Shown here: piece by piece, positions 1-64,000 of the stretch
Layout: every line of letters begins with the position of its first letter
How positions within the stretch are numbered: position 1 is the first letter of the stretch
Assembly: GCA_050084515.1 (NCBI GenBank)
Contig: CM114271.1
Location: 42,780,001 to 42,844,000, forward strand
Direction: 5' to 3'
Source of the DNA: Blasia pusilla
Lineage: Eukaryota
Length of the DNA stretch: 64,000 nucleotides
Translations under genes and position numbers: made by a program
Notes under the pieces: generated by a model
The model's input: only the letters and a program-made list of their open reading frames with translations
Told to the model about the DNA's origin: nothing
Database searches by the model: none

Positions 1-3000
1 GACCTCTTCTAGTCTTGTTAGGATCATATCCACATCACGAATATGATCAGACACAAACTTTCTACACCCATCTTTCACAACCCTCTCAATCCTATCTTCT
101 ATTGCACATTCCTTTATATGAATATCATCTACAAAAGGAATGGTTTTCTCAGGAATGAACTCTCTCAAGATTTTATTCATTGCACTCTGCATGTGAGCAA
201 GAAATTGTTGCTCCTTGAGGTAATGTGCACATTCCTACAAGCCCAAGTGGAGTGTGCATAGTGATAATATCTCTACTCTCCATAGCTAATTGGAATTGAT
301 CATATCCCGAGTGCAAATCTCCTATCGAATAAATAGCACGGGCTGCAAAAGCTTATGCGACTTCATCCATTCTAGGCCCCGCTCCCATATTTCGAATGAA
401 CCGGAGAGCTCCTGATTTCTTTGGCACAGTGAACCATCGACTCAAATAAGGCCCCATAGATGGATCTTAGATACTCATCTGCATCTTCTCCTTCAATAAC
501 TCAATTAGCTTGGGAATCATAGCTCGTGGTACTGTTATGGGTTTCAAATCCCAAGGCACATGTGGAATTGTGAAAATTACCATCGGTGCCACCACACTCG
601 TGTCTACACAACCAATTTCTTGTGTAGCTAAAGAGATGGCCTTACCATGTCTGGTTAACATATCCCGAAAGCTTTTCCTTTCAATTTTTGTGAGAAACTC
701 ACCCCCTCCAATTTGCATACGATGTAGCGTCTCTTATGTGAACTTGTATCCTATCTTCGTGACATCCCGCAGACTTGGCTCCATTGATGCACGTTCTACT
801 TGTCTCCCACAACCCTCTGGTAGTTAAGTAGCCATTAGTTTCACCTTTCGGGCCACCGTCTTGTATTTTGTGTGCACTTGTGCCTCCATGGGATGTTCGT
901 CAGACTCAAACTCGTGCCCATCCGCTTGCTTCTCCGTAGATTCATATTCATTTTCTCCTTCCATGAACCTTAATATTTCTTCATGTAACTCACGCGAGTG
1001 AATTGTAATCACACTTGTATCTAGCGAATCGGTGCTCATTTGGGTAAACACCTCTTCAACACTATCTCCAAAGTCTTCTTCTTCATACATCCCACTAATA
1101 ACTCTTCATCTAATAGAACACACTCACATTTTAACAAACCCTTTTTTTTTCTTCATAAAATGCCTTTTTTTCATTTATTTCTTTCATCATTTGGAATCTA
1201 CTAGACCATGAAGAAAAACATTGAGAAAACCCACACCTAAACATATATGATCCTTCCCCCTCTGCTAGCGGAAGACTCTTTCTTTCATTTGCACCCCCAT
1301 ATTCCCGCTCTACATGAGTGCTAACTAGAAATCCGAAAACTCTTTCTCTACCTTCATAGGACCATCTCTCAACTTCTCTCTATTCCTTAATGACCTACTC
1401 GTACAGTAAAGAATTAAACTGATCTCGTTCCATCTTGACTTCTGATACGGACATAATGAGACTCATCATCCATGACTTTGGTCTCCGTTCTAGATGCTGT
1501 GATGTAAGGTTGCCCAAGAATCACAGGATACGCAACTCCATTCTGAACAAAGAAATTTTGCTCAATCAACACATATCCGATATGAATTTTGACAGTTGGA
1601 TAAGCACCGTACAGTTCACCTTTTTGGTTGTTAGCCGCACATAGTACCATTCATGCGCTGTATCAATTGGCCACATCCCTTTATCGTATACACTTCGCGA
1701 CATGATGTTGATCTCCAAACCATGATCAACGAGAGCCTGAACTTACTCTTGAAGAGAGCCGAGTCAAACTCTAGGCTTTGTCGTTGCCCACGCCTAATAT
1801 GACCGAGAATAGTGTCCACCATTGTGCCTTTCTTCACCTTGTTTCGTCAAGGCTTCTTCTACTCTCGCCTCTTCTCCTTGTAAGTCAAGCTTTTGTCCAA
1901 AAACTTGGCAAAGCTCTTCATCTTCTTCTTATGTGATGTCAGTATCCAATGCCCTCACCATCACCATATCTGAAGTCATTTTCCTTTTCCTTTTGATCAC
2001 ATGTATGATCAACTCATGAAAGTCACGTTTGGCTGCCCAAGATTTCTCTCAAAGAAAACTCTATTTTCGCATCCAAAATCCTCTCTTCAAGAATCTCCTT
2101 TAAATTCGTGGTTGTCTCTATATCAGACTGCATCTTGTATGTATGAGTCCTACCCTTGTTTTTTTTAGAAGACCTCAATTCTTTCTCCTTCATTCCACCT
2201 TCTTTCATTTGAGAATCCATCATAGATTGAGATGTAGAAGGCCCTTCTTCTCTTGATGGTTGCACCTCTGGTTGCCCTTTTCTTCTTGCGGTCCTCGCTC
2301 TTCTTGCAGCTTCCTCAAGATCAACACCATCATTGTCACATCTCCTCTTCTCCTCCACACTAGCATCTAGCCAACTCATATGTTTCTCTTGTCCTAGGTA
2401 TGCTTTAACACACCCAGCTTCCATTCGATCATCCCATCCAATCAGATGACGGATAGTCTCTGCCTCTCGTATCATCACTTCTCGAGGAAATTCTAATGAA
2501 TCACTTTTAGCTACAGATACAATAGGCGCTTCTATTTTTATTGCAAAGGTATCAGAATCTAATGTCGTAGTGGCAACTTCTATTTGACTTCTCATTAAGC
2601 CTTTCATTCCTCCTCTACCAAAGTTGATATTCAACGACATACCATTCTACGTTGAATGAATCTTCCCATCTTTGAAGTTTACTATTCCATTCCTAAGAGC
2701 TTCTGAAAACTCCTCACATTCTCGACGTTGATGCTCAACACTATCACATTATATACATCTTCTGACAAAGTTTCTATTTTGCAAAGGAGCACTAACACTA
2801 GGATTCCTATCTAGTTTAAGCTCAGCCATTTCTACTCTCAATTCCTTCAAACCTTTTACCAACTCATCTATAACATAATCTTCAAGTTTTGTTGAAACGG
2901 GCTTAGGCAATGGATTTGAAATTGATACCTCCGACTTGAATAGTGCGGTTCTACCTCTACTTTGATTTTGTTTTGTGAGGATAGCAACAACTTGTTCCAC

Positions 3001-3740
3001 TTTCTTCCAATTAGTGTTGACACCTCCTTCTTCGATCTTGTCCACCAACATTATGAAAAGCTTGTCCTCCAAATTCTCGTCAGCCGCCTCAAGGAATAAC
3101 TCAATTTTCCTCAAGTCTAGAGTTGCTCTTTTGGAAGAAGAAAGTTGAAAAAACCGCTTCTCAAACTCATGCAATAATTCATTTGGAGTTATTCCCTTCC
3201 TTGTACGTTGCACTATCCATTCTAGAAAACTTCTCTTAGTCACCCGATCCACATCATCATCGAAGAATTCAACAACTGCTCATACTCCTCCCACAAGGTT
3301 GGATTTTCTGCTCTCAACTTCTTTACTTGACTACATATCTCTGGTATTACAGCTAACTCAAAACTTGACACCATATCACCTTCGGATACACGGTTTACCT
3401 CCATCTCACAGACGTACTCTCAAACATACTTGGTGATGTTCCTCCCATCCAATCTCTCCAACTTCTTTATAATCGCTTGGAGAGCCCTTGTTGATCTTTG
3501 CTCTCCTATGTGAATTCCTCCTTGCTGGCTAAAAAATGTTGTCAAAGTTCGGAGAAGACCCTCAGCTCTCTCCCAGTACTCCATTGATGAAGTACTCCCA
3601 AAAATAGTCATCTTGATAAGACTCCAACTTGTAAACACAATCTACCGCCTCAAAGATCTCTCAATGGAAGCACCATTTATCGTGTCGAGAGTCTTTCTTT
3701 GAGTAAGTGCAGGCCTTCTAGCTGCGGCATACATGGTCGA
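1..3740 (-). mobile_element. Degenerate Ty3/Gypsy gag-pol (gag, protease, RT); continues beyond window start
   Basis: Minus-strand ORF pieces: gag-like (3420-3638, 2749-3252 ending RRCI before a Cys/His knuckle remnant); aspartic protease region (1414-1650, IEQNFFVQNGVAYPVILGQPY); RT start (467-718, HVPWDLKPITVPRA), then WFTVPKK, DLHSGYDQF and PFVDD at ~124-138. Many stops and frameshifts. Confidence 0.85.
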
Positions 3741-4022
3741 TGCAAGGTGAACTCTCTAAGAAGTTCTCCTTTTTCAATATAAAATTATTATGTATACTCT
3801 CCATTCTCTCACGACAAGCATCACAAATGGAAGTGTCGAGGTGATCACTTCTTCGTAACATCGGACCTCAAAATTCATAACTATAAAATCCCTATAAACT
3901 ACTTTACGCTTGTACACAAGGAAAATAACACAACTAGTGTTAAACCCTACTTGAGCAGACCTATTGACGTCCATGGATCGCTATATAAGGACATACAAAG
4001 TACAATCCCATGACCTTCCACA

Positions 4023-4914
4023 TGTGACGATAGGAAGAATCACCGGAGTTGGAGATTGCATGACCTGGTTCATGAACGCCTCCCCAAAGTGATAAACTAA
4101 ATAGCAAGTGAACTAGTGTCTATCTACAAAGAGTAACTTGACATGGTAAGGATTGAGGAAAGGAAATTTGGGCATAACTTGTATTTCACCCCTATCCATA
4201 CTTGACAAACATTCTCTACTCTCTTCAAGAATGGGCTTTGGCGGAATTATTCTACCAAGAGGGATAATCCATTCTCATTGGGAAAAAAACAAGCCAAAAC
4301 ATTCACTATTTTAGCATGACTAAACTCCTCTAAGGTGACAAGCCTCTCATCTCCATCCACACCACACTTTAGAAATCTCTCGAAGAATGGACCGTGGTCT
4401 AGTTACTCTTTCAAGAGGGGTGATCCATTCTCATTGGAAGAGCAAACAATCCCAAAGCAATACACTCAAGAGTGACACGAGAGACTCAAGATGTGAAATA
4501 GAAGGCAATGAACTCTTGAAGGTCCCTCTTCTTTATATACTCACAAGGAATCCATAAGAGTATGAAATAGAGCTAATCTTATCTTGTGCCACAAGGCTTA
4601 GCAAATCACATTTTGACATAAATAAATTTCCTCTTATCTCTTCCAAAATATCCTCTTTTATCTACTTGATATTTTCCAAATTACCCCAACTAACCTAGCC
4701 ACCAACCAAAACTACTTATGCTTTTCATTAAAGCACTAACCTCACTACTTTACTTTTATAAAGTCATCTTTCATTTATTACCTTTTTTCCTAAAGTTGGG
4801 CCCGCATAAAAGAGGCACCATAAAGAGATTTAAACATGGGAATTTCCTTTTCCTAGCTAATTTACTTAATACTTATAAAACTCTTTCTAACACTTAACGA
4901 GAAAGGAGTTTACA
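4023..4914 (-). repeat. Candidate 5' LTR of the preceding Gypsy element
   Basis: Non-coding block upstream of gag that starts TGTAAAC (minus strand, 4914) and could end ...TCACA at 4023. It has an internal diverged duplication (~4220-4300 vs ~4378-4455). The partner LTR is outside the window, so boundaries are unverified. Confidence 0.3.
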
Positions 4915-4937
4915 TACTGGCTGATTTTACTATACGA

Positions 4938-6124
4938 TAGCGTATGCCTTCATAGATCGAGTGCTGAGTCATAACGGCGCACCAACTGAGGTGTTGATAG
5001 ACCAGGGTACAGAGTTCCGTGGGGAGTTTCAAGCCTTGTGTGATCAGGCACCGATCGACCACCGCACTACTTCGCGACATCATCCTGAAGCGGATGGACT
5101 AGCGGAGCCGGTTGTGCAGACGGTGAAGAGAAGATTATGTAAGTATGGCTTGCAGAGAGGTCACCTAGGAGATTGGGACCTAGAGTTTCCGTGGTTGGCG
5201 ATGGGATACACATTCAGCAGGCAGACATCCTTAACGTCTTTCTCAACGTACTTGCTTTTGTATGGCCGAGAGCCAGATTTACCTGCGACCATTCGTCGAG
5301 ATGTTGGTGAGGTGTTGAACCTTGATGACCTTGATGTATAGATGCGAGCATGTTCTCAAAGGGCTGAGTTGTTTTGGAGAGTGATGCCCATGGCGTTTGA
5401 GAACTTGGCGATTGCGCAACATCGGGATACATTGAGGTATGCGACTATTTGAGGAGGTGGTTATCGACCTACTATCGTGAGGTTTGATCAAGGAGACTAT
5501 GTCTACTTGCAGCAGACGGCACCCCTGACCTTGGATGTGACTACAGGGCGCACCATCTTGAGAGTGCATGAGATTTTGCCATCCAGTGTTCTCTTATTGG
5601 AGGGACTTGATGGTATGGTTTGGATGGACCATGTGCGTAGCTGTGCGCCATGTCATCTTCCGAACATTAACGGTATAGTTGATCCGAGCTTAGCAGTAGT
5701 TTCTCTAGGCTTGAGATGTATGTTGTGTGGTTCCGCCTATGGTGTAGCCTCTATGCTAGTCTGTGATGGATGTTCGAGAGGATGGCATATGGCATGTGTG
5801 ATGCCACCTCTCACTAGGGTTCATGAGGGACGATGGATGTGTCCCAAATGTACATAGCGTAGGTAGTTCTACATTCCGACTTGTATCTCTGACATGAATG
5901 ACAAGAAGGCAACTAACGATGGGGCCACATTAGCACCCGGCCTTCTTGGTCTTAGCGTCTGAGAGATGTATGTCATGGTAGGTAGGGATAGATGGTTATC
6001 TGAAGTTAGAGGGACCTAACCACCAGCTAGGGGGGTGATTGGAGATATTTTGGTATTTCTTGTCTTGTTGTTTGGATGCCATGAGTTAGCATGGGATCGT
6101 GCGTGTTTGTGTATGTGCCCGACA
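4938..6124 (+). mobile_element. 5'-truncated copy of the DNMT-Gypsy family: integrase core, PHD finger, G-tract, repeat B
   Basis: Collinear with ~53475-54688. Shows integrase DQGTEF...ADGLAE and an intact PHD (CMLC...CDGC...WHMAC...WMCPKC, ~5717-5854). AGGGGGG at 6029-6035 is followed by repeat B (6038-6124, with a ~40-bp internal deletion) ending CGACA. Confidence 0.9.
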
Positions 6125-7982
6125 ACTCTAGCGTTAACACGAATATGGTTTGTTTTTCCCTTGTTTCTTGTGTTTCTTATGTTTTTTTATTTCTTTTGGA
6201 TTTTGTCTTACCTTAAGACCCCGGAATATATATATTTTACTTTTTCAAATATTTCCAATTTGTGAGAAACCCCCCAATTCATTTAATATTGATATAGCTT
6301 TGATTGGTTTTCTTACAAGGACAACGAACTCATACTAATGCTAAGACTTGTCTTTGTGGTTTTGAATACAAGTTTAAAACCCTTTGAACCTACGACATGA
6401 AAAACACCCCAGTTGACACCTTTTTGTTATACGACTGAAACGTATTGTTGACAAAGGACCGCGTAGGTCAATCAATCGAGAGTCTAAGGAATTGTGGCGT
6501 CAATCTCCGATTAAGGTTCACTTGTAACTTTACAAGTTAAATAAGATGATCTATACATGACCATAATGAAGCTTGGGTGAAAATAAGTAGAGAGCCCCTT
6601 TAGAATACTTGGAAGTCTTATAACTCCAAGTATTTTGAAGGAGCAAGATCCTTGGTTCCAAACTGTTTAGAGGCATGGCCAGGTTCAACTCCAACCAAAG
6701 ATTCACTTATGAAATATGGATTTTAGTATAGAATGTAGGTTAGGGAAGAGTTGTGGTGCATAGCTGCTTGCAAGCAAGAAGGGAGGAGTCTTTGGTGCAT
6801 GTGCGTGGTCGTAGCCATGCCTCCCTGGTTGGGTGGAGTTAACAAAGATGGCTGAGAACAAGCAAAGACAAGAAATGAACCTCAAACAGAGCGCACGGGA
6901 ATTTTTTCCCGGATGTTAAAAAATCAGCCGAAAATAGGCCAGAGCAATCCGAGGATCCCAGGAAAATTTCACCGAGAAATTTCGAAATCAGGATTTTAAC
7001 TAAGGGCAAACGAAAAACCTCCTTTTTTCTTACGTGTTTCAATTATTATGGGCCAAGATAGGTCACCTACTTAAAAAAAATACTATATTCAGCACCCTCA
7101 CAAGCATTCCCAATTTTGTTTTCTCTCCATCTAACCTATGCCTTGTTACCTCCACTTGTGTGTAACCAGTAATCTTCCACACCCCTTCTCAAAGGCTGCA
7201 AACTGGCTAAAAAGTGCCAGATATTATTGTATGTTGAAAAAAGGAAAATCCTGGGCTCGCTCCCCCGCTATAAAAGGCCAAACTTTCATTCTGGAAAAGC
7301 CCCAAAGTCCGAGGAAATCCTTTACGCAAAACTTTTGGAGGACGATTCTCGGGCTTCGGCGATTTGGGCGTCGTCCGTCTTGAAAATTAAAAGACAGAAA
7401 ACCCTAACGCCAATGGAGTCTCGCGGCGGAGGAGTCGTGGGGCCTGACGTAGAAGCGAGCAACCGTAAGGTTATGAGTGTAGATGGACACAAAAGCGAAG
7501 CGAATTCTTGGTCGTTCGTTGGATTTGTGTCGATGAAGCCCGTGTTTCTCTACGCACTAAAGAGAGAAACCCTAAGTTACCTAACACCAGATTTGGGGGC
7601 TGCGGTGCGAAGGACGATAATGGCATGAGTATAGAGTACTGTAGACGGAAAGCATGTTATTACTCCGAAAGCAAAGTACGCGGAGGCGAATTTGTGTCTA
7701 CGGCGTGTCAGTACGTTTATGAGCTTCGACTGTAACGCAGCAGACACTGCAGTCCCCCAGGAATCCAGAGGCCGCCTTTCACGAATCTCTCGGTGCTACG
7801 AGCGAGTCTCAATGCGAGCTCTGCGGCGCGCGCCAGGATCATGGAGCCCTGTGAAGCGGGAGCCACGGAGGGGAGGAACGCCGAGTTACAGATCCGGGAC
7901 ACTCGACGTTCCATCCGTCGAAAGAGACATGTGGGAGGGAGAGACGGAGGACGGCGATTTAGACGAACAAATCCGCGAACTT

Positions 7983-8064
7983 CGTTCCTCCCGTTCGTCG
8001 TTTGTCACGCACGACGAACGGGAGGAACGTTTGTCTCGCTCGTCGTGCGAGACAAACGACGAAC
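7983..8064. repeat. Overlapping inverted repeats (alternative hairpins)
   Basis: 7983-8001 pairs with 8011-8029 (19 bp, perfect). 8028-8039 pairs with 8047-8058 (12 bp, perfect). 7993-8017 pairs with 8040-8064 (24/25). Confidence 0.9.
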
Positions 8065-9990
8065 CGGAGAACCGAACCCTACAGCCGTCGCTCGGTCTCG
8101 TGGATCTCTCTCCCCCACACACCATCATCCCGCTGCCGCGCTGTGTGTAGCTACAAACGCGCGCGGACGCCCTCTCGATCGAGTGCTGCCGATGCGTCGA
8201 ACGTTTCCCGGCTTACAACTCGCGGCGAACGTGGTGGGAATGATGGGAGCGTTCTAATCGGGGCCGAAATCCTCCAATGCCATCTCTGCTTCAAGAGGGT
8301 CTCTGCACGAAAATCCCTCAGACGAGCAAGCGTCTCCAGCGCGACGTCTAAGGCCCAGTCGTCTTGCCTCCGGAGTCCAGATCCGCGGACAGATGGCGTG
8401 CGCCGAATTGCGAACCTAACACACTTTGATCATGCCTTCCCTACGTACATGTCGAAACCGATCGGTCTTTCGTGTGCGTGTGCAAAGTTGGCACTTGTTG
8501 CTCTGCTGAGTGCTGATGCGGACGGGAGCCCTAAAGTCAGAGCGAGAGAGAGAGGGGAGAGGACCTAAACTGTGTGTAGTCTCGTAGCGGTGACACACAT
8601 GAGTTTTAACAGTCCTGTTAAAGTACTTATTTTTTGGTACTGCCTATCGCGTGGCTTTTAAGAAGGTAACGCCGCTAAGGTGCTAACGGCTGGCCACAAG
8701 GGGCAGCTTACTAGCTTATCTTAAAGGCGGAGCCCCTCTCCCCCAGCGCATGTCGACCACGACCTCGACACGTGGATGTCGCCTTGTCCTGTTGAACTTC
8801 TCTGCCGGTTCCGCTCGCTTGGTCAGTCAGTCAGTACTCGGAGATCTTCAGTACAGCCGTGTTCGAGGGGAGAGCCAGCGCGTGTCCTCGCACTCCAAGA
8901 TCCAACGGTCCGATCGGTGTATATCCTCTTCCTGCTTGCAACTGCTGGACACGCGTCCAGCTATTGTCCGGTCCATTTGCTCGATTTCCCTGCATCGTCT
9001 TGTGATCTCCCGGATAGGTTCTTAGATCCATCGGATTACACTGGGAGCCGGTGGTCCGGGGTCGCCATCGCCATTTCCCCGCGCAAAATACTATATTTAC
9101 GACTTTTTGTTTCTTGCGTAATAGTTTTTCGTTTTGTTCCCTGTTCTTCTTTTTAATTTCTTTTCTCGATTTACTGTGGAGGGCGGTGGTAGCGGTCTTG
9201 CGTCAAAGGGCTGCTTCCGAGAGGACAAGAGGAGGCGGAGGCAAAGTAGCGCGAGATGAGAACTTACGAGCCGACGAGACGCGGACGCAGACTTCTCGAG
9301 ATGGAGACTCTGCGGAGTCGATAATGTGCTGCTGTTTGGAAGAATAAGCCGGATGTGGAGCATTCGGCGGAACCGCGAGGATTCCGTCGTCACGAGGGTG
9401 TCATTTAGTGAGGAGTGGTGCAGTATGGAGGAAATCAGAGAGAGTTTGGAGGCGGAGAGTTAGGAGGAAGTCAGAGGGGCGTGGAGAGGGGATCAAACTC
9501 TGTGCAAGTGAAAATGGAAAAGATTTTGGTGTGAGCTTGAGGATAAGTCTTATTGGATTGGCGACGGGAGGTGAGGTTGTCGGTGCCGGCGCTCGAATTG
9601 GAAGAAAAGGTCATGGAGGAATTCGCGGGTGGTAAGGTGGTTTCGGAGACTCGGGTGAGTGGAGCGGATGGTTTTGATCTATGGTACATTGAGGATTTTC
9701 ACGCATCGGAATTTCTAGCGAGAATTGAGATCTTTCTGAAGAAATTTCCTGGCTTAAACGGAAATGTGCTCACGAGCTCTGCGAGGCTTCGTGTTCGAGA
9801 TGGAGAATTTGGTCGTTCAGCATCCATTTCCTTAAGTTGCGTACGTTGTTACTAAGAATGCCAATTTGCGCATCAGTCTGGTTGTGATTTGGTGCGTGCC
9901 ACTTTCTCCATTGTTCATTTCTTCTGCTAACTTCGATGTGTACGCAGATTTCAATATCTCACTCTTCAGCTTGAGAAGGATGTGCTGCGT

Positions 9991-12900
9991 ATGGACGGCC
10001 AAGCGATAGCGGTTCCCACAGGGGGCTGCTGTTATCTTCCTCAGTTGTCTGGACGTCCTCCCGTTTGTTACAGTTCCAACCAAGGACCCGTATCGTCAAG
10101 GCTGCGTTCGTCGGAAAATCCTACGGGGACTGCGTACATAGGTTGTCGTTCCGAGCGGCGGGTCGGTGGAGGAGCGTGGGTCAGTGAAGGTAGGAAGAAA
10201 GTTATTAGGAACAGGACGCTCAGGCGGGTCCGCCTAGGGAGCGTGGTGTGTTCATATGGAAAGGCTCACGACGAAACCAGGCCGGAAGGAGGCTCTCTGA
10301 ATTCGGGAACATCGCATGCTACAAGAGGTAGGCCGGGAGGCTTAGAAAGTAAGGGTGATTCGTATTTTTTCCAACAGGATAGTAGAGAGAGATTAAGAGC
10401 TCACAGGGACGCGTACATTGGGGAAACGAGGTGGTATAGAAATGACGATAGAAGTGCAGCGAGATCTCTTCCTGATGATTCTAGCTGGCAGACCCATGAC
10501 AAGCACTACAGTACAGCAAGGACCCTTCCGGACGCTGGTTCCTGGCAAGGTGCTGATAGACATTCCGACAGCCGGAGGAGAACGCTACAAAGCGCAGCAG
10601 ACAGAGGTGGCGCGGTACTAGACGAGAGGTTGAGAACGTCTTCCAGGCGCGCTTCGACTGTGCAATGTATCGGAGAAGACGGAGAGGAAACTCTGGAAGG
10701 ATCAAAGGCAGGCGGAAGTACGAGGATATTAGACCAAAGTGGTGACGAGGAAAGAACAGACTTACGGAATCCGATAGCAAGGCAACCAATACTGAATATT
10801 CCGAGAAGCGAGCTGATGAAAATTGAGGAATTGAGGTTTTCCGGAGATTTGCGAGAGGGTGACTCCGGTCCACAAGTATTGAATTTGCAGGTTGTTGAAT
10901 CATGCCTGAAGTGTTTTTGTCTGCTTTCTTCCCGTCAGGGTTGATGAACTTGTCGTCGGTAAATAATAAGTAGTAGGTGTTTGGAAGTCTTCATTCTGGA
11001 AAGTACTTGTTCGGCAGTTTGTCCGTCCAAGCACAAACTCTGCACTGTCGTTGGAGTTCTGCTGCGCAGCATTTCCTGGGAACTCCCAATCCGGATTCTG
11101 CGTCGTCATTTACTCAAGCAATTCGGAGAAATTCCGTCCGACAGTAGTCATCGAAAGCTTTTCTGGATAGAAATCTGCGGAGAAAAGCTACTTGCTATGG
11201 TTACGCTTTCATTACGCACTTAAATAACCTGTAGTTTAGGAATTGGAAAGTTCGTTTTGCCTGGTTATAATTTTTCTGAAGTAAACTATCATCCCGTGCC
11301 ACTTCCCATTGTATAACGCTCAAATTTTCCACAATACGGTATTGTCACATGTTGACAGACCACATTATATTATGTTGTCTATTAACAATAGTATATGTGG
11401 CCTGTTCAGAGAGCGCTCTTCTGGCTTGGACATCTTCCCGGACTTTCATTGAGTGGGTAAGCATTCTCAATATCCATTTAGAGTAGACTTTTCATCCTGG
11501 GGTCTGGTCATAGCTCTCGATTGGATTCCTCTCTTGGTATTTTATCATCTCACAACTTCCTGTCCCTTTGAGTGAACTGAAAAGATACCATATGGTCCTT
11601 ACTTACTCTCGATTCTTTAACAGCTACTTTGGGCCAGAAACCTCAAGGGCTTTACAAGAGTTTCATGCCTCCCATGGAATACCCAATTCGAATGTGTGGG
11701 GATTCCAGTCTCAACAGGCACTGCAGAAGCATCTCCGTCCAGGATTCTACCGAAAAGAACCTATTGAGGTGAGTCACATTCCTCGGTTGTGAATCGGAAG
11801 TATTGAACGATGCCTTTTTCACAACCTCTACAAGCAGAGAACTAGTCTGATTTGTAGCCAAAGGTGAGTGCAAGGATGTACTTTGTTAACGAGCTGAACT
11901 GTATGTTTGGGCCTCTAATGGCAATACCAGATTACAAACACTGACTTGCGGATATCTCATAATATGTCCTTAATTCTATTTGCGTACATTGACTTACATT
12001 TTTGCCAAACTTTTGTGAACAAGCTGGGAGTGTTCTTGTCTTAGCTATCAGTGCCTATGGAGTCGTGTGTTGACCCCAGAAGTTAATATGGTTTTTGCAG
12101 GAAACCGGTGCACTGGGAACAAATTTGCAGAAGAAACCTCCACAGTCGTTTCTTGCAAAAAGTTTGCCTTTGGCAAAGGATATTTCCGGCAAAGTATTAC
12201 AAACTGGGGCTCATGCTGGACAAGTTGTACAGTTATGGTATTCTAAGACTCTTCCAGGTAAATAATCCCAACCATTTGTTGCATTTGCCTCACAGTAGGT
12301 TCAGAGAGTGCAGTGAATCAAGTATTAAAAGAGAGATCCAACCTCACATGTTTCATCTCCTTGCATGGGTGCAGAGTTTGTCACATTAGTGACATCGTCA
12401 TCACCCCATTTGACCTCTATCTCTGGAAAGGTTGGAGTTGTATTTCTAGGTTTTGTGGTTCTGTCCGGTATTGCCAAGCTATGGCAATCCCTTAGAAGGA
12501 GCGGGGAAGGACAGCCAGTTAGAAGGAGAGTTATGAGTTGGCGGAATGATGTTAGTGTACGTGAGTCTACAAGGAAAGCGTTGCAAACACGCGCTGGTGC
12601 ACAGGGGGAAGTTAAATCCTTTGAAGGCGAGGACTTCATGAGAAAACCACGAAACCGTGCCCGCTCCAAGAGTGTAGATCAGCTGGATGAAGATACAACT
12701 CTGCTTGATCGACTGGTTCTCTTTGAAGGGCAAGTGCTACTTGCAGACAATCCCAACAATGGAAAATCACCTTCAAGTAGTGCCCCAGGGCATGAAATTT
12801 TGAGCCAAAGTAATACTGCTTCTTGCACAGCTGTCCAAAACAAAACTTCATATTCTTCACGGTCCAAACAACCGCATGGGTTAGGACTTGAGATTGGGCA

Positions 12901-14561
12901 ACGGAAGAATATAAATGGGTATGACAGATATGAAAAACTTGAAGCAGATCCTCCAAGAAAGCAATCTGCTCACCAGCAGGGATACATGCAAAGGGACAGC
13001 TTAGCCAGGCCATCTAACCGTGAGCAAGTGCAATCTAGCAGGGATTATCGTAATGATGTACGCCAAGGGTGGCCCACTTGGTTGAGTGAGTTTGTAGCTA
13101 CCATATTTCATGAGAAGGAGGGTCCCTATAGGCCACGAAGGTCATCTTTTCGTAGGGCTGTAAAGCGGAGCAGCTCACCCGAACGAGGGAAGGCTTCTCT
13201 AAAAGTTATCTCTGCGGATGGAAAATCACTAATTAGGGCGGATAGAGTGGACAGAGGTTTGGCAGAAGATAACGAAGCAAGGCAGTGGAAAGAAGAAGAC
13301 GAGGTAAGACACTTTCACTTCATACATTATTCCGTGCGAACCCTACCGGTTTATCGAAGGCTCAACTAGAAAATGTGTACAGAAACCCTAGTGTTGTTTT
13401 GTTCCAAGTAGATTTCAGATGAGAAATGTCCTGGCAATAAATGATGCCGCAACTGGTTTATACAAGACAGTAGAGAGCCTATCCTTGGTAAGTATTGGTC
13501 TTGATGTGACCTTTTTGCTCTTGAGATGTTTCGTGTTGCTTTTGTCTCAGCTGGTAGTTTTTTGGCCTTTCTGGAGGAAGCAACCTTCAAACAGTTCTTA
13601 GTTCTTATTTGAAGGGAATCTGTTGGTACTGAATGGGCAGCTGGACTTGAAGAGGCAGATCGATGAGTTGAATAAGAGAGTCCAAGCAGTGGACGAAACT
13701 CGAGTAGCTGCAATGCGTGCTTTGGCGGAGGAAAGGACACGAAGTTTAGAGTTAGAAGTGAAAATCAACCGCCAGGTAGTCCCTCTCTTTTTGTAGTTAT
13801 TTGCAGAGTCATGAAATATACCAAGAATGTTCGTCAGAACCTTGGTCCAACCAGTTGTAGCAGAGCATTCTGGACTTTCAATTATATGCTTCTGGGTGGC
13901 TTCTAACTGTATTGTTGTTTTCTGCAGAAAGAAGCTGCAGCCTCTCTGGAAGAAGAGGTGCGGGTGCTGAAGGTAAGATCATGTACCAAGTTTTGTTTCT
14001 TGAAGAAAGTATTGTGTCAAACTGCTGCGTTAGTAGTCCTAAAGTCAAAGGCATCTGTCCAGTCATTTAAAGGTCAATGGTAGAAGTCCACATTTTGTCT
14101 GATAATCATACCTCAGCAGACCAAGGATGGCGATGATCTGTACGGTTTGGTGGTTGGATGGCCATGAATTGAAGTAATTGGATCTGTTGGCCCTGATCTT
14201 GGCCTACATTCGAATTCACAGATTATTACTTGGGAGAATCTGGTGGAAAGCTTGCACCAGGCATACAGTATTTATGTAGTTTTGAATTGAAGAGAAAGTT
14301 TGCACTTTGCTCAAGACCACCGAGGACTGAACAAAAGCCAGAGAGATCATTTGTCGAAAGAGTACAGTTGGGTGTGTGCTGAGCCACACATTTGTGATTT
14401 CGTTGCAGGAGTCTCATGAGGCCCTCTTGGGGTCGCTGAGGAAGAAGTACAGCTCAACTGCTGCAGCTCGAGCAGCAGCTGCTTTGCTACATCAGAACTG
14501 GGACAGTGGTGACAGCAGTGCCAGAGTGAGCCTACCGAATCATTCCAAGGTAAAGCACTGA
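9991..14561 (+). CDS. Putative plastid-targeted peptidoglycan-binding-domain (PG_binding_1-like) membrane protein with C-terminal coiled coil
   Basis: Phase-consistent GT-AG exons: 9991-10890, 11410-11456, 11624-11768, 12101-12257, 12375-13303, 13419-13487, 13641-13775, 13928-13972, 14409-14561. Spliced LREGDSGPQVLNLQRALFWLGHLPGLSLSGYFGPETSRALQEFHASHGIPNSNVWG fits the PG-binding consensus. Ser/Arg-rich N-terminus resembles a transit peptide; hydrophobic VGVVFLGFVVLSGIAKLW; heptad-rich C-terminus. Confidence 0.8.
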
Positions 14562-15655
14562 CGAGTTTTGAGAAGAATCCCCTTCATACCCGTGACCGGA
14601 TCCAGCATATCAATCTTAAGTTCCTCTGGGTTCATGAAAATTATCACTCTCAATCCATGCACCATAACCCAGTCCAAAGATGCGTTTGATCAGAATTTTT
14701 CTCAATAAAATAGCTCACTGAGAAAATGGCGTGTCCTCCTTGTTTGTGATCTCATGCGTCTGTCTCTATTTCCCAAGACCTTAAATGTGCTCATTTTACT
14801 CAACGATGTGATTCCATACACGCCGGTCACCCATACAAATCATCTAAGCATATCGTGAGGTGTAAGGTCGCTAAACTCTACTCTGTGCGCTCTACCTCTA
14901 GAAGTTCTGCTAGAGATCCAAAATAAACGAGGGAGCAAGCGGAAACAGGAATGGAAAATGTCCAAAGTTGTGGAGTTTTCCATAGAACCTGGGAGCGAGG
15001 GGAGATGACATTTGTAAAGCACTGAAGAAGTTACTGAAATAGGACCTTCTCGGTTTCCATTGGTTGCGCAAATCGGTTTAATTCAAGGATCAATTTCATT
15101 CTGAAGGTCCTAATTTCGGGCTACGAGTTCCCCCATGAAATATGGGAAAAGTCCCAAGGAAGCATGACCGAAATTGGTAATCAGACCTCTATCCTCCCTC
15201 GTATATGCACGGAGTTTGAAGCAGAAGCAGAAATGCTCCGTCGGAACTACTGAGACTGCCAGTAGCACACACACTACATCGGCCAAAAGCAATCCCGGAT
15301 TTCTCCATTTCCAAAATCCGGAATCGAAGTCTCCCTGTAGATCAAAGCAGACCAGATGTGTTGTCGGACCTCCTATCTGGTTGCTTCCCACCAACACCGT
15401 CTCTCCTCGTGCTGTTTCCACATATCTGTGTAGGCAGTGGGGAATGTCGTAGAAAGTCGACCGACTGACACATGTAGGCGATGGGTCGTGTTGACGACCC
15501 ATCAAGAATTCGGCTAATAGTTGCCGCACGTCTCGCGAAGGTGAAGGTGAGGGCTACGGCAATTCTTTGTTTGGAAACTGCCGAATCTCCTGGGCAGTTT
15601 TCATATCATGTTGAAACTAGGGGCTAGTCTTTCCATATCGCATGGGGACCGATAC

Positions 15656-15901
15656 CCGGTGGAACGTCGTTCTACTCTGAGTGTTTCGTCAGGTCGTGAG
15701 GAACAAATAGGTCATAAGTGTGAAGGAGAGGAGTATGGCTTACTTACCGGGTGGAACGTCGTTCTACTTCGAGTGTTTCGTGAGGTCATGATGAGGAACA
15801 AAAGGGTCATTAGTGTGAAATAGAGGAGTATGGCTTACTTGCTCGGGGAACGTCGTTCTACTCCCAGTGTTTAGGGTGAAGAAGAGGAGTATGGCTTACT
15901 T
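15656..15901. repeat. Tandem repeat, ~92-94-bp unit, 3 diverged copies (last one internally deleted)
   Basis: GGAACGTCGTTCTACT at 15661, 15753 and 15847; each copy ends AGAGGAGTATGGCTTACTT. Confidence 0.85.
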
Positions 15902-16222
15902 TCAAGAGGTTCGGTGTAAAATTTGGTGGAAATGAATTCTGTCACGGAATTTCAAACCACTCCCAACTAAACCAAATTGTGACTCTGCCTTGTGACTATG
16001 ATAAACAGACAATGCACGTACAATTGTGAAATTGACGAAAGTTTAAGGGAATATATGTATACTATTTTCAGTTACGACGCGAGAGAATTCAACACGTGGC
16101 AAGGAAGGGGTTGTGGAGAGGGAAGGGGGCATTCAAGTAATGAGGAGAGGACGTGTAGGGGAAGGTTACGGGCATTCAAATAACGGGGCGTTAGGTGTAG
16201 GGGACGGATACGCGGAGGGGGA

Positions 16223-16395
16223 TTTAGGTGTGGCCGGTTTAGGGGTAGGAGACGGGTACGGGGGAGGCAAGGGGGTCTTTAGGGATCATGGTGTGCACCC
16301 TGATCTAGTTAGGGGGGGCTTTAGGTGTGGCCGGTTTAGGGGTAGGGGACGGGTACGGGGGAGACTAGGGGGTCTTTAGGGATCATGGTGTGCAC
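16223..16395. repeat. G-rich 76-bp direct duplication
   Basis: 16223-16298 and 16320-16395 are near-identical, with multiple G-runs and isolated TTTAGGG motifs. Confidence 0.85.
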
Positions 16396-16684
16396 TAACT
16401 AGTTCAGAATAGAGGAGGAATCATATAGTAAGTCAATTATTGTTTTGACAAAAATTTATGTTGGAAGAAATCCATAAAATGTTTTTTACTCCTCATGATA
16501 GTATAGAAGATATAGAAAGTGCGAACTACTTTTACTAAAATTTGGAATTTCAGTTAAAATCTCCATTTTAATGATTTCCTCACTCTACGTCCCATTAGAT
16601 CCGCTTCCAGATTCAAAGAAGATAGTGGATGCTAGGAGCTCTTAGGTCTTTCCATAGTGAAAAATATCTTCATTTGCTTCCTAT

Positions 16685-16880
16685 AATTCCAAATTTTCGT
16701 ATTGTATTTGTTCGTAGTCATATTTCAATTCTTTTAGGTACTTAGGATACTGTCCTAACCTTAGAGAACCTCAAGCAAACCAAATTCCAAATTTTCGTAT
16801 TGTATTTGTTCGTAGTCATATTTCAATTCTTTTAGGTACTTAGGATACTGTCCTAACCTTAGAGAACTTCAAGCAAACCA
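16685..16880. repeat. 98-bp tandem duplication
   Basis: AATTCCAAATTTTCGTATTG...AAGCAAACCA at 16685 and 16783; one substitution seen. Confidence 0.9.
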
Positions 16881-16904
16881 ACTCCAACTAGCGGTGTTCA
16901 CGGA

Positions 16905-17022
16905 CATGAGTCTCCAACTATGTAAGCAATTATTGATTCTACTAGTTTGAGCATTTGCAAGAGCATGAGTCTCCAACTATGTAAGCAAATATTGATTCTG
17001 CTAGTTTGAGCATTTGCAAGAG
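16905..17022. repeat. 59-bp tandem duplication
   Basis: CATGAGTCTCCAACTATG...TTTGCAAGAG at 16905 and 16964; two substitutions seen. Confidence 0.9.
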
Positions 17023-20000
17023 AACATGGATTCTCTATCTAGGACATAGCCGTGTTACTCTAAAACGTGCAACTAGATCATCCGAATCGACCCGGAAATA
17101 CTCAGATTTATTGTATATCTCTGACTGATTTCAGATGAGCAAGACAACTGCCCACACGCCGAAGGAATTTGAATGCTATCGGGCAAGAACCACTTGCTAC
17201 CACTCGGCAGACAATAGCGAAAACCACAAATTGTGAACAGAAAGAGTGATTTACTATGTTGAAACTGTACCAAAGGCAGTAGTACTAATGTGAATTGTCC
17301 ATACACACTAGAGCATCAATCAAACGCCAGTACCAATCGGAATGAGCTTTTCCCTAAAAGCAGAATACTGCGCATCACCACGTTGGCTGTAAGTGTTCTG
17401 AAGCAATTTCAACCGTAGGTGCTATCACCTAATGAGAGTGGGTTCCCGACATACAATCAGGGACCAAAGCTATGTATGCGTGTTGTCAAATCATTTCCGA
17501 CGTTCGAAATGGATCTCGGGCAGTCTCACTGCAGTTTCGTTACTCATTCTCGTCTAGATCAATCTCCTTCAGCTAATATCTAGATAGGTAACAACCAACG
17601 CTCGGGATATGAACTGTTTGCCGTGACTGCGGTGTATCTTGAACGCACAATCATTCTCGATAATGCGTTCTCAACTTCATGTAGACACTTCACGTTATTC
17701 AAATCGTAAACCATGAACGCCGACCACATTTACCTCAAGGCTTGAATCAGTTCGTCAAGCCAACCTCCTGCGGTCCTGAAAACAACAAACTTTACAGCTA
17801 CAACACTCGGAAGAGACTAAACATTGTGGTGTCCAGATTGGCATGGGATCCACACGCTTGGTTGGTATCGCACAACTGGCGTTACTGCATTATTTCTACC
17901 CCATGATGCTCTTGGAGGCTTACAAGGACCCCACGCTTATTCGATCCTAAGCGTGAAGATTACAGCTGCCACACTCGATACGGAGCTACTGCAGCGGTTT
18001 CTGAGACGGGTTGCACTTGTGAATCTTAAGTATATCGCGGCACTATTTTATCGCTCACGCCGCAAGACGGATATGGAAGCACTGGGAAGCACGTAGTGGC
18101 GTTTGGCCCTTTACAGCATTCCAGATAGATCATGCAGGGTTTGTCTAATCTGTCCACATATCCATTGGTATTTTTAAGCAAAAATATCGAAGCTAGAAAC
18201 ACTCGTTCCGAGGCAGAAGCTCCTACTGGGTGCATTGCATTGCGTAGCTCGCTCGTATGTGGAATCCGGAATCCATAGCTAATATTAACTTTTGGCTCCG
18301 GGTACGCTTGATACTCGGCTCATCGTCCTTCTGTCGCTGCCGGTTGACCAAAACGAGTGGCGTCCATGACAAGAAGTGATCTGCTGCAAACGAAGATGAA
18401 GCCCCGAAAAGAACGATTAACTGAGAGGTTGCTCGCCCGTCCTGTCACCAGCCTTGTACTGGCCATCTCCTGTCTTGATCAATATCGAAGAGTGCCTTCC
18501 GCCAATCGGTCTCCAGTTCAGGGCCGTCCTCGATGGGGTCTAATGTCCTTCTACTGGCAGAGTACTCTTTCGGCCTTCTCATCAGCCCAAATTTCTTGTT
18601 TGTTTGTTGGCCATGCTCGACGGAGCTCGAAGTCGGAGTCCACAGCACAACAACATGCACTCGTTTTCGCGGTTGGTAAGAGCTTGTGCCACCTCTGCTT
18701 TCGCTACCAGTCCTACCCAGCAATTTGGCACTCACGCCTCCATCTTCTCCTCTTGATTTTCTGCCATTTCTTCCCAACAGTTTGCTCATCAAGGGAAGCC
18801 CCGTCCAGTGCTGCCGCCTCACAAACCTCCACAACCGGAGCTTAAGTACCTTGAACCTCAGCTTCATGGCAACACACTTTCTGTACAGACACGAGATGTA
18901 GGCCTTCCGAACAAGAACAGATTCGCAATTAGATTTCGTCCACGACGCTCATGGAACGCTTCGCATGATGATGCGCATCGCATCAGAGCTAGATCTTCTC
19001 CATGGCATCTGAGGTAGAGACGACGTTCGACAAGCCCCGCGGAGAGAAGCACGCCATCGCCAAACCTTCGCAATTCCGCCCTGTCTCTCTGAAACTCCGC
19101 ATGAACGTTCCACTAATCCGCTCGACTGCCTGCCACCTCTCGATGATCTCCTGTTTCTTCACCGAATGGAATTCCTACGATACGCCCGTTGAGATAGACA
19201 GTCCAGCGGGCCGGGTTCCGAGCTAACAAAGCTACAAGCTGGATGCGAATTCGACTGGATGGATCGAGGAGGATGGAGGTTGAATCATTTCTCTCCTCTC
19301 AAAGGCTCAACAGCTCCTTTCTCTCTCGCTCTTGTGCCAATGCCCTCCAAGATATCTCAGACTCCTCCGCGTGAGTGGCCCACCGAGTCCCTCCGATGTG
19401 GCGAGCATCGATCCGTCGGCATGGTCAGGCTAGGGCGGCCGTAGAGGTGGGACCCAAGTGCTTTTACCTTATTGGATTTGCCTGAGCCAGGCGTGGGGTT
19501 GGCGGCTGGAAACTCCGTTGACTGCCGTGGGCCGCTGCCACTTCTGTCGATGGGTTGCGACTGCTGCTCTAGGGCAATGAACGGGGAGGTCCGGGGTTAC
19601 GAGTAGCCGGCTAAAATAACAAATTCCCGATTCAATCCAAACTCGTCGGGGAAAAACTGGCAGGTTTAGGGGGGCTTTCTTTGTAAATATATCTGGAAAA
19701 CCGGTTGGAAATCTAAATTTACCGGTCCGGGATCTGGAACACCGGTTCTGTACCGGTTCTCGTGAAAAAACTCCCCGGACTATGCTCTAGGGTGGTGGGA
19801 ACTGCACTCTGGCCACGACTGAGGGTGAGTGTGCAGCCGACAGATTGCAGGAAAGCGCGGGGATCGGACCATCACAGCTGTCGCACGGCTCGGCGCATCT
19901 CGACGCCCCGCTTCTTTTCCGATCGCGGGACGGGCGACATTCCTTCTGTGCCTCCGGCGACGGGACTGTGGTCCTCCGCCGCGTGGCGTCTCTCTGACAG

Positions 20001-20686
20001 CGCCTGCACACTCTGTAACCTTCCTGCAGTGTTTCTCGACAGCTCGAACTTTTGTAGCACTTACCTGTCCGGGGCGGCTTTATTCCGCCTTATCCAGTGG
20101 TGCGGTGTAGCTCGTAGCTTTCTCATCCCTTTCCAGTCAGATGGAACTCGGAAGCCCACTATGTGTTGTGGGAGAGATGATGAATTCCTTTTGCCTGCCA
20201 CAGTGCCATCCTTGTGGGAAGGGTGGCAGGCAAAAGAAATAGATTGCCTCCCACGGCTGATTGTTCTCTCACTCAAAGTTCAGTCGCTTCCTCCGACTCC
20301 AGTCGGGTCGACGTCGATGACAATTGCTTTCACCTGCTTCTAATCCGATCGAACTACTATCTGAACTCACCATGCATTACTCGTAGGACCATTAAGGTGT
20401 GGTGACTGCATGTGAGGCGGCAGGAATGGCCGGCGGTGACGCTACTGGTGAGGTGGGTGAAAGAGCAGAGCAGAACTCAAAGAGCAGCGGCGACTAGCGG
20501 ACGCCCTTCTTTGCACGGGTTAATTTAAAATATGACCCGATGATTTAATTAGTTCTCAAAACTATCAAACAACTTCGAGTGATTTTTTTCAGGAGAGGAT
20601 CCGGAGTAACGAGTATGGCTAGCCGGTTAAATTTGAGAATTTGCCTACGACTGGCATTCGAGTCCTTTGTATTTCGTATCTCAAAG

Positions 20687-20754
20687 CCGGTTCAAAATCC
20701 GAAGTTACCGATTGGCCATTCCCGGCCAATCGGTAACTTCGGATTTTGAACCGG
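20687..20754. repeat. Perfect 31-bp inverted repeat with 6-nt loop
   Basis: CCGGTTCAAAATCCGAAGTTACCGATTGGCC-attccc-GGCCAATCGGTAACTTCGGATTTTGAACCGG. Confidence 0.95.
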
Positions 20755-21690
20755 GAAAAAGCTTCCCGAACCTGGTTGGAAGGAGCTTGCCATTCGGTTT
20801 AGATGCGTTTACAAAATTCTTCGACACCTGTTTTCGATGTCTCCTCTGCTGCTTACATGTGTCATTTCAAAAAATTAAATTGAAGATCGGGAGTTAAAGG
20901 GAGAACAGAATTAAGTTAAGGGAATGATGGAAACGACCAGGACAATAATATAGGTGGGAAATACTAATTCCATTAGAATCACAATTCCTCCAGGGAACTT
21001 ATTTCTTCGAAAGGGGAGAAACCTTTCGCATAGAGTTGAGACGGGCCCCGGACTTTTTTTAAGTGTATTCCTACATTCGAGTCGAAGACCGTAGGACAGT
21101 CGAGAGGGAAGGGCGGTGGGATGTCGTACCACACTGAAGAGGGTGACGCCGACGCGAGGATTTAGAGGAGGGACTGGCACTCGACTCACCCCGACGATCC
21201 TGTCACTAGCACTGGCTGCATATCTTTTTGTTTTGCATTGAACGCTCACAAACAAAGGAACAAATATGTATCCACCCTTTTAAATCATGCTCTCCTCCGC
21301 GAAGGCATGCTCTTATCTGCAACGTGGTGTCAAGTGTCTTCAGTTCTATGCGTGTGCGTCGGTCAGCGTGCTGCCTTGCGACTCGACTCTTGCGACTTTT
21401 TGGAGTACAACACTGCAGTCCCTGCCTGACTGCGAACCTCTCGGTTTGAGCGCAAAGCAGTTTATCGTTTGGGCGTCGCGAATGTGAGCAAGATTGCTCC
21501 AGGTATTTATCTGACCGCCGCTTTATCTATCTGACGGCCGACGAATGAACGAATCTACCAACTGCTCCGCTGCACGTCGTTGAGTCGAAGTCTGACACGT
21601 GATGAACAAGACACCTTCTCGACAGCTCGAAAAGTGTCCAAGTAGGACCTCCAAACCCGGACAAGACAAGTCGAGAACAGGTCTCGGGCA

Positions 21691-24600
21691 TCACAAGGGG
21701 GCAGGGCCGGTGGTCCCTTCGGAGGAGATGGAAGCAGGCTTCAGGAGTTGGGAATCATTCGAAGTGGAGGTGGAGATCGGAAGAGCAGACGCAGCTAACT
21801 GGCTAGAGCCATCGCTGAGATGGGGTGTGGCTTTACAGTCGGTGGACATCGAGGGGGGGAGGCTTAACAGAGGAGTGACAACTTGGCTCAAATTAGGATC
21901 TTGAGTATCTAGCTCATTTTTTTGTTCCTCCATACCACTGTTCGCTACCTTATCAGAGTAAACGGGCCTGTCTGTCATCAACTGTCGTTCCGCCTCACGA
22001 AACTGCAGACTTTTGGACTTGGACAAATTCTTATCAAAATATTCAGGCTCGGCTGCAAGGATCCTCGCAATGCGATCCCAATCATCTGATTTTCTCAGCC
22101 TCGGAACTTTTCCCAGTCCAGGAGTCCCAGACCGAGAAATGCTTGATGCTGCTGTGCCAGCAGATATTGAGAGACGTCTAGGAGAAGTGCTCAACAGAGT
22201 CGTTTGAGGGGAGCTAGATGATATCACGTGGGGCGAATCTTCTTCTTCTTCAGATTTTTCCGGTTCCTCATTTGTTGCCGCTTCGTCCCTGACATCCCTA
22301 CTTCCCAATAACAGAGATTTAGATTGTAGGCTCCCACTGAAATCCCTATCGTTCACGATTTCATCTGCTGTTGTACGATGGTCTTCTCCAGAGCAATTTA
22401 CTTGAGACTCCCCAGTAAGGCCACTGCCCACGCCATTTTTTTTCTTATTTGATGAACTCTGCAACTTTTTGATGGCAAAACCAAGGCTATGTGCTGTTCT
22501 ACCGGCATGTTTCATAAAACCTTTTCCAATCTTCCTCACCCTGTTGTCCTTTGGGAAGTCCAAATCTGTCTGCAGCTCATCCGAGCTTGGCAGCGCTTTG
22601 TCATTTCGCACTGTAATATTGTTCAACTCATTGGAATCCAGTTCAAGCGTCGTCAGCACCTCTGTTCCCGTTTCCCCCTCATATTGCGCCAATTCTCCAG
22701 AAGAAGAATCTTCTGACGAGACTTTTCTCCCCTTCCCAGCCCAGAACCTTCTCATTTTACCCTTTTTCAAGCTGGCACCACTGGATTTCTCCACAGCTGA
22801 GTCATCTTCAATCCATTTGCTTTCTCCATCAACTTGAACAGGTTTCTTCTGCTCTGTCTGCTCGGTATCATATGGTTTCTTGACCACGGAAACCCCAGGT
22901 GTAACAATCAAAACTGCTCCCACTTGGCCACACCCAACATCCAAAGGTTTACATTCATACTCACAAGGAAGCTCCTCATCTGTTTCTGGATCTCCATGAC
23001 CACTGCCAATGTTGAGGCTTTCTAATGATTCTTTTTTAGACAAAGCTCCACTGACATTTGTGGATGATGTTGTATTCTTCTTTTGTGGATCTCCACGCTG
23101 CACCCAAAACAACTCAACAATTAGTCAAAATCTTCCCAAAAACAAAGTAATTATTTCCACTCAACAGTTCAGCGATGATTGCCACTTCTCTTAAATGGAG
23201 CAGATTGGATCACTTGCTGCTGACATCCCATGTCATCCTTCAATCCCAAAATAAATGTAGCTGCAAATAGATTCTAAGCATTGGGTTACTCTGCATCAAA
23301 TCCCTCAGCCTGGCTAGGGTCACAGAACTTGCCTCCGAGCTCTCACCACAATACTCCTCTTTGGAAACATTGGCTGAAGCTGAAAAGTCATCTACCGTCA
23401 AGGCTATTCGAATTTCTCCAGTTTTCACACCCTCAAGAGACAGAACCATCTCATGCCTTTGCCCATCTCTCAAGCCCTCCAAAGCTATTTCCTTATGGCT
23501 GCACAGATGGGAAGACAAGTCAATAAAAGTTCAATTTCTCACATCAATAATGATAACCAGCCTTGTTCCTTCAAATCTCAGTTGTCCTGAAAGGAAAACA
23601 GGGAAGCATCTCGCAACATTTTGGCTCATTAGCCCTTCACATTTCCGGATGTTACTCTACTCTACATGATACCATTCCCACACTCTCAATGACAGTATTC
23701 AAGGAGAATTGTCACCAAGAAAATTCTAGAACCTGCTAACTATCTGTCCCAGGGCTAACCTTAAACTACAGAACTTTGACAAGATCATGTAAACCATATA
23801 CTTCCCCGCCACAAGAGGAATTTCCTCACTGCGTGATTCCACTTCCAACTTAGGAGATTTAAGTCAGAAGGCTTTTAGATTATCAGCTTACTATGCCTTT
23901 CCACTTACCTGGATTGAGGTGCTGCAGAAAACAAATTTCAACCAGACCTTAGTCTTACAACAAGTTCACAAAATTCTTGTTAGGACCTATAGGAGAGGGA
24001 AACCTTCCAAGTTCATGAAGGTAAGGATTGTACCCCATGTCATCGTCACGAAATCGATCCTTATCCCGAACCCTCAAGTTCAACTTTTGATGCAAGTCCC
24101 ATCTTGGCAATGGGAGTTGAAACTGCTCATGCCACTCTGGTTCTAGGGTCCTCCTCCTGACTTTTGTGACACAACAGGTTGTCCCCAGCACAATTTTTAC
24201 ATATGGATCCGCTTTCCCTGATACAATGACGAGTGTTCAGGAACTCACACATACAGGTTCACAAGTAGAGGACAAAGTGGAAAACAAAAGCATCAAAAGA
24301 AAAACAAGTATTAATTTGAACATCACAGATACCAGGGTAAAGTTACCACAAAGACAGTTTGAAGAAAAAATCAGGCAACTCACCATTAACATCTGAAGGC
24401 TTCAACTTCTTGGCATCCAATATTTCTACCACCAGAATTCCACTTGGAGGCATACTTTCAGCAGAGAACCAATCACCTGTGCCCGGAATGTTGATTTCAG
24501 AGAATATTTTGAGATAAATCATCATAGGGTAGACTCAGAAAGGCCTGTCTAATCAACTCGTAACTACACTTTTGTTGTCCACCAGCTGATTTCTTGTGAA

Positions 24601-27600
24601 AAGACCTAGCATACTAAATCACGGCCAAAAGCTTCAGATGAAGAAGAGTCTGCACTGTCAAATTCTGCATATAGCAAACACTCACTAATAAAGTGTTGAC
24701 CTATTTGTGATACCTTACCAGAATTAGGTCCACTTGCACCAGTCTGTGATTGCAATTTTTTGTTGACAGCCATCATAGAACCCACAAGTTTGTTAACGTC
24801 CACCACGAGCATATTTGGCTGCATAGTTTCAAGTTCTCAGTTCCAAAGTAGAAACCATTGTGAAACAACCTGTAGATGCTACTTGAATTTGAATTGATCA
24901 CTCTGGAACATGATAGATACTTGGTTGTTATCAAAGCTGACAAGAAATTGGTGCTAGGAAGATCACATCACTTCACCAAATCAGAACAGGATTCATGTAA
25001 GCAGAAAAGTTTGGTGGAGTTAGTCAACTCGCTAGATTCCCTTGTTAGACAGAAGTGAGGAGAAGCACAAAAATCCTAGCTACTCGGTACAAATAATGGG
25101 ACATCCAGACACAACTCTTTGTCTCTACTGTTTTACACTCCCAGAATTCTCGTGTTAGTTTGAGCAGCGATTGGCCCTTTTCCTTATAAGTCTTGTCCAA
25201 AAGAATTGAACGAGCAGTCTCAGCAGAATTGTTTGAGGTTGATTGCCATGTTGAAATTTGTTAATATCTAGTTTAGTCATGCCCTAAAAGTAGTTAGTCA
25301 AATACTAACTTAGTTGGATTTATTTAGTTAGCTAGAGATAACTTAGTGTTCCTCTATCTTTTTAGGGTAACCTTGAATTAGGGCAATTCTCGAGTTAGGG
25401 CTAGCCACCATCTGTTATTTAGGGTATGGATCTGTTCAAGAAGATCCAAGGGCCAGAAGTGCTCACCCTCATGTATATAATGTCTCTCTTTAGAGAGCAG
25501 AAGCCAATTCTACAGCATGCACAGTTTTGGTGAGGACTCCTCAGGCTCTTGGTCCTGCTGCAGAGTGATCAGAGAATAGGAAGAGGAGATTGAGACTAAT
25601 TGCTGTGCTTGCTAGAGCCTCACTGGAAGGCAGGTTGTTTTGTCTAGTATGCTGATGGAGATTGTTTGTGCTCAATGGTGAGCCATGTCTGATCTCTGAG
25701 CTGGTGACATGTGAGGACCTGTAGTGTGAGTGCAAGGTGTGGCTGAGTAGAATCCTTCTTAGTATCTCTTAGATAGTAAGAAGAGTCACATCATGGTAGG
25801 GCTCTGATTTGGCAATAGAGATAGGAACTGATTTGCTGATTGTGTACAAGCTGAAATCATGGATGGTCTAGCTGATGCTAGCTCTGACTTTGTACAAGGA
25901 GATACTTCTGCTGGTCAATCATTTTCTCAGGTTATGGGCCCACCCCAAACCTTTCTCCTTAGTGATTTCAGCAGTGTAGAGAAGTTAGATGGTGGGAACT
26001 ATAGAGAATGGTCCAGAACCATGATGAACATTCTAATGCTGAAAGGGTTGTGGGTGTATGTTGAGATGAAACCTCACAATCTAGAAGAGCTTGTGGTAAA
26101 CTTCGCTTGGAGACAGCAAAATCAGTTGGCAGCTATCTTACTCAAACAGACCCTGAACTCCTCTATGAGGGAGTTGGTGGATGGTATAAGCAATGCTTGG
26201 GAGATCTGGTCCAAGCTGAAGAGTTTGAACAAGGAGTCAGCTTTGACTCTAGCTATGCAAAGATGGAAGACATTGAGCTCGACAAGGATGGCTGACACAG
26301 ATAGAGTTGCAGCTCACATTGCCAAAATGGAGTCAACTTTTGCACAAGTGAAAGCAGTTGGACAGGAACTGATTCCTATATGGAAGGTAACCCTGTTGCT
26401 ATCCTCCTAACCTCCTCGATTTGATACAATGGTTACAATCTTTGAAACCTGGGAGGCAGATTTGCTTACATGGGAATCTCAGACCAACAAGCTCCTGAGA
26501 TATGATCAGAAGCGAGAGGTGATTGTGGAAGAAACAGTCATGCTCAACAGGGATAGGAAGTGGAAAGAGACCAGAACTTGTTACATTTGTGCAGAGAAGG
26601 GACATCTTGCTACTTAATTGTCCAAAGAAGTTGAAAAGGGGAGAGAAAGTTAAAAGGAGTGGATCTGCAGTCAAGAATCAAGAGAAGTTGATGGAGAAGC
26701 AAAGGACCTCCTACAGGGGAGAAGGATAAGGCAAAGGTTGCTGGAGTGATGACTACTGAATACACATCTGATGAAAGTTGTTGTTCTTTCATGATGGCCT
26801 CGTGTGAGAAAGATCTCAAGAGGAGCAGTGGATGGTGGGTGGACTCCGGTGCAACATCACATGTCTGTTATCAAGAGGAGTTGTTCTCAGACATAAAACC
26901 AGCAAGTAATCATCACGTGAGAAGTGCTTCTGGATTGTTAAGTCCTGTGGGAGGGGTTGGCTCAGTTTCTATTTTCTTCAGTGCTGATGAAAGCAAATTG
27001 ATGAAATGGCAGCTGCATGGAGTGTTATATGTTGCAGATTACATAAAAAATCTGTTGTCAGTTAAGAAATTATTGGAGGCAGGAATTGATGTGCACTTCT
27101 GGAACTCAAGACTTGCACACTTGAGAGAAACGGGAAAGTCTTGTGCCGAGGAGTGGTACAAGGAAATTTGTTCAAACTGCTGGAATGTGATCCAGAGGAG
27201 CAGGTAAATCTCACTGAGAATAGGAGCTTGCTGAATCTGTGGCATTGCAGATTGGGGCACCTATCGGAACACAGCATTCGAGCTCTGCAAGGAATGTCAT
27301 GTGCTGTGGAGATTGAGAAGTCACAGAAGCTTGAGTTCTGTGAGGCTTGTGTGCAAGGGAAAGCTCACAAGTCACCTGCTCCCAGAAGGTCACTTAACAG
27401 GTCTGAAAGATTATTGGACTTGATTCACTCTGATGTGTGTGGACCAATGCCTGTAAAGTCACTAGGAGGAGCACGCTATTTTGTGTCATTTGTGGACGAC
27501 AAGAGTAGAAAGAGCTTTGTGTACCTGATAAGCAGCAAGGCTCAAGTTCTAGAGAAATTTGTTATCTTTGTCAACATGACAGAGAGGCAAGTTGAACGAA

Positions 27601-30600
27601 GAGTGAAGAGACTTAGGTCTGATGGAGGAGGAGAATATGCAAGTAAAGACTTTCAAGCATATCTCTCAGCCAAGGGGATATTAAAAGATGTTACGGCACG
27701 TGACAGCCCCCACCAAAATGGAGTAGCTGAAAGGTTGAATAGAACCTTGCAAGAGAAAGCCTTGAGCATGTTGCAACATGCCAAGCTTGGTCAAGAATTC
27801 TGGGGAGCAGCTATCATGACAGCGAATTATCTGAGGAACATCAGTCCCACAGCGGCCTTGAAGAATGTAACTCCAGAAGAGTGCTGGTCTGGTAAGAAAC
27901 CTGACATTGCTAGATTGAAAGTGTTTGGTTGTGTTGGCTATGCCCTCACCCCTGATACACAAAGGAGGAAACTAGATGCAAAGGCTGACAAGTACATATT
28001 TGTTGGGTATGAAGAAGGGCTGAAAGGATACATGTTGTATAATCCTAGAACCTGCAAGGCAATTGAAGCAATGATGTGACTTTTGATGAGAAGAGTTTTT
28101 GGAAAGACTCTGAGCACAAAGAGTCAATGGTCACCAGAGTGATGCCAGTAATCACTTCTGTTGTCACTCCTGAAAACATCCCTGTAGTGTCGAACTCACA
28201 TCAAGATGCTGATAAGGAGGAAGTATCAAAGGATACACTTGCAGAATGTAGTGGAGGATTAGATACTTGCACCCAAGGTGTAAGAGAGGAAGATCATGTT
28301 GAAAATGATCAGCCTATGAAGGTGTACCAAAGGAGAAGTGCAGCCAAGCAAGTTCTAGAGGCACATGAGTCCACAGAGGGAGTGATCAAGGAGATCTCAG
28401 AGCAAAGGAGATCTGGAAGAATTTCCAAACCTGTAGAAAGGTTGGGGATAAACGAAGCTCATTCTATTGAAGAAGGAGTTGTAGAGCCCAACTCTTTGAG
28501 TGAGACTATGAGCAGGAATGATTCAAACAGTGGGAGCAGGCTGTGGCAGAAGAAAAGGTCTCATTAGAGAAAAATGAGACATGGGAGTTTGTAGATTTGC
28601 CACCTGGTAGAAAGACCATTGGTTGCAAATGGGTCTTCAGAATAAAAAGGGGACCAAAGAATGAGATCTTGAAGTACAAGGCACGTCTGGTTGCAAAAGG
28701 CTTCAATCAGGAGGCTGGTTTAGACTATCAGGAGACCTTTGCTCCTGTTGCAAGGTATGGATCCATTAGAGTTCTCTTGGCATTAGCAGCTCAACATAAT
28801 TGGGAGGTGGAACAGATGGATGTGAAGACTGCATTCTTAAATGGAGAACTGAAAGAGGAGATCTACATGGAGGTACCAGATGGTTATACTCATCCAGGCA
28901 AGGTGTGTCTCTTGAAGAAAACCCTTTATGGCCTAAAGCAAGCACCTAGATGCTGGTATGAGAAGATGGATGCTTACCTGATCAGGAAAGGATTCCAACG
29001 TAGCAATGCAGATCAAGGAGTGTACTCCTTAGACTCCACTATGTACATAGCATTGTATGTTGATGATCTTCTGATGCTAGGAGGGAGCTTAGACACTGTA
29101 AAGAGAGTGAAGAAAGACCTCTGTCGCAACTTTGAGATGGTTGATCTGGGTCCAGCAAAGTGGCTATTGGGGATTCAGATTGAGAGAAATCGGGAAGAGA
29201 GCTGGATACGATTGAGTCAAGAAAAGTATATAGAGAGTATCTTGATCAGGTACAACATGCAAGATTGTAAGCCTGTATCAACACCCCTAGATCCTGGCTG
29301 CAAACTCAGCAAAGATATGGGAATTTCAACTGAAAAGGTTGACAATTTGCAAGCACTATATCAAAGTGCTGTAGGGTCATTGATGTTTGCTATGGTCTGT
29401 ACCAGAGCAGACTTAGCATACCCAGTTGGTGTCTTAGCCAGGTACACCAGCAAACCTACAATAGAACATTGGAAATGTCTGAAGAGAGTACTCAGATATT
29501 TGCGTGGCACAACAAGAACATACTTGGAATACAGGCATCAAGAAAATGGACCAATCTTGGAAGGGTTTTCAGATGCAAGTTGGGGAGATGATACTGATGA
29601 AAGAAGATCAACAAGTGGATATGTCTTCTTGTTAAGTGGAGGGGTGATCAGCTGGTGCAGTAAGAAACAAAGAACTGTTGCACTCTCTACAACTGAGGCA
29701 GAGTACATGGCGCTTTCTCTTGCTGCTCAGGAGGTGATCTGGTTAAGGAGCTTATTGAATGATCTTGGATATGAACAGATGACTCCTACATCCCTACAGG
29801 TTGACAACAAAGGAAGTATTGCATTAAGCAAAAATCCTGTTCATCATCCTAGAACAAAACACATAGACATCAAACATCACTTTGTGAGAGAAATGATAGG
29901 AAGAGAAATCTCCTTGGTTTACTGTCCAACAGAGAATATGGCAGCTGATGTCCTGACCAAACCTCTGTCACAGGACAAACATAGAAAGTGTATATCTATG
30001 ATGGGCATTACTCTAAACTCTCATTAAGAGGGAGTGTTGAAATTTGTTAATATCTAGTTTAGTCATGCCCTAAAAGTAGTTAGTCAAATACTAACTTAGT
30101 TGGATTTATTTAGTTAGCTAGAGATAACTTAGTGTTCCTCTATCTTTTTAGGGTAACCTTGAATTAGGGCAATTCTCGAGTTAGGGCTAGCCACCATCTG
30201 TTATTTAGGGTATGGATCTGTTCAAGAAGATCCAAGGGCCAGAAGTGCTCACCCTCATGTATATAATGTCTCTCTTTAGAGAGCAGAAGCCAATTCTACA
30301 GCATGCACAGTTTTGGTGAGGACTCCTCAGGCTCTTGGTCCTGCTGCAGAGTGATCAGAGAATAGGAAGAGGAGATTGAGACTAATTGCTGTGCTTGCTA
30401 GAGCCTCACTGGAAGGCAGGTTGTTTTGTCTAGTATGCTGATGGAGATTGTTTGTGCTCAATGGTGAGCCATGTCTGATCTCTGAGCTGGTGACATGTGA
30501 GGACCTGTAGTGTGAGTGCAAGGTGTGGCTGAGTAGAATCCTTCTTAGTATCTCTTAGATAGTAAGAAGAGTCACATCATGGTAGGGCTCTGATTTGGCA

Positions 30601-33600
30601 ATAGAGATAGGAACTGATTTGCTGATTGTGTACAAGCTGAAATCATGGATGGTCTAGCTGATGCTAGCTCTGACTTTGTACAAGGAGATACTTCTGCTGG
30701 TCAATCATTTTCTCATGCCAGTGACTGAAATCTAGCAAAACTCTCACCAAGTCGGTAGGAGCGGGTCAGTTTTGGTAATCCTCTCACAAAAACTCATACG
30801 CAACAGATTGTGCACATAAATGACATGTCTTAACATTTTCCTATCAGAGTCAAATTGCTTACCGCTACAAGAGACTTCTCCAAAGCTTCTGTAACCATCC
30901 TATCCTGTCCAAGTTGACAAACAACTCCATATAAGTAACCTAAATTTAGAAAGTCCTAGCAGACGCATTTTGGGATGTAACACCAGAAATTGAAGCCACG
31001 TAAAGATAATATAGTAGATGCAGGAGATAATTCCTGGAGAAGGGAGGGAACCATGTATAGTATAAGTATCCACCAATTCACTTTAAATTTATATTAATGC
31101 GAAAAAATCAAGTAAATGTCAAAGACCCCCCGGGTAACAAGGCCATCCTTATTCAGGCACCAGACCCGATAAGTTTTGTGAGCCCAGCTTGCAAATCCCC
31201 GATGCTAACACAGGTAAAGGACTGAATGTAGTCTCCGACGTTGCAAATTTCAGCATCAGTCAGTAACATCTAACCCCCGTTCGACAAGAGGAATTTGAGG
31301 AGCTAACAACTAGAAAACATCCCCTACAGTCTCTCATGCTTACCACCCAGCTTGCAATTCCAGGTAAGTCAGTCACATCAACCCCATAGTTGAAAATAGG
31401 TTTTGCAACCATTCTCAAAATCGGGGCCTCTGAAAAGCATAATCGTAGTCGTTGTACCACAGGCCACCCACTGACAAACCTCACTCCCACTCGAAGCTGC
31501 CAATTGATACCAAAAGGAAAATGAGAAGAAATGACAAAACCATAGAGGCAGTGGATCAAATCTCGCAACTAAAGGAATAAACATAATCATGGGTAGGTAG
31601 TTTGGTGTCCATTTCCAAGCAAAGCACTGTTAATCCATGGCTACAGTCTTCAGCCCACCAAGCTGTCCATCATTACTTCACTAGTAATGAACCCCGACAG
31701 AGCAACTTTAACAGCTCAAAGATAAATCTTTGTTAACACTTTAATTTTACATTTTCTTGTGGAACAAAGACACCATACCTTGCCTTCAAATTGCATGTTG
31801 GAGATGTGAAGTTTAGTCCAAAGGCCAAGTCCAACGCGCCGTTTCATTTGGACTGCTATGACTGCAGACATATCTGTGGCAGCTACAAACTTCATTGCCA
31901 TCTCCAACACCTGCTCTCAGCAGGAGTCAAGACCATCAGGAATTACTCGGATGTATGCATATTTTCATTTTCTTGGAGCAACTTCACCTGACATTGCAAG
32001 CACTCACCAAGTGATCCCCATCTGTAGGGTGGCGCCCAGCACGAAACATTGAAAAAACCGGGGGAGTCCTCCCCAAATATGTTTCTTGTAAAATCACTTT
32101 TTTCTGAAATAGAACAAAGTTCAGGGCAGTCGTGAGACAAGTTGACCAAAAAATAGGCTAAAGCAAATACTAGAGTACATGGTGTGTAATCTTAAGACCT
32201 GACACATGAAATTTGTAAACGTGCCATGGCATGGCGATTCATAGAACGACATGTGCCTATCTGTTCATTAAATAATTCAGTATCATAATTTCATTGAGAG
32301 ATAGAGATAACATCACCGAAAAGTATACACGACTGCAATTAGTACCATGACATGGCTACCCACTATCAAGTAAGTTTTCCGCATCTGTCTAAAACTACCT
32401 GAACGAATGCCGCAGCATATGAAAATTTCACACCCTCTTGCCAGACGATTGAGGATGATTCTAGACAACCAGGCGAGTCCCACAATGAAATGTTGTACAC
32501 AACTAATAATCATTTAACATCTGGAAATACCACATGAGCAAAGTTAACGCACCGCTGTCCAGGGTTTGTACTTGTCCATGAACCAGGGAGCAAGAGCCAT
32601 GAGAACTTTCTGGGATACGAACTGTTCCAAAAAGACTGGCCAAATCGCCTCGATAGCAGCATTTAGCCACCGTCCGGTTTCCGTATCAGACACCAACTGC
32701 CAACACACTCATAATTAGAGTAGGAAGTAGTACATTTTGATGCTCTCTCACGAATCTATAGACAAGGCAACGCATATCATGGCAATGCGCAATGACGAAG
32801 GACGAGGACCTCAAGACAAGTACCCCCTTTCTGTCTTGCGTCTTTCTTTCTTCACTCCGAATCTTTCTCTCAATTTTTTGCCGCATGCTGCCTTCAATCT
32901 ACACCACAAATCACGCGAGAATGTTAAGCTCCATAGGAAACCTCGATCACTCATGGCTTCATTGTCGTGCCTCGACAGCTATACATGTCTGCGAATTGGC
33001 CGGAAAGGTTTTCATAACGAGATCGTATCCAATTGTCCATGAAGTATTACAGATGGGAAAATGGCGACCGGGGAAAGCTTGCGAGTCTCAAACTCTTGAA
33101 TTCGCCGAAACGTGGCGGAAAACCTCTTCCGCTAATTATTGATCGGCAAAACGTTCGTTGATTATTCTAGCTTTAATATAGAATCGACAAGAGCCTCTTC
33201 ATGCCTTTCCAATCCACACTGTATTGAGCTCCGAGATACCAACTCTGCTACATCCACGCCGACAGTGGATCCATCGTCGCGGAAAACTACACTGTTCGAA
33301 TTGTTCATCGTATGCAGGCGGTTGTTCTCAAAGAAGGGCATGATAAACAAATTCGCAGCCAACGTCCACGTTCCCCTACAACTGAAACTACTGAAGGCGG
33401 CCAATATTCCACACAATTCGGCAGCAATTGTTGATTCCACCGTACCACGAAACGAGGAATCTGCAAATGTAGAGCTGCTTATCAAGTGGGACACGTACGT
33501 GATAAAGATAAAGAAATCCCACTGTGAAGACGAAGAGTAAGTTCAACTCGTGACGAGCGGCGATCCATCCCACGACTAGCACGAGGGCAACGTGAAAGAG

Positions 33601-33669
33601 GAAAGGAGGAAAGTGCAGCACTCTATCCACAGCAGACGTTCCCTTCCCCTTTGTCTCTTCTTTAGCCAT
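21691..33669 (-). CDS. NTMC2T6: N-terminal TM, SMP and C2-domain lipid-transfer protein (At1g53590/NTMC2T6-like) with long disordered C-terminus
   Basis: Exons (minus): 33669-33499, 32898-32824, 32696-32553, 32103-32008, 31910-31779, 31496-31344, 30904-30863, 24818-24719, 24476-24384, 24217-24034, 23498-~23350, ~23097-21691 (last junction uncertain). SMP motifs ETGRWLNAAIEAIWP...WFMDKYKPWTA and YLGRTPP...GDHLVLEM...GVDVTDLPGIASW. C2 motifs LKPSDVNGKADPYVK...TLEPEWHEQF...VRDKDRFRDDDMG. Orthology is from motif recall only. Confidence 0.85.
25249..25929 (+). repeat. Copia 5' LTR (681 bp)
   Basis: TGTTGAAA...TTCTCA; no difference from 30035-30715 seen by eye. Confidence 0.97.
25930..25942 (+). 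promoter_or_regulatory. Copia primer-binding site, half-tRNAiMet type
   Basis: GGTTATGGGCCCA directly after the LTR. This is the copia/Ty5-type PBS complementary to the anticodon arm of initiator tRNA-Met, not the usual TGGTATCAGAGC. Confidence 0.8.
30035..30715 (+). repeat. Copia 3' LTR (681 bp)
   Basis: Follows the PPT, matches the 5' LTR and is followed by TSD TGCCA. Confidence 0.97.
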
Positions 33670-35171
33670 ATTTTACTAGCGAGAGCAGCAATCGTTGTCC
33701 GAATCAGTCCTTCGTCTCATCTCTTGTACACCCTTCGACCACAAATTCCTCACAAATCCACTCTGCTATGCTTGCACTTTACACTTCCTCCTCTCGATGA
33801 CCACTCTCTTTCGCTGAAACCTCAAAACTTGAATGATTTGGAGCCCATTTACACACATCATTCATCTCAATCAACGTCCCACTCTGCCTCCCACCCCTTC
33901 TTCGGCAACCATTCCTCAACACTCCTCCAGTATTTACAGGTCCTTACTATCGCCGGGGACCAAGCTCCACACGCAAACCAGGAAAATCACGAACAAAACA
34001 CAAATCCCAGTTACACCATAACTCGTCTCCTTGAAGTCTTTGACCACGGAGATTTGAGCTTCAGAAGTGCTGCTCATTACTCTCCCTCGGCATCGCACGA
34101 CAGCTTCCACATCCTTTACTTGGTCAACCATTTCTGTGAAAATCTGTGGACGCGCGGCACGCGCCGCAATCAAACGCGCAAACACTCCAAGACTCCTCCG
34201 AGACGGTCTTTGAGTGATCACCGATTCAAAAAAGGAAACTCACAAATCAACGCGAGATCTTCGACGATCGAAGATAAAAAGAATTAAAAAATCAGCGCAC
34301 GAGTACTGTCGACTCCCGCTGGAGTCGTTGAAGAGAGTATACATATTGACAGAGTCATACAGAAGAAACGCACACACAGACAGCCAGCCACACCGACCGA
34401 CCGTAAAAGTGCTCTCCGGAGTCCGGACAGGTACGCACTTGCGTTACGTGGTTAGGTTCTCGCGGTTGTCTTTGTTTCACGACCAGTTACCCAGTTTCCT
34501 GCGCGTGCGAGTTGACTAGGCTGCCGGATTTCCACTCAGATGTTTCCCTTCTACCTGACGAGATCGACGATTGCTGGTAAGACTTCTCGTCATTTTTATT
34601 ACTAAAAACACAATGAAACGAAAGGATAAATGGAATTTAATTTTCCCTTAATCATCTTTTGAAATACACTTGAAAATTTTATTGGCATAATACGATAAAA
34701 TAGTTACAATTTCCTTTTTAATTCACATTTGATATTTTAATAAATGAAAATAAATAGAAGAGGGAAATGAGTTCAATAATTGAAATTAATTAATGGCTTA
34801 CTCAATGTGTGTTATTTTGATGGGAAGAGCGGAGGGAAGAAAAATAAATACGGTTTAAATTTTTACGGAAATATGGAATTCTTTAAAAGAGTGGATTATT
34901 ATTTAAATTTTAATTAAAAATAATAATTTAGAAAAATGGAATTTTATAATTCTTTTATAATTTTAAAAAATAAAGATTCTTTTTAACTATTGAATTGAAA
35001 TTTTGAAATTATTTTTAAATTTTAATTTTCTTGTGCAAGCATAGGCATGCTAACTAGTATATCTAAGATGAGGCTCTTAGTATGCCACTTGTGAATTTGA
35101 TACTCCTCTACATTGAGCTAAGGAGAAATCGGGAAAAAAAGCCCATAGATTGCCCCCGATAGTATTTTATT

Positions 35172-35904
35172 TTATCAAAAATAAAATACTAATGATAAGA
35201 ATTCGAATACATGATTAATTTTGAATTTTGAAAGAAAAAGTAAAATTATGTTTGTAGATAACTTTACATCCTTGATCCCTAATCCAAATACTCGTTTGAT
35301 TCATTGGACTAGTTAGGACCATCATGGGACCGTGCGATGCACAATCCACTCCACGGTCCCTAAGCGCCCCGTTCCCGGTCCCTAACTTTGAATGTTACTA
35401 AAAGGAAGCCCATAGATTGCCCCGGTCTCGCATTTAATGCGAGATCCGGTACCTTCAGCAAGCAGGTAGTTAAAAAAGAATTTGGCAACTAAATAACAAA
35501 GCCCCCTCATACCATCGTGCAATGTTGGTAGGATAGCGGACATGGTCATGATGTACGGGTGCACAGACCTGGGTTCGAACCTAGAACTGCTCATCATTTT
35601 GGTACTCCCTCCTCACTTGTCTGCCCGCGTCCAAGCTGCCCGGTCTCGCATTAAATGCGAGACCGGGGCAATCTATGGGCTTCCTTCTAGTAACATTCAA
35701 AGTTAGGGACCAGGAACGGGGCGCTTAGGCACCGTGGAATGGATCGTGCATGCACCGTCCCATGAAGGTCCTAACTAGTCCAATGAATCGAACGAGTATT
35801 TGGATTAGGGATTAAGGATGTAAAGTTATCTACAAATATTATTTTACTTTTTCATTCAAAATTAATCACGTGAATTCTTATCATCAGTATTTTATTTTTG
35901 ATAA
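35172..35904. mobile_element. Foldback/MITE-like element with ~270-bp inverted arms
   Basis: 35172-~35449 is the imperfect reverse complement of ~35640-35904. Each arm ends internally in the hairpin CCGGTCTCGCATT-N-AATGCGAGA(T)CCGG. Spacer ~190 bp; no coding capacity; TSD not identified. Confidence 0.75.
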
Positions 35905-38229
35905 TTATTAGCATTACTTACACAAATATATGTCATTGCACGATATTGAACTAGTTCGTTGAAACGAAAAACCCACTTACCAGCCGCCAGAGAGCGCCCG
36001 GTCAGATCTGGCCAGCTGTAAATGTGCTTACCGAGAAAACTACTTTTGGAGAATCGCCTGAATGGAGAAGAATATGCCCCTTAGGATCCGCAGCCCCCCG
36101 GGGTTACGCAGCACTGACGTGGTTTCCCTCTTATTGCAGTGCAGAGGGCTCAAACTCCGTCCGGCGGACGCAGTTCGTCCGTGGGACCTCCAACCAGCCA
36201 CGGCAACGGACACGGCTTTGACTATAAAAAGGCGTGCGTTTAAACACCTGGAAGCTCACCCTACCCACCGAATATTTCAGCATCAGATCTGTTCCGGTAG
36301 AGTTGCTCTCGGATTATGCTGGAACCTACGGACGGACGGACGGACGAATTAATGCAGTCAAAGTCCGCTGTTTTGTATGGGAACGATATTATTCAAGAGG
36401 CTCTCGAAAGGTTGCACTATGGATATTGGATGTTGAGGATCAAGAACGCTGTTAAGACCACATGTTCCTGGAATGGTAAGCATTACTACCCCTAATGCGG
36501 CCAAACTTTCTAAAATGTAAAACGAAACTTCTGAATACTCACCATCCTTTCATGAGGTTTCTTTTTAATTTTTCCCCCTTTTTTTATGATAGTTCAGTAC
36601 ATACATGGATACTTTATCACTTCACCTTATTACTAATAAACGCATGTAAGGCTAGATAAGCACTTTTTAGTTCTAGCTCTCCAAAATCATAGTCCGACAT
36701 GAACACGGAATATATGTGGGGAGATTTTGTGGGGAAGCTAAGAAGAATTTTTCATCTATATTATTAAAAGAGGACGGGGTTTGGGAACCCCTCCTCCATG
36801 TGTTGACACGTAGGTAGGCTTTTTTTAAGCTTTCCCGTGTTGACACATATACAAAACTATTTAAACCAAAAGACTATTTAACCAAGTGCTAACAAGAGGA
36901 TTGTTAAAGGTACTTTTTTTCACTCACGCATCGCGCATTACATTAATTTTATTATATAACAAAACTCAAAAGAAGACCAAAGAAATAATGAAGCAACAAA
37001 TGAGAAATAGGAATAAACCAGAATTCCTATAAGAAAATAAATAAATTAAAACAAGACAAGAGTCAAGAACAAATCAATGAATTGTGTGATTAATCATTTG
37101 AAACAAGTTCAAGACAAAGACCAATGGTTTATCAAATGTGAATGGAAGACGAAATGAATGGCCCCTACCCACTTTGGCTTAGCGTATCAATGCCTATTCT
37201 TGTTCATGTTATGATGTTACAAATATACATCGGCAAATATAAATAGTAGAGAGAGTGAGTGAATGAGTGAGTTTTTTTTAGTCCACGAGAAGCCTAACTT
37301 GCCTAGGAGACCCCTTCCACATATATGACATTGACATCACATCCGACAGGCATCTTCATATCTATATTTCAAACCTATTTGTTTGGGTTTCGACGAAGGA
37401 GATTTGGTTTTTGAGTGAAGGCCTAGAACTTTTTTTATCCAAGTTCTTGACCCGAGAGCATACTCAAGACGCAAACACACGAAAGGCACATAAGGGGAGT
37501 GTTGAATCCGGGACCTCTTTGAGAGGACCTTATCTCAGTTTAGCTTATCTCTTGTTCATCTACCAAGAGAAAAAAAAAATAGCCTATCGGTTCATTAATG
37601 TGAATAATTTGGTCTTTGGCCCAACAGACTCTTTGTTTAAATCTGTTAACATCCTCTAGCTCCTTACCCTAGGTACCAAATATACTTCAAATTCTTTCCT
37701 CCAATTAACCTTATTATTTCTACCAAACTTATCATATTGAATCAATTTCCCATCTAACCACATGAGAGCCACTACTCTTGAGGAGTTATAATCTTAGGGG
37801 GGGAGGGGGCCACTAGCAAGTCTTTTCCCTTTTGTTGCTCCTTCTGTATCTATGACACATCCATTAGCTACTCTCATCATGCTTCTTTTGGAGGATATAA
37901 TATTCTCAAATCATCATTAATGATTGTATGGGTAGCCCAATTGTGCACTAAGTTTATTAGCTGGAGCATTTTCATCTCGTCTTTTCCCTCTTATTTTCGA
38001 TGATATCCACGTGATAAGTTCCTTTATCATTTGGTTGTTAAATAAATCGATTAACTTTGATTAGTCCAAAATTTGAATGGGGCCCCGATTTTTGAAAACT
38101 TGATTATAGGAGGGTTGCTTACTAGAAGCTTAAGTTGCTCAAACGCCTCCTGACACTCCTCGGACCTTTGGAACACCATTGCAAATCCAAATAACAAATC
38201 CAAAAAATGACCTTATCTCAATCAAATTC

Positions 38230-38760
38230 CTTGGTGCTCGCCACAACTTGATAGCCTCAAGCTTGTCATGACCGGGTCATATGCCTTTTTTTATTAACGT
38301 GTGTCTCGAGAATTCCACTTCTTGGACCATGAAGCAACACTTAGAAGGTTTTATGAACAATTTGTTCTTCCTCTAACACCCCAAGACTTCTTTGAGAAGA
38401 AAATTATGTTCTTATTGGGTCATTGAATACATGAGGATGTCGCCAAAGAACACCACTACTTCCCTATCTAGCAAATCTTAAAAAATAGTATTCATGAGAG
38501 TCGTGAATGTAGTTAGCACATTGGTTAGTCTGAACAACATCACTAGGAACTCATAGGATCTGAATCTTGTCCTCATTGCAATCTTATGTTCATCCTCTTT
38601 TGCGATTAGGATGGGGTAATACCCTTGCCTTAGGTCTATCTTGGTAAAATACTTGGACCCTGCTACCGCATCGAACAAGTCATTTGCCAAAGAAAATGGA
38701 TACTTGTTCTTGATAATATTTTTGTTCAACGTCTTATAATCCATGCTCAAGCCCATTCTT
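38230..38760 (-). pseudogene. Ty3/Gypsy reverse transcriptase fragment
   Basis: MDYKTLNKNIIKNKYP...DLFD...YFTKIDLRQGYY...YEFLVMLFRLTN, then degenerate VVFFGDILMYS and KPSKCCF. Confidence 0.85.
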
Positions 38761-40249
38761 CTTTGAGATGAAAATTAGTTATGACTCACTATTGCAATAC
38801 ATGTGTGACAAACCTTGATTTATGATCTCCTTTATTTATTCTTGTCGTACATGACACGTTCAACTATATATGTGATAGTTTGAATACCTTAGACACCTTG
38901 TGCAAATGGAAAATCTTGCTTTCAACTCATTGAAACTAGTAGGAAAGAGGGGGGGAAGGGAAGGATGATGCACCAATTTGAGTGTTGTCCTTCAAAGACA
39001 GGAAAACACTAGCCAACTTCTGCATTAGATAAGCTAGGGCAGTTGACTTTGAATTTGATTTTTGAGATGATAGGCTACTTGGTAGAGTTAGAGATCCTAT
39101 TGAGAACCTAATTGAGGTTAGTAAACTTGAAGGAAAGGTTTTTGTGATTGCACAGCAAGCTCCCGGTGTACGGGAGGACGGGGGATCACAATTGTGTCCT
39201 CGCATTTATCTATTGTCATTGTGTCTATCATAGAAGACATAATTATTGGGTCCCAATCATATACAGAAGCCACAACCTATGAGCAAGTAGTCATTACATT
39301 TCCTATCACGAGTTTGAGTCGCGCCTTATGTCTGAGGTGGCAGCAAAGAGTTGGAATAAGGAGTGTAGCAAATTTAGGACTCAATAAAGCGATAAGGATA
39401 CGATGAGCATAAATGGAGAGTATGGACTTGCGATGTGGGGCAAGATGTCTGAGGGCACCTAGGGTGCTTAGAGTGTTAGGAGACTTATGGAAATGTAGCT
39501 AATTCCCAAGTTTTAAAATCAATTGCAAATTTTTTTTGAAATTTCAAGACTAAGCATCTCAACAACCCTAGGCACAAGGAGAATTTTTATAAGAGACGGG
39601 ATCTGCCTAGTTCATTGATTTCTCCCAATTATATTATATAACAACCTCTATGGAATTATGAACATAACATTGCCACATGTTTAGGAATAATTGAGAAAAT
39701 GAATGCAGAGGTTGGGGGTGAGGCAATAGTTTTTTTTGTGACACCATCCGCCATAGATATGTAGCTTGCACAAAGGTCAGACCTTTTTAAGTTATGATGT
39801 ATAATCTTTGGCAAGCTGCACACAGATATGTGCCCAAGAAAGGGAAATTTGGAGGATAATCTACCACAACACTTGGTCAGTGGTGATCACTTGGATGCTC
39901 TTGACACTAGAGAGTTCATTGTCCCCCTTGCACTGAGGTCTAGGTAAAAGTGAAGACCAAAAAATCTAGATCTTAGGGATTTATTTTCGTCTCAAAATTC
40001 CATTACCAAATTTTGTAATCCTGATGGCTTCAAGGAAGAAAGCAGTTCAGGAAGAGGTGGGTTTGCTTCCTCCATTGATCCTAGAATAAGTTTTCTTTTT
40101 TGGGAATTTTGGGAGTCAAACATCCAATGGAGAGGAGAGTTGATGGATATGAAGGCCATATTGGATGATCACATAGGAGGAACTATTTGAGACTGTAAGC
40201 TTACCACTTCAACGCAAGTGTTCAACCCAAGTAGTAAGTCAATTATATG

Positions 40250-43200
40250 TATACAAGGTTTTTTTAGGCACAAGCTTTGCTCTATATTGTCACATAATGG
40301 AGGTGGTTTTGAGAACCTCACTTGCAGTAATTATGAATCCATTAAGTGGGAGGATGATTTTCGTGGTCAAGTGCAAAGGGAAGCGGAAGCATAGAGGAGG
40401 AAGGACAACTCAAAGAGGGATGGCCATGAAGCACTTGACCACGACAGAGTTGAGGGAGCATGTGGGAAAGTTGAACATTCGATTAAGGAGACAATGTTGG
40501 CTTTTGGCTCTAACATCACAACGAATTTGTGCCTTGAGTATTAGGTGAAAGAAACTAGAAGACATGTTAGGATCCGGAGTAGCTGCAAATAGGAAAATTT
40601 TGAGACAATTTCTCAGGAACATAGTGAATAGACATAGAGATGGGGCATTTGGTGGTAAGGAGGGGTTGTGGGATTTCTCCAAAGATTTGGCTAAGAATTT
40701 GTAAAGAGTGTTCAAGGTTTATTGTTATAATAAAAAAACCAAAGTCTTTTCCCAAGCCATATTTCAGTTTGGGAGTGGGCAAGTTGCCCACTACTTTTAG
40801 GAAAACTTGGGAGGGGAAAATGTGAAGACCTTGAAACGTGACAAAGAAAAAAATACCACCCTTGAGAGTTGGGGTGAGAAAAAGAGATATTCAAAGAGGT
40901 CTCCCGAGTACTACTTGCATCAGAACAACTAATTGGAATTGAGGAAGATATACCTTTAATGTTCGTTGAGGATGAAACAAGGATAAAAGAAAGGCCAATG
41001 TGTATTTGAATCTTTGGAGTCACTTCACCTTGATATATAGATATATGGGTATGCACTATCATGATGGTTATACTACTTTGCACATTTATTTGTCATGTCT
41101 ATTGTTCTTTATTGGGCTTGTGTTCTAACTTGATATTGTTGTTGTGATAGATGGGAGGCTAAATATGAGACTTTGATTGGTTTTTTCCGTCCCTCGGAAA
41201 AACATACATGCAAGTATACATGCTCTTTTGGCTTGGAAGTACTTTTTGGGGAAGATAATAGAGATATGACAAAATTGTGAGTATTTTTTAGAAATATGTC
41301 AAAGGTATGTATGCTACAATAGTACTTGTGAATCCTTTGCATGAGAAAATGACAAAATTGGAGCTTTATGCCACCGCAACTTATAATCGATTCAAAGCAG
41401 ACAAGGTGAGAGAGCATTTGGTGCAACTGAAATCCATTTGGGATAAATATTGCACAACAGATGTTGGTCCTATATTGTGGAATGCTTGTGATGGTGATGC
41501 TCATCGTAGGAAATTAATGATGGAAGATTATACTGATGTGAATGGTTCTTTTCCAAGGTACAAGGTAGGGTGGGAAGGGTGGTAGTACTTTATGTCCATT
41601 CTTCCAAATGGATACTTGTATGGCTTTGGAGATATCACGTCTTTTAGGATAGATCGGTGAGATGTAGTAGAGCGCCTTCATGAGTAGTGGATGACAAGCT
41701 CAATAGGTCGAGGATGACCTGTTGAGGCCCTAGGAAATCTAAGAGAGTAGGTTTCCCCTTCGTTTCGGCTCATTTGGAGCCATATTGAAAAACTTACTAT
41801 TTTAGGTAAGTACCCTTTTGAGTATATGCTTGAGTTTCTATTTTTGGTAAATGGCCTTTGACCTCCTACATCAGGTCAAGAGCCAAGGAGGTGACTTGGG
41901 AGAATAGGTTACCATGGAGAGAGCTTGGGAGAGGGGAGGGGTATACCTCAAGGAGAGAGAGCTTGAGAGCTCATTCTCTCTTTGTTGAACCTCTTGGCAT
42001 GAGGCGGCGGAGCTATGGTACCTTGCCTTGTGAGTGTAACCCAAGCCACTCATTAGGAGAGTGGGTTTGGTTTGACATGAGAGAGAGTGCACACCTTTGA
42101 GAGCTATGGTGTGAGATGGTGTAGAGAGAGATTGGATCTTACTTTATTGGATATATTTTAGTACTTCTAGTCTCGTTGTTTGGATGCCATGAGTTTGCAT
42201 GGGATCTTGCGTGTGTGTTCGGTGACAACAATGCATATTGTGTAGCGATGTGTATGCGCACGACAGAGACCAAGATCCACCACACAATGGCAAAAAGGGT
42301 ATTAACCCATTTGATAGATGTGCTTCTATGCTAGTGTTTGGTGACCAACATGTGTCATTGTCTTACATGACATCTATTTATAACCATTATAAAATTGAGG
42401 AGCATCGCTTGAATTGGGATGATTTGAATAGGACCGACACGCAAAATTGGACTAGCCCACAACGGATAGCATCCATGAGAGTGCAAGCCAGGCTACACCA
42501 CATGTTTGAGCGGCAAGATGTTTGACATAATAGAAGCTTTGACATAATAGAAGCTTTGGGACTAAGTTGTACCTTGAGATTTTTGCAAATTACATTGACA
42601 TTTTCTTCTCTGTTAAGCATGACTTGCAAACTCGTATAGTATTGGCATTTAAGGTATCTTGGTTTCACCATTTATGGAGGCTATGGTTGAGATATGATGA
42701 CCATTCTATGACGGGGAATACGTGATGTGTCACATGAAAAGCCTGAATAGAGACATGATCTATATTCATGCTTTTCATGATATCAACATATGCATGTCTT
42801 GTCATTTAATTGTACTCTTAATTTGTGCATTTTGAGACAAGTTTCCATATTTGCAAGTTCCACTTTACTTGCTAGGATCTCATTGTTGTGAGAATTTTTT
42901 CAACAAGGTAGGTGGCATGAGTGGTCATGAAAGAAACTATGATTTTGGATATCTATTAGATAGTGGAGTAGGAGTGAATCAACTGGTTGGCTTAGAGTAT
43001 GAACCAGAAGGATTAAAGATACGTTGCTTTCATCATAAGCAAGATCATGTTTGGGCAAAATTTCATCCTCTTAGTAAGGGAGATCAGGCTCCAAATCTAT
43101 TTTGATTATTCATTGGTTGGCACTAATGAGCTCATTGTTGATGCTCTTAAAGAAGGGTTGGATGCAACAAAAGAGCTTTTGCGGTTGTTGAACATGTCTC

Positions 43201-44190
43201 CAAGGAGTTCCTTGCCAACTGCAAAAAGAAGGTGGTGGGTGCATCCTTGGGATGTGGAGGCTGAGACATGGCATGATTCAGCTTCAATATGGGAGGTAGT
43301 CTCGTGTGATTATGTCAAAGAACATGAAGATTACCAATCCACGATAGGGTATCCAATATATAAGCAGCCAACTGGGGAGTTTTTGGAGTTTGAGAACCAT
43401 GAGTGGGATTGGAATTAGAATGATTCTTGGATTGTTGAGGAGAGTTGTGATATCAATGTGCCTTTCACAATAGATGACGAAGAGATAGATGTCGATATTG
43501 ACCCGGTATCCATTGAGGTGGAGATATTAGGACATGAAGTAAGGCATGTACTTGTATTTGCTCAAGCAAAATTGACTAATGTGGCAATTCCCCTTGAAAT
43601 AGTGTCTACTTTAACTCATGAGGGCAAGATTATCTATAAATCCACCCTTGTAAGTCGGTTGTCTTACAATCCTTTCATGTCAAAGTACATGCTAACTCGA
43701 ATAGCCCAAAAGACATATTACACTATTGAAAAGGGAAAGGAATGTGATCCCAATTGTGCAACTTGTTTCGTTGATGTTGGTAGTGATATAGAAGTTTTGT
43801 TTGATTCTGAAGCAGACGTTGGCCCTTCCTCAAGATCAAAAAAGTCAAAGAAAAGGAAGGGAAAAGAGACACAACTTGAAATGGTGTAGGAGTTGCAAAA
43901 AGAAGGGTTAACATTGGTCAAGACGTCGTAAGGCCTTGGACTTTTTGGATAGGCATGTACCTCCTCTTGGACAGAAGGGAAGCATTTTTTGTGTTATGTG
44001 TAATTGGTACAAGTCTTCTAGCCATGGTAACAACAAAACCTTGTTCATATATGATGCAATAGATGTGCAATGGATTGGTATTGAAATGATGATTTCTAAT
44101 GTGAACTGGACAATGAAATCAGGGATACAAGATAGAGTATATATAATAGATCCATCTGACTTAAATGATTTGACTACATACATTCAAAGT
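40250..44190 (+). mobile_element. Degenerate DDE transposase, P-element/THAP9-like, interrupted by a solo repeat
   Basis: Ordered motifs: IPLMFVEDET (40950-40979), LVNPLH, ACDGDAHRR, GFG-D-QDPPHNGKK (DxxH; rejoined after removing 41633-42269), DTQNW...QRI, LLGSHCCENFF. Many stops. TIRs not found; boundaries approximate. Confidence 0.6.
41633..42265 (+). mobile_element. Solo A+B terminal unit of the DNMT-Gypsy family
   Basis: Homologous to 54691-55333. Ends T(G>A)TCACG...CACGACA with 4-bp TSD GAGA (41629-41632 and 42266-42269). Removing it restores the host transposase frame GFGDQDPPH. Confidence 0.92.
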
Positions 44191-45018
44191 TGTTTATGTT
44201 TGAGACATGTTGGATTCAATCCTTTTGTGGATTGTGCTTACAATATAGTTGACGCTATTGAACTATGAGTAGGATAGTGGGAGGGAGTAGACTAGGGGGA
44301 TGGGAGATTGGCTGACTGAGCTTCTTGCTAAATTAGGAGTTCAATTCCCCTCTATCATAGTGCAAGGACAATATGTTGGATGTTAATTACGGCCTCTACA
44401 AGTGTCGTGTGTTATAAATTCTTGGTCCTGGCGGCTCTACGTTGTGGTTTGTAGTTTTGGATGGAGAGGCCATCTAGCGGTGACTCTATGCTACGTGTCA
44501 CTACAAGAATGGCCATACTAGGAACTAGATCCTCTAGACCAAGAGCATCCTAGGGCAAGCCTTGCGGCTCTGCTCCCTGACGCCGCGTGCGGAAGTTTGG
44601 CAGCCATCTCCACAATATTCTCACGCTCGATCTGCTTTGCTTCATAATATCGGCCGTAGAGCTAGCACGTTTGGTCTGTTACTTCTTGGTTTGTGCGATG
44701 GAAGTCTCGAGAATGGTACGCTTTGCACTAAACTTCCAAGCTCCCACCCTGACACTCTGCCTGCCAATTGCATTTGCTAGTTTGGGCGCTCAATGTGGTT
44801 TTCCTTTCCATCTCCTTTCATTGACCGACAGAGCTTCTGATTTCATCCGAATCTGCTCTTGCGCTCTTGATCAGTTACCTTGGCGCAAGTCACTCTTGGT
44901 CCTGGACTTTGGATTAGCCCATTTTACATTCAACAACTCTTTGTCTTTGTTACGCTGTGGTGCTCATCAAGTTAGTTATCGCCGCTTGAGCAGTTCCGGT
45001 ATTTTTCGAGATCGCTGC

Positions 45019-45516
45019 TGTCACGTCTTTTAGGATAGATCGGTGAGATCTAAAAGAGCGCCTTCGTGAGACACGCCCAGTAGGTTGAGGGTGACCTGCT
45101 GAGGCCCTTGGAAACCTGAGATAGCAGGTTTCCCCTTCGTTTCGGCTCATTTGGGGCCATATTGAAGAACTTATTATTTTAGGTAAGTACCATTTTGAGT
45201 ATATGATCGACTTACTATTTTTGGTAAGTGGCCCTTGACCTCCTACACCAGGTCAAGAGCCAAGGAGGTGACTTGGGAGAATAGGTTACCATGGAGAGAG
45301 CTTGGGAGGGGTATACCTCAAGGAGAGAGAGCTTGAGAGCTCATTCTCTCTTTATTGAACCTCTTGGCATGAGGCGGCGGAGCTATGGTACCTTGCCTTG
45401 TGAGTGTAACCCAAGCCTTTCATTAGGAGAGTGGGTTTGGTTTGACATGAGAGAGAGTGCACACCTTTGAGAGCTATGGTGTGAGATGGTGGAGAGAGAG
45501 ATTGGATCTTACTTTA
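45019..45516 (+). repeat. Repeat A1
   Basis: Matches 54691-55204 with scattered substitutions and two short deletions. Homology stops at GGATCTTACTTTA and is not followed by B. Confidence 0.95.
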
Positions 45517-45531
45517 CAAAGAGAGAATGAG
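45516..45531 (+). promoter_or_regulatory. Putative self-priming PBS
   Basis: ACAAAGAGAGAATGAG is the reverse complement of CTCATTCTCTCTTTGT inside repeat A (16/16 at 55028-55043 and 41970-41985; 15/16 at 45340-45355). That site lies ~28 bp downstream of a TATA-like GTATACC (45311). Confidence 0.7.
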
Positions 45532-46084
45532 AGAGTGAGAGAGATTTATGGGGGAGCTCGCTGGTCACTCGCATTTTTTGCAGGTTGGGGATTGTGTTCC
45601 CCGTTCAGCGGCTCATGGGAGTGCTCACCGGAGCAAGGACTGCTTTCATTATTCTTTGCATTTGCCGATTTTTCGTGTGGAAGAGTGGTGCGCGGAAGCG
45701 CTGCCCATATTTCTGATAGGGATTGAGTATGGGGGCGGGTTGCCCCATGCTGGTGCTCTCGGGAGCACCATGTAGCTTGCTGATTTGTATTTTTACAGAT
45801 GTTACATTTTCGTTGGGAGAAATCAGCGCGGGAGCGTTGCCGAATTTTGTGTAGGAGAAAGAGACATTGGGCTTTACGACAGTCCCCGTCAGTTTTTATT
45901 GAAATGTCCGATTCTAAATATTTTTTAATTCTGGCGTAGATTGTGAAGCTGTGCACGCTGTGCAATAAACAGTGGACAATTTGGAGTTGCGAGCAAAAAG
46001 TTATGGTCAATCTTGTAAAGCTGCCATTGCTAGGCGATTTTTAGGGTTAAATTGTGCAAACCCTAAATCAGCCGCCACACCGGC

Positions 46085-46270
46085 GGTGGCGGTCGCCATC
46101 ATAGTCACCATCACCGTTCGACGGTCAACCATCACCATCACCGTCGATAGTCAACCGTCATAGTCAACGGTCAACCATCGCCGTCGACGGTCAACCGTCA
46201 TCGTCATCGGTCGGCCGTCACCATCAGCGGTCAACCGTCACTGTCAACGGTCCACCGTCCATTGTCCACC
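46085..46270 (+). repeat. Low-complexity CCGTCA/CGGTCAAC short tandem array in the element's 5' UTR
   Basis: Reiterated CACCATCACCGT, ACGGTCAACC and CCGTCATC motifs. Confidence 0.8.
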
Positions 46271-47060
46271 CTTTGGGTGCCTTTGCCGCCATTACGGAGT
46301 GGAGGGTCTTCCACGACGTTCGTTGATTCCTTGACTTGGGTCGCCACCACGTACTTTGTTTTGGCCGCCACCGTCATCGCAGTTTCTTCATCAACCAGTG
46401 ATGGCATATGACCTCCGGTTATGGTGTTTGAGTTTTGATTTCATGCTGCTATGTTGTGATTGGTAGCCGCTTGATGACGATCGAGTATCGTGCCGCTCGT
46501 GGCCGCACCGCACCGTCTCGATCGCGGAGCCGCACCGTCATTGTGGAGCAGAGTGGGGGATTATTATTGATTGAGGAGGGTATGCCGCCGAGTGCCGCAT
46601 CCCACCATCGAGGGCCGTGCCGTTCGTAGCCGTTCCGTGCCGCCTGCAACGCCGCACCGTTCCGTTGGGACCGCACTATCTATCGAGGAGTTTTGAGCAG
46701 CATCAGTACGGGAGGAGTATGACTTGCTGATTGGAGGAGTTGTCTCCACGATCGAGTTGGGGTCGAGATTTGCAGTTGCTGAGGAGCGACATCGACATGT
46801 GTTCAGGTTACCCATTCTGGTCCTTTACCCTACAGGTGTGAGGGATTCTAGGATTTATTTGGGGATATTGGGTGTGTGGATGCTGAGAGCATCATTTATG
46901 TATGTGGTTTAGGGGACATAGACTTGTGTGGGATGTCCGGAGTTGAAGGTAGGTTGTCGATGAGATGATAGCTTGGTCGATTTGCCGCACCACGCCGCGT
47001 GTTGCCGCACGTTACACGTCTCGGGGAGAGAGAGTGTAGATCAAGTGCCGCATGTTTGGG

Positions 47061-48400
47061 ATGAGTGATTGAGGGATTCCTCACGAAGTTCAGAGTGATC
47101 AGGTGAGAGGGGCACGAGGGTCATCACGCAGTCCGTTCGGGACTTTGAGAGGCGAGGTGGTGAACCCGAGAGTAGCTCTAGAGGTTTTACGCGGAGTGGC
47201 GCGAGGTTCCGAGGGTCTCCACGTGAGGGACCACCTCGACCTCCTTCTGTGTCATCGTCAGACGAGGGGGAGGGTGTAGAGGAGTTTGTGAGCACATTGC
47301 CACACTTTGTGAGTGGTCCTACCAGTTGGGCGTACGAGATGGACGACCGGGGTAGAGGACGCGAGGTTTTCAGTGCGATGAGGCACGATTGAGTTGCACG
47401 ATTTTATAGCAGAGTTTAGGAGTTGGTGCAACTCCCAGCGGGCCAGGAACTCTAGAGAGTTCAACCCATTTACAACATGGAACGGTATGTTCCAGCATTT
47501 AGAGGGGGCGCCCGTGGACGATTACCATGAGTTCTCTCAGAGATATGCATGTGAGGTCGAGGCGTGGAGGCTCTACTATGACCCACATTATGTGTCATGG
47601 ACGGAGCCGTTCCCAGATGAAGAGGAGGAGTCGGGAGAGGCTACTTCCTCTTCCACTAGTGACGTTTTAGGAGGGGTCACTCGCACGGGAGCACTTGCAC
47701 CGTCTAGTCGGGTTCGTCCCAGGTTCAACCCTGTGGTTGAGTTCTTTGTTGAGTTGAGGGCGAGCTACCAAGGGGTACGGATGGAGAAGTTGCGGAGCAT
47801 CCACGACTTCCAGAGGCGCCCGGGTGAGAGTTTGCGTGAGGCTTACACTCGCTTGCGCCGGTTGATCAACGTCACTCAGGGGGTGACAGAGACTCAGGCT
47901 ATCCAGTCATGGTACGCGATGCTGGACCAGACCCTACGGACACAGGTGTGGGAGGGGGTGATTCTTATGAACACCTCCCCTACGTTGAGAGATGTTTTTA
48001 GGACCGTTGAGAACATTGAGCGCAACATGGCGGAGGAGATCGTAGCCACCATGGGTTTTGGGCGAGAGCAGTCACGATTGTCTGCACCACCCGTGCAGCA
48101 ACGTGGACTCCGAGATAGGTCGACTGTGGCACCACGAGCTCAGGGAGGATATCGGGAGACCGTGCCACAGAGACCTACGCCTTCATATGCGGCTCAACAG
48201 TAGCTGCCTACTATTACTTGTTGGTCATGTGGTGGAGCCCATCATCAGCGCGATTGCACTCGTTAGGGTCATGGACGTGTGCCTCAGCATGGAGGAGGAG
48301 ATGGTCTTTGCACAGGAGGTTATCAGTGTGACTATAGTCGAGGTATGGTCATACACACGCCAGGTGTTTCAGTTTACATCCTGAGTTACGTCCGGACCGA
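47061..48400 (+). pseudogene. Gag (retrotransposon gag domain + zinc knuckles)
   Basis: ATG 47061 is in frame with ORF 47394-48203 (FFVELRASYQG...DFQRRPGESLREAYTRLRRL). CWSCGGAHHQRDC at ~48219-48257, plus a second degenerate knuckle. In-frame stops present. Confidence 0.8.
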
Positions 48401-49089
48401 GGGCCAGAGAGGGCACCAGAGCGAGTAGCCGGTCCGGGTGCACCTAGAGATCGTGCACCAGGTGGTCCCGTTGGGGGACGAGGAGCTGGAGTTGCCCGAC
48501 AGGGTGGTGGAGCTGCTCATGGAGGAGGTAGAGTACCACCACCTAGACGCGCCGAGGGAGATGCCGGACGTGAGGCTGGGATGGTCGCTCGAAAGACCTC
48601 TGAGGAGCGATTGCCGCTATGGCATTGAGGTTACCCGATGCCGGATCCGTGGCATCGACATCATATGGAGCATCCAGAGATCTCGAGGATCTTGGATGGA
48701 TGTGTGGGGTTGCCCAGATGGAGGCCACCGCAGTTGTGACGCGTGGAGCAGCCGCAGAGTTGGATCCACAACGAGGGGAAGCCAGAAGACAGACTAGGCT
48801 TCCTCAGTCTTTCATGTTGTCCGAAGCGAAGAGGATCCCATCGCTGGGTCCTCATCAAAGTTCCTCGAGAGTTGGTGATGTTATTGGTGTGCAGGCACGA
48901 AGGGCAATGGGAGAAGCGAGTGCAACGACTCCTATTGTTGATGCTCAGGAGGGGCATGTGTCGAGCACGTTGTTGGGGGCGGCCACCGTTGTGTACCGCA
49001 CTCCTTTATTTTCTGCTTCGATGTTATGACGTTGGGGGGTACGCCCGCCAAGGCTTGGCTGGCTGGCCGCTTCACTATGTGAGCGCGAG

Positions 49090-49640
49090 TTGGAGTTCTG
49101 CATCACGTTCAGAGGTGATTGCAGAGGAGGTGATGGACCTGCCCTTGAGCGGATGCTCGGGCCGCCCACGTCGATTCATGGTAGGTCGGTCGCTAGGATG
49201 GCGGAGATGCCCGCTAGACCCGCGATAGAGCGTGCCATGGCTTCTCCTGGTGTTGTGTTGCTGGATAACCGAGGAGAGGTCTTCCAATTGGTGAGTCCTG
49301 GAGGTAGAGCTTTTAGTCCGCAGCGTGTCTTGTTGGATTCAGGAGCGCAACCCTTGATGTTGGGGAAAGTGTCATTCAGAGGATTGGGCTTGACGAGAGC
49401 CGATGTGGAGCGTTGTCCATTTCGGATATAGACATCCTTGGGTGGAGCGAGTACCACACAGTATATCACCCGACAGGAGGTCGTGGTGAGGATTCGCCCG
49501 GGACATCCTACAGATGAGTCCGTGGTGCGCGCCAAGGTGATAGTGACTGATGCAGAGTCCTACGACGTCTTGGTTGGTAGAGCAGTGTGTACCCGATGGG
49601 GTTTTCCCTGGATTATTGGGAGGAGTCAGCGTCCTACAGA
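49090..49640 (+). pseudogene. Aspartic protease
   Basis: RVLLDSGAQPLMLG catalytic motif (~49324-49365) and YDVLVG C-terminal motif. Confidence 0.85.
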
Positions 49641-50039
49641 CCAGGATGGCAGTTAGGTGATGGGCGCCTTAGCTCATTACCCGTTCGATTCACAGGTGCA
49701 GTGATCGAGCAACGGCCAGGAGAGATGGCGACCTTAGCAGCATTTAGCAGTGCCATCACTTGGCCTAGTGATTTGATTGAGGGACATGTCCATGCAGAGG
49801 ATACTCCCGTTCCTGACATTTCTATGGAGAGGAGTGTTATGGTAGCTGCATCATTCCGTGGAGGAGAGGTGCCGCTGTGGGGCTCGACTGAGGAGCTTCA
49901 ATGATTGGCAGATGAGCACGTGCAGACCGCGTGGAGCGAGGCGTTTGCACCAGAGCGTGACGGGTCTGAGGAACCCGAGGTAGCAGGGAGTGCTACGATG
50001 ACACCCTTGGATACCACAACCATTGTGTGGTGTACCCCG

Positions 50040-50975
50040 GAGGAGGGTATTTGAGTGTTAGATCTCTTTGGAGGGATTAGCACCGGGTTAGCTGCTGTTT
50101 TGCAGGCAGGAGTGCGAGTACAGCAGTACCTGTCTGTGGAGAGTGATGATGTTGCACGACGCGTCTCACTATGACATGTGTCGCAATTACGCCTACGTTT
50201 TCCCGACTTATTGTCTGCGTCCGCAGTACAGGGGTACCAGAGTTCCCTACCGAGGGATATTTTGTTGTTGGGGGCGCAGGACTTAGAGCGGGTAGTGACC
50301 ATTGATTTGGTCATTTCCGGTTGGCCATGTCAGGGCCAATCAAGTGCTGGACGAGGCAGCGGGTTGGCTGACACTCGGTCCAGGTTGTTTTGGGAGATGT
50401 TGAGGGTCTTACGGCAGTTGCAGGAGCACCAGTCTCGTTCTCCAGCCTACATTCTGGAGAATGTGCCGATCTTAGGAGACTCCAGGTCACGGATCATGAC
50501 GAGTGCTCATCAGGTGCGTGCCTGGATCGGCCTAGCAGTGTTCTTGGATGCGGCGAGTGTAGGTTCTAGAGCCCATCGCCCGCGTCTATGGTGGGCCACT
50601 TGGTGCCCCATGCGGTGTTATGGAGGGCGTATGCGAGAGTGGAGCGCCCCTCCCCTTTGTTAGTGGATTCCATTTCGATCCGGTCGCCGATCACAGCAAG
50701 CGGTGAGGCACGATGATCGACCACCGCCGTTGGTCAACAGTAGTCAGGGTAGGCAGCGCCGTGGCGCGCCTTGCCCACGTTTGTGAGTTTTCCCGCTTCC
50801 TATGCATACAAGGAGGCCGGTCCTGGCTTGGTTTGGGATGACCAAGTTCAGCGGTTGGTGGAGCCCAACGCCGACGAGAGAGAGTGAGCGATGGGATTTC
50901 CCATAGGAGTGACGGCAGTACCATCATCATCGGAGAGGCATCACGACGCCATGTCTTGGGTCAGCGATGGACTGA
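50040..50975 (+). pseudogene. C5 DNA cytosine methyltransferase domain (DNMT3-like) within pol
   Basis: Motif I VLDLFGGI (50055), II SVE, IV GWPCQG (PCQ 50325-50333), VI ILENV (ENV 50457-50465), VIII AHRPRLWW, IX/X ERE*AMGFPIGVT...RRHVLG (~50877-50960). In-frame TGA stops at 50052 and 50172; indels after ~50600. Confidence 0.9.
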
Positions 50976-51339
50976 ATCGCTTGACATGGATCCTCGGCCT
51001 TGGGAGTGGGCGAGGCGTCGTATGAGATCGCGACAGATCAGCCGGTTGTGTTGGTGAGCCCCATGCCTACCGAGACGGTGGAGGCAGTGGCTGGGGGCGA
51101 GACCCGAGGAGATATACGCACCAGGGGAGATCGGGAGAGACAATCTTGGACTTCTTGGGATGTTTTGCAGGTACGCAAGGAGATGATAGCCACAACATTG
51201 AGCATGGTTTCGGGCACTGCACGTGGAGGAGATTAGAGTTTGCAGTTGGCTGCAGGAGAGCGGCCGAGTGTTGTTGTTCGAGACGGGGTTGCACCATAGC
51301 AACCACCGATACCCGCGCCGGAGAGTCCTATCGTAGTCA

Positions 51340-52780
51340 CGATGGAGACTTGGGAGCCAGATATGGGCCCTAAGTTGACAGGAGGAGAGCGGCGCCGAAT
51401 ACATCAGTTCCTCAGGAGTTATAGGAGCTGCTTTCCGTTTAGCATGGAGGATTTGGGTACGTTGAAGGGAGCGAGGATCCGCATTGATTTGTCGAGTGAT
51501 ATGCCGATCTTCCGACGACCCTACAAGTACAGTGATATGGAGAGGGCTCTGATTCAGAGTAGGAGCCAGGACTTGGTTGGAGCAGGACTAGTGGAGATGT
51601 CGCATGGGGAGTATGCATCTGCCACTCTCATGCCCGCCAAGAAGGATGTGCATGGCAACTGGACGGATAGGCGGATGTGTGGGGATTACCGACCTATGAA
51701 TCGGCAGACGAAGTCCGATAGGTATGCCATGCCCACCCCTGAGGAGATCTTTGATGCGATTGGTCACGCAAAGGTCTTGATTCATTGATTTATGAGCCGG
51801 ATACCATCACCCCGATCAGATTGGAGGACAAAGTAAGACGGCATTTTGGGGCATCGATCCTCACGGGAAGGATTGTTTGTACCAGTGGCGGTTCTTACCA
51901 TTTGGGTTAAAGAACGCCCCGGCTGAGTTTCAGAGGGTCATGGATAGGATCTTGGCTGGTCTGGATTTTGCTAGGTGTTATATTTATGACATCGTAGTCT
52001 TTAGCGCCACGGTTGAAGAGCATGAGCAACATCTAGAGGAGGTGTTTCGACGATTGCAATTACATGGGCTGAAGCTACATCCGGGCAAGTGCAAGTTCTT
52101 CTACAACCAGATTGAGTACTTGGGTCATACAATATACCCAGGGGACCTTGGTGTTCAGCAGACGAAGGTAGAGGCTATCTCACGCATTCCACGCCCTACA
52201 GATGTGAGCCGTGTTCGCACATTCATGGGATTGGCGAACTTCTATTGGCGATATGTCAAGGGATTGATTCGATTATGGTCACTGACCTTGCTGACCAAGG
52301 TGGATCACGAGTGGCACCGGGGATGAGCAGGAGCGAGCATTTCAATTGCTCAGGACAAAGTTGGCGTCCGCACCCATCTTGAGGAGACCGATCGGGCGTC
52401 CTTTCGATTTGCACGCATTGGAGCATGTTGGGGCTTGGAGCGGTGCTCACCCAAAGCATGATGATGAGGGTAGAGAGTTCGTGGTGGCTTACGCTAGCCG
52501 CTCGAACAACGTTGCAGGCAAAGTATAGCTCGTATGAGGGTGAGTGCTTGGTGCGGTGTGGGCATCGCGCATTTCAGGTGTTACTTATTCGGCAACCCTT
52601 TACCATCATCATCGATCATCAACCACTGAAGTGGTTGATGGAGTCCGACAAGCTTGGGGAAGCTTGCCGGATGGGCTCTGTTGTTGCAGGAGTATGATTT
52701 TCAGGTGGTACATAGACTGGGGACGCTCAACCAGGATGAGATGGGTTGAGTCGTAACCCATGCCCGAGTCAACGAGATGC
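51340..52780 (+). pseudogene. Reverse transcriptase and RNase H
   Basis: YASATLMPAKKD...RRMCGDYRPMN...YAMP; LPFGLKNAPAEFQRVMD; YIYDIVVFS (YIDD mutated); EYLGH; GLGAVLTQ, VVAYASRS, YSSYEGECL, DHQPLKWL. Confidence 0.92.
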
Positions 52781-53099
52781 GGATCGGAGCTCGATGGCAT
52801 GGAGAGAGTGATGAGGAGTCGGTGCCAGGATGGCACGCGTCAGCCTATTTAGGCATGTTGGCTATGGAGAGCCAGAGTGTGGAGACTTCGATGGCGAGGT
52901 CTAGTGGAGAGTCCTTGGATCCTGAAACCAGTGAGGACACGACAAGTGGCCGAGATATTCATGATGATGGAGTAGTCTTAGAGTACCTTCAGATCTTGGC
53001 GACCTTGCAAGCACCATGGATGCTAGAGAGCGGGATCGGATCCTACAACGGGCCAGACGGTTTCGTTGGGAGGGGACACATGTTTTGAGGGTTTGGGAG

Positions 53100-54381
53100 G
53101 ATGGCAGAGTACGCGTAGCGCCGCATCCTTCGCAGAGAGCACGACTAGTGCAGCATGCCCATGAGGAGTTGGGTCACTTTGGGGTGAAGCGGACGATGCG
53201 GCTTGCTCCATTCAGTATTGGTGGCGAGGCATGCAGATTGGCGTTGAGTTTGTTTCAGGTGCATGGTGTGTGATCGGGTCCGAGCATCGTTCAATGCTCC
53301 GACTCCTCCGATTGCATCCATTACCGATCATGGGCTTAGGGTATAGATGGAGTTTGGATTTTGCGGGACCTTTGCCCTTGACGGAGCATCACAATCGTTA
53401 TGTGTTGGTGATGGTCGAGCACTTCTCAAAGTGGATCGAGTTGGTTGCATTGCCTGACAAAGCGAGTGAGGGAGTAGCTTATGCCTTCCTTGACAGAGTT
53501 TGAGTCATTATGGTGCACCGGTGAGGTGTTGATGAGACAGTGGTACCGAGTTTAGCGGTGAGTTCAGGCCTTGTGTGATCGGCGATCGACCACCGCCGCG
53601 ACCGCAGCGAGATCATCCCGAGGCGGATGGATTAGCGGAGAGAGTTGTCAGACGGTGAAGAGGGGTTTACGCAAGTATGGCTTGCAGAGAGGTCACCTAG
53701 GAGATTGGGACCTCGATTGCCATGGTTGGCGATGGGATACAAATTCAGCAGCGAGGCATCCTTAGCGTCTTTTTCACCGTACTTGCTACTTTATGGCGAG
53801 AGCCGATTTACCTCTGACCATTCGTCGAGATCTTTGGTGAGGTTTGGACCTTGATGACCCAGATGTATGGGTGCGAGCATGTTCTCAAAGGGCTGAGTTA
53901 TTTCGGAGAGTGATGCCCATGGCGTTCGAGAACTTGGCGATTGCACAACATCGGGATACATTGAGGTATGCGACTATTCGGGGTGGTGGTTATCGACCAA
54001 CTATCCGGAGGTTTCATCGGGAGATTATGTCTACTTGCGCAGACGGCACCGACGGCGTTGGATGTGATCAGAGGGCGCACTATCCGAGAGTGCGTGACAT
54101 TTTGCCATCGGGTGTTCTCTTGCTGGAGGGACGCGATGGTATGGTATGGAAGGATCATGTGCGTAATTGTGCGCCATGTCACCTTCCTAACATTGATGGT
54201 ACAGTAGATCCGAGCTTAGCAAGAGTTCCGCATGCTTGCGTTGTATGTTGTGTGGTTACGCCGGTAGTGCGCCACGATGCTAGTCTGTGATGGGTGTTCG
54301 AGAGGATGACATATGGCATGTTTGGCGCCACCTCTCACTAGGGTTCCTCGGGGGCGATGGATGTGTCCCGGATGTACCTGA
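53100..54381 (+). pseudogene. DDE integrase with C-terminal PHD finger
   Basis: HHCC zinc-binding region (HAHEELGHFG...C..C); WSLDFAGPLP...LVMVEHFSKW; GTEF; ADGLAE. PHD at ~54240-54378 (frameshifted here, intact in the 5717-5854 copy). Confidence 0.9.
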
Positions 54382-54551
54382 GTAGGTAGTTCTACATTCC
54401 GACTTGTGTATGTGACATGGATGACAAGGAGGCGACTAACGATGGGGCCACATGAGCACCCGGCCTTCTTGCTCTTAGCGTCTGAGAGATGTATGTCATG
54501 GTAGGTAGGGATAGATGGCTATATGGAGTTAGAGGGACCTAACCACCAGTT

Positions 54552-54560
54552 AGGGGGGCG
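54552..54560 (+). promoter_or_regulatory. Putative polypurine tract preceding B1
   Basis: AGGGGGGCG immediately before B1, conserved as AGGGGGGTG at 6029-6037. No purine tract precedes the TG of A2. Confidence 0.6.
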
Positions 54561-55333
54561 ATTGGAGATATTTTGGTACTTCTTGTCTCGTTATTTGGAT
54601 GCCATGAGTTAGCATGGGATCATGCGTGTTTGTGTTTGTGTTCGGTGACAGCGATGTATGTTGTGTAGCGATGTGTATGGGCACGACAGCTGTCACGTCT
54701 TTTAGGATAGATCGGTGAGATCTAATAGAGCGCCTTCGTGAGTAGTGGAGGACACGCCCAATAGGTCGAGGGTGACCTACTGAGGCCCTTGGAAACGTGA
54801 GATAGCAGGTTTCCCCTTCGTTTCGGCTCATTTGGAGCCATATTGAGGAACTTACTATTTTAGGTAAGTACCATTTTGAGTATATGATCAACTTACTATT
54901 TTTGGTAAGTGGCCCTTGATCTCCTACATCAGGTCAAGAGCCAAGGAGGTGACTTGGGAGAATAGGTTACCATGGAGAGAGCTTGGGAGAGGGGAGGGGT
55001 ATACCTCAAGGAGAGAGAGCTTGAGAGCTCATTCTCTCTTTGTTGAACCTCTTGGCATGAGGCGGAGGAGCTATGGTACCTTGCCTTGTGAGTGTAACCC
55101 AAGCCTCTCATTAGGAGAGTGGGTTTGGTTTGACATGAGAGAGAGTGCACACCTTTGAGAGCTATGGTGTGAGATGGTGGAGAGAGAGATTGGATCTTAC
55201 TTTAATTGAAGATATTTTGGTACTTCTTGTCTCGTTATTTGGATGCCATGAGTTAACATTGGGTTCATGCGTGTTTGTGTGTGTATTCGGTGACAGCGAT
55301 GTATGTTGTGTAGCGATGTGTATGCGCACGACA
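54561..55333 (+). repeat. 3' terminal B1-gc-A2-B2 array
   Basis: B1 (54561-54688) and B2 (55205-55333) are ~128-bp direct repeats flanking A2. The B1/A2 junction GACAGCTGTC (54685-54694) is a perfect palindrome. Confidence 0.95.
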
Positions 55334-58300
55334 CTGCCGCTCACAATTAGGTAAGCTTTCTTAGCTTTCGCTTATGTTCTTATTATCTTTACTCGTTGCT
55401 TGTGTATTTTTACCTTACTGATTACTAGATTACCGAAACCGGACGATTCCGAGAACTTCTACCTCGCCCAACTCTCTTCTTCTTGTCGCGTAGAAATTCC
55501 CAACCCCGAGGAGATGTTAACGTGAGAGCCTCACCGTTACATCATCCGCCGGATGCTCAGTCGTGCCTTTGGTTGGGGAAACAAATTCTTCATGTGCCCT
55601 TCGTCAAGTGGATTTCTCTGCCTACTCCAGTCTCCAATCTCTACCATGTCTTTCTCATCTCAATTTTTCCGACCGCAATAAATTCCTCAACATGTCACCT
55701 GCATCCCTGAAATCTTCAGACATTTTTCGCAGCCTTATCTTTCCACCACCTTCTTGTTGTCCCTGAAATCCACCTCGTACTGTACGATCTCCGTGAACAC
55801 GGTGTTTGCATTGTTGGATGGCATATGCATACGGTGTGTCAATAGATCTGAAACTGACATTAGAGATTGCATCCTTCCCCTTCTTGTTTCCCTTCCATGG
55901 CGGCTATTTCCAAGGGACCTCAACATTTTTTGACTATAATCGTGCTCGGAGCCGCCAACTATTTAGTCCATTTTCTTTGTTTGAGCCTTATGCTTCATTA
56001 ATGTACCAGATACGGCAAGCAATTGCGTTATGCTCTACCTCAAAAGCATTTGTTCTAAATAGGGAACTAGACCAACTTCGTAGAGATATGCCCCACTTGA
56101 GTGATGCGAGCTTGCATCACCATCTTTCTAAGTATTCAATTAGCCCCCAGATCCCAGGAAGCCCTGCATGGCATCGAAGGTATTTGAAAGATTTAAAGGC
56201 TTTGGCGCACAAATGGGGAATGCCATATTTTTTCTTAACACTAACTTCTAACAAAGTATCTGCAACAAGATGGAATGAATTTTATGATATTGAAGCTATA
56301 CTTGCCAAGTTTAACCCTGACTTCACTTGGCGTGATGCTCCAACTGAGTGTGCACTATTATTCCATACCAGACTCCACTCTTTTATATCTTCATTCAGTT
56401 TTTTAGGCCCACGTATCTTGGGAAGAGTTGCAGAATATTTGCTTTGTTATGAATTACAGGGCAGAGGGAGTTTGCATTGCTATATGATTTTATGGGTCTA
56501 TCCTGATGATGTTGGACGAATTACGTCAGAAATATGTTCATATATTCCATGTCCTGACCCCAATCTACATCTGCTCCATCCTAGATCTACCCTCAACCCA
56601 AGTGAAGAACTATTAAGCCTAGTGCTTAAGAAGATATCAAAGACTTGGAATCAAGAGTAGGTTTTGAAGACCGTACTACTAACTATCTCCAAAATGATTT
56701 GGGATCGGGATGTCACCCCTACTAACAGCAACAACGAGTATTGATGTTGTTTGTCTTGATGTAGAAGTTGTTACAGCTCATTTTGCTTTCAACATTCCGA
56801 TCCGTGGTGATATTCCATCTATGCATGCTACTCCAGATCCCTACATGAAACTTAAGGTTGCCCATGTGATTGTAGTTGATGATTTCTCAATGCTGACAAC
56901 AAAACTCTTGCAGATTATAGTCATGCGAATAAATGAAGTTGCAAAGTGCAGTAGCCAAAATCTGCTCGAAGGAAAGCTCCTCATCCTTGTAGGCCACCTA
57001 TGCCAGCTTTCACTGTTTGCAGCCACAAGGTTTCCAATTTATGTCATGGCTACCATATTACTTCCTCTAATTTCCTAAAGAGTGCACTCTCCTTTGAATT
57101 GGTTACACCTGTACGACATTCAAGTGATCCTCTTTATAATCAATTCCTAACTTCTATCAGATCTGCTATTCCAGCACAGGCCCAGATTGATGACAATCTA
57201 GGACCCTGTTTTGTGTCTCGGAATGAAGCTACAGATTTCATCACTTCTAACACAACAATCATTTGTAATCATTGTGATGATGTGGCCATGTTCAATCTCC
57301 TATCCCTCAGAAGAATTTTTGGAGATGCTTCTATTATCAAAGTGGACGTTATTTCTTACGCTCCTCCACAACCAGAATTTGATATTTGGTTAAATGATGA
57401 ATCTTTCCACCAACTACCATTCGTTGCGCTCCACTGTCGAGTTATGATTACATCTAATGTTAACTTGAAGTGCAAGGCAGCCAATGGATCTCTTGGTAGT
57501 GTTTGATCTTATCTATGAGAACAATGAGTTGGTTTATATTGTTATCATTCTTCAATCCAATGGACATTCTATCAAAATAGGTAGAATTTCTCTACTCTAA
57601 GGTATGACTCGTATCGTAAATATATCAAGAGGTCATTTCCACTTATATAAGGCTATGCCATGACTGCACACAAAATTCAAGGTTCCAATGTTGAAGGTCG
57701 TTATTTTCTGGTTGTTCAGTCAATTTTTGCATTGGGATTAGCCTATGGTATGCTATCTAGGGTAAAAAATAGAGATCTATTGCGCATATTAGGATCATTG
57801 GACCCTAATGGCTTCCTAGTAATTGGTCAGCGGGTTGCAAGTGTCTCTTAATTTTGTATTGTTACATTTTATGTAGCTTTTATATAAGCATATCGGCCAG
57901 AGCCAGCTCAAGCAAGGGACGTAGTGTCAGATCTGTTCCTCACTCACAACAAAATGAGTAGTTTCCTTTATATGACCATGAACCGAATCCAACGATTATG
58001 AGATCTTCAATCTCAGCGATAGAATCAAACCCCCACTCAATCACCAATACAGGTTAATCCCTATGCCTCCCTTCCCTCATTTTCTATATTGTCTTTTGTT
58101 GCTGTATCTAATTCATGACCCACATGTGCCCTCAAGTTACCTGGACTTTGCTAGCATGATACTTTCAGACATTCAAACACAGCCAAAGGAATTCAAGCCC
58201 AGGTTCATATTTCCCACAAAAAACAGATATAATACGTGGACAACCTAGGGATGGTTCCTGCCTTTTGGGAGCATGGTGTGACGGGAAGGCAGATCCAGAG

Positions 58301-61236
58301 TCTCATAAGCCAAGGCTAGCTATGGGATGCTAAGTTCCGACGTTTGAACAAGGATGCATCAGCATCAGGTATTCTTGCTATTATTATGTAGTTTTCCTTT
58401 CCAATTCATCTTTCAGTTTGTCCTCTCTCTTGCTTTGAGAATAACTCCAATACATTTCTATTTCAGGAATCCAGAAAGAAGTTCTCAAATACAAAAATGT
58501 TGACTTCAAGGAGACTTCACTGAGAAGAAAAGATGTTACTAGGCTCTTTAACCTTGTATCTGGTGGCATAAGACTAGATCAACTACGAGTCTTGAAACAC
58601 AAGATGCATTTTCCACTACACATGTTATTAGAGCTTAGCTCAGCTAAAGCTACTCATCTCATCGATAGGATGAAGGCAACCCAAGAGAACAGGCAGCTAC
58701 CAAAATTTTAACCCATTCCTGTTGATGTTGACAATCCATCACATTTTCCAATGCTTCCAGAGTTTGATGATATAATCAGACCTTCCAATGCTCCCTCAGA
58801 CTAGCGAATTCCTTTCAACACTGTAGTCTCCTAGCAAAAGGAAGTGTGTTGCTAAGTTAGTCATTGTTTATTAGTTCTCATTAACCTATTGTATTGGGTA
58901 TTTTGCACATCATGTTGCACTAACTATGGACTTTTTCTCTCCTTATTCATGAATATTTAGATGGATGTTTGTTATCTCCACATATGCCAAACTAATCACC
59001 TCATTTCATGTGTAGGTCTTTCTTGGAGTTTTTGCCACCTTAGATATAGTCGTACCGATTTTTTTATGCCCCTGGCTATTCCACTGACTTTTTCTCTACT
59101 TTAGTCATTTGAACTAATGTGATCAGCTCACCTGGCTTCCATTTTCCAATTATATTAAATTACTTTTGATTTACCACAACCTAATTCAAAGATTCTCGGT
59201 TACACAATGCTACCATAAATCTATGCTCTTTTTTAATTTTAATACTTCTCCTGAGCCCATGGTATTTACAATGAATTATTCTTTTGATACATGTTCACAT
59301 TTATAAATGGTCCACACATATGTCTTATTTTTGTCCACACCACTTTGTCTTCCCAATATCACATTCTACTTTGTTCTTCTTCATGTTACCATTTCTACTT
59401 TGATACTTAACTTAGATGATTCCATCTTCATTATGACTGTCGTAGTACTTGCTCTTGCTGCTTCATTTTGCAAGTGCTTCTTTAGGGTGTTCACTTCATT
59501 GACAAATAGCCACCTTCTAGACTACATTTTATTTCAGTTCTGCTTTATTCTGTGTAGATCTAACTAGATTGATCTATACTTTCATAATTTCTTCATTATA
59601 CTATCAGGTGTTTTCTCTCATACTTGTGCATCTAGTAATGGCAAAACAATGCTATCTCCTTTCTAGGGATTGTTGCACCTCCCTTCCTACTTTCGTGCTT
59701 CTACATTTCCTAGTTTGCCCTTCGTATACTTTTGTGATCTGGCTTCCCTTTCCTATTTCATATGAACACGATTTTGCAGGCTTGGCGAGATGACGGCGAG
59801 TGCCGCGAATTTCAACAAGGCTACACTGGAGATTTTGCAAAGTGGGATCATGATGATCACAACCAATCCGCGAACATCTATGACTCTATTCATGAGTCTT
59901 TAGACAATGCTGAAAGGCACTTCCCACGCCTTAATGTAGAAATATGTTGCCTTGTTGATGTCTTGCAGCTTGAGCGGGATGCACGTTATTCTACTGCAGT
60001 TGAGCTACATGATAGAAAGTTGCAGATTAAAGATGCTAGGACACATTTCAAGGACTTCTTGAAAGATGTCCAAGAGTACTTAGACAAGGATCCAAAACTT
60101 AGTCTCCAGGCTTCCATTATCATGTCTCTTCTCAAACCATAGTTAGCATTCTGATCTTTCTGATGTTCAACTAGTTCTATTACGGCTCTATATCACCTGC
60201 TAGTCTTTGGGATTGCTACATCTACAACTCATTTTCACCTAGATCACATGCAGATGTATGCATGCACTTCTCTTATGAGCATCATCTTAGACCATTTCAG
60301 CCTATATCAAATCTCGTCGGATATCAATTCTGGGTCAACATATAATAACCACCATATTAGCACAATTCTTCATTTTCTTTGTATTAGCACAATTAGTGCT
60401 TCAAATACTAGTGTATTCTAATTCTCATGGGTTCGGCTCACTCACACTGCCTATTTTTGGCATCTTCTTGAATTTTGTGCTTCCACATTGCATCATGTTC
60501 AGGCCAGCCGAGGTCATGTGAGCATCTAAACAACCACACATTATTTTGTGCAACAATATCCTCTCAATTTTTCCTGCTTTATTAATAATTCAAATCCACA
60601 ACGAATGTCAGTTATTCATGATATCTTTCTTTTGAAGACTCTCAAAGCATAAGCTTTCATTTATGCATATCTAGCCATCGTAAAAAAATTAGAGTTCTTT
60701 TGGCTTAGTCTACCTCAAATCACCCTATTTGAGTTCTATGCTCATCACAATATAGTTCTTCGTGTCGCCTCGACCTTGCCGCACCCTCCCTATCTGAACC
60801 GTCCATCTACTACATGCAGCCCAACCTTAGCTTCCAATATTCTCTGTACAGCGTAAAAGAAAAAGGAGTTTCCAAATTTATTAAGTTTAGTCTCGCTTGA
60901 TAATTCCACCCTTATCAACATTGTTATCACCTTAGCAATCCTAGACCGCACCCTAGTTTAACTTGGTGTTTTTCTTTTATTTCAGGTGATTTCTTTACTT
61001 GAAGAATTTTAGGGGTACCAAAAATGACAAATGATTTCCTTTGAAGTAGATAAGGATGAGAAAAAAAAATTCTCTTATAAGTTAAGGGGTCTAGACCCCA
61101 AAACGTTGCAGGTGATGCAAAGCCTTTCATATAGTGACCCCCTTGAGATCTTGCCTCTATACACAGGAAACTCCCTCCTCATATCTGTGAATTGATATCA
61201 TGGGGATGAGACTAAAGTTGAGCTACATGGCTTTAC

Positions 61237-61551
61237 GGTCTCCCGAACTACATAGTCCAACTAGGCTTGTGGTTGTTCCTTCAACATCTAAAAGATGGCG
61301 AGCTGAACCTCATTTGAAACTCACCGAAGTTTGAACCCCTGCGACCTTACTTCAAGCGTTATTGCTACCTTTCTTCTTCATCAGAGATAACTCCTTGGTC
61401 TCCCCAACCACATAGTCCAACTGGGCTTGTGGTTATTCCTTCAACACCTAAAAGATGGCGCGTTGAACCTCATTGAAACTCACTCAAGTTTGAACCCCTG
61501 CAACCTTACTTCAAGCGTCATTTCTAACTTTCTTCTTCACCGGAGATGACT
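61237..61551. repeat. ~160-bp diverged tandem duplication
   Basis: GGTCTCCC...CATAGTCCAACT...TTTCTTCTTCA at 61237 and 61397; probably TE-derived. Confidence 0.8.
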
Positions 61552-62339
61552 ATTTGTGGGTCAACCCCTCCAAGGTCTTGTTCCTCCAACAAGTTGCCAA
61601 GAGTCTTGGATGGGGAGTTTTCTTGAAGGGGAGGGGAGGGATTTTGGCTTTGTCCCCCCAAGTAGCTATGTCCCTTTTTCACCAAAGGCTAGTCACAAGA
61701 CATGTCCGCGTCTCGCCTAATTAGCTTAGTGGCTGGTTCTGCCCCACTTCCTATGTTTGCAACTAGCTAGTCTAGGTTGCAACTTTGATGGGTCATATCA
61801 AGGTCTTTTCTCCTTGGACCCGCAATCATGATTCTCTTCCTAAGTCCTCCGCTAGTGTGGGCTCAAAAGACTAAGATATTCACAATCCGCCTAGTCAGAA
61901 ACAATAGCTCGCCTACTATGCAAGAGAGTGCTCTATTTGCACGTAACGGATCAAGTAGAAGTAGAGATCCTGGTAGAAGCTTCCCTAGTTGTGGTGGACA
62001 TATGGATATAACACACATCATTACGAATCAACTCCAATATCTTGAATGCTCTTCTACCTTGCTTTGGAAATAAAAAGCTAGCTTATTTTCCAAATTTCCA
62101 AGAAGGGCATACCTCTAACATAGTAGGATTCGACACTTTAGGAAGTCCTATCATTAGATTAGATGATGAAAGACTCTACAGTTTTTGAAGATTCATATGC
62201 CCTATTCTCTCATGCCAGACATTGAAATCTTTGACTTGTTGGATAGTTTGACCATACATTGTTGTTTGAATCTATGACATGGAAACATTTAATTTGATCG
62301 TTGTTTTGAGATCTTATTCCAACACATTCTTAAATTACG

Positions 62340-63190
62340 TTGTGATGGAGGATAAGAGTATCTCTCAATAGAGTTTGACAACTACTTACATAAAAAATAA
62401 CATCCAACAACAAGTCACTTATCATTACATCCCATAACAAAATGAAATGGATGAGTAGATGAATTAATATATTTCTTAGGCGACATATGCTATGTTGAAT
62501 GAAAAGAACATTCATAAGGTGTATTAGGTAAAGACTATAATGTATGCAGTCTTTTTAAATAATTTAATTCCAATAGCATGAGTTCATGATAAGATTCCAT
62601 TCGAAATCTTTAGAAGAAGTATTCTTTAGGAAGACTTTTATTCTTGAAAGTTTTTGTTTGTATTTATTATGCTTATGTTCTTTCTGAAAGACGTCACAAA
62701 TTAGATCCTAAATCATAGAGATGTATCTTCATTGGAAGACCTGATGAAAGTAAGGGATATAAGTGCTACATTCTATCCTCTAGACAACTTATTAGTAGTT
62801 GCAATGTTATTTTTTATGAACTTAAGTCATGAAATGCGCCATCTAAACCTATTTCACCTTTAAAGATGTTTGTGGAGAGGAAGAATATTACTATAATGCA
62901 ATAGACATTGCCTAAGTACTAATGTAGGGTTAGGAGAGGTCTTAGACTCTTAAATTAAATACATCAATCCATGGTTGGAAAGAGTATGTATTCACTCTAT
63001 TGACACTAGTCAAAACTGAATTAAGATTTCATAGACATTTACCTTTTAAAAAAACTTTCAATATCAAGTAGGGTCACACAGCCTGGTCATAAATGAAGGA
63101 TTTCTTGCAACACATCATGTATATATGATAATTTCCCTTCAAAATCAAGAACCGAGTTGTTTTAAAGAATCTGCATGTAAGGTTGAATGG
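62340..63190 (+). pseudogene. Highly decayed Ty1/Copia integrase to RT-start remnant
   Basis: DGG*EYLSIEF...IP*QNE; LKVF..YAYV...RHKLDPKS*RCIFIG...SKGYKCY...NVIFYE (~62643-62820); EPSCFKE...W (~63148-63190). Confidence 0.8.
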
Positions 63191-64000
63191 ATTTGTTGTG
63201 CGCCTACTTCCTTGAACATCGGTCTCACTAATAAACATCCAAACACGCTCACATAAGCCTTGATTTGGATCAACGAGCCTTGTATCTCTGAAGTCTTGGT
63301 CTCAGGTCATCCTTCAAGCTCAACCGATCTAGGCGGGTTCAATTATCAACCCAACCCCTCACTCCCCAACATAGGCAAGTCTTTCAAGACCTTGCACAGA
63401 CTACCTTGATAGTTTAGGAACCTAAAAGGGTGCTTGTACGCCGGGCGGTCCTAATTTCCCAATTGACCTCGAACGAGTCTCTTACTAAGACTCAATATCT
63501 AAATGACGCGTCAAGGTCCAAGGTTGGTGTCCATAATTGGCCCATATGGACTTGGAATCCTATGCCCTTGGTTCATCCCGATGATTCCAAACGAAGGGTT
63601 CAAGTTCAAAACACTCTTGAAGACCCTTTCCCTTATATGTAGGTCTAAAGATCCCCACCTAGAGCCCGTCCCCATGGAGTGCACGACTGAAGGTCCCACT
63701 AGGCCTAGGCCAACAATCCTATAGGTTAGTCACATGAGACAACCACTTTCATCCAGTATCACAGGCGTGCTCTACCAATTTCTGACGTTTGGTTCTGATG
63801 GGGCTTAAAAAATGACTAGCTATAGTTCTTTTATTTCCCAAGGATTGTCCCTGATGTTTCTGTGTCGTAAATTTCTCAGCGCTTAAGGACCAAAGACCCA
63901 CCTATGGTTTGAGAAATGATAACTATTGATCGTACATCAGAAGGATCCCGTGATGATGGAATTTCTCCATGGGGACTTGCTCCTACTCCCTACCTTCAGG

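What the first reader, a model, noticed from the sequence alone, without database searches (positions are those of the whole stretch)
45019..55333. DDE-integrase Gypsy element with split direct repeats (A-ORFs-B-A-B) instead of LTRs
Seen: the 5' end has only repeat A (~500 bp, starts TG), while the 3' end is B1-gc-A2-B2 (ends CA). A 4-bp TSD (CTGC) brackets the whole unit. Pol encodes an HHCC/DDE integrase, and I found no tyrosine recombinase. Established: A1...B1A2B2 split direct repeats are the hallmark of tyrosine-recombinase retroelements (PAT, TOC1, Ngaro), which use circular intermediates and generally lack TSDs. Ty3/Gypsy elements normally have two complete LTRs. Inference: this Gypsy lineage has converged on the split-repeat architecture while keeping a DDE integrase. 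I do not know of a description of this combination, but cannot search.
Basis: partly seen in the sequence, partly recalled or inferred. Interest (0 to 1): 0.93.

Follow-up and report, generated by a model that had tools for sequence, protein, structure and literature searches.

The report
Methylase-carrying Gypsy retrotransposon with permuted repeats
This is a decayed copy of a plant (bryophyte-type) Gypsy retrotransposon that carries a DNA methyltransferase. Its odd A…B-A-B repeat layout is real and shared by the whole family, has been noted before in an alga, and looks like the result of the integrase cutting inside the repeat rather than at its ends.

Summary
A1 is 45019-45516, B1 54561-54688, a 2-bp 'gc' spacer follows, then A2 54691-55204 and B2 55205-55333. 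The ends are TG…CA and a 4-bp duplication (CTGC) flanks the unit.

No tyrosine recombinase appears in any of six frames.

The layout is not a one-off. The window also holds a solo A+B (duplication GAGA) and an internal-end-B fragment. Related metagenome loci show A directly followed by the internal region at 20 distinct 5' ends, none with B there. They show PPT-B at all 15 distinct 3' ends, and B-2 bp-A at six of them.

The combination is already in print: de Mendoza 2018 says the Klebsormidium Gypsy-Dnmt3 element has DIRS-like repeats with Gypsy domains.

My addition: the polypurine tract abuts B, and a Tf1-like self-primer site abuts the end of A. So the repeat made by reverse transcription is B-NN-A, and integration occurs at an internal …ACA-NN-TGT… site. 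The integrated copy is therefore a permuted form, and the variable A→B joint is the joined cDNA ends. This is an inference, not a demonstration.

The parts
45015..45018 (.). left copy of the 4-bp target-site duplication (CTGC)
45019..45516 (+). repeat A1. It starts TGTCACG and holds the promoter, R and U5 of the repeat as reverse transcription defines it
45311..45316 (+). TATA-like motif (GGGGTATACC context), 29 nt upstream of the self-primer segment
   Evidence: The same GGGGTATA(A) motif sits at the same offset in the metagenome loci
45340..45353 (+). predicted 5' end of the transcript, the self-primer segment (CTCATTCTCTCTTT). It is perfectly complementary to 45518-45531
45518..45531 (+). 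predicted primer-binding site for Tf1-like self-priming. It starts 2 nt after the end of A1
   Evidence: The controls (A2->B2 and solo contexts) give only 7-8 bp, G-U pairs included
46105..46259 (+). 20/26-bp tandem repeats in the long (about 1.86 kb) leader between the PBS and gag
47382..48260 (+). gag-like ORF fragment with a CCHC knuckle at 48219-48236 onward
   Evidence: There is no Pfam hit. It is assigned by position and the CCHC motif
49030..49656 (+). aspartic protease region (LLDSGAQ at 49330-49350)
   Evidence: Motif only, no Pfam hit
50061..50660 (+). Dnmt3-type C5 cytosine DNA methyltransferase domain, with motif I DLFGGIS, motif IV GWPCQG and motif VI ILENVP
   Evidence: (PF00145, 8.3e-12)
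51300..52323 (+). reverse transcriptase. The active-site motif reads YIYD in this copy
   Evidence: RVT_1 1.1e-21; Ty3 RT 2e-24
52383..52694 (+). RNase H
   Evidence: RT_RNaseH 1.7e-08
52968..53500 (+). integrase: H2C2 zinc domain and the start of the DDE (rve) core, in two frames
54274..54375 (+). C-terminal PHD finger
   Evidence: (PF00628, 5e-07)
54526..54560 (+). conserved block ending in the polypurine tract (…TTAGGGGGGCG). It directly abuts B1
   Evidence: It is nearly identical in the metagenome loci
54561..54688 (+). repeat B1, which ends CACGACA. It is the start of U3 of the repeat as reverse transcription defines it
54689..54690 (+). 2-bp spacer 'gc' inside the …ACA-NN-TGT… site, the proposed internal integrase site
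   Evidence: The spacer is 2 bp in 5 of 5 intact junctions in other loci
54691..55204 (+). repeat A2
55205..55333 (+). repeat B2. The A2->B2 joint at 55204/55205 is the proposed joined cDNA ends
55334..55337 (.). right copy of the target-site duplication (CTGC)
41633..42265 (+). solo A+B repeat of the same family, flanked by GAGA/GAGA
4938..6117 (+). 5'-truncated copy: end of integrase, PPT, then B with an internal deletion, then unrelated AT-rich DNA with no A after B

Best explanation
The locus is an old, inactive copy of a Gypsy-DNMT3 LTR retrotransposon of bryophyte type. Its domain order is gag, protease, Dnmt3-like methyltransferase, RT, RNase H, DDE integrase, PHD. The split repeats are the normal integrated form of the family.

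Proposed mechanism, shown or strongly indicated by sequence:
- Plus-strand synthesis is primed at a conserved G-rich polypurine tract that abuts B.
- Minus-strand synthesis is self-primed as in Tf1. The first 11-17 nt of the transcript, which starts about 29 nt after a TATA box in A, pair with a site that begins at the end of A.
- So the repeat that reverse transcription builds at both cDNA ends is B-NN-A, not A-B.
- Integration happens at the start of A and the end of B, with a 4-bp duplication.

Inferred steps:
- The integrase does not use the cDNA termini. It cuts at the internal near-palindrome …ACA-NN-TGT… between B and A. Nicks 3' of each CA there leave the usual recessed CA-OH ends with 2-nt 5' overhangs.
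- The outer cDNA ends (end of A, start of B) are joined to each other, either before the cut (a 2-LTR circle) or after it (host end joining).
- The result is A-PBS-internal-PPT-B-NN-A-B. This form can again be transcribed into a normal R-U5…U3-R genomic RNA.
- Copies of the form A-internal-B and solo A-B are either dead-end products or later B×B and A×A deletions.
For: Identity. Pfam finds DNA_methylase, RVT_1, RT_RNaseH, Integrase_H2C2, rve and PHD on the + strand and nothing on the - strand. The best solved relative of the RT piece is Ty3 RT. For the DNMT, a 68%-identical relative (P0001) was searched and its best solved relatives are DNMT3A/3B/3C. Among DNMT homologues 13 of 25 carry an organism name, all bryophytes: Marchantia 9, Calypogeia 3, Sphagnum 1. 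An intact 2811-aa relative has the same domain order.

Family-level layout.
- The window holds a solo A+B with TSD GAGA and an internal-PPT-B fragment.
- In 80 metagenome loci found with the DNMT, A is followed by the leader in 23 loci, which are 20 distinct sites. B lies between them in 0, and B lies directly upstream of A1 in 0.
- The PPT is followed by B in 17 of 18 3' ends printed. The eighteenth is truncated before the PPT.
- Of 15 distinct 3' ends, 6 continue B-NN-A and 9 run into unrelated DNA.
- Complete A1…B1-NN-A2-B2 is seen in L023, L060 and L064.

TSDs. Split-repeat copies: CTGC, AAGG, TCTC and AATG (for AATG, the start of A1 is damaged). A-internal-B copies: TGTT, TACA, TGTG and GGTA/AGTA. 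Solo copy: GAGA.

Priming.
- The window has a 14-nt perfect complement between 45340-45353 and 45518-45531.
- The metagenome loci have 10-24 bp at the same position.
- In all, 12 of 21 5' contexts show this, and the two control contexts give only 7-8 bp.
- The paired sequences differ between the two lineages but stay complementary.
- The minimum-energy folds pair the 5' end with the PBS (z -3.2 and -4.4).
- A TATA-like motif lies 26-31 nt upstream of the complementary segment in both lineages.
- No complementarity of 9 nt or more exists between the B1/A2 junction and the 5' region.

Junctions. The B-to-A spacer is exactly 2 bp in the window and in 5 of 5 intact junctions (GC, GC, GC, AC, AC, AT). 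The A-to-B joint varies. It carries a 1-nt indel in the window family and CAG or CAA in three loci. It carries a 17-nt filler in L064, and in L039/L044 it carries 10 nt identical to the PBS (table 5c, 67). That pattern is expected of joined cDNA ends.

Precedent. Retroviral integrases cut palindromic LTR-LTR junctions (PMC1905944, PMC1180852, PMC4372172; I saw the search listing and abstract starts only).
Against: - No unintegrated cDNA or circle was observed. The cutting and joining steps are inferred from integrated copies only.
- A 2-LTR circle has two identical internal sites and should also give the isomer A-B-NN-A-internal-B. That isomer appears at 0 of 20 distinct 5' ends, so the simple circle version needs an extra bias.
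- A-internal-B copies outnumber split-repeat copies, 9 to 6, and their origin is unresolved.
- The transcript start is predicted, not measured. The only RNA start pile near it (45308, 6 molecules) lies 32 nt upstream of the prediction.
- 9 of 21 5' contexts lack a good primer-PBS duplex. All of those are visibly decayed copies.
- Every copy examined is broken, so nothing shows that a copy with this layout is currently mobile. RNA of the family is present in the same species label.
- The host of the metagenome loci is not known.
- I could not compare with the Klebsormidium element itself.
Confidence: 0.62

Rival explanations
1. One-off rearrangement. The family has ordinary A+B LTRs at both ends. 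This copy lost B from its 5' LTR and gained a B fragment before its 3' LTR, or the locus is misassembled.
For: Only one full copy lies in the window. Short contigs from public runs do not bridge the junctions of this particular locus (table 8).
Against: The same layout occurs in independent contigs: L023, L060 and L064 are complete, and L004 and L020 are partial. 0 of 20 distinct 5' ends have A+B before the leader, and 0 of 15 distinct 3' ends have the PPT next to A. A second copy in the window shares the PPT-B junction. The layout is published for the Klebsormidium relative.
Confidence: 0.02
2. DIRS-like end restoration with a DDE integrase. The transcript lacks the outer part of A1 and of B2. 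Reverse transcriptase restores them by copying the internal B1-NN-A2 block as a bridging template, as proposed for DIRS/PAT/Ngaro. This gives a linear cDNA that starts at the start of A and ends at the end of B, and the integrase inserts it by its true ends.
For: The repeat layout is the one for which such models were devised (PMC7192593 and PMC8969392, passages seen). TSDs at the start of A and the end of B fit integration of true ends.
Against: The PPT abuts B and the self-primer site abuts the end of A. Ordinary strand transfers would therefore produce ends at the start of B and the end of A. No primer-like complementarity or purine tract sits at the B1/A2 junction. The A-to-B joint varies, including a filler and a PBS remnant. 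A templated copy should not vary in that way.
Confidence: 0.15
3. The mobile form is a canonical element with B-NN-A LTRs at both ends that inserts by its true ends. The split-repeat, A-internal-B and solo copies are all secondary rearrangements of it.
For: PPT and PBS positions define B-NN-A as the LTR.
Against: No copy with B upstream of A1 was seen at 20 distinct 5' ends. Four-bp TSDs sit exactly at the start of A and the end of B in nine insertions. Secondary rearrangements would not create those.
Confidence: 0.05
4. A tyrosine-recombinase element (PAT/Ngaro/TOC-like) whose recombinase has been lost or is too decayed to see in this copy.
For: The split direct repeats look like those of such elements.
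Against: No PF00589 hit appears in six frames at E<=0.1. The intact 2811-aa relative has H2C2+rve and no recombinase. The RT is of Ty3 type. TSDs are present at nine insertions, whereas such elements are described as lacking them (PMC8969392, passage).
Confidence: 0.01

Closest known systems
KnitGypsy-Dnmt3 of Klebsormidium nitens, 'Gypsy-DNMT3 of streptophytes' (de Mendoza et al. 2018, PMC5890265; also named in bioRxiv 10.64898/2026.05.21.726589)
   Same: A Gypsy-type Pol with a Dnmt3-type methyltransferase inside it. The repeats are described as A-coding-B-A-B 'like DIRS' while the domains are 'typical of Gypsy' (Fig. 4c legend and section 9). The host is a streptophyte.
   Different: The host group differs: the named relatives here are liverworts and a moss. 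I could not compare sequences or domain order with the Klebsormidium element. Two domain orders exist among relatives, and I do not know which one Klebsormidium has. The main text I read gives no TSD, PBS, PPT or mechanism for the repeats. The supplements were closed.
Tyrosine-recombinase retroelements with split direct repeats (PAT, TOC1, Ngaro, VIPER)
   Same: The A1-internal-B1-A2-B2 layout. An internal B-A block holds the sequence of both outer ends.
   Different: There is no tyrosine recombinase. The element has a DDE integrase, a Ty3-type RT and 4-bp target-site duplications. It is not a member.
Tf1/sushi group and plant Tcn1 clade of Ty3/Gypsy elements, which self-prime (Neumann et al. 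2019, PMC6317226, passages; Lin & Levin 1997 recalled from its reference list)
   Same: There is no tRNA-type PBS. The predicted 5' end of the transcript is complementary to the sequence next to U5. Tcn1 is reported from mosses and club-mosses.
   Different: The phylogenetic position of this RT was not tested. This element has a PHD finger and no detected chromodomain. It carries a DNMT, and its LTR is permuted in the integrated copy.
Canonical Ty3/Gypsy LTR retrotransposons
   Same: PR-RT-RH-IN order, H2C2/DDE integrase, TG…CA ends, a 4-bp TSD and a PPT.
   Different: The integrated copy does not have two complete identical LTRs. The integrase sites lie inside the repeat that reverse transcription makes.
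Cleavage of the palindromic LTR-LTR junction of 2-LTR circles by foamy-virus and HIV-1 integrase (PMC1180852, PMC1905944, PMC4372172; listing and abstract starts only)
   Same: A DDE integrase cuts an internal CA…TG palindrome formed by two LTR ends, and the product can integrate.
   Different: In retroviruses the junction arises by ligation of the cDNA ends, carries 4 bp and belongs to a side pathway. Here the CA-NN-TG site is templated inside every LTR, carries 2 bp and would be the main route.

Membership tests
Ty3/Gypsy (Metaviridae) LTR retrotransposon | Ty3-type RT with RNase H, in the order PR-RT-RH-IN | tested here: met
   RVT_1, RT_RNaseH, H2C2 and rve occur in that order. Ty3 RT is the best solved match at 2e-24.
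Ty3/Gypsy (Metaviridae) LTR retrotransposon | DDE (rve) integrase with an H2C2 zinc domain | tested here: met
   The hits are weak in this decayed copy: rve 5.5e-05, below Pfam's cut-off, and H2C2 1.1e-04. They are clear in the intact relative P0111: rve 1.5e-11, H2C2 2.5e-13.
Ty3/Gypsy (Metaviridae) LTR retrotransposon | Two complete identical LTRs flanking the internal region | tested here: not met
   The 5' end has A only and the 3' end has B-gc-A-B. The same holds in related loci.
Ty3/Gypsy (Metaviridae) LTR retrotransposon | Short target-site duplication (4-5 bp) and TG…CA termini | tested here: met
   CTGC here, and eight further 4-bp TSDs, one of them matching at 3 of 4 bases.
Gypsy-DNMT3 (KnitGypsy-Dnmt3 type) | Dnmt3-type C5 methyltransferase domain inside Pol | tested here: met
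   PF00145 at 8.3e-12 with motifs I, IV and VI. For a 68%-identical relative, the closest solved proteins are DNMT3A/3B/3C.
Gypsy-DNMT3 (KnitGypsy-Dnmt3 type) | A-coding-B-A-B repeats together with Gypsy domains | tested here: met
   The feature is as worded in PMC5890265, Fig. 4c legend.
Gypsy-DNMT3 (KnitGypsy-Dnmt3 type) | Sequence relatedness (RT/DNMT clade) to the Klebsormidium elements | not testable with these tools
   No Klebsormidium sequence was at hand and the supplements were closed. The named relatives are bryophytes only.
DIRS/PAT/Ngaro tyrosine-recombinase retroelements | Tyrosine recombinase (Phage_integrase) ORF | tested here: not met
   No hit in six frames at E<=0.1. None in the intact relatives.
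DIRS/PAT/Ngaro tyrosine-recombinase retroelements | Split direct repeats A1…B1-A2-B2 | tested here: met
DIRS/PAT/Ngaro tyrosine-recombinase retroelements | No target-site duplication | tested here: not met
   4-bp TSDs are present. The feature is as stated in PMC8969392.
Self-priming (Tf1/sushi, Tcn1-like) Gypsy elements | The 5' end of the transcript is complementary to the PBS next to U5, and there is no tRNA-type PBS | tested here: met
   The test is in silico only: 14 nt in the window and 10-24 bp in 11 loci at a fixed position, with a TATA box about 29 nt upstream. The transcript start was not measured.
Self-priming (Tf1/sushi, Tcn1-like) Gypsy elements | RT/IN phylogeny within the Tf1/sushi-Tcn1 clade; chromodomain | not tested
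   No reference set (REXdb/GyDB) was available. Pfam finds a PHD finger and no chromodomain.

The most novel reading that the evidence does not exclude
This streptophyte Gypsy-DNMT3 lineage integrates not by the ends of its cDNA but through a templated 2-bp-spaced CA-NN-TG site inside each LTR. The true cDNA ends are joined to each other by a circle or by host end joining. Split direct repeats would then be the general footprint of 'integration at a site other than the cDNA ends'. The footprint would have been reached with a DDE integrase here and with tyrosine recombinases in PAT/Ngaro. It would be the first retroelement in which integrase cutting of a junction-like palindrome is the main pathway and not a side reaction.
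Probability: 0.45. Interest if true: 0.8.

Novelty: new member of a known kind. Interest (0 to 1): 0.58.

Why it matters

What is worth following up is the explanation of the layout. The positions of the polypurine tract, of a self-primer site that differs in sequence between two lineages but stays complementary, of the TSDs and of a variable A-to-B joint together say that the integrase works at an internal palindrome.

If that is right, it gives a natural system in which a DDE integrase uses a junction-type substrate. It also gives a mechanistic bridge between LTR elements and split-repeat tyrosine-recombinase elements, and a reason why LTR-finding software will mis-annotate or miss this abundant bryophyte family. 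The family is also a handle on why a retrotransposon carries a Dnmt3 and a PHD finger.

Tried and rejected
- No whole genome is held for this window, so no census of copies in the host was possible.
- Sequencing runs: no RNA holder was listed by the index. I laid two DNA contig runs and two RNA raw-read runs of the same species label.
  - The DNA contigs are short (mostly under 200 nt here), and none shown bridges the flank/A1, B1/A2 or B2/flank junctions. The assembly of this exact locus is therefore neither confirmed nor contradicted.
  - Only 15 of 157 joints were shown. The joints that would test for B-to-leader or PPT-to-A were not among them.
  - RNA depth falls from 111-168 in bin 54842-55258 to 2.9-4.3 in bin 55259-55675. 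That fits transcripts ending near the A2/B2 border, but B1 and B2 can each take the same reads, so I give it little weight.
- I looked for an intact copy among the 80 loci. The longest open frame is 957 aa, so none is intact.
- I searched for an alternative primer site or purine tract at the B1/A2 junction and found none.
- A MAFFT alignment meant for a formal covariation count put the window's primer segment out of register with the others, so I did not run the count of structure pairs. Within the metagenome loci the duplex shows decay and not compensatory change. The only 'covariation' is between the two lineages.
- A tRNA-type PBS was considered for TGGGGGAGC at 45549. I dropped it because it lies 30 nt from the end of A and no tRNA genes were at hand (0 tRNAs in the window).
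- Literature searches for a prior mechanistic account used 'split direct repeats' + Gypsy + integrase (8 papers, none on a DDE element) and KnitGypsy/Gypsy-Dnmt3/DNMT3/Marchantia/retrotransposon (15 papers). I found no description of PBS, PPT or TSD for these elements. The supplements of PMC5890265 could not be read and may hold such details.

Full report
**Observation.**
- A1 (45019-45516) matches A2 (54691-55204) at 94.2%, and B1 (54561-54688) matches B2 (55205-55333) at 94.6%.
- Nothing resembling B follows A1.
- A begins TGTCACG and B ends CACGACA. B1 and A2 are separated by 'gc', and CTGC flanks the whole unit at 45015-45018 and 55334-55337.

**What it encodes.** Translation is broken by many frameshifts and stops.
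- Read in three frames with X at stops, the + strand gives these Pfam domains: DNA_methylase, RVT_1, RT_RNaseH, Integrase_H2C2, rve and a C-terminal PHD finger. The - strand gives nothing. No Phage_integrase domain appears at E<=0.1 in any frame.
- Motifs place a CCHC knuckle at 48219, the protease DSG at 49330, and methyltransferase motifs I, IV and VI at 50061-50468. The RT active site reads YIYD in this copy.
- The RT piece is closest to Ty3 RT among solved structures. For the DNMT I searched with a 68%-identical relative, and its closest solved proteins are DNMT3A/3B/3C.
- Relatives that carry an organism name are all bryophytes. For the DNMT that is 13 of 25 hits: Marchantia 9, Calypogeia 3, Sphagnum 1. 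The RT search gives similar top names.
- An intact 2811-aa relative has the same order, DNMT-RT-RH-IN-PHD. Two more distant relatives have RT-RH-DNMT-IN-PHD.

**Is the layout a one-off?** No.
- The window holds two more members. One is a solo A+B at 41633-42265 flanked by GAGA/GAGA. The other is a 5'-truncated copy at 4938-6117 with the same internal-end/PPT/B junction followed by unrelated DNA.
- No genome is held, so I scanned metagenome contigs with a DNMT alignment. This gave 80 loci, the best 80 of 100 confirmed among 217 pattern matches. Their host is unknown and their DNMT is 52-69% identical to the window's.
- Self-comparison of the 22 loci with the longest flanks found distant A-type repeats in six. 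B1/B2 pairs appeared in the three of those that extend far enough (L023, L060, L064).
- I mapped L023's A, leader, internal end and B onto all 80 loci, and 40 had hits. A fuzzy motif map followed.
  - A runs straight into the leader in 23 loci. These are 20 distinct sites, because L016/L023, L027/L029 and L046/L048 share flanks. B lies between A and the leader in none, and B lies directly upstream of A1 in none.
  - The PPT is followed by B in 17 of 18 3' ends printed. L013 breaks before the PPT.
  - Of 15 distinct 3' ends with sequence beyond B, six continue B-NN-A: L004, L020, L023, L060, L064, and L074/75 with a 29-bp deletion across the junction. Nine run into unrelated DNA: L029, L030, L037, L040, L042, L043, L062, L071, L077.
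- Four-bp duplications flank the start of A and the end of B. In split-repeat copies they are AAGG (L023), TCTC (L064) and AATG (L060, whose A1 start is damaged). In A-internal-B copies they are TGTT (L029), TACA (L043), TGTG (L037) and GGTA/AGTA (L071).
- Reads from public runs of the same species label show that the family is very abundant and is transcribed on the + strand. In expressed copies the PPT is again followed by a B-like sequence: 75 reads in one RNA run carry that loose end at 54561.

**Known or new?** The combination is in print.
- De Mendoza et al. 2018 (PMC5890265; I read section 9 and passages) describe KnitGypsy-Dnmt3 of Klebsormidium nitens. Its Fig. [quoted passage not shown]
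- A 2026 preprint refers to 'streptophytes (Gypsy-DNMT3)' (one passage).
- In the text I could read I found no TSD, PBS, PPT or mechanism for these repeats. The supplements were closed. My searches for a mechanistic account found none.

**How it most likely works.** Four sequence facts constrain the mechanism.
1. A roughly 35-nt block ending in a G6 polypurine run abuts the first base of B. It does so in the window, in the second window copy and in all informative loci, and it is nearly identical between the two lineages.
2. The end of A is followed by a self-primer site.
   - In the window, 45340-45353 (CTCATTCTCTCTTT) is perfectly complementary to 45518-45531, which starts 2 nt after the end of A.
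   - In the metagenome loci a different sequence at the same place (up to AACATAGTTCTTTGAGT) pairs with ACTCAAAGAACTATGTT, which starts at the last base of A.
   - A duplex of 10-24 bp at this fixed position is present in 12 of 21 5' contexts. The A2-to-B2 and solo contexts, used as controls, give only 7-8 bp.
   - The folds pair the 5' end with this site (z -3.2 and -4.4).
   - A GGGGTATA motif lies 26-31 nt upstream of the complementary segment in both lineages. The segment is therefore the predicted 5' end of the RNA.
   - This is the arrangement of Tf1-type self-priming, which Neumann et al. 2019 predict for the moss and club-moss Tcn1 clade (passages).
3. TSDs show that integration uses the start of A and the end of B.
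4. The two internal joints behave differently.
   - B-to-A always has a 2-bp spacer: GC in the window, then GC, GC, AC, AC and AT in five loci.
   - A-to-B varies. The window family has a 1-nt indel between copies (reads, table 5c: TTT depth 195, TTTA depth 64.5). L020, L060 and L023 carry CAG or CAA. L064 carries a 17-nt filler. L039/L044 carry 10 nt identical to the PBS.

From facts 1 and 2, ordinary strand transfers would build the repeat B-NN-A at both ends of the cDNA. From fact 3, the integrase does not use those ends. It uses the near-palindrome …ACA-NN-TGT… inside the repeat. Nicks 3' of each CA there would leave standard recessed CA ends with 2-nt 5' overhangs.

The integrated order A-PBS-internal-PPT-B-NN-A-B is what results if a cDNA with two B-NN-A repeats has its outer ends joined and is opened at the internal site of the left repeat. 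Fact 4 fits a templated B-NN-A and an A-to-B joint made anew by end joining. PBS remnants and filler are what one expects of such joints. Retroviral integrases are reported to cut palindromic LTR-LTR junctions (listing and abstract starts only). The integrated form can again give a normal R-U5-PBS…PPT-U3-R transcript, whereas A-internal-B copies cannot.

**What does not fit or remains open.**
- A circle has two equivalent sites, and the other isomer (A-B-NN-A-internal-B) was seen at 0 of 20 distinct 5' ends. Either the site nearer the left cDNA end is preferred, or cutting precedes joining, or this detail is wrong.
- A-internal-B copies (9 of 15) may be direct products of cutting both repeats or a 1-LTR circle. 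They may also be B×B deletions. Sequence cannot tell these apart.
- The transcript ends are predicted, not measured. One small RNA start pile lies 32 nt upstream of the predicted start.
- All copies seen are broken.
- The locus itself could not be bridged by the short public contigs.
- I could not compare with the Klebsormidium element.

**Rivals.** The one-off or misassembly reading is excluded by the independent loci. A hidden tyrosine-recombinase element is excluded by the domains and the TSDs. A canonical B-NN-A…B-NN-A mobile form is not supported: no such 5' ends were found, and the TSDs sit elsewhere. A DIRS-like end restoration that yields true A…B cDNA ends remains possible. It is disfavoured by the PPT and PBS positions, by the absence of priming signals at the B1/A2 junction and by the variable A-to-B joint.

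**Verdict.** The claimed novelty of the combination is not upheld. The element is a new, decayed, bryophyte-type member of the published Gypsy-DNMT3 kind. The permuted-LTR and internal-integration-site reading is my inference from integrated copies. It is testable, and it is the part that would interest specialists.

Noticed in passing
proteins P0111 versus P0082 and P0109: DNMT-bearing Gypsy polyproteins come in two domain orders. One is DNMT-RT-RH-IN-PHD, as in the window. The other is RT-RH-DNMT-IN-PHD, in relatives whose RT is only 37-39% identical. This suggests either a domain move or two captures of Dnmt3.
   Followed up: partly
window 27090-30024 (+): Ty1/copia pol (RVT_2 4.5e-77, rve, gag_pre-integrs, SH3_retrovirus). 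The window is a nest of transposable elements.
   Followed up: partly
window 55797-56657 (+): An ORF with a Helitron_like_N domain (5.3e-19) lies about 460 bp downstream of the element. The element may have inserted into or beside a Helitron.
   Followed up: no
window 15653-17022: Four adjacent tandem arrays with 59-98-bp units, 86-98% matches.
   Followed up: no
window 45019-55333 versus flanks: GC is about 55% and CpG observed/expected is 0.83 in the element. The flanks have about 40% GC and 0.46-0.51. Differences between this copy and reads of other copies are dominated by C>T and G>A, as expected for a methylated repeat family.
   Followed up: partly
window 54526-54560 and the matching block in L004-L077: A roughly 35-nt block ending in the G6 purine run is almost identical between the window element and the metagenome loci, although their proteins are only about 60-65% identical. 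This is a strongly constrained cis element.
   Followed up: partly
L023 1835-1858 and equivalents: In the metagenome loci the self-primer segment is itself part of a small palindrome (TTCAAAGAAC-ATA-GTTCTTTGA). It could form its own hairpin as an alternative to pairing with the PBS.
   Followed up: no
L039 12410-13306 and L044 4923-5819: A rearranged 3' region: an inverted A fragment, then a half A, 10 nt of PBS sequence, then B. It is the same locus in two contigs.
   Followed up: partly
window 2026-2646 (-): An ORF with a weak DUF4100 match (1.6e-05, below the Pfam cut-off).
   Followed up: no

What the first reader, a model, noticed from the sequence alone, without database searches (positions are those of the whole stretch)
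50040..50975. Cytosine DNA methyltransferase embedded in pol between protease and RT
Seen: C5-MTase motifs I, IV (PCQ), VI (ENV), VIII (RxR) and IX/X occur in order, in the same frame as the post-protease linker (49587 onward). Established: retrotransposon-borne DNMTs have been reported in dinoflagellates and the charophyte Klebsormidium, so the concept is not new, but they are not a standard feature of land-plant Gypsy lineages. Inference: the enzyme is packaged with Pol and may methylate new cDNA or circles (mimicry, protection or self-regulation). It would also inflate host DNMT3-like gene counts.
Basis: partly seen in the sequence, partly recalled or inferred. Interest (0 to 1): 0.82.

Follow-up and report, generated by a model that had tools for sequence, protein, structure and literature searches.

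The report
Dead methyltransferase-carrying Gypsy retrotransposon copy
This is a broken copy of a jumping gene whose family carries its own DNA-methylating enzyme, a family that turns out to be widespread in mosses, liverworts and green algae.

Summary
Window 50040-50992 encodes a C5 cytosine methyltransferase domain (Pfam PF00145, E 1.4e-11) inside the pol of a 10.3-kb Ty3/Gypsy-type element (45019-55333). The domain order is gag-CCHC, protease, DNMT, RT, RNase H, integrase, PHD finger.

This copy is dead. The DNMT part alone has several frame changes and at least 8 in-frame stops.

The domain is not a private capture. Relatives with the same protease-DNMT-RT order occur in Marchantia, Calypogeia, Sphagnum and the alga Closterium. 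A sister group in chlorophyte algae carries the domain between RNase H and integrase.

Catalytic residues are kept in 135 of 136 distinct domains. A confident model (pLDDT 92.9) matches DNMT3A/B/C best. dN/dS is close to that of RT. Sense-strand RNA reads from sibling copies cover the domain.

The termini are split direct repeats with a 4-bp target duplication.

I file it as a land-plant member of the kind described for Klebsormidium (KnitGypsy-Dnmt3). Methylation of the element's own cDNA is inferred, not shown.

The parts
45015..45018 (+). Left copy of the candidate 4-bp target-site duplication (CTGC)
   Evidence: The same four bases follow the right end at 55334-55337. A second element (L064) has CATA on both sides.
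45019..45516 (+). Terminal repeat A1. It begins TGTCACG.
   Evidence: 94.2% identical to A2 (54689-55204) over 516 columns; boundaries.
47364..48388 (+). gag with a CCHC knuckle, read in two frames
   Evidence: tblastn with Marchantia polyprotein P0056: residues 13-324 on 47364-48287 and 339-354 on 48341-48388.
48610..49605 (+). Aspartic protease region with a DSG motif (...VLLDSGAQPLMLGK...)
   Evidence: tblastn P0056 409-728; translation. Pfam gave no hit on this copy, but aspartyl-protease families hit the same position in Closterium relatives P0236 and P0097.
49587..50039 (+). Protease-DNMT linker, in the same frame as the N-terminal half of the DNMT; stop at 49902
50040..50620 (+). DNMT N-terminal half with motifs I, IV, VI and VIII in the frame of 49587; stops at 50052 and 50172
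   Evidence: PF00145 E 1.4e-11; alignment to P0056; motif coordinates.
50597..50992 (+). DNMT C-terminal half. The target-recognition region and true motif IX lie in a second frame with 4 stops. Motif X (50955-50972) is back in the first frame.
51336..52326 (+). Reverse transcriptase, read in two frames
   Evidence: PF00078 E 1.1e-21 on 51796-52326; tblastn P0060 691-962.
52322..52760 (+). RNase H
   Evidence: PF17917 E 1.7e-8 on 52383-52697; tblastn.
52998..54218 (+). Integrase (zinc-binding part, DDE core and C-terminal part), read in several frames
   Evidence: rve E 5.5e-5, 23.8 bits, below Pfam's cut-off of 32.6; tblastn with P0083, P0235 and P0068.
54274..54375 (+). PHD finger at the C-terminal end of pol
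   Evidence: PF00628 E 4.8e-9, 36.5 bits against a cut-off of 24. A PHD-like match is present in 22 of 30 related loci that reach far enough downstream.
54552..54560 (+). Polypurine-like run (AGGGGGGCG) directly before B1
   Evidence: the same AGGGGGG run stands before B1 in L064 and L062.
54561..54688 (+). Repeat B1. It ends GCACGACA, and two bases (GC) separate it from A2.
   Evidence: 94.6% identical to B2 over 129 columns; boundaries.
54689..55204 (+). Repeat A2 (the first two bases are the GC spacer)
55205..55333 (+). Repeat B2, the right end of the element (...ACA)
55334..55337 (+). Right copy of the candidate 4-bp target-site duplication (CTGC)
41635..42266 (+). Solo A-B unit of the same family
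   Evidence: 91.7% identical to 54693-55333 over 641 columns; boundaries.

Best explanation
Window 45019-55333 is an old, inactivated copy of a Ty3/Gypsy-type retrotransposon family. Its pol carries a DNMT3-like C5 cytosine methyltransferase between protease and reverse transcriptase, and a PHD finger after the integrase. The element is bounded by split direct repeats (A1 ... B1-A2-B2).

The family belongs to a clade of DNMT-bearing Gypsy elements found across the green lineage. The protease-DNMT-RT order occurs in bryophytes and Closterium. The RNase H-DNMT-integrase order occurs in chlorophytes. The nearest published relative in kind is KnitGypsy-Dnmt3 of Klebsormidium.

Shown here: the domain, its position, its decay in this copy, its presence and constraint across the family, its DNMT3-like fold, and sense transcription of sibling copies.

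Inferred: in intact copies the enzyme is translated as part of Gag-Pol and travels with RT and integrase. It would then methylate the element's own newly made cDNA, or the new insertion, de novo, so that the copy arrives already marked. The PHD finger would then plausibly read histone tails at the target. The purpose (escape from recognition as foreign DNA, protection from editing, or self-limitation) is open.
For: Domain and place: PF00145 E 1.4e-11. The frame is continuous from the protease linker.

Family-wide presence: 50 near-length and 19 longer homologues, named ones from Marchantia, Calypogeia and Sphagnum. P0060 has DNMT 460-529, RT 833-919 and RNase H 997-1098. P0083 and P0235 have CCHC-DNMT-RT-RNase H-integrase in one ORF of 2188 and 2138 aa. 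Closterium P0236 has CCHC-protease-DNMT-RT. 160 of 205 metagenome stretches encode a relative. The profile search found 537 representatives at E<=1e-30.

Constraint: among 136 distinct domains, the motif IV Cys is kept in 135, the motif VI Glu in 135, and both motif VIII Arg in 135. NG86 dN/dS has a median of 0.52 for DNMT against 0.44 for RT in the same 89 pairs from 14 loci. 99.4% of 702 DNMT pairs are below 1.

Fold: the AF2 model of P0001 has pLDDT 92.9. All Foldseek PDB rows shown, to rank 48, are DNMT3A/B/C (best E 3.3e-19, TM 0.83 on the target). The PDB sequence search also puts DNMT3A first (E 6e-12).

Transcription: three stranded RNA runs cover all 30 bins, including the DNMT bins (depth 10.6-56.8 on the dominant strand against 0.18-4.06 on the other). 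About 70% of laid reads are only 90-95% alike, so they come from sibling copies.

Tree: the window's domain sits in a 15-row clade with Marchantia and Calypogeia (support 100). All 53 RT-before-DNMT rows fall in one 111-row clade (support 98).

PHD finger. Split repeats and target duplication.
Against: No activity, substrate or packaging was tested, and this copy is dead.

Only 2 of 80 related metagenome loci keep the whole DNMT without a stop, and even those two have broken pol elsewhere. So no fully intact element was seen as DNA. Long intact ORFs are known only as database proteins, some of which may be gene models that skip damage.

Pairwise dN/dS of about 0.5 is only moderate. It mixes selection with neutral decay, and the pairs are not independent.

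The RNA reads show transcription of the family, not of an intact copy, and not translation.

Placement as DNMT3 rests on fold and on PDB scores. A bacterial/phage-like group scores about as well by sequence over motifs I-VI (58.9 bits, 35% identity), and no tree with named DNMT3/DRM sequences could be made.

No Klebsormidium sequence was recovered, so kinship with KnitGypsy-Dnmt3 is by shared features only.
Confidence: 0.72

Rival explanations
1. The domain is catalytically active but does not serve the element's own cDNA. It would act in trans on host chromatin or on competing elements, or mainly serve self-silencing that benefits the host by slowing transposition.
For: Conserved catalytic residues fit any DNA target. 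de Mendoza et al. list self-limitation and effects on the insertion site as options (Discussion read). The copies seen are heavily decayed, with stops mostly of the C-to-T and G-to-A kind, as expected of methylated DNA.
Against: Nothing separates this from cDNA methylation. A position inside Gag-Pol ties the enzyme to the particle rather than to free nuclear action. The same decay is expected of any plant transposon methylated by host enzymes.
Confidence: 0.15
2. The domain works on RNA (m5C on the element's genomic RNA), or serves as a non-catalytic nucleic-acid-binding module in the way DNMT3L is non-catalytic.
For: de Mendoza et al. raise RNA methylation for the LINE-borne DNMT that failed to methylate DNA in yeast. 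An earlier scan note describes a catalytically dead DNMT fold between RNase H and integrase of a diatom Gypsy (e1-2850094; not checked here).
Against: The catalytic Cys, the ENV Glu and the RxR pair are kept in 135 of 136 domains, which argues against a dead module. All structural matches shown are DNA enzymes of the DNMT3 type rather than DNMT2. In the PDB sequence search a tRNA (cytosine(38)-C5)-methyltransferase reaches only E 0.0069.
Confidence: 0.08
3. The DNMT is a fragment of a host DNMT3 gene captured privately by this copy, or a host gene interrupted by a nested insertion or an assembly chimera.
For: Only that the domain is foreign to standard Gypsy pol.
Against: The same protease-DNMT-RT arrangement occurs in many independent copies and species. 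RNA and DNA reads from sibling copies cover the domain like the rest of the element. The frame is continuous with the protease linker.
Confidence: 0.01

Closest known systems
KnitGypsy-Dnmt3 of Klebsormidium nitens (de Mendoza et al. 2018, PMC5890265; sections 9 and 11, the Fig. 4 legend and one supplementary table read)
   Same: A Gypsy-type pol with an unrearranged DNMT3-like domain inside the Pol ORF. Key residues are conserved and selection is purifying. The repeats are described as 'the same as that of a DIRS retrotransposon' while the domain content is Gypsy. The split repeats found here fit that description. The host is a streptophyte.
   Different: The host group here is bryophyte-like (land plants), which that paper's survey did not cover beyond Physcomitrella. 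The position of the DNMT within pol and any PHD finger in KnitGypsy-Dnmt3 could not be read, because figures and PDF supplements are not held. No Klebsormidium sequence was available, so homology was not tested.
Chlorophyte Gypsy elements with the order RT-RNase H-DNMT-integrase-PHD (found here; named examples from Scenedesmus, Haematococcus, Chlamydomonas eustigma and Cymbomonas)
   Same: A homologous DNMT domain (P0001 against P0068: 40% identity over 326 residues, E 3e-62). The integrase C-terminus and PHD finger are also homologous.
   Different: The DNMT sits between RNase H and integrase rather than between protease and RT. In the domain tree these form one clade separate from the window's clade.
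SymbioDIRS-Dnmt3 and SymbioLINE-Dnmt of Symbiodinium (same paper)
   Same: Retrotransposons whose pol or ORF carries a C5-MTase. The DIRS-borne one methylated CG in yeast according to the Discussion.
   Different: Different element classes (tyrosine-recombinase DIRS, LINE) and a different host lineage. The authors describe them as independent acquisitions.
Animal DNMT3A/3B/3C catalytic domain
   Same: Best structural match (E 3.3e-19, TM 0.83 on the target, 20-23% identity) and best PDB sequence match. Motif order is unpermuted, and an AHRxRxxWxN signature follows motif VIII.
   Different: No PWWP or ADD domain lies next to it. It is embedded in a polyprotein. In most family members motif IV reads E-C-Q rather than P-C-Q.
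Chromoviruses (Gypsy elements with a chromodomain after the integrase; REXdb survey PMC6317226, passages read)
   Same: A chromatin-reader module fused to the C-terminus of the integrase.
   Different: The words PHD and methyltransferase do not occur in that survey.
Split direct repeats of PAT/Ngaro-type DIRS elements (recalled from memory, not read here)
   Same: The arrangement A1 - internal - B1 A2 B2.
   Different: Those elements use a tyrosine recombinase. This one has a DDE integrase, TG...CA ends and a 4-bp target duplication.

Membership tests
C5 cytosine DNA methyltransferase (PF00145) | Significant match to the family profile above the curated cut-off | tested here: met
   44.9 bits against a cut-off of 22, E 1.4e-11; also met in relatives.
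C5 cytosine DNA methyltransferase (PF00145) | Catalytic motifs I, IV (Cys), VI (ENV), VIII (RxR), IX and X present in canonical order | tested here: met
   All are present in order in the window, but spread over two frames and interrupted by stops. They are conserved in 128-135 of 136 family domains.
C5 cytosine DNA methyltransferase (PF00145) | Open reading frame able to give an enzyme (for this copy) | tested here: not met
   Stops at 49902, 50052 and 50172; four more in the second frame; further stops around motif X; several frame changes.
DNMT3 family | Unpermuted motif order, unlike DRM | tested here: met
   Order I-IV-VI-VIII-IX-X.
DNMT3 family | Closest solved structures and sequences are DNMT3 | tested here: met
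   All Foldseek rows shown, to rank 48, are DNMT3A/B/C. phmmer against the PDB gives DNMT3A E 6e-12, a tobacco DRM entry 1.2e-8, DRM2 1.6e-4 and M.HaeIII 3.5e-4.
DNMT3 family | Falls inside the DNMT3 clade in a tree with named DNMT1/3/5/DRM and bacterial enzymes | not tested
   No named DNMT3 or DRM sequences could be fetched with these tools. A bacterial/phage-like group scores similarly over motifs I-VI, so the point is open.
DNMT3 family | PWWP and/or ADD reader domains N-terminal of the catalytic domain | tested here: not met
   No such Pfam domain in the window or in the relatives scanned. A PHD finger exists, but at the far end of pol.
Ty3/Gypsy LTR retrotransposon | pol order protease-RT-RNase H-integrase, with gag upstream | tested here: met
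   the DNMT is inserted between protease and RT.
Ty3/Gypsy LTR retrotransposon | Two identical-length long terminal repeats flanking the internal region | tested here: not met
   The termini are A1 ... B1-A2-B2, with no B next to A1. The same holds in L064/L062 and L019.
Ty3/Gypsy LTR retrotransposon | TG...CA ends and a short target-site duplication | tested here: met
   TG at the A1 start and CA at the B2 end. Four-base flanks are CTGC/CTGC in the window and CATA/CATA in L064. That is two insertions only; L062 is the same insertion as L064.
KnitGypsy-Dnmt3 lineage | DNMT3-like domain within a Gypsy Pol ORF, with DIRS-like repeats | tested here: met
   searches compared with the text and legend read.
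KnitGypsy-Dnmt3 lineage | Sequence kinship with the Klebsormidium elements | not testable with these tools
   No Klebsormidium protein appeared. The paper's sequence supplements are PDFs that are not held.
Chromovirus | Chromodomain at the integrase C-terminus | tested here: not met
   A PHD finger stands there instead.

The most novel reading that the evidence does not exclude
An ancient Gypsy lineage found across the green lineage carries both a writer (a DNMT3-like methyltransferase) and a reader (a PHD finger) of chromatin marks. It exists in two pol layouts and replicates with DIRS-like split repeats, yet inserts with a DDE integrase. It has persisted from algae into land plants and is still transcribed in a bryophyte. 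The elements would deliver pre-methylated, chromatin-targeted copies, a strategy not described for land-plant transposons and directly testable in Marchantia.
Probability: 0.3. Interest if true: 0.75.

Novelty: new member of a known kind. Interest (0 to 1): 0.58.

Why it matters
Retrotransposon-borne cytosine methyltransferases are documented in print, as far as my searches reach, only for dinoflagellates and one charophyte alga. This finding shows the same kind of element, in many copies, in bryophyte genomes, including the genetic model Marchantia polymorpha, and in Closterium. A sister layout is common in chlorophytes.

That moves the open question of why a transposon would carry the very enzyme that hosts use to silence transposons into organisms where it can be tested.

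It also matters for annotation. ORFs of these elements are already labelled as DNA (cytosine-5-)-methyltransferases in public databases, and they can be mistaken for host DNMT3 genes in comparative epigenetics.

Tried and rejected
Whole-genome search: no genome is held for this window, so copy number and intact copies in the source genome could not be counted.

Earlier scan notes: none for this genome or for this sequence.

Sequencing-run index: no RNA holder was listed. This is reported here only and is not used as evidence.

First structure prediction, with a 14-row alignment, was poor (pLDDT 52.7) and was not used. A 46-row alignment gave 92.9.

ESM Atlas: the nearest named clusters were a streptophyte DNMT cluster and two phage DNMT clusters. 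This is a lead only and was not used as evidence.

Klebsormidium sequences: none appeared among named hits. The paper's sequence supplements are PDFs that are not held.

Literature for a bryophyte or green-algal report. Searches were run. Passages were read from PMC12344493, PMC11982613, PMC6317226, PMC6453930, bioRxiv 363937 and bioRxiv 2021.02.12.428880. None describes such elements in bryophytes or chlorophytes. [quoted passage not shown] Its supplements were not read and may list more.

Intact elements in metagenome loci: L007 and L008 keep the DNMT open, but pol is broken elsewhere.

Split repeats in further loci: of 11 loci with enough flank, only L062/L064 (one insertion seen twice) show both repeat pairs and L060 shows the A pair alone. 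L019 shows both pairs. The rest were too decayed or too divergent to tell.

Host identity: not pursued beyond noting that the window's DNMT nests with liverwort sequences.
Full report
**What is there.**
The region lies in a GC-richer block (0.53-0.57, against about 0.39-0.46 around it). That block is a single retroelement spanning 45019-55333. Pfam on read-through translations finds PF00145 on 49905-50663 (E 1.4e-11, 44.9 bits, cut-off 22). Pfam also finds RVT_1 on 51796-52326 (E 1.1e-21), RT_RNaseH on 52383-52697 (E 1.7e-8) and a sub-threshold rve match on 53165-53503.

Mapping intact relatives onto the window (tblastn) gives this layout:
- gag: 47364-48287
- CCHC knuckle: 48341-48388
- protease: 48610-49605, with a DSG motif
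- linker plus DNMT: 49587 to about 50992
- RT: 51336-52326
- RNase H: 52322-52760
- integrase: 52998-54218
- PHD finger: 54274-54375 (PF00628, E 4.8e-9, above cut-off)

**State of this copy.**
The frame that starts at 49587 carries motifs I, IV, VI and VIII at the coordinates listed, but it has stops at 49902, 50052 and 50172. From about 50600 the homologous reading continues in another frame, translated. That frame holds the target-recognition region and the real motif IX, EPNADERE*AMGFP, at 50861-50902. It has four further stops.

Motif X (LGSAMD, 50955-50972) is back in the first frame, with a stop directly after it, and the next conserved stretch is again in the other frame. Gag, RT, RNase H and integrase also change frame. 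The two long repeats are 94.2% identical. This is an old, dead copy.

**It is a family feature.**
A search with the read-through domain found 50 proteins of similar length and 19 longer ones. The best reach 56-64% identity. The named ones come from Marchantia polymorpha, M. paleacea, Calypogeia fissa and three Sphagnum species.

Marchantia P0060 has DNMT 460-529, RT 833-919 and RNase H 997-1098. P0056 (1278 aa) is gag-CCHC-protease-DNMT in one open frame with all motifs. P0083 (2188 aa) and P0235 (2138 aa) have CCHC-DNMT-RT-RNase H-integrase.

A scan of metagenome contigs matched 205 stretches. Of these, 160 encode a relative, and the best 80 were kept as loci.

A profile search over 1.84 billion representatives gave 6485 hits at E<=1e-3, 1899 at E<=1e-10 and 537 at E<=1e-30. 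That profile also covered part of the upstream polyprotein.

**Two layouts across the green lineage.**
Of 230 stored proteins, 225 matched a DNMT-only profile. Of these:
- 11 have the DNMT before the RT (the window's layout)
- 55 have it after the RT
- 159 carry no RT in the same protein

Pfam shows the second layout to be RT-RNase H-DNMT-integrase-PHD. Its named members come from the chlorophytes Scenedesmus, Haematococcus lacustris, Chlamydomonas eustigma and Cymbomonas tetramitiformis. Named members of the first layout outside bryophytes come from Closterium (P0236 is CCHC x3-protease-DNMT-RT).

I built a FastTree of 151 domain rows, rooted on five bacterial-like sequences:
- All 53 RT-before-DNMT rows fall in one 111-row clade (support 98).
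- The window's N-terminal half sits in a 15-row clade with Marchantia and Calypogeia (support 100).
- The Closterium group is a separate 10-row clade (support 97).

This tree has local supports only, and the rooting is uncertain.

The two layouts are also related outside the DNMT. The integrase C-terminus and PHD part of chlorophyte-type P0068 align to window 53601-54621. A PHD-like match is present in 22 of the 30 related loci that reach at least 3.7 kb beyond the DNMT, mostly about 3.2 kb downstream as in the window.

**Is the enzyme kept for a reason?**
Across 136 distinct family domains:

| Position | Kept in |
|---|---|
| Motif IV Cys | 135 |
| Motif VI Glu | 135 |
| Motif VI Asn | 130 |
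| Motif VIII Arg (each of two) | 135 |
| Motif I second Gly | 128 (the other 8 are gaps) |
| Motif IX E-R-E | 131 / 128 / 134 |

Pairwise Nei-Gojobori dN/dS was computed on codon alignments of related loci, skipping stops. For 89 pairs from the 14 loci that have both domains in one frame, the median is 0.52 for the DNMT and 0.44 for RT. Of 702 DNMT pairs from 41 loci, 99.4% are below 1, with a median of 0.57. These values mix selection on active lineages with neutral decay, and the pairs are not independent. The useful point is that the DNMT is about as constrained as RT.

Against this, only 2 of 80 loci keep the whole DNMT without a stop in one alignment, and those two have broken pol elsewhere. 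The 192 stops in the 41 in-frame loci are mostly of the C-to-T or G-to-A kind, the usual decay of methylated plant repeats.

**What kind of methyltransferase is it?**
A model of the intact relative P0001, built with a 46-row alignment, is confident (pLDDT 92.9, pTM 0.91). Foldseek against the PDB returns only DNMT3A, 3B and 3C in all rows shown, to rank 48 (best E 3.3e-19, TM 0.83 on the target, 20-23% identity).

The sequence search of the PDB agrees: DNMT3A at E 6e-12, DNMT3B 1.4e-9, a tobacco DRM entry 1.2e-8, DRM2 1.6e-4 and bacterial enzymes near 1e-3. The motif order is unpermuted, unlike DRM.

The caveat is that a bacterial/phage-like group (P0045-P0050) reaches 58.9 bits and 35% identity over motifs I-VI. 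I could not make a tree with named DNMT3 sequences. 'DNMT3-like' is therefore supported by fold, not by phylogeny.

**Transcription.**
Three stranded RNA runs of the coded organism that best holds this DNA were laid on 44800-55400 at 92% likeness or more. All 30 bins are covered. In the four DNMT bins the depth is 10.6-56.8 on the dominant orientation (first mate on the minus strand) against 0.18-4.06 on the other. By the tool's note on usual stranded libraries this means sense RNA.

| Run | Reads laid | 99%+ alike | 90-95% alike |
|---|---|---|---|
| X22 | 2622 | 18 | 1914 |
| X23 | 2639 | 33 | 1921 |
| X24 | 2714 | 31 | 1884 |

The RNA therefore comes mostly from sibling copies that also contain the DNMT. 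This shows transcription of the family. It does not show an intact copy or a protein. A DNA run's contigs cover every bin at very high word depth, which fits a highly repeated family, although the tool warns that this is not a copy number.

**Termini.**
The element does not have two equal LTRs. It has A1 (45019-45516) at the left. At the right it has B1 (54561-54688), two spacer bases, A2 (to 55204) and B2 (55205-55333). No B-like sequence lies next to A1.

A starts with TG and B ends with CA. The four bases CTGC flank both ends. A purine run, AGGGGGG, stands just before B1. The same A1...B1-A2-B2 layout is present in L064/L062 (one insertion seen in two samples, with CATA on both flanks) and in L019. 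A solo A-B unit lies at 41635-42266.

de Mendoza et al. write of KnitGypsy-Dnmt3 that its repeats are 'the same as that of a DIRS retrotransposon' while its domains are Gypsy (legend read). From memory, this is the split-direct-repeat layout of PAT/Ngaro elements. How such termini are regenerated by an element with a DDE integrase and target duplications is unexplained.

**Mechanism.**
The shown points are:
- the position of the domain in pol
- its conservation and its fold
- transcription of the family
- the death of this copy

The rest is inferred. In intact copies the enzyme would be made within Gag-Pol, travel with RT and integrase, and methylate the newly made cDNA or the fresh insertion. 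The PHD finger would guide or tether integration through histone tails, much as chromodomains do in chromoviruses. The possible benefits follow the published discussion: avoiding recognition as foreign DNA, protection from editing, setting the chromatin state of the insertion, or self-limitation. I put about 0.4 on cDNA or insert methylation as the primary role. The alternatives are action in trans, RNA methylation or a non-catalytic role.

**Comparison and novelty.**
The kind is known. Pol-embedded DNMTs were described in 2018 for Symbiodinium and Klebsormidium (abstract, sections 9 and 11 read). That survey's species table includes Physcomitrella but not Marchantia or Sphagnum.

Nine full-text searches and passages from six further papers found no description of such elements in bryophytes or chlorophytes. 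The REXdb survey of plant LTR elements does not contain the words methyltransferase or PHD. The library lacks most subscription journals, and PDF supplements were not readable, so an earlier mention cannot be excluded.

I therefore rate it a new member of a known kind. Three things are added: the land-plant hosts, the two pol layouts and the PHD finger.

An earlier scan note on a diatom Gypsy with a dead DNMT fold between RNase H and integrase (e1-2850094) suggests the second layout may reach beyond green algae. I did not check it.

Noticed in passing
window 45019-45516, 54561-55333; L064 1993-2336 and 10634-11203; L019 2117-2444 and 10555-11082: The termini are split direct repeats (A1 ... 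B1-A2-B2), not equal LTRs. The ends are TG...CA, two spacer bases lie between B1 and A2, a purine run stands before B1, and 4-bp target duplications flank the element (CTGC in the window, CATA in L064). How a DDE-integrase element regenerates this layout is unexplained.
   Followed up: partly
window 54274-54375: A PHD finger follows the integrase (PF00628, E 4.8e-9). It is present in 22 of 30 related loci that reach far enough, and in the chlorophyte relatives. It stands where chromoviruses carry a chromodomain.
   Followed up: partly
proteins P0078, P0088, P0091, P0125 and others (no window coordinates): A large sister group of Gypsy elements carries the homologous DNMT between RNase H and integrase. 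Named members are from Scenedesmus, Haematococcus, Chlamydomonas eustigma and Cymbomonas. In most of them motif IV reads E-C-Q instead of P-C-Q.
   Followed up: partly
window 41635-42266: A solo A-B repeat unit of the same family, 91.7% identical to the right end of the element. It lacks the first two bases of A and has no clear target duplication.
   Followed up: partly
window 4938-6117: A fragment of another family member, 85.9% identical to 53475-54640, covering the integrase C-terminus up to B1.
   Followed up: no
window 55797-57506: A Helitron-like ORF (PF14214 Helitron_like_N, E 5.3e-19) starts about 460 bp after the element's right end. The following ORF had no Pfam hit.
   Followed up: partly
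window 27090-30027: Ty1/Copia pol (gag_pre-integrs, rve, SH3_retrovirus, RVT_2 at E 4.5e-77). The whole window is rich in transposons.
   Followed up: no
window 51580-51884, 54018-54086, 54908-54972: RNA reads in all three runs skip these stretches (303, 67 and 63 bases; 3-13 reads per run). Most likely these are length differences between this copy and its transcribed siblings rather than splicing.
   Followed up: no
proteins P0011, P0023, P0034 (Sphagnum, Marchantia): Public databases name ORFs of this transposon family 'DNA (cytosine-5-)-methyltransferase'. This can inflate host DNMT counts.
   Followed up: no

Follow-up and report, generated by a model that had tools for sequence, protein, structure and literature searches.

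A split-repeat Ty3/gypsy retrotransposon in Blasia pusilla and a candidate route of integration through cDNA with joined ends

A DIRS repeat structure combined with typical Gypsy domains has been described for KnitGypsy-Dnmt3 of Klebsormidium nitens (de Mendoza et al., 2018; PMC5890265, legend to Figure 4c). That account, its supplements aside, gives no analysis of the primer-binding site (PBS) or the polypurine tract (PPT), no data on target-site duplications (TSDs) and no mechanism. The 2018 paper is the only one on KnitGypsy in the literature searched, where a mechanism for a split-repeat Gypsy layout was likewise not found; the KnitGypsy supplements might add more. The preliminary description of the DNA studied here had proposed integration from a circle with two LTRs and called this unusual for DDE elements. 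Unusual it is; the layout had been published before for KnitGypsy-Dnmt3 (PMC5890265), and what is added here is a proposed mechanism that can be tested.

In the chromoviruses Tf1/sushi and Tcn1, the PBS adjoins the LTR and is complementary to an LTR site at the expected RNA 5' end. The complementary core of these self-priming elements spans 10-16 nt, and the lineage type is known from non-seed plants (PMC6317226). Cleavage of palindromic LTR-LTR junctions by integrase has been reported for the foamy virus PFV (PMC1180852) and for HIV-1 (PMC1905944).

Layout and coding content of the element

Within the window, by which we mean the whole stretch of 64,000 nucleotides that was analyzed, the copy at 45019-55333 has the order TSD (CTGC)-A-PBS-internal-PPT-B-A-B-TSD (CTGC). 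Its termini are TG and CA (TGTC...GACA), the A repeat starting with TGTCACG and the B repeat finishing with CACGACA (Table 1). These split direct repeats, A1-int-B1-A2-B2, are laid out as in elements of the Ngaro/PAT type within the DIRS order. The two identical terminal LTRs of Ty3/gypsy elements are not present, as the 5' end carries A only and the 3' end B-A-B; the TG...CA termini and the short TSD are those of Ty3/gypsy elements. A1 and A2 are 94.2% identical and B1 and B2 94.6%, and such equal divergence is expected if one replication cycle makes both pairs. In host DNA reads, the depth of the family ends at the right edge of B2. At 25249-30715, the window also contains a Ty1/copia element that is not related to this copy; its LTRs are of the usual kind, identical and 681 bp long, and its TSD is 5 bp, hence the odd layout is not a habit of the assembly.

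Table 1. Positions of the repeats, primer sites, coding remnants and further copies in the window
Feature	Position	Strand	Remark
3' portion of a further copy	1..6134	+	G-tract (6029-6037), then B (6038-6134, internally shortened), then flank; without A or second B
Solo A-B copy	41633..42265	+	GAGA flanks at 41629-41632 and 42266-42269
Left TSD, CTGC	45015..45018	+	identical 4 nt at 55334-55337
A1, 498 bp	45019..45516	+	TGTCACG start, CTTACTTTA finish; TATA-like box, PBS partner 45340-45353, TGTAA
Putative PBS, self-priming type, adjoining A1	45517..45531	+	reverse complement of 14-15 nt within A
Long leader without recognizable ORF	45532..47381	+	no Pfam family above cut-off
gag remnant, frame broken further downstream	47382..48203	+	like N-terminus of Marchantia gag-PR-DNMT polyproteins (comparison by eye)
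Aspartic protease remnant, LLDSGAQ motif	49030..49431	+	motif also in P0004; without Pfam match
C5 cytosine DNA methyltransferase (DNMT) domain remnant	50175..50663	+	PF00145, E 8e-12
Reverse transcriptase (RT), two ORF pieces	51300..52326	+	RVT_1, E 1e-21
RNase H	52383..52697	+	RT_RNaseH, E 2e-8
Integrase zinc domain and rve core, D-E-E replacing D-D-E	52968..53503	+	H2C2 and rve below Pfam cut-off in this decayed copy
Integrase C-terminal region, PHD finger at its end, frameshifted	53841..54383	+	
Polypurine-like G-tract AGGGGGGCG, candidate plus-strand primer site, abutting B1	54552..54560	+	kept in 17 related loci
B1, 128 bp	54561..54688	+	finish ...CACGACA
Palindrome GACA-GC-TGTC at the B1/A2 joint	54685..54694	.	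contains both integration-end sequences
Spacer GC, 2 nt, between B1 and A2	54689-54690		
A2, 514 bp	54691..55204	+	TATA 55000-55003, PBS partner 55028-55042, TGTAA 55093-55097
A2/B2 joint	55204..55205	+	last base before PBS position abuts first base after PPT position
B2, 129 bp	55205..55333	+	right integration end ...GACA
Right TSD, CTGC	55334..55337	+	

Judged by its reading frames, the element is a decayed retrotransposon of Ty3/gypsy type and of the Gypsy-DNMT3 kind, in the order gag, protease, C5-DNMT, RT and RNase H, followed by an rve-type integrase that bears a PHD finger at its C-terminus. Pfam families follow one another in the window ORFs as DNMT, RVT_1, RT_RNaseH, Integrase_H2C2 and rve, which, with gag upstream, is the protease-RT-RNase H-integrase order of Ty3/gypsy pol. 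One relative (L003) carries zf-CCHC, DNMT, RVT_1, RNase H, H2C2 and rve in a single frame. The C5-DNMT (PF00145) is placed between protease and RT, that is, within a Gypsy polyprotein, and gag, protease and DNMT stand in this order in the Marchantia proteins P0002, P0004 and P0018. The protein of another relative (P0035) aligns with the Ty3 integrase (E 5e-44, whole chain 7q5b) and with the PFV integrase. In the window copy, as in 33 of 34 relatives, the integrase has E instead of D at its second catalytic position. A tyrosine recombinase (PF00589) was found neither in the 20 ORFs of the window copy nor in six ORFs of relatives or the Pfam lists of 120 relatives. The nearest named proteins come from liverworts and mosses (Marchantia, Calypogeia, Sphagnum) and not from Klebsormidium, and a scan of viral contigs with the DNMT alignment found no relative.

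Primer sites and joints in the window and in related loci

The PBS adjoining A1 (CAAAGAGAGAATGAG) is the reverse complement of CTCATTCTCTCTTT(G) within A. The complement measures 14 nt with A1 itself, reaches 15 nt with both A2 and the solo copy, and the partner site lies about 28 nt downstream of the TATA in A. In shuffle controls, the complement never exceeded 12 nt in 2000 shuffles of the 60 nt past A1 or 11 nt in 500 shuffles of A1. The PBS and partner of a related family differ in sequence but stay complementary (CTCAAAGAACTATGTT versus AACATAGTTCTTTGAG). Here 16 of 16 positions pair in L005 and L016/L023, at least 12 of 16 nt pair in 17 of the 21 tabulated loci (three row pairs being one insertion each), and the partner has the same placement relative to a TATAAAG box. 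Complementarity to a partner 28-30 nt past the TATA box is found, then, in two families with different sequences. This layout fits self-priming of the Tf1 kind. A candidate PBS of tRNA type (TGGGGG..., about 35 nt past A1) was rejected, since the two families do not share the bases that follow TGGGGG; the window contains no tRNA genes.

Directly after A, the PBS motif is present in 20 of 23 copies of the 5' A, and a G-tract is kept directly ahead of B in 17 related loci. Taken together, a PBS after A and a G-tract before B mean that reverse transcription should give B-A-internal-B-A. The preliminary description had placed a PBS-like sequence after A1 and a G-tract before B1 and had read B-A as the repeat defined by reverse transcription. 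Both sequences are borne out, the PBS-like one now being refined to a 14-15 nt complement within A, and the B-A repeat agrees with the boundaries, because PPT/B and A/PBS match the two sides of the A2/B2 joint in the window as well as in related loci. It was also right in that the predicted ends of reverse transcription, ATTGG... and ...CTTTA, are without TG and CA. Two other delimitations of the LTR are ruled out. If the LTR were A, 3' ends should finish with A, and of 18 distinct ones none does; if it were A+B, B should come after the 5' A, and it does so in none of the 23 copies.

Related elements on metagenome contigs share this layout. Perfect 4-bp TSDs flank eight of ten checkable pairs (CTGC, GAGA, AAGG, TCTC, TGTT, TGTG, TACA, CACA), which upholds the earlier placement of the integration ends at the internal B/A site; in the exceptions, three of four positions match (L071) or the start of A1 is damaged (L060). 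The preliminary description had further suggested comparing A/B with B/A joints, expecting the former to vary and the latter to be constant; we see that A/B joints vary and that B/A joints keep their length. Between CA and TG, the B/A spacer is exactly 2 nt in six of seven distinct joints (three with GC, two with AC and one with AT), while three of seven distinct A/B joints show altered length or filler, or remnants of PPT or PBS. The window copy, L020 and L060 have an exact A/B joint, and that of L023 differs by one substitution. In the solo copy the joint is 1 nt short, so that TTTA/ATTGA of the full copy stands against TTTA/TTGGA, the one-base difference that had been noted before. L064 has a 17-nt filler that copies nearby A sequence, together with three retained PPT bases, and L039/L044 carry 9-10 nt of PBS plus 7 nt. 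Contigs of host DNA show the A/B variants TTT, TTTA and TTTC.

Three forms were found, A-int-B-A-B, A-int-B and solo A-B. A B ahead of A1, or a B-A or A-B-A there, as in A-B-A-int-B, was seen in none of 21 distinct 5' ends of related loci, and all eight distinct copies that bear a tandem have it on the 3' side. Distinct 3' ends comprise 11 of A-int-B against four complete and two contig-cut B-A-B; the 3' end of L049 is broken up by other repeats and is uninformative. The A-int-B and A-int-B-A-B forms are interspersed in the tree, and by terminal branch length the former is not significantly older (Mann-Whitney p 0.27, 9 versus 6 loci). Later deletion or recombination can equally well be the origin of the A-int-B and solo A-B forms.

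RNA was taken from raw runs of the same species label, and nearly all reads stem from other copies, with only 20 and 27 reads at least 99% alike to the window copy. Sense-strand depth is about 150-390 across internal-B1-A2, 47 and 36 in the last bin of A2, and 16 and 24 over B2. Only 6 and 4 reads cross A/B. This fall of about 4- to 10-fold before B2 implies that B2 must be remade from B1. No pile-ups of read starts or ends were flagged on the copy, and it is from depth and motifs that we predict where transcription starts and where poly(A) is added.

Candidate routes of integration

We infer all steps past reverse transcription from old, decayed copies. We give somewhat better than even credence to a route in which the cDNA has its ends already joined when it integrates and the integrase cuts the internal B/A palindrome. 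Reverse transcription would yield B-A-internal-B-A, while the inserted unit runs from the TG of A to the CA of B. The integration ends lie back to back, as GACA-GC-TGTC, inside the repeat predicted for reverse transcription, and the A2/B2 joint consists of both predicted cDNA ends placed end to end. The integrase would nick each strand of the internal palindrome (the GACAGCTGTC site) just 3' of CA. Since the two nicks lie 2 bp apart, the resulting CA-3'OH ends would be recessed, as ordinary processed ends are. The substrate would be an end-joined cDNA: host end-joining may have closed it into a 2-LTR circle, or the RT may have switched template from one end to the other, and either joined form would give A-int-B-A-B. 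Among the linear permutations cut at B/A, this would be the sole one to keep R at both transcript ends. From a 1-LTR circle, or from a linear cDNA cut at its two internal sites, the integrase would give A-int-B, which should be replication-incompetent. A template switch of this kind or a 1-LTR form fits as well as a closed 2-LTR circle. Two observations speak against the route: the tandem copies are one-sided, all on the 3' side, and the integrase has E in place of the second catalytic D.

The preliminary description had a narrower model, in which an end-joined 2-LTR circle is cut at one B/A site to give A-int-B-A-B, other cuts or 1-LTR circles giving A-B-A-int-B, A-int-B and free A-B. With closure by host end-joining and a random choice between the two identical B/A sites, A-int-B-A-B and A-B-A-int-B should come out equally, and double cuts or 1-LTR circles should yield A-int-B and free A-B. 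Joint and ends are as it predicts. The A/B joint equals both cDNA ends, the templated 17-nt filler of L064 and the PBS remnant of L039/L044 resemble aberrant circle junctions, and three of the four predicted forms (A-int-B-A-B, A-int-B and A-B) occur. The fourth form, expected to be equally frequent, does not: the eight distinct 3'-side tandems stand against none of A-B-A-int-B in 21 distinct 5' ends, for which the chance is about 0.004 under equal choice and equal survival, and the two B/A sites are indistinguishable by sequence. Because A-B-A-int-B was never seen, the symmetric model is only partly supported, and we regard it as rather unlikely; it could be rescued if A-B-A collapses fast by A x A recombination.

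A polar route of reverse transcription, which involves no closed circle, would account for the tandem solely on the 3' side. The plus strand, having reached the end of A, would switch to the start of B and recopy it, and the integrase would nick the palindromic duplex to give A-int-B-A-B only. Where no switch occurs, the two internal sites of the linear cDNA would give A-int-B, and this would explain why that form is common among equally young copies (four of each form, terminal branches 0.035-0.05). Small differences and fillers at the joints also fit untemplated addition and slippage by the RT, although the L064 filler is equally compatible with host end-joining. No known rule forbids the mirror-image switch of the minus strand, and we consider this route doubtful.

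Copying of the DIRS/Ngaro kind appears improbable. Here the RNA would run from A1 into B2, the internal B1-A2 would act as a splint that restores the ends, and the form would be inherited, with the integrase merely inserting it. Elements with a tyrosine recombinase do share the A-int-B-A-B layout (PMC5890265, legend to Figure 1e), both groups are described with this one permutation only, and some A/B variants are common to many host contigs. Yet RNA depth over B2 is about one tenth of that over B1 with few reads across A/B, there is no tyrosine recombinase, and TSDs and TG/CA ends are present. Such copying also gives no reason why the A/B joint should coincide with the PBS and PPT boundaries or why joints should hold PBS and PPT remnants. 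An ordinary element, with A or A+B as its LTR, distorted by rearrangement, nesting or misassembly is hardly credible, even if A alone runs from TG to CA in the related family and the copies are old with many indels, as independent contigs and the window each show the layout with separate TSDs, a drawing of it exists for K. nitens (PMC5890265), and a normal copia element occurs in the same window.

Implications and comparison with known systems

Beyond the route through joined ends favored above, a wider reading can be offered tentatively. In a whole green-plant lineage of Ty3/gypsy elements, with D-E-E integrase, PHD finger and often a DNMT, the site recognized by the integrase may have moved away from the cDNA termini and now be a palindrome within the LTR. 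The lineage would integrate obligately via joined-end cDNA, as circle or tandem LTR, with the integrase serving as a site-specific linearizing nuclease. If this is true, joined-end cDNA would be a productive intermediate and not a dead end. Whether joined-LTR circles can feed integration has been disputed in retrovirology for decades. Genomic fossils that carry the joint of both cDNA ends within the inserted unit, in two diverged families, make this question testable in a plant system. Split direct repeats may arise wherever the integration site and the ends of reverse transcription are offset. In practice, LTR finders that expect identical terminal repeats would mis-delimit such elements, date them by the A pair only, miss B2 and label A-int-B as truncated. 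With its DNMT, PHD finger and altered integrase triad, the element unites three chromatin-directed parts and is a candidate for studying the interplay of transposons with host silencing.

KnitGypsy-Dnmt3 resembles the window element in its Gypsy-type pol, in the Dnmt3-like C5 methyltransferase in the polyprotein and in DIRS-like repeats with Gypsy domains (PMC5890265). The likeness is one of description; the nearest named proteins of the window element are from bryophytes. The offset proposed here is a candidate reason for DIRS-like repeats on a Gypsy body, which the 2018 account reported without a mechanism. Elements of the Ngaro/PAT type within DIRS share the A1-internal-B1-A2-B2 order and presumably pass through a joined or circular intermediate. 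They encode a tyrosine recombinase and are not known to have TSDs or TG/CA ends, whereas the window element combines an rve-type integrase with 4-bp TSDs and TG/CA ends. If the wider reading is true, the window element would have come by convergence, and with a DDE enzyme, to a counterpart of the split-repeat logic seen in retroelements with a tyrosine recombinase.

With Tf1/sushi and Tcn1, the window element shares an LTR-adjoining, here putative, PBS complementary to a site within the LTR, which in the window element is the predicted RNA 5' end. Those chromoviruses have ordinary identical LTRs and a chromodomain, in contrast to the permuted repeats, PHD finger and DNMT found here. A PHD finger is reportedly also present in REM1, a Gypsy element of Chlamydomonas. 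The likeness to retroviral 2-LTR circles lies in a CA..TG palindrome whose cleavage by integrase gives, or in the window element would give, integrable ends. Retroviral circle junctions vary and may carry PBS or PPT remnants. The retroviral palindrome is the joint of two cDNA ends, whereas that of the window element lies inside the LTR and its joined ends would be the non-palindromic A/B joint; the palindrome spacer is 2 nt here and 4 in retroviruses. Caulimoviridae, finally, have a circular DNA form that is equivalent to a 1-LTR circle and can yield terminally redundant RNA, with discontinuities at the primer sites; they are not known to have an integrase or obligatory integration. If the wider reading is true, the window element would mark a step towards the episomal circles of caulimoviruses.

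Repeat layout of the copies in the window

Transposons abound in the window, which is eukaryotic DNA. We delimited the repeat units A and B of the Gypsy-DNMT3 copies by a direct-repeat search together with alignments. The A unit is about 500 bp long, begins with TGTCACG and ends with CTTACTTTA; the B unit of about 128 bp runs from ATTGGAG to CACGACA. Within the full copy, A1 and A2 are 94.2% identical and B1 and B2 94.6%. The preliminary description of this layout was accurate in its descriptive items: the G-tract AGGGGGGCG lies immediately 5' of B1, a PBS-like stretch follows A1, TG/CA are placed at the B|A joint and are absent from the ATTGG... and ...CTTTA ends, and the two A|B joints of the window differ by 1 nt.

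Coordinates of the element copies and of selected parts of the full copy
Feature	Position in window	Remark
Left TSD	45015-45018	CTGC
A1	45019-45516	
Internal part of full copy	45517-54560	
Leader, PBS to gag	45532-47381	~1.8 kb
Integrase core	53165-53503	
PHD finger	54237-54383	
B1	54561-54688	GC next
A2	54691-55204	
B2	55205-55333	
Right TSD	55334-55337	CTGC
Solo A-B copy	41633-42265	GAGA on either side
Third copy, cut by window start	end at 6134	G-tract-B, then flank

The window also holds a Ty1/copia element (25249-30715). Its two 681-bp LTRs show 100% identity, it is bounded by TG..CA, and its 5-bp TSD is TGCCA. Its ORFs match copia gag, rve and RVT_2, and it is a young element. Since this neighbor has normal LTRs and a normal TSD, the odd layout of the A/B element is not a habit of the assembly. 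At 55797-56660, about 460 bp downstream of the A/B element, an ORF matches the N-terminal domain of Helitron-type helicases (PF14214, helicase-like; E 5e-19), and short tandem or near-tandem repeats occur at 16217-16395 (82 nt), 16685-16880 (98 nt) and 61314-61556 (84 nt).

Primer sites and transcripts

A1 is directly followed by 15 nt (CAAAGAGAGAATGAG) whose reverse complement, CTCATTCTCTCTTT(G), occurs inside A. The complementary stretch measures 14 nt in A1 and 15 nt in both A2 and the solo copy, while shuffled controls reached a maximum of 12 nt (2000 shuffles) and 11 nt (500 shuffles). In A2 the partner site starts 28 nt past a TATA-like box (55000-55003). Complement and TATA spacing together form a predicted arrangement of the Tf1 type of self-priming, which is described for the Tcn1 and Tf1/sushi lineages of non-seed plants (PMC6317226).

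Using a DNMT alignment, we collected 80 metagenome loci, and in 37 of them we found A or B units belonging to a single related family. In this family, A and B resemble those of the window only over about 45 nt at the end of B and over the ~30 nt that precede the G-tract. In the related family, the PBS pairs with AACATAGTTCTTTGAG inside A, about 30 nt past a TATAAAG box. Pairing is 16/16 in L005 and L016/L023 and at least 12/16 in 17 of the 21 tabulated loci, among which three row pairs represent one insertion each. The predicted pairing is thus kept by two families with quite different sequences, which is covariation at the family level. On the window copy, the stretches conserved between the families are the B end with GC and TGTCA (54640-54695) and the region before the G-tract (54525-54560); the rest of A and B is unrelated.

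Because the PBS follows A and the G-tract precedes B, the cDNA should have the order B-A-internal-B-A, as had been proposed. Given the G-tract before B1, U3 would comprise B and the first 337 nt of A, and the remaining A would be R and U5. A2 contains TGTAA at 55093-55097, which we take to be an algal-type poly(A) motif.

Sense-strand cover was measured in two stranded RNA runs carrying the same species label. It amounted to about 150-390 across the 3' part of the internal region, B1 and A2, dropped to 47 and 36 in the last A2 bin and to 16 and 24 on B2, and was about 3 further on. Only six and four reads spanned A|B. Nearly all reads came from other copies, with only 20 and 27 being at least 99% alike, and no pile-ups of read starts or ends were flagged in the two runs. 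The drop in cover and the few A|B reads argue that the RNA largely excludes B2, which then has to be copied anew from B1; this is consistent with the equal divergence of the A pair and the B pair. Loose ends of the RNA lead to an expressed subfamily whose similarity is confined to the final ~40 nt of B, the GC spacer and the TGTCA of A; these ends break at the same points as conservation between the window and metagenome families. Among reads aligned to 53300-55400, G>A and C>T were the dominant differences between copies (for example 57 and 39 of 194 places by kind in read set X1), an excess consistent with deamination of methylated cytosines in a silenced family.

Insertion ends, joints and the position of the tandem

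The preliminary description had explained the layout by integration from a 2-LTR circle cut at B|A sites, predicting variable A|B joints and B|A joints of fixed length. This pattern was found in the window and the related loci. The B|A spacer from CA to TG is exactly 2 nt in six of seven distinct joints (GC three times, AC twice, AT once), its differences being transitions from GACAGCTGTC; L074/75 has a deletion at this joint. At A|B, the last base before the PBS position abuts the first base after the PPT position. The full window copy, L020 and L060 have exactly this joint; L023 deviates from it by one substitution, and the solo copy lacks 1 nt. L064 likewise lacks 1 nt, after which come a 17-nt filler repeating nearby A sequence and then three retained PPT bases. 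L039 (13177-13194) and L044 (5690-5707), which represent one insertion, hold 9-10 nt identical to the PBS start plus 7 nt. Host DNA contigs contained the A|B variants TTT, TTTA and TTTC between anchors. The suggested check for 4-bp TSDs at A-start and B-end gave perfect duplications in eight of ten checkable pairs, namely CTGC and GAGA in the window and AAGG, TCTC, TGTT, TGTG, TACA and CACA in the metagenome loci. L071 matches at three of four positions, and L060 has AATG on both sides with a damaged A1 start.

Forms were counted after merging contigs with common flanks. Complete A-int-B-A-B or int-B-A-B|flank was present in L020, L023, L060 and L064, and B-A truncated by the contig end in L004 and L074/75. 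The L039/44 insertion consists of partial A, filler and B, lacking B1 and the 5' half of A2. B leads straight into the flank in 11 loci (L029, L030, L035, L037, L040, L042, L043, L053, L062, L071, L077), four of which have A1 at the opposite end. At the 5' side, an A was present in 24 loci (21 distinct), and B preceded it in none of them; 20 of 23 5' A ends continue directly into CTCAAAGAA... (PBS), and B followed right after A in none of the 23. All eight distinct tandems (seven in loci, one in the window) are on the 3' side. In L049, telomere-like TTAGGG runs within tandem 230-nt repeats (8400-8900) interrupt the 3' end of a related element.

Layout, joints and ends therefore stand as first described, while the circle interpretation is supported only in part. 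A-int-B-A-B, A-int-B (11 distinct) and solo A-B were found, but A-B-A-int-B occurred in 0 of 21 distinct 5' ends, although two identical B|A sites in a symmetric circle should make it as common as A-int-B-A-B. Its absence might be accounted for in two ways: the plus strand may switch from the end of A to the start of B, which would make the process polar, or A-B-A may be lost fast via recombination between the longer and closer A repeats. A tree built from the 2 kb upstream of the PPT places A-int-B copies among those of the tandem form. The youngest group, with terminal branches of 0.035-0.05, has four copies of each form, A-int-B makes up four of the five oldest, and overall the age difference is not significant (p 0.27). 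Therefore, A-int-B may either be formed when the element inserts or result from a subsequent B x B deletion. Both origins are likewise conceivable for solo A-B.

The sequence shows a B-A repeat between the boundaries of reverse transcription, integration boundaries at the internal palindrome, and a joint of the two cDNA ends inside the insert. We propose that integrase would nick 3' of CA on both strands of GACA^GC TGTC, and that these nicks, 2 bp apart, would leave recessed CA-3'OH ends. Such ends are the normal substrate of strand transfer. With cDNA ends joined beforehand, the product would be A-int-B-A-B, which would be the sole B|A-cut permutation to keep R at both transcript ends. A-int-B would result from a 1-LTR form, or from linear cDNA if both of its internal sites were used, and should be dead because it is without a 3' R. 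Cleavage of palindromic LTR-LTR junctions by integrase has reported precedents in foamy virus (PMC1180852) and HIV-1 (PMC1905944).

Coding content and comparison with known systems

The internal part is a Ty3/gypsy body with broken frames that contains a gag remnant, a protease motif, C5-DNMT (PF00145), RVT_1, RT_RNaseH, Integrase_H2C2 and rve, the last two scoring under the Pfam cut-offs in this decayed copy. A PHD finger closes the coding part in place of a chromodomain. Ten further ORFs on both strands, including the leader, gave no domain match and no tyrosine recombinase. The leader is much shorter in the related family. On the nearly intact contig L003, zf-CCHC, DNMT, RT, RNase H, H2C2 and rve lie in a single frame, and Marchantia proteins have the order gag, protease, DNMT. 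Most of 120 relatives of the C-terminal region carry rve and PHD (PF00628), several also DNMT, and none PF00589. Among solved structures, the PHD part is matched best by the PHD domain of ATXR5, and the integrase of the relative P0035 aligns with Ty3 and PFV integrases. Within the integrase core of the window copy, the second catalytic Asp is replaced by Glu (motif VMVEHFSKW). Glu is also present in 33 of 34 motif-matching relatives (proteins P0021-P0142), chlorophyte proteins included, and Asp in one. Named relatives are from liverworts, mosses and some green algae, which makes a bryophyte the probable host.

KnitGypsy-Dnmt3 is described with the repeat structure of DIRS elements and typical Gypsy domains in the legend to Fig. 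4c of de Mendoza et al. (2018; PMC5890265); the layout with Gypsy domains was thus already published. Section 9 and the figure legends of that paper contain no PBS/PPT analysis, TSDs or mechanism for it. Our literature search found the name in no other paper, and a 2026 preprint mentions streptophyte Gypsy-DNMT3 in passages silent on repeats. The following points are new: bryophyte families share the layout, the PBS is of a predicted self-priming type, the A|B joint falls exactly on the primer boundaries, joints contain remnants, the palindrome has a 2-nt spacer, the integrase is of the D-E-E kind and the tandem is strictly polar. Membership in DIRS was rejected, as the element has TSDs and no tyrosine recombinase. 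Compared to Ty3/gypsy, it agrees in domains, termini and TSDs but departs from the canonical LTR. By its sequence, the element would work like a Tf1-type self-primer combined with a circle-junction style of integration.
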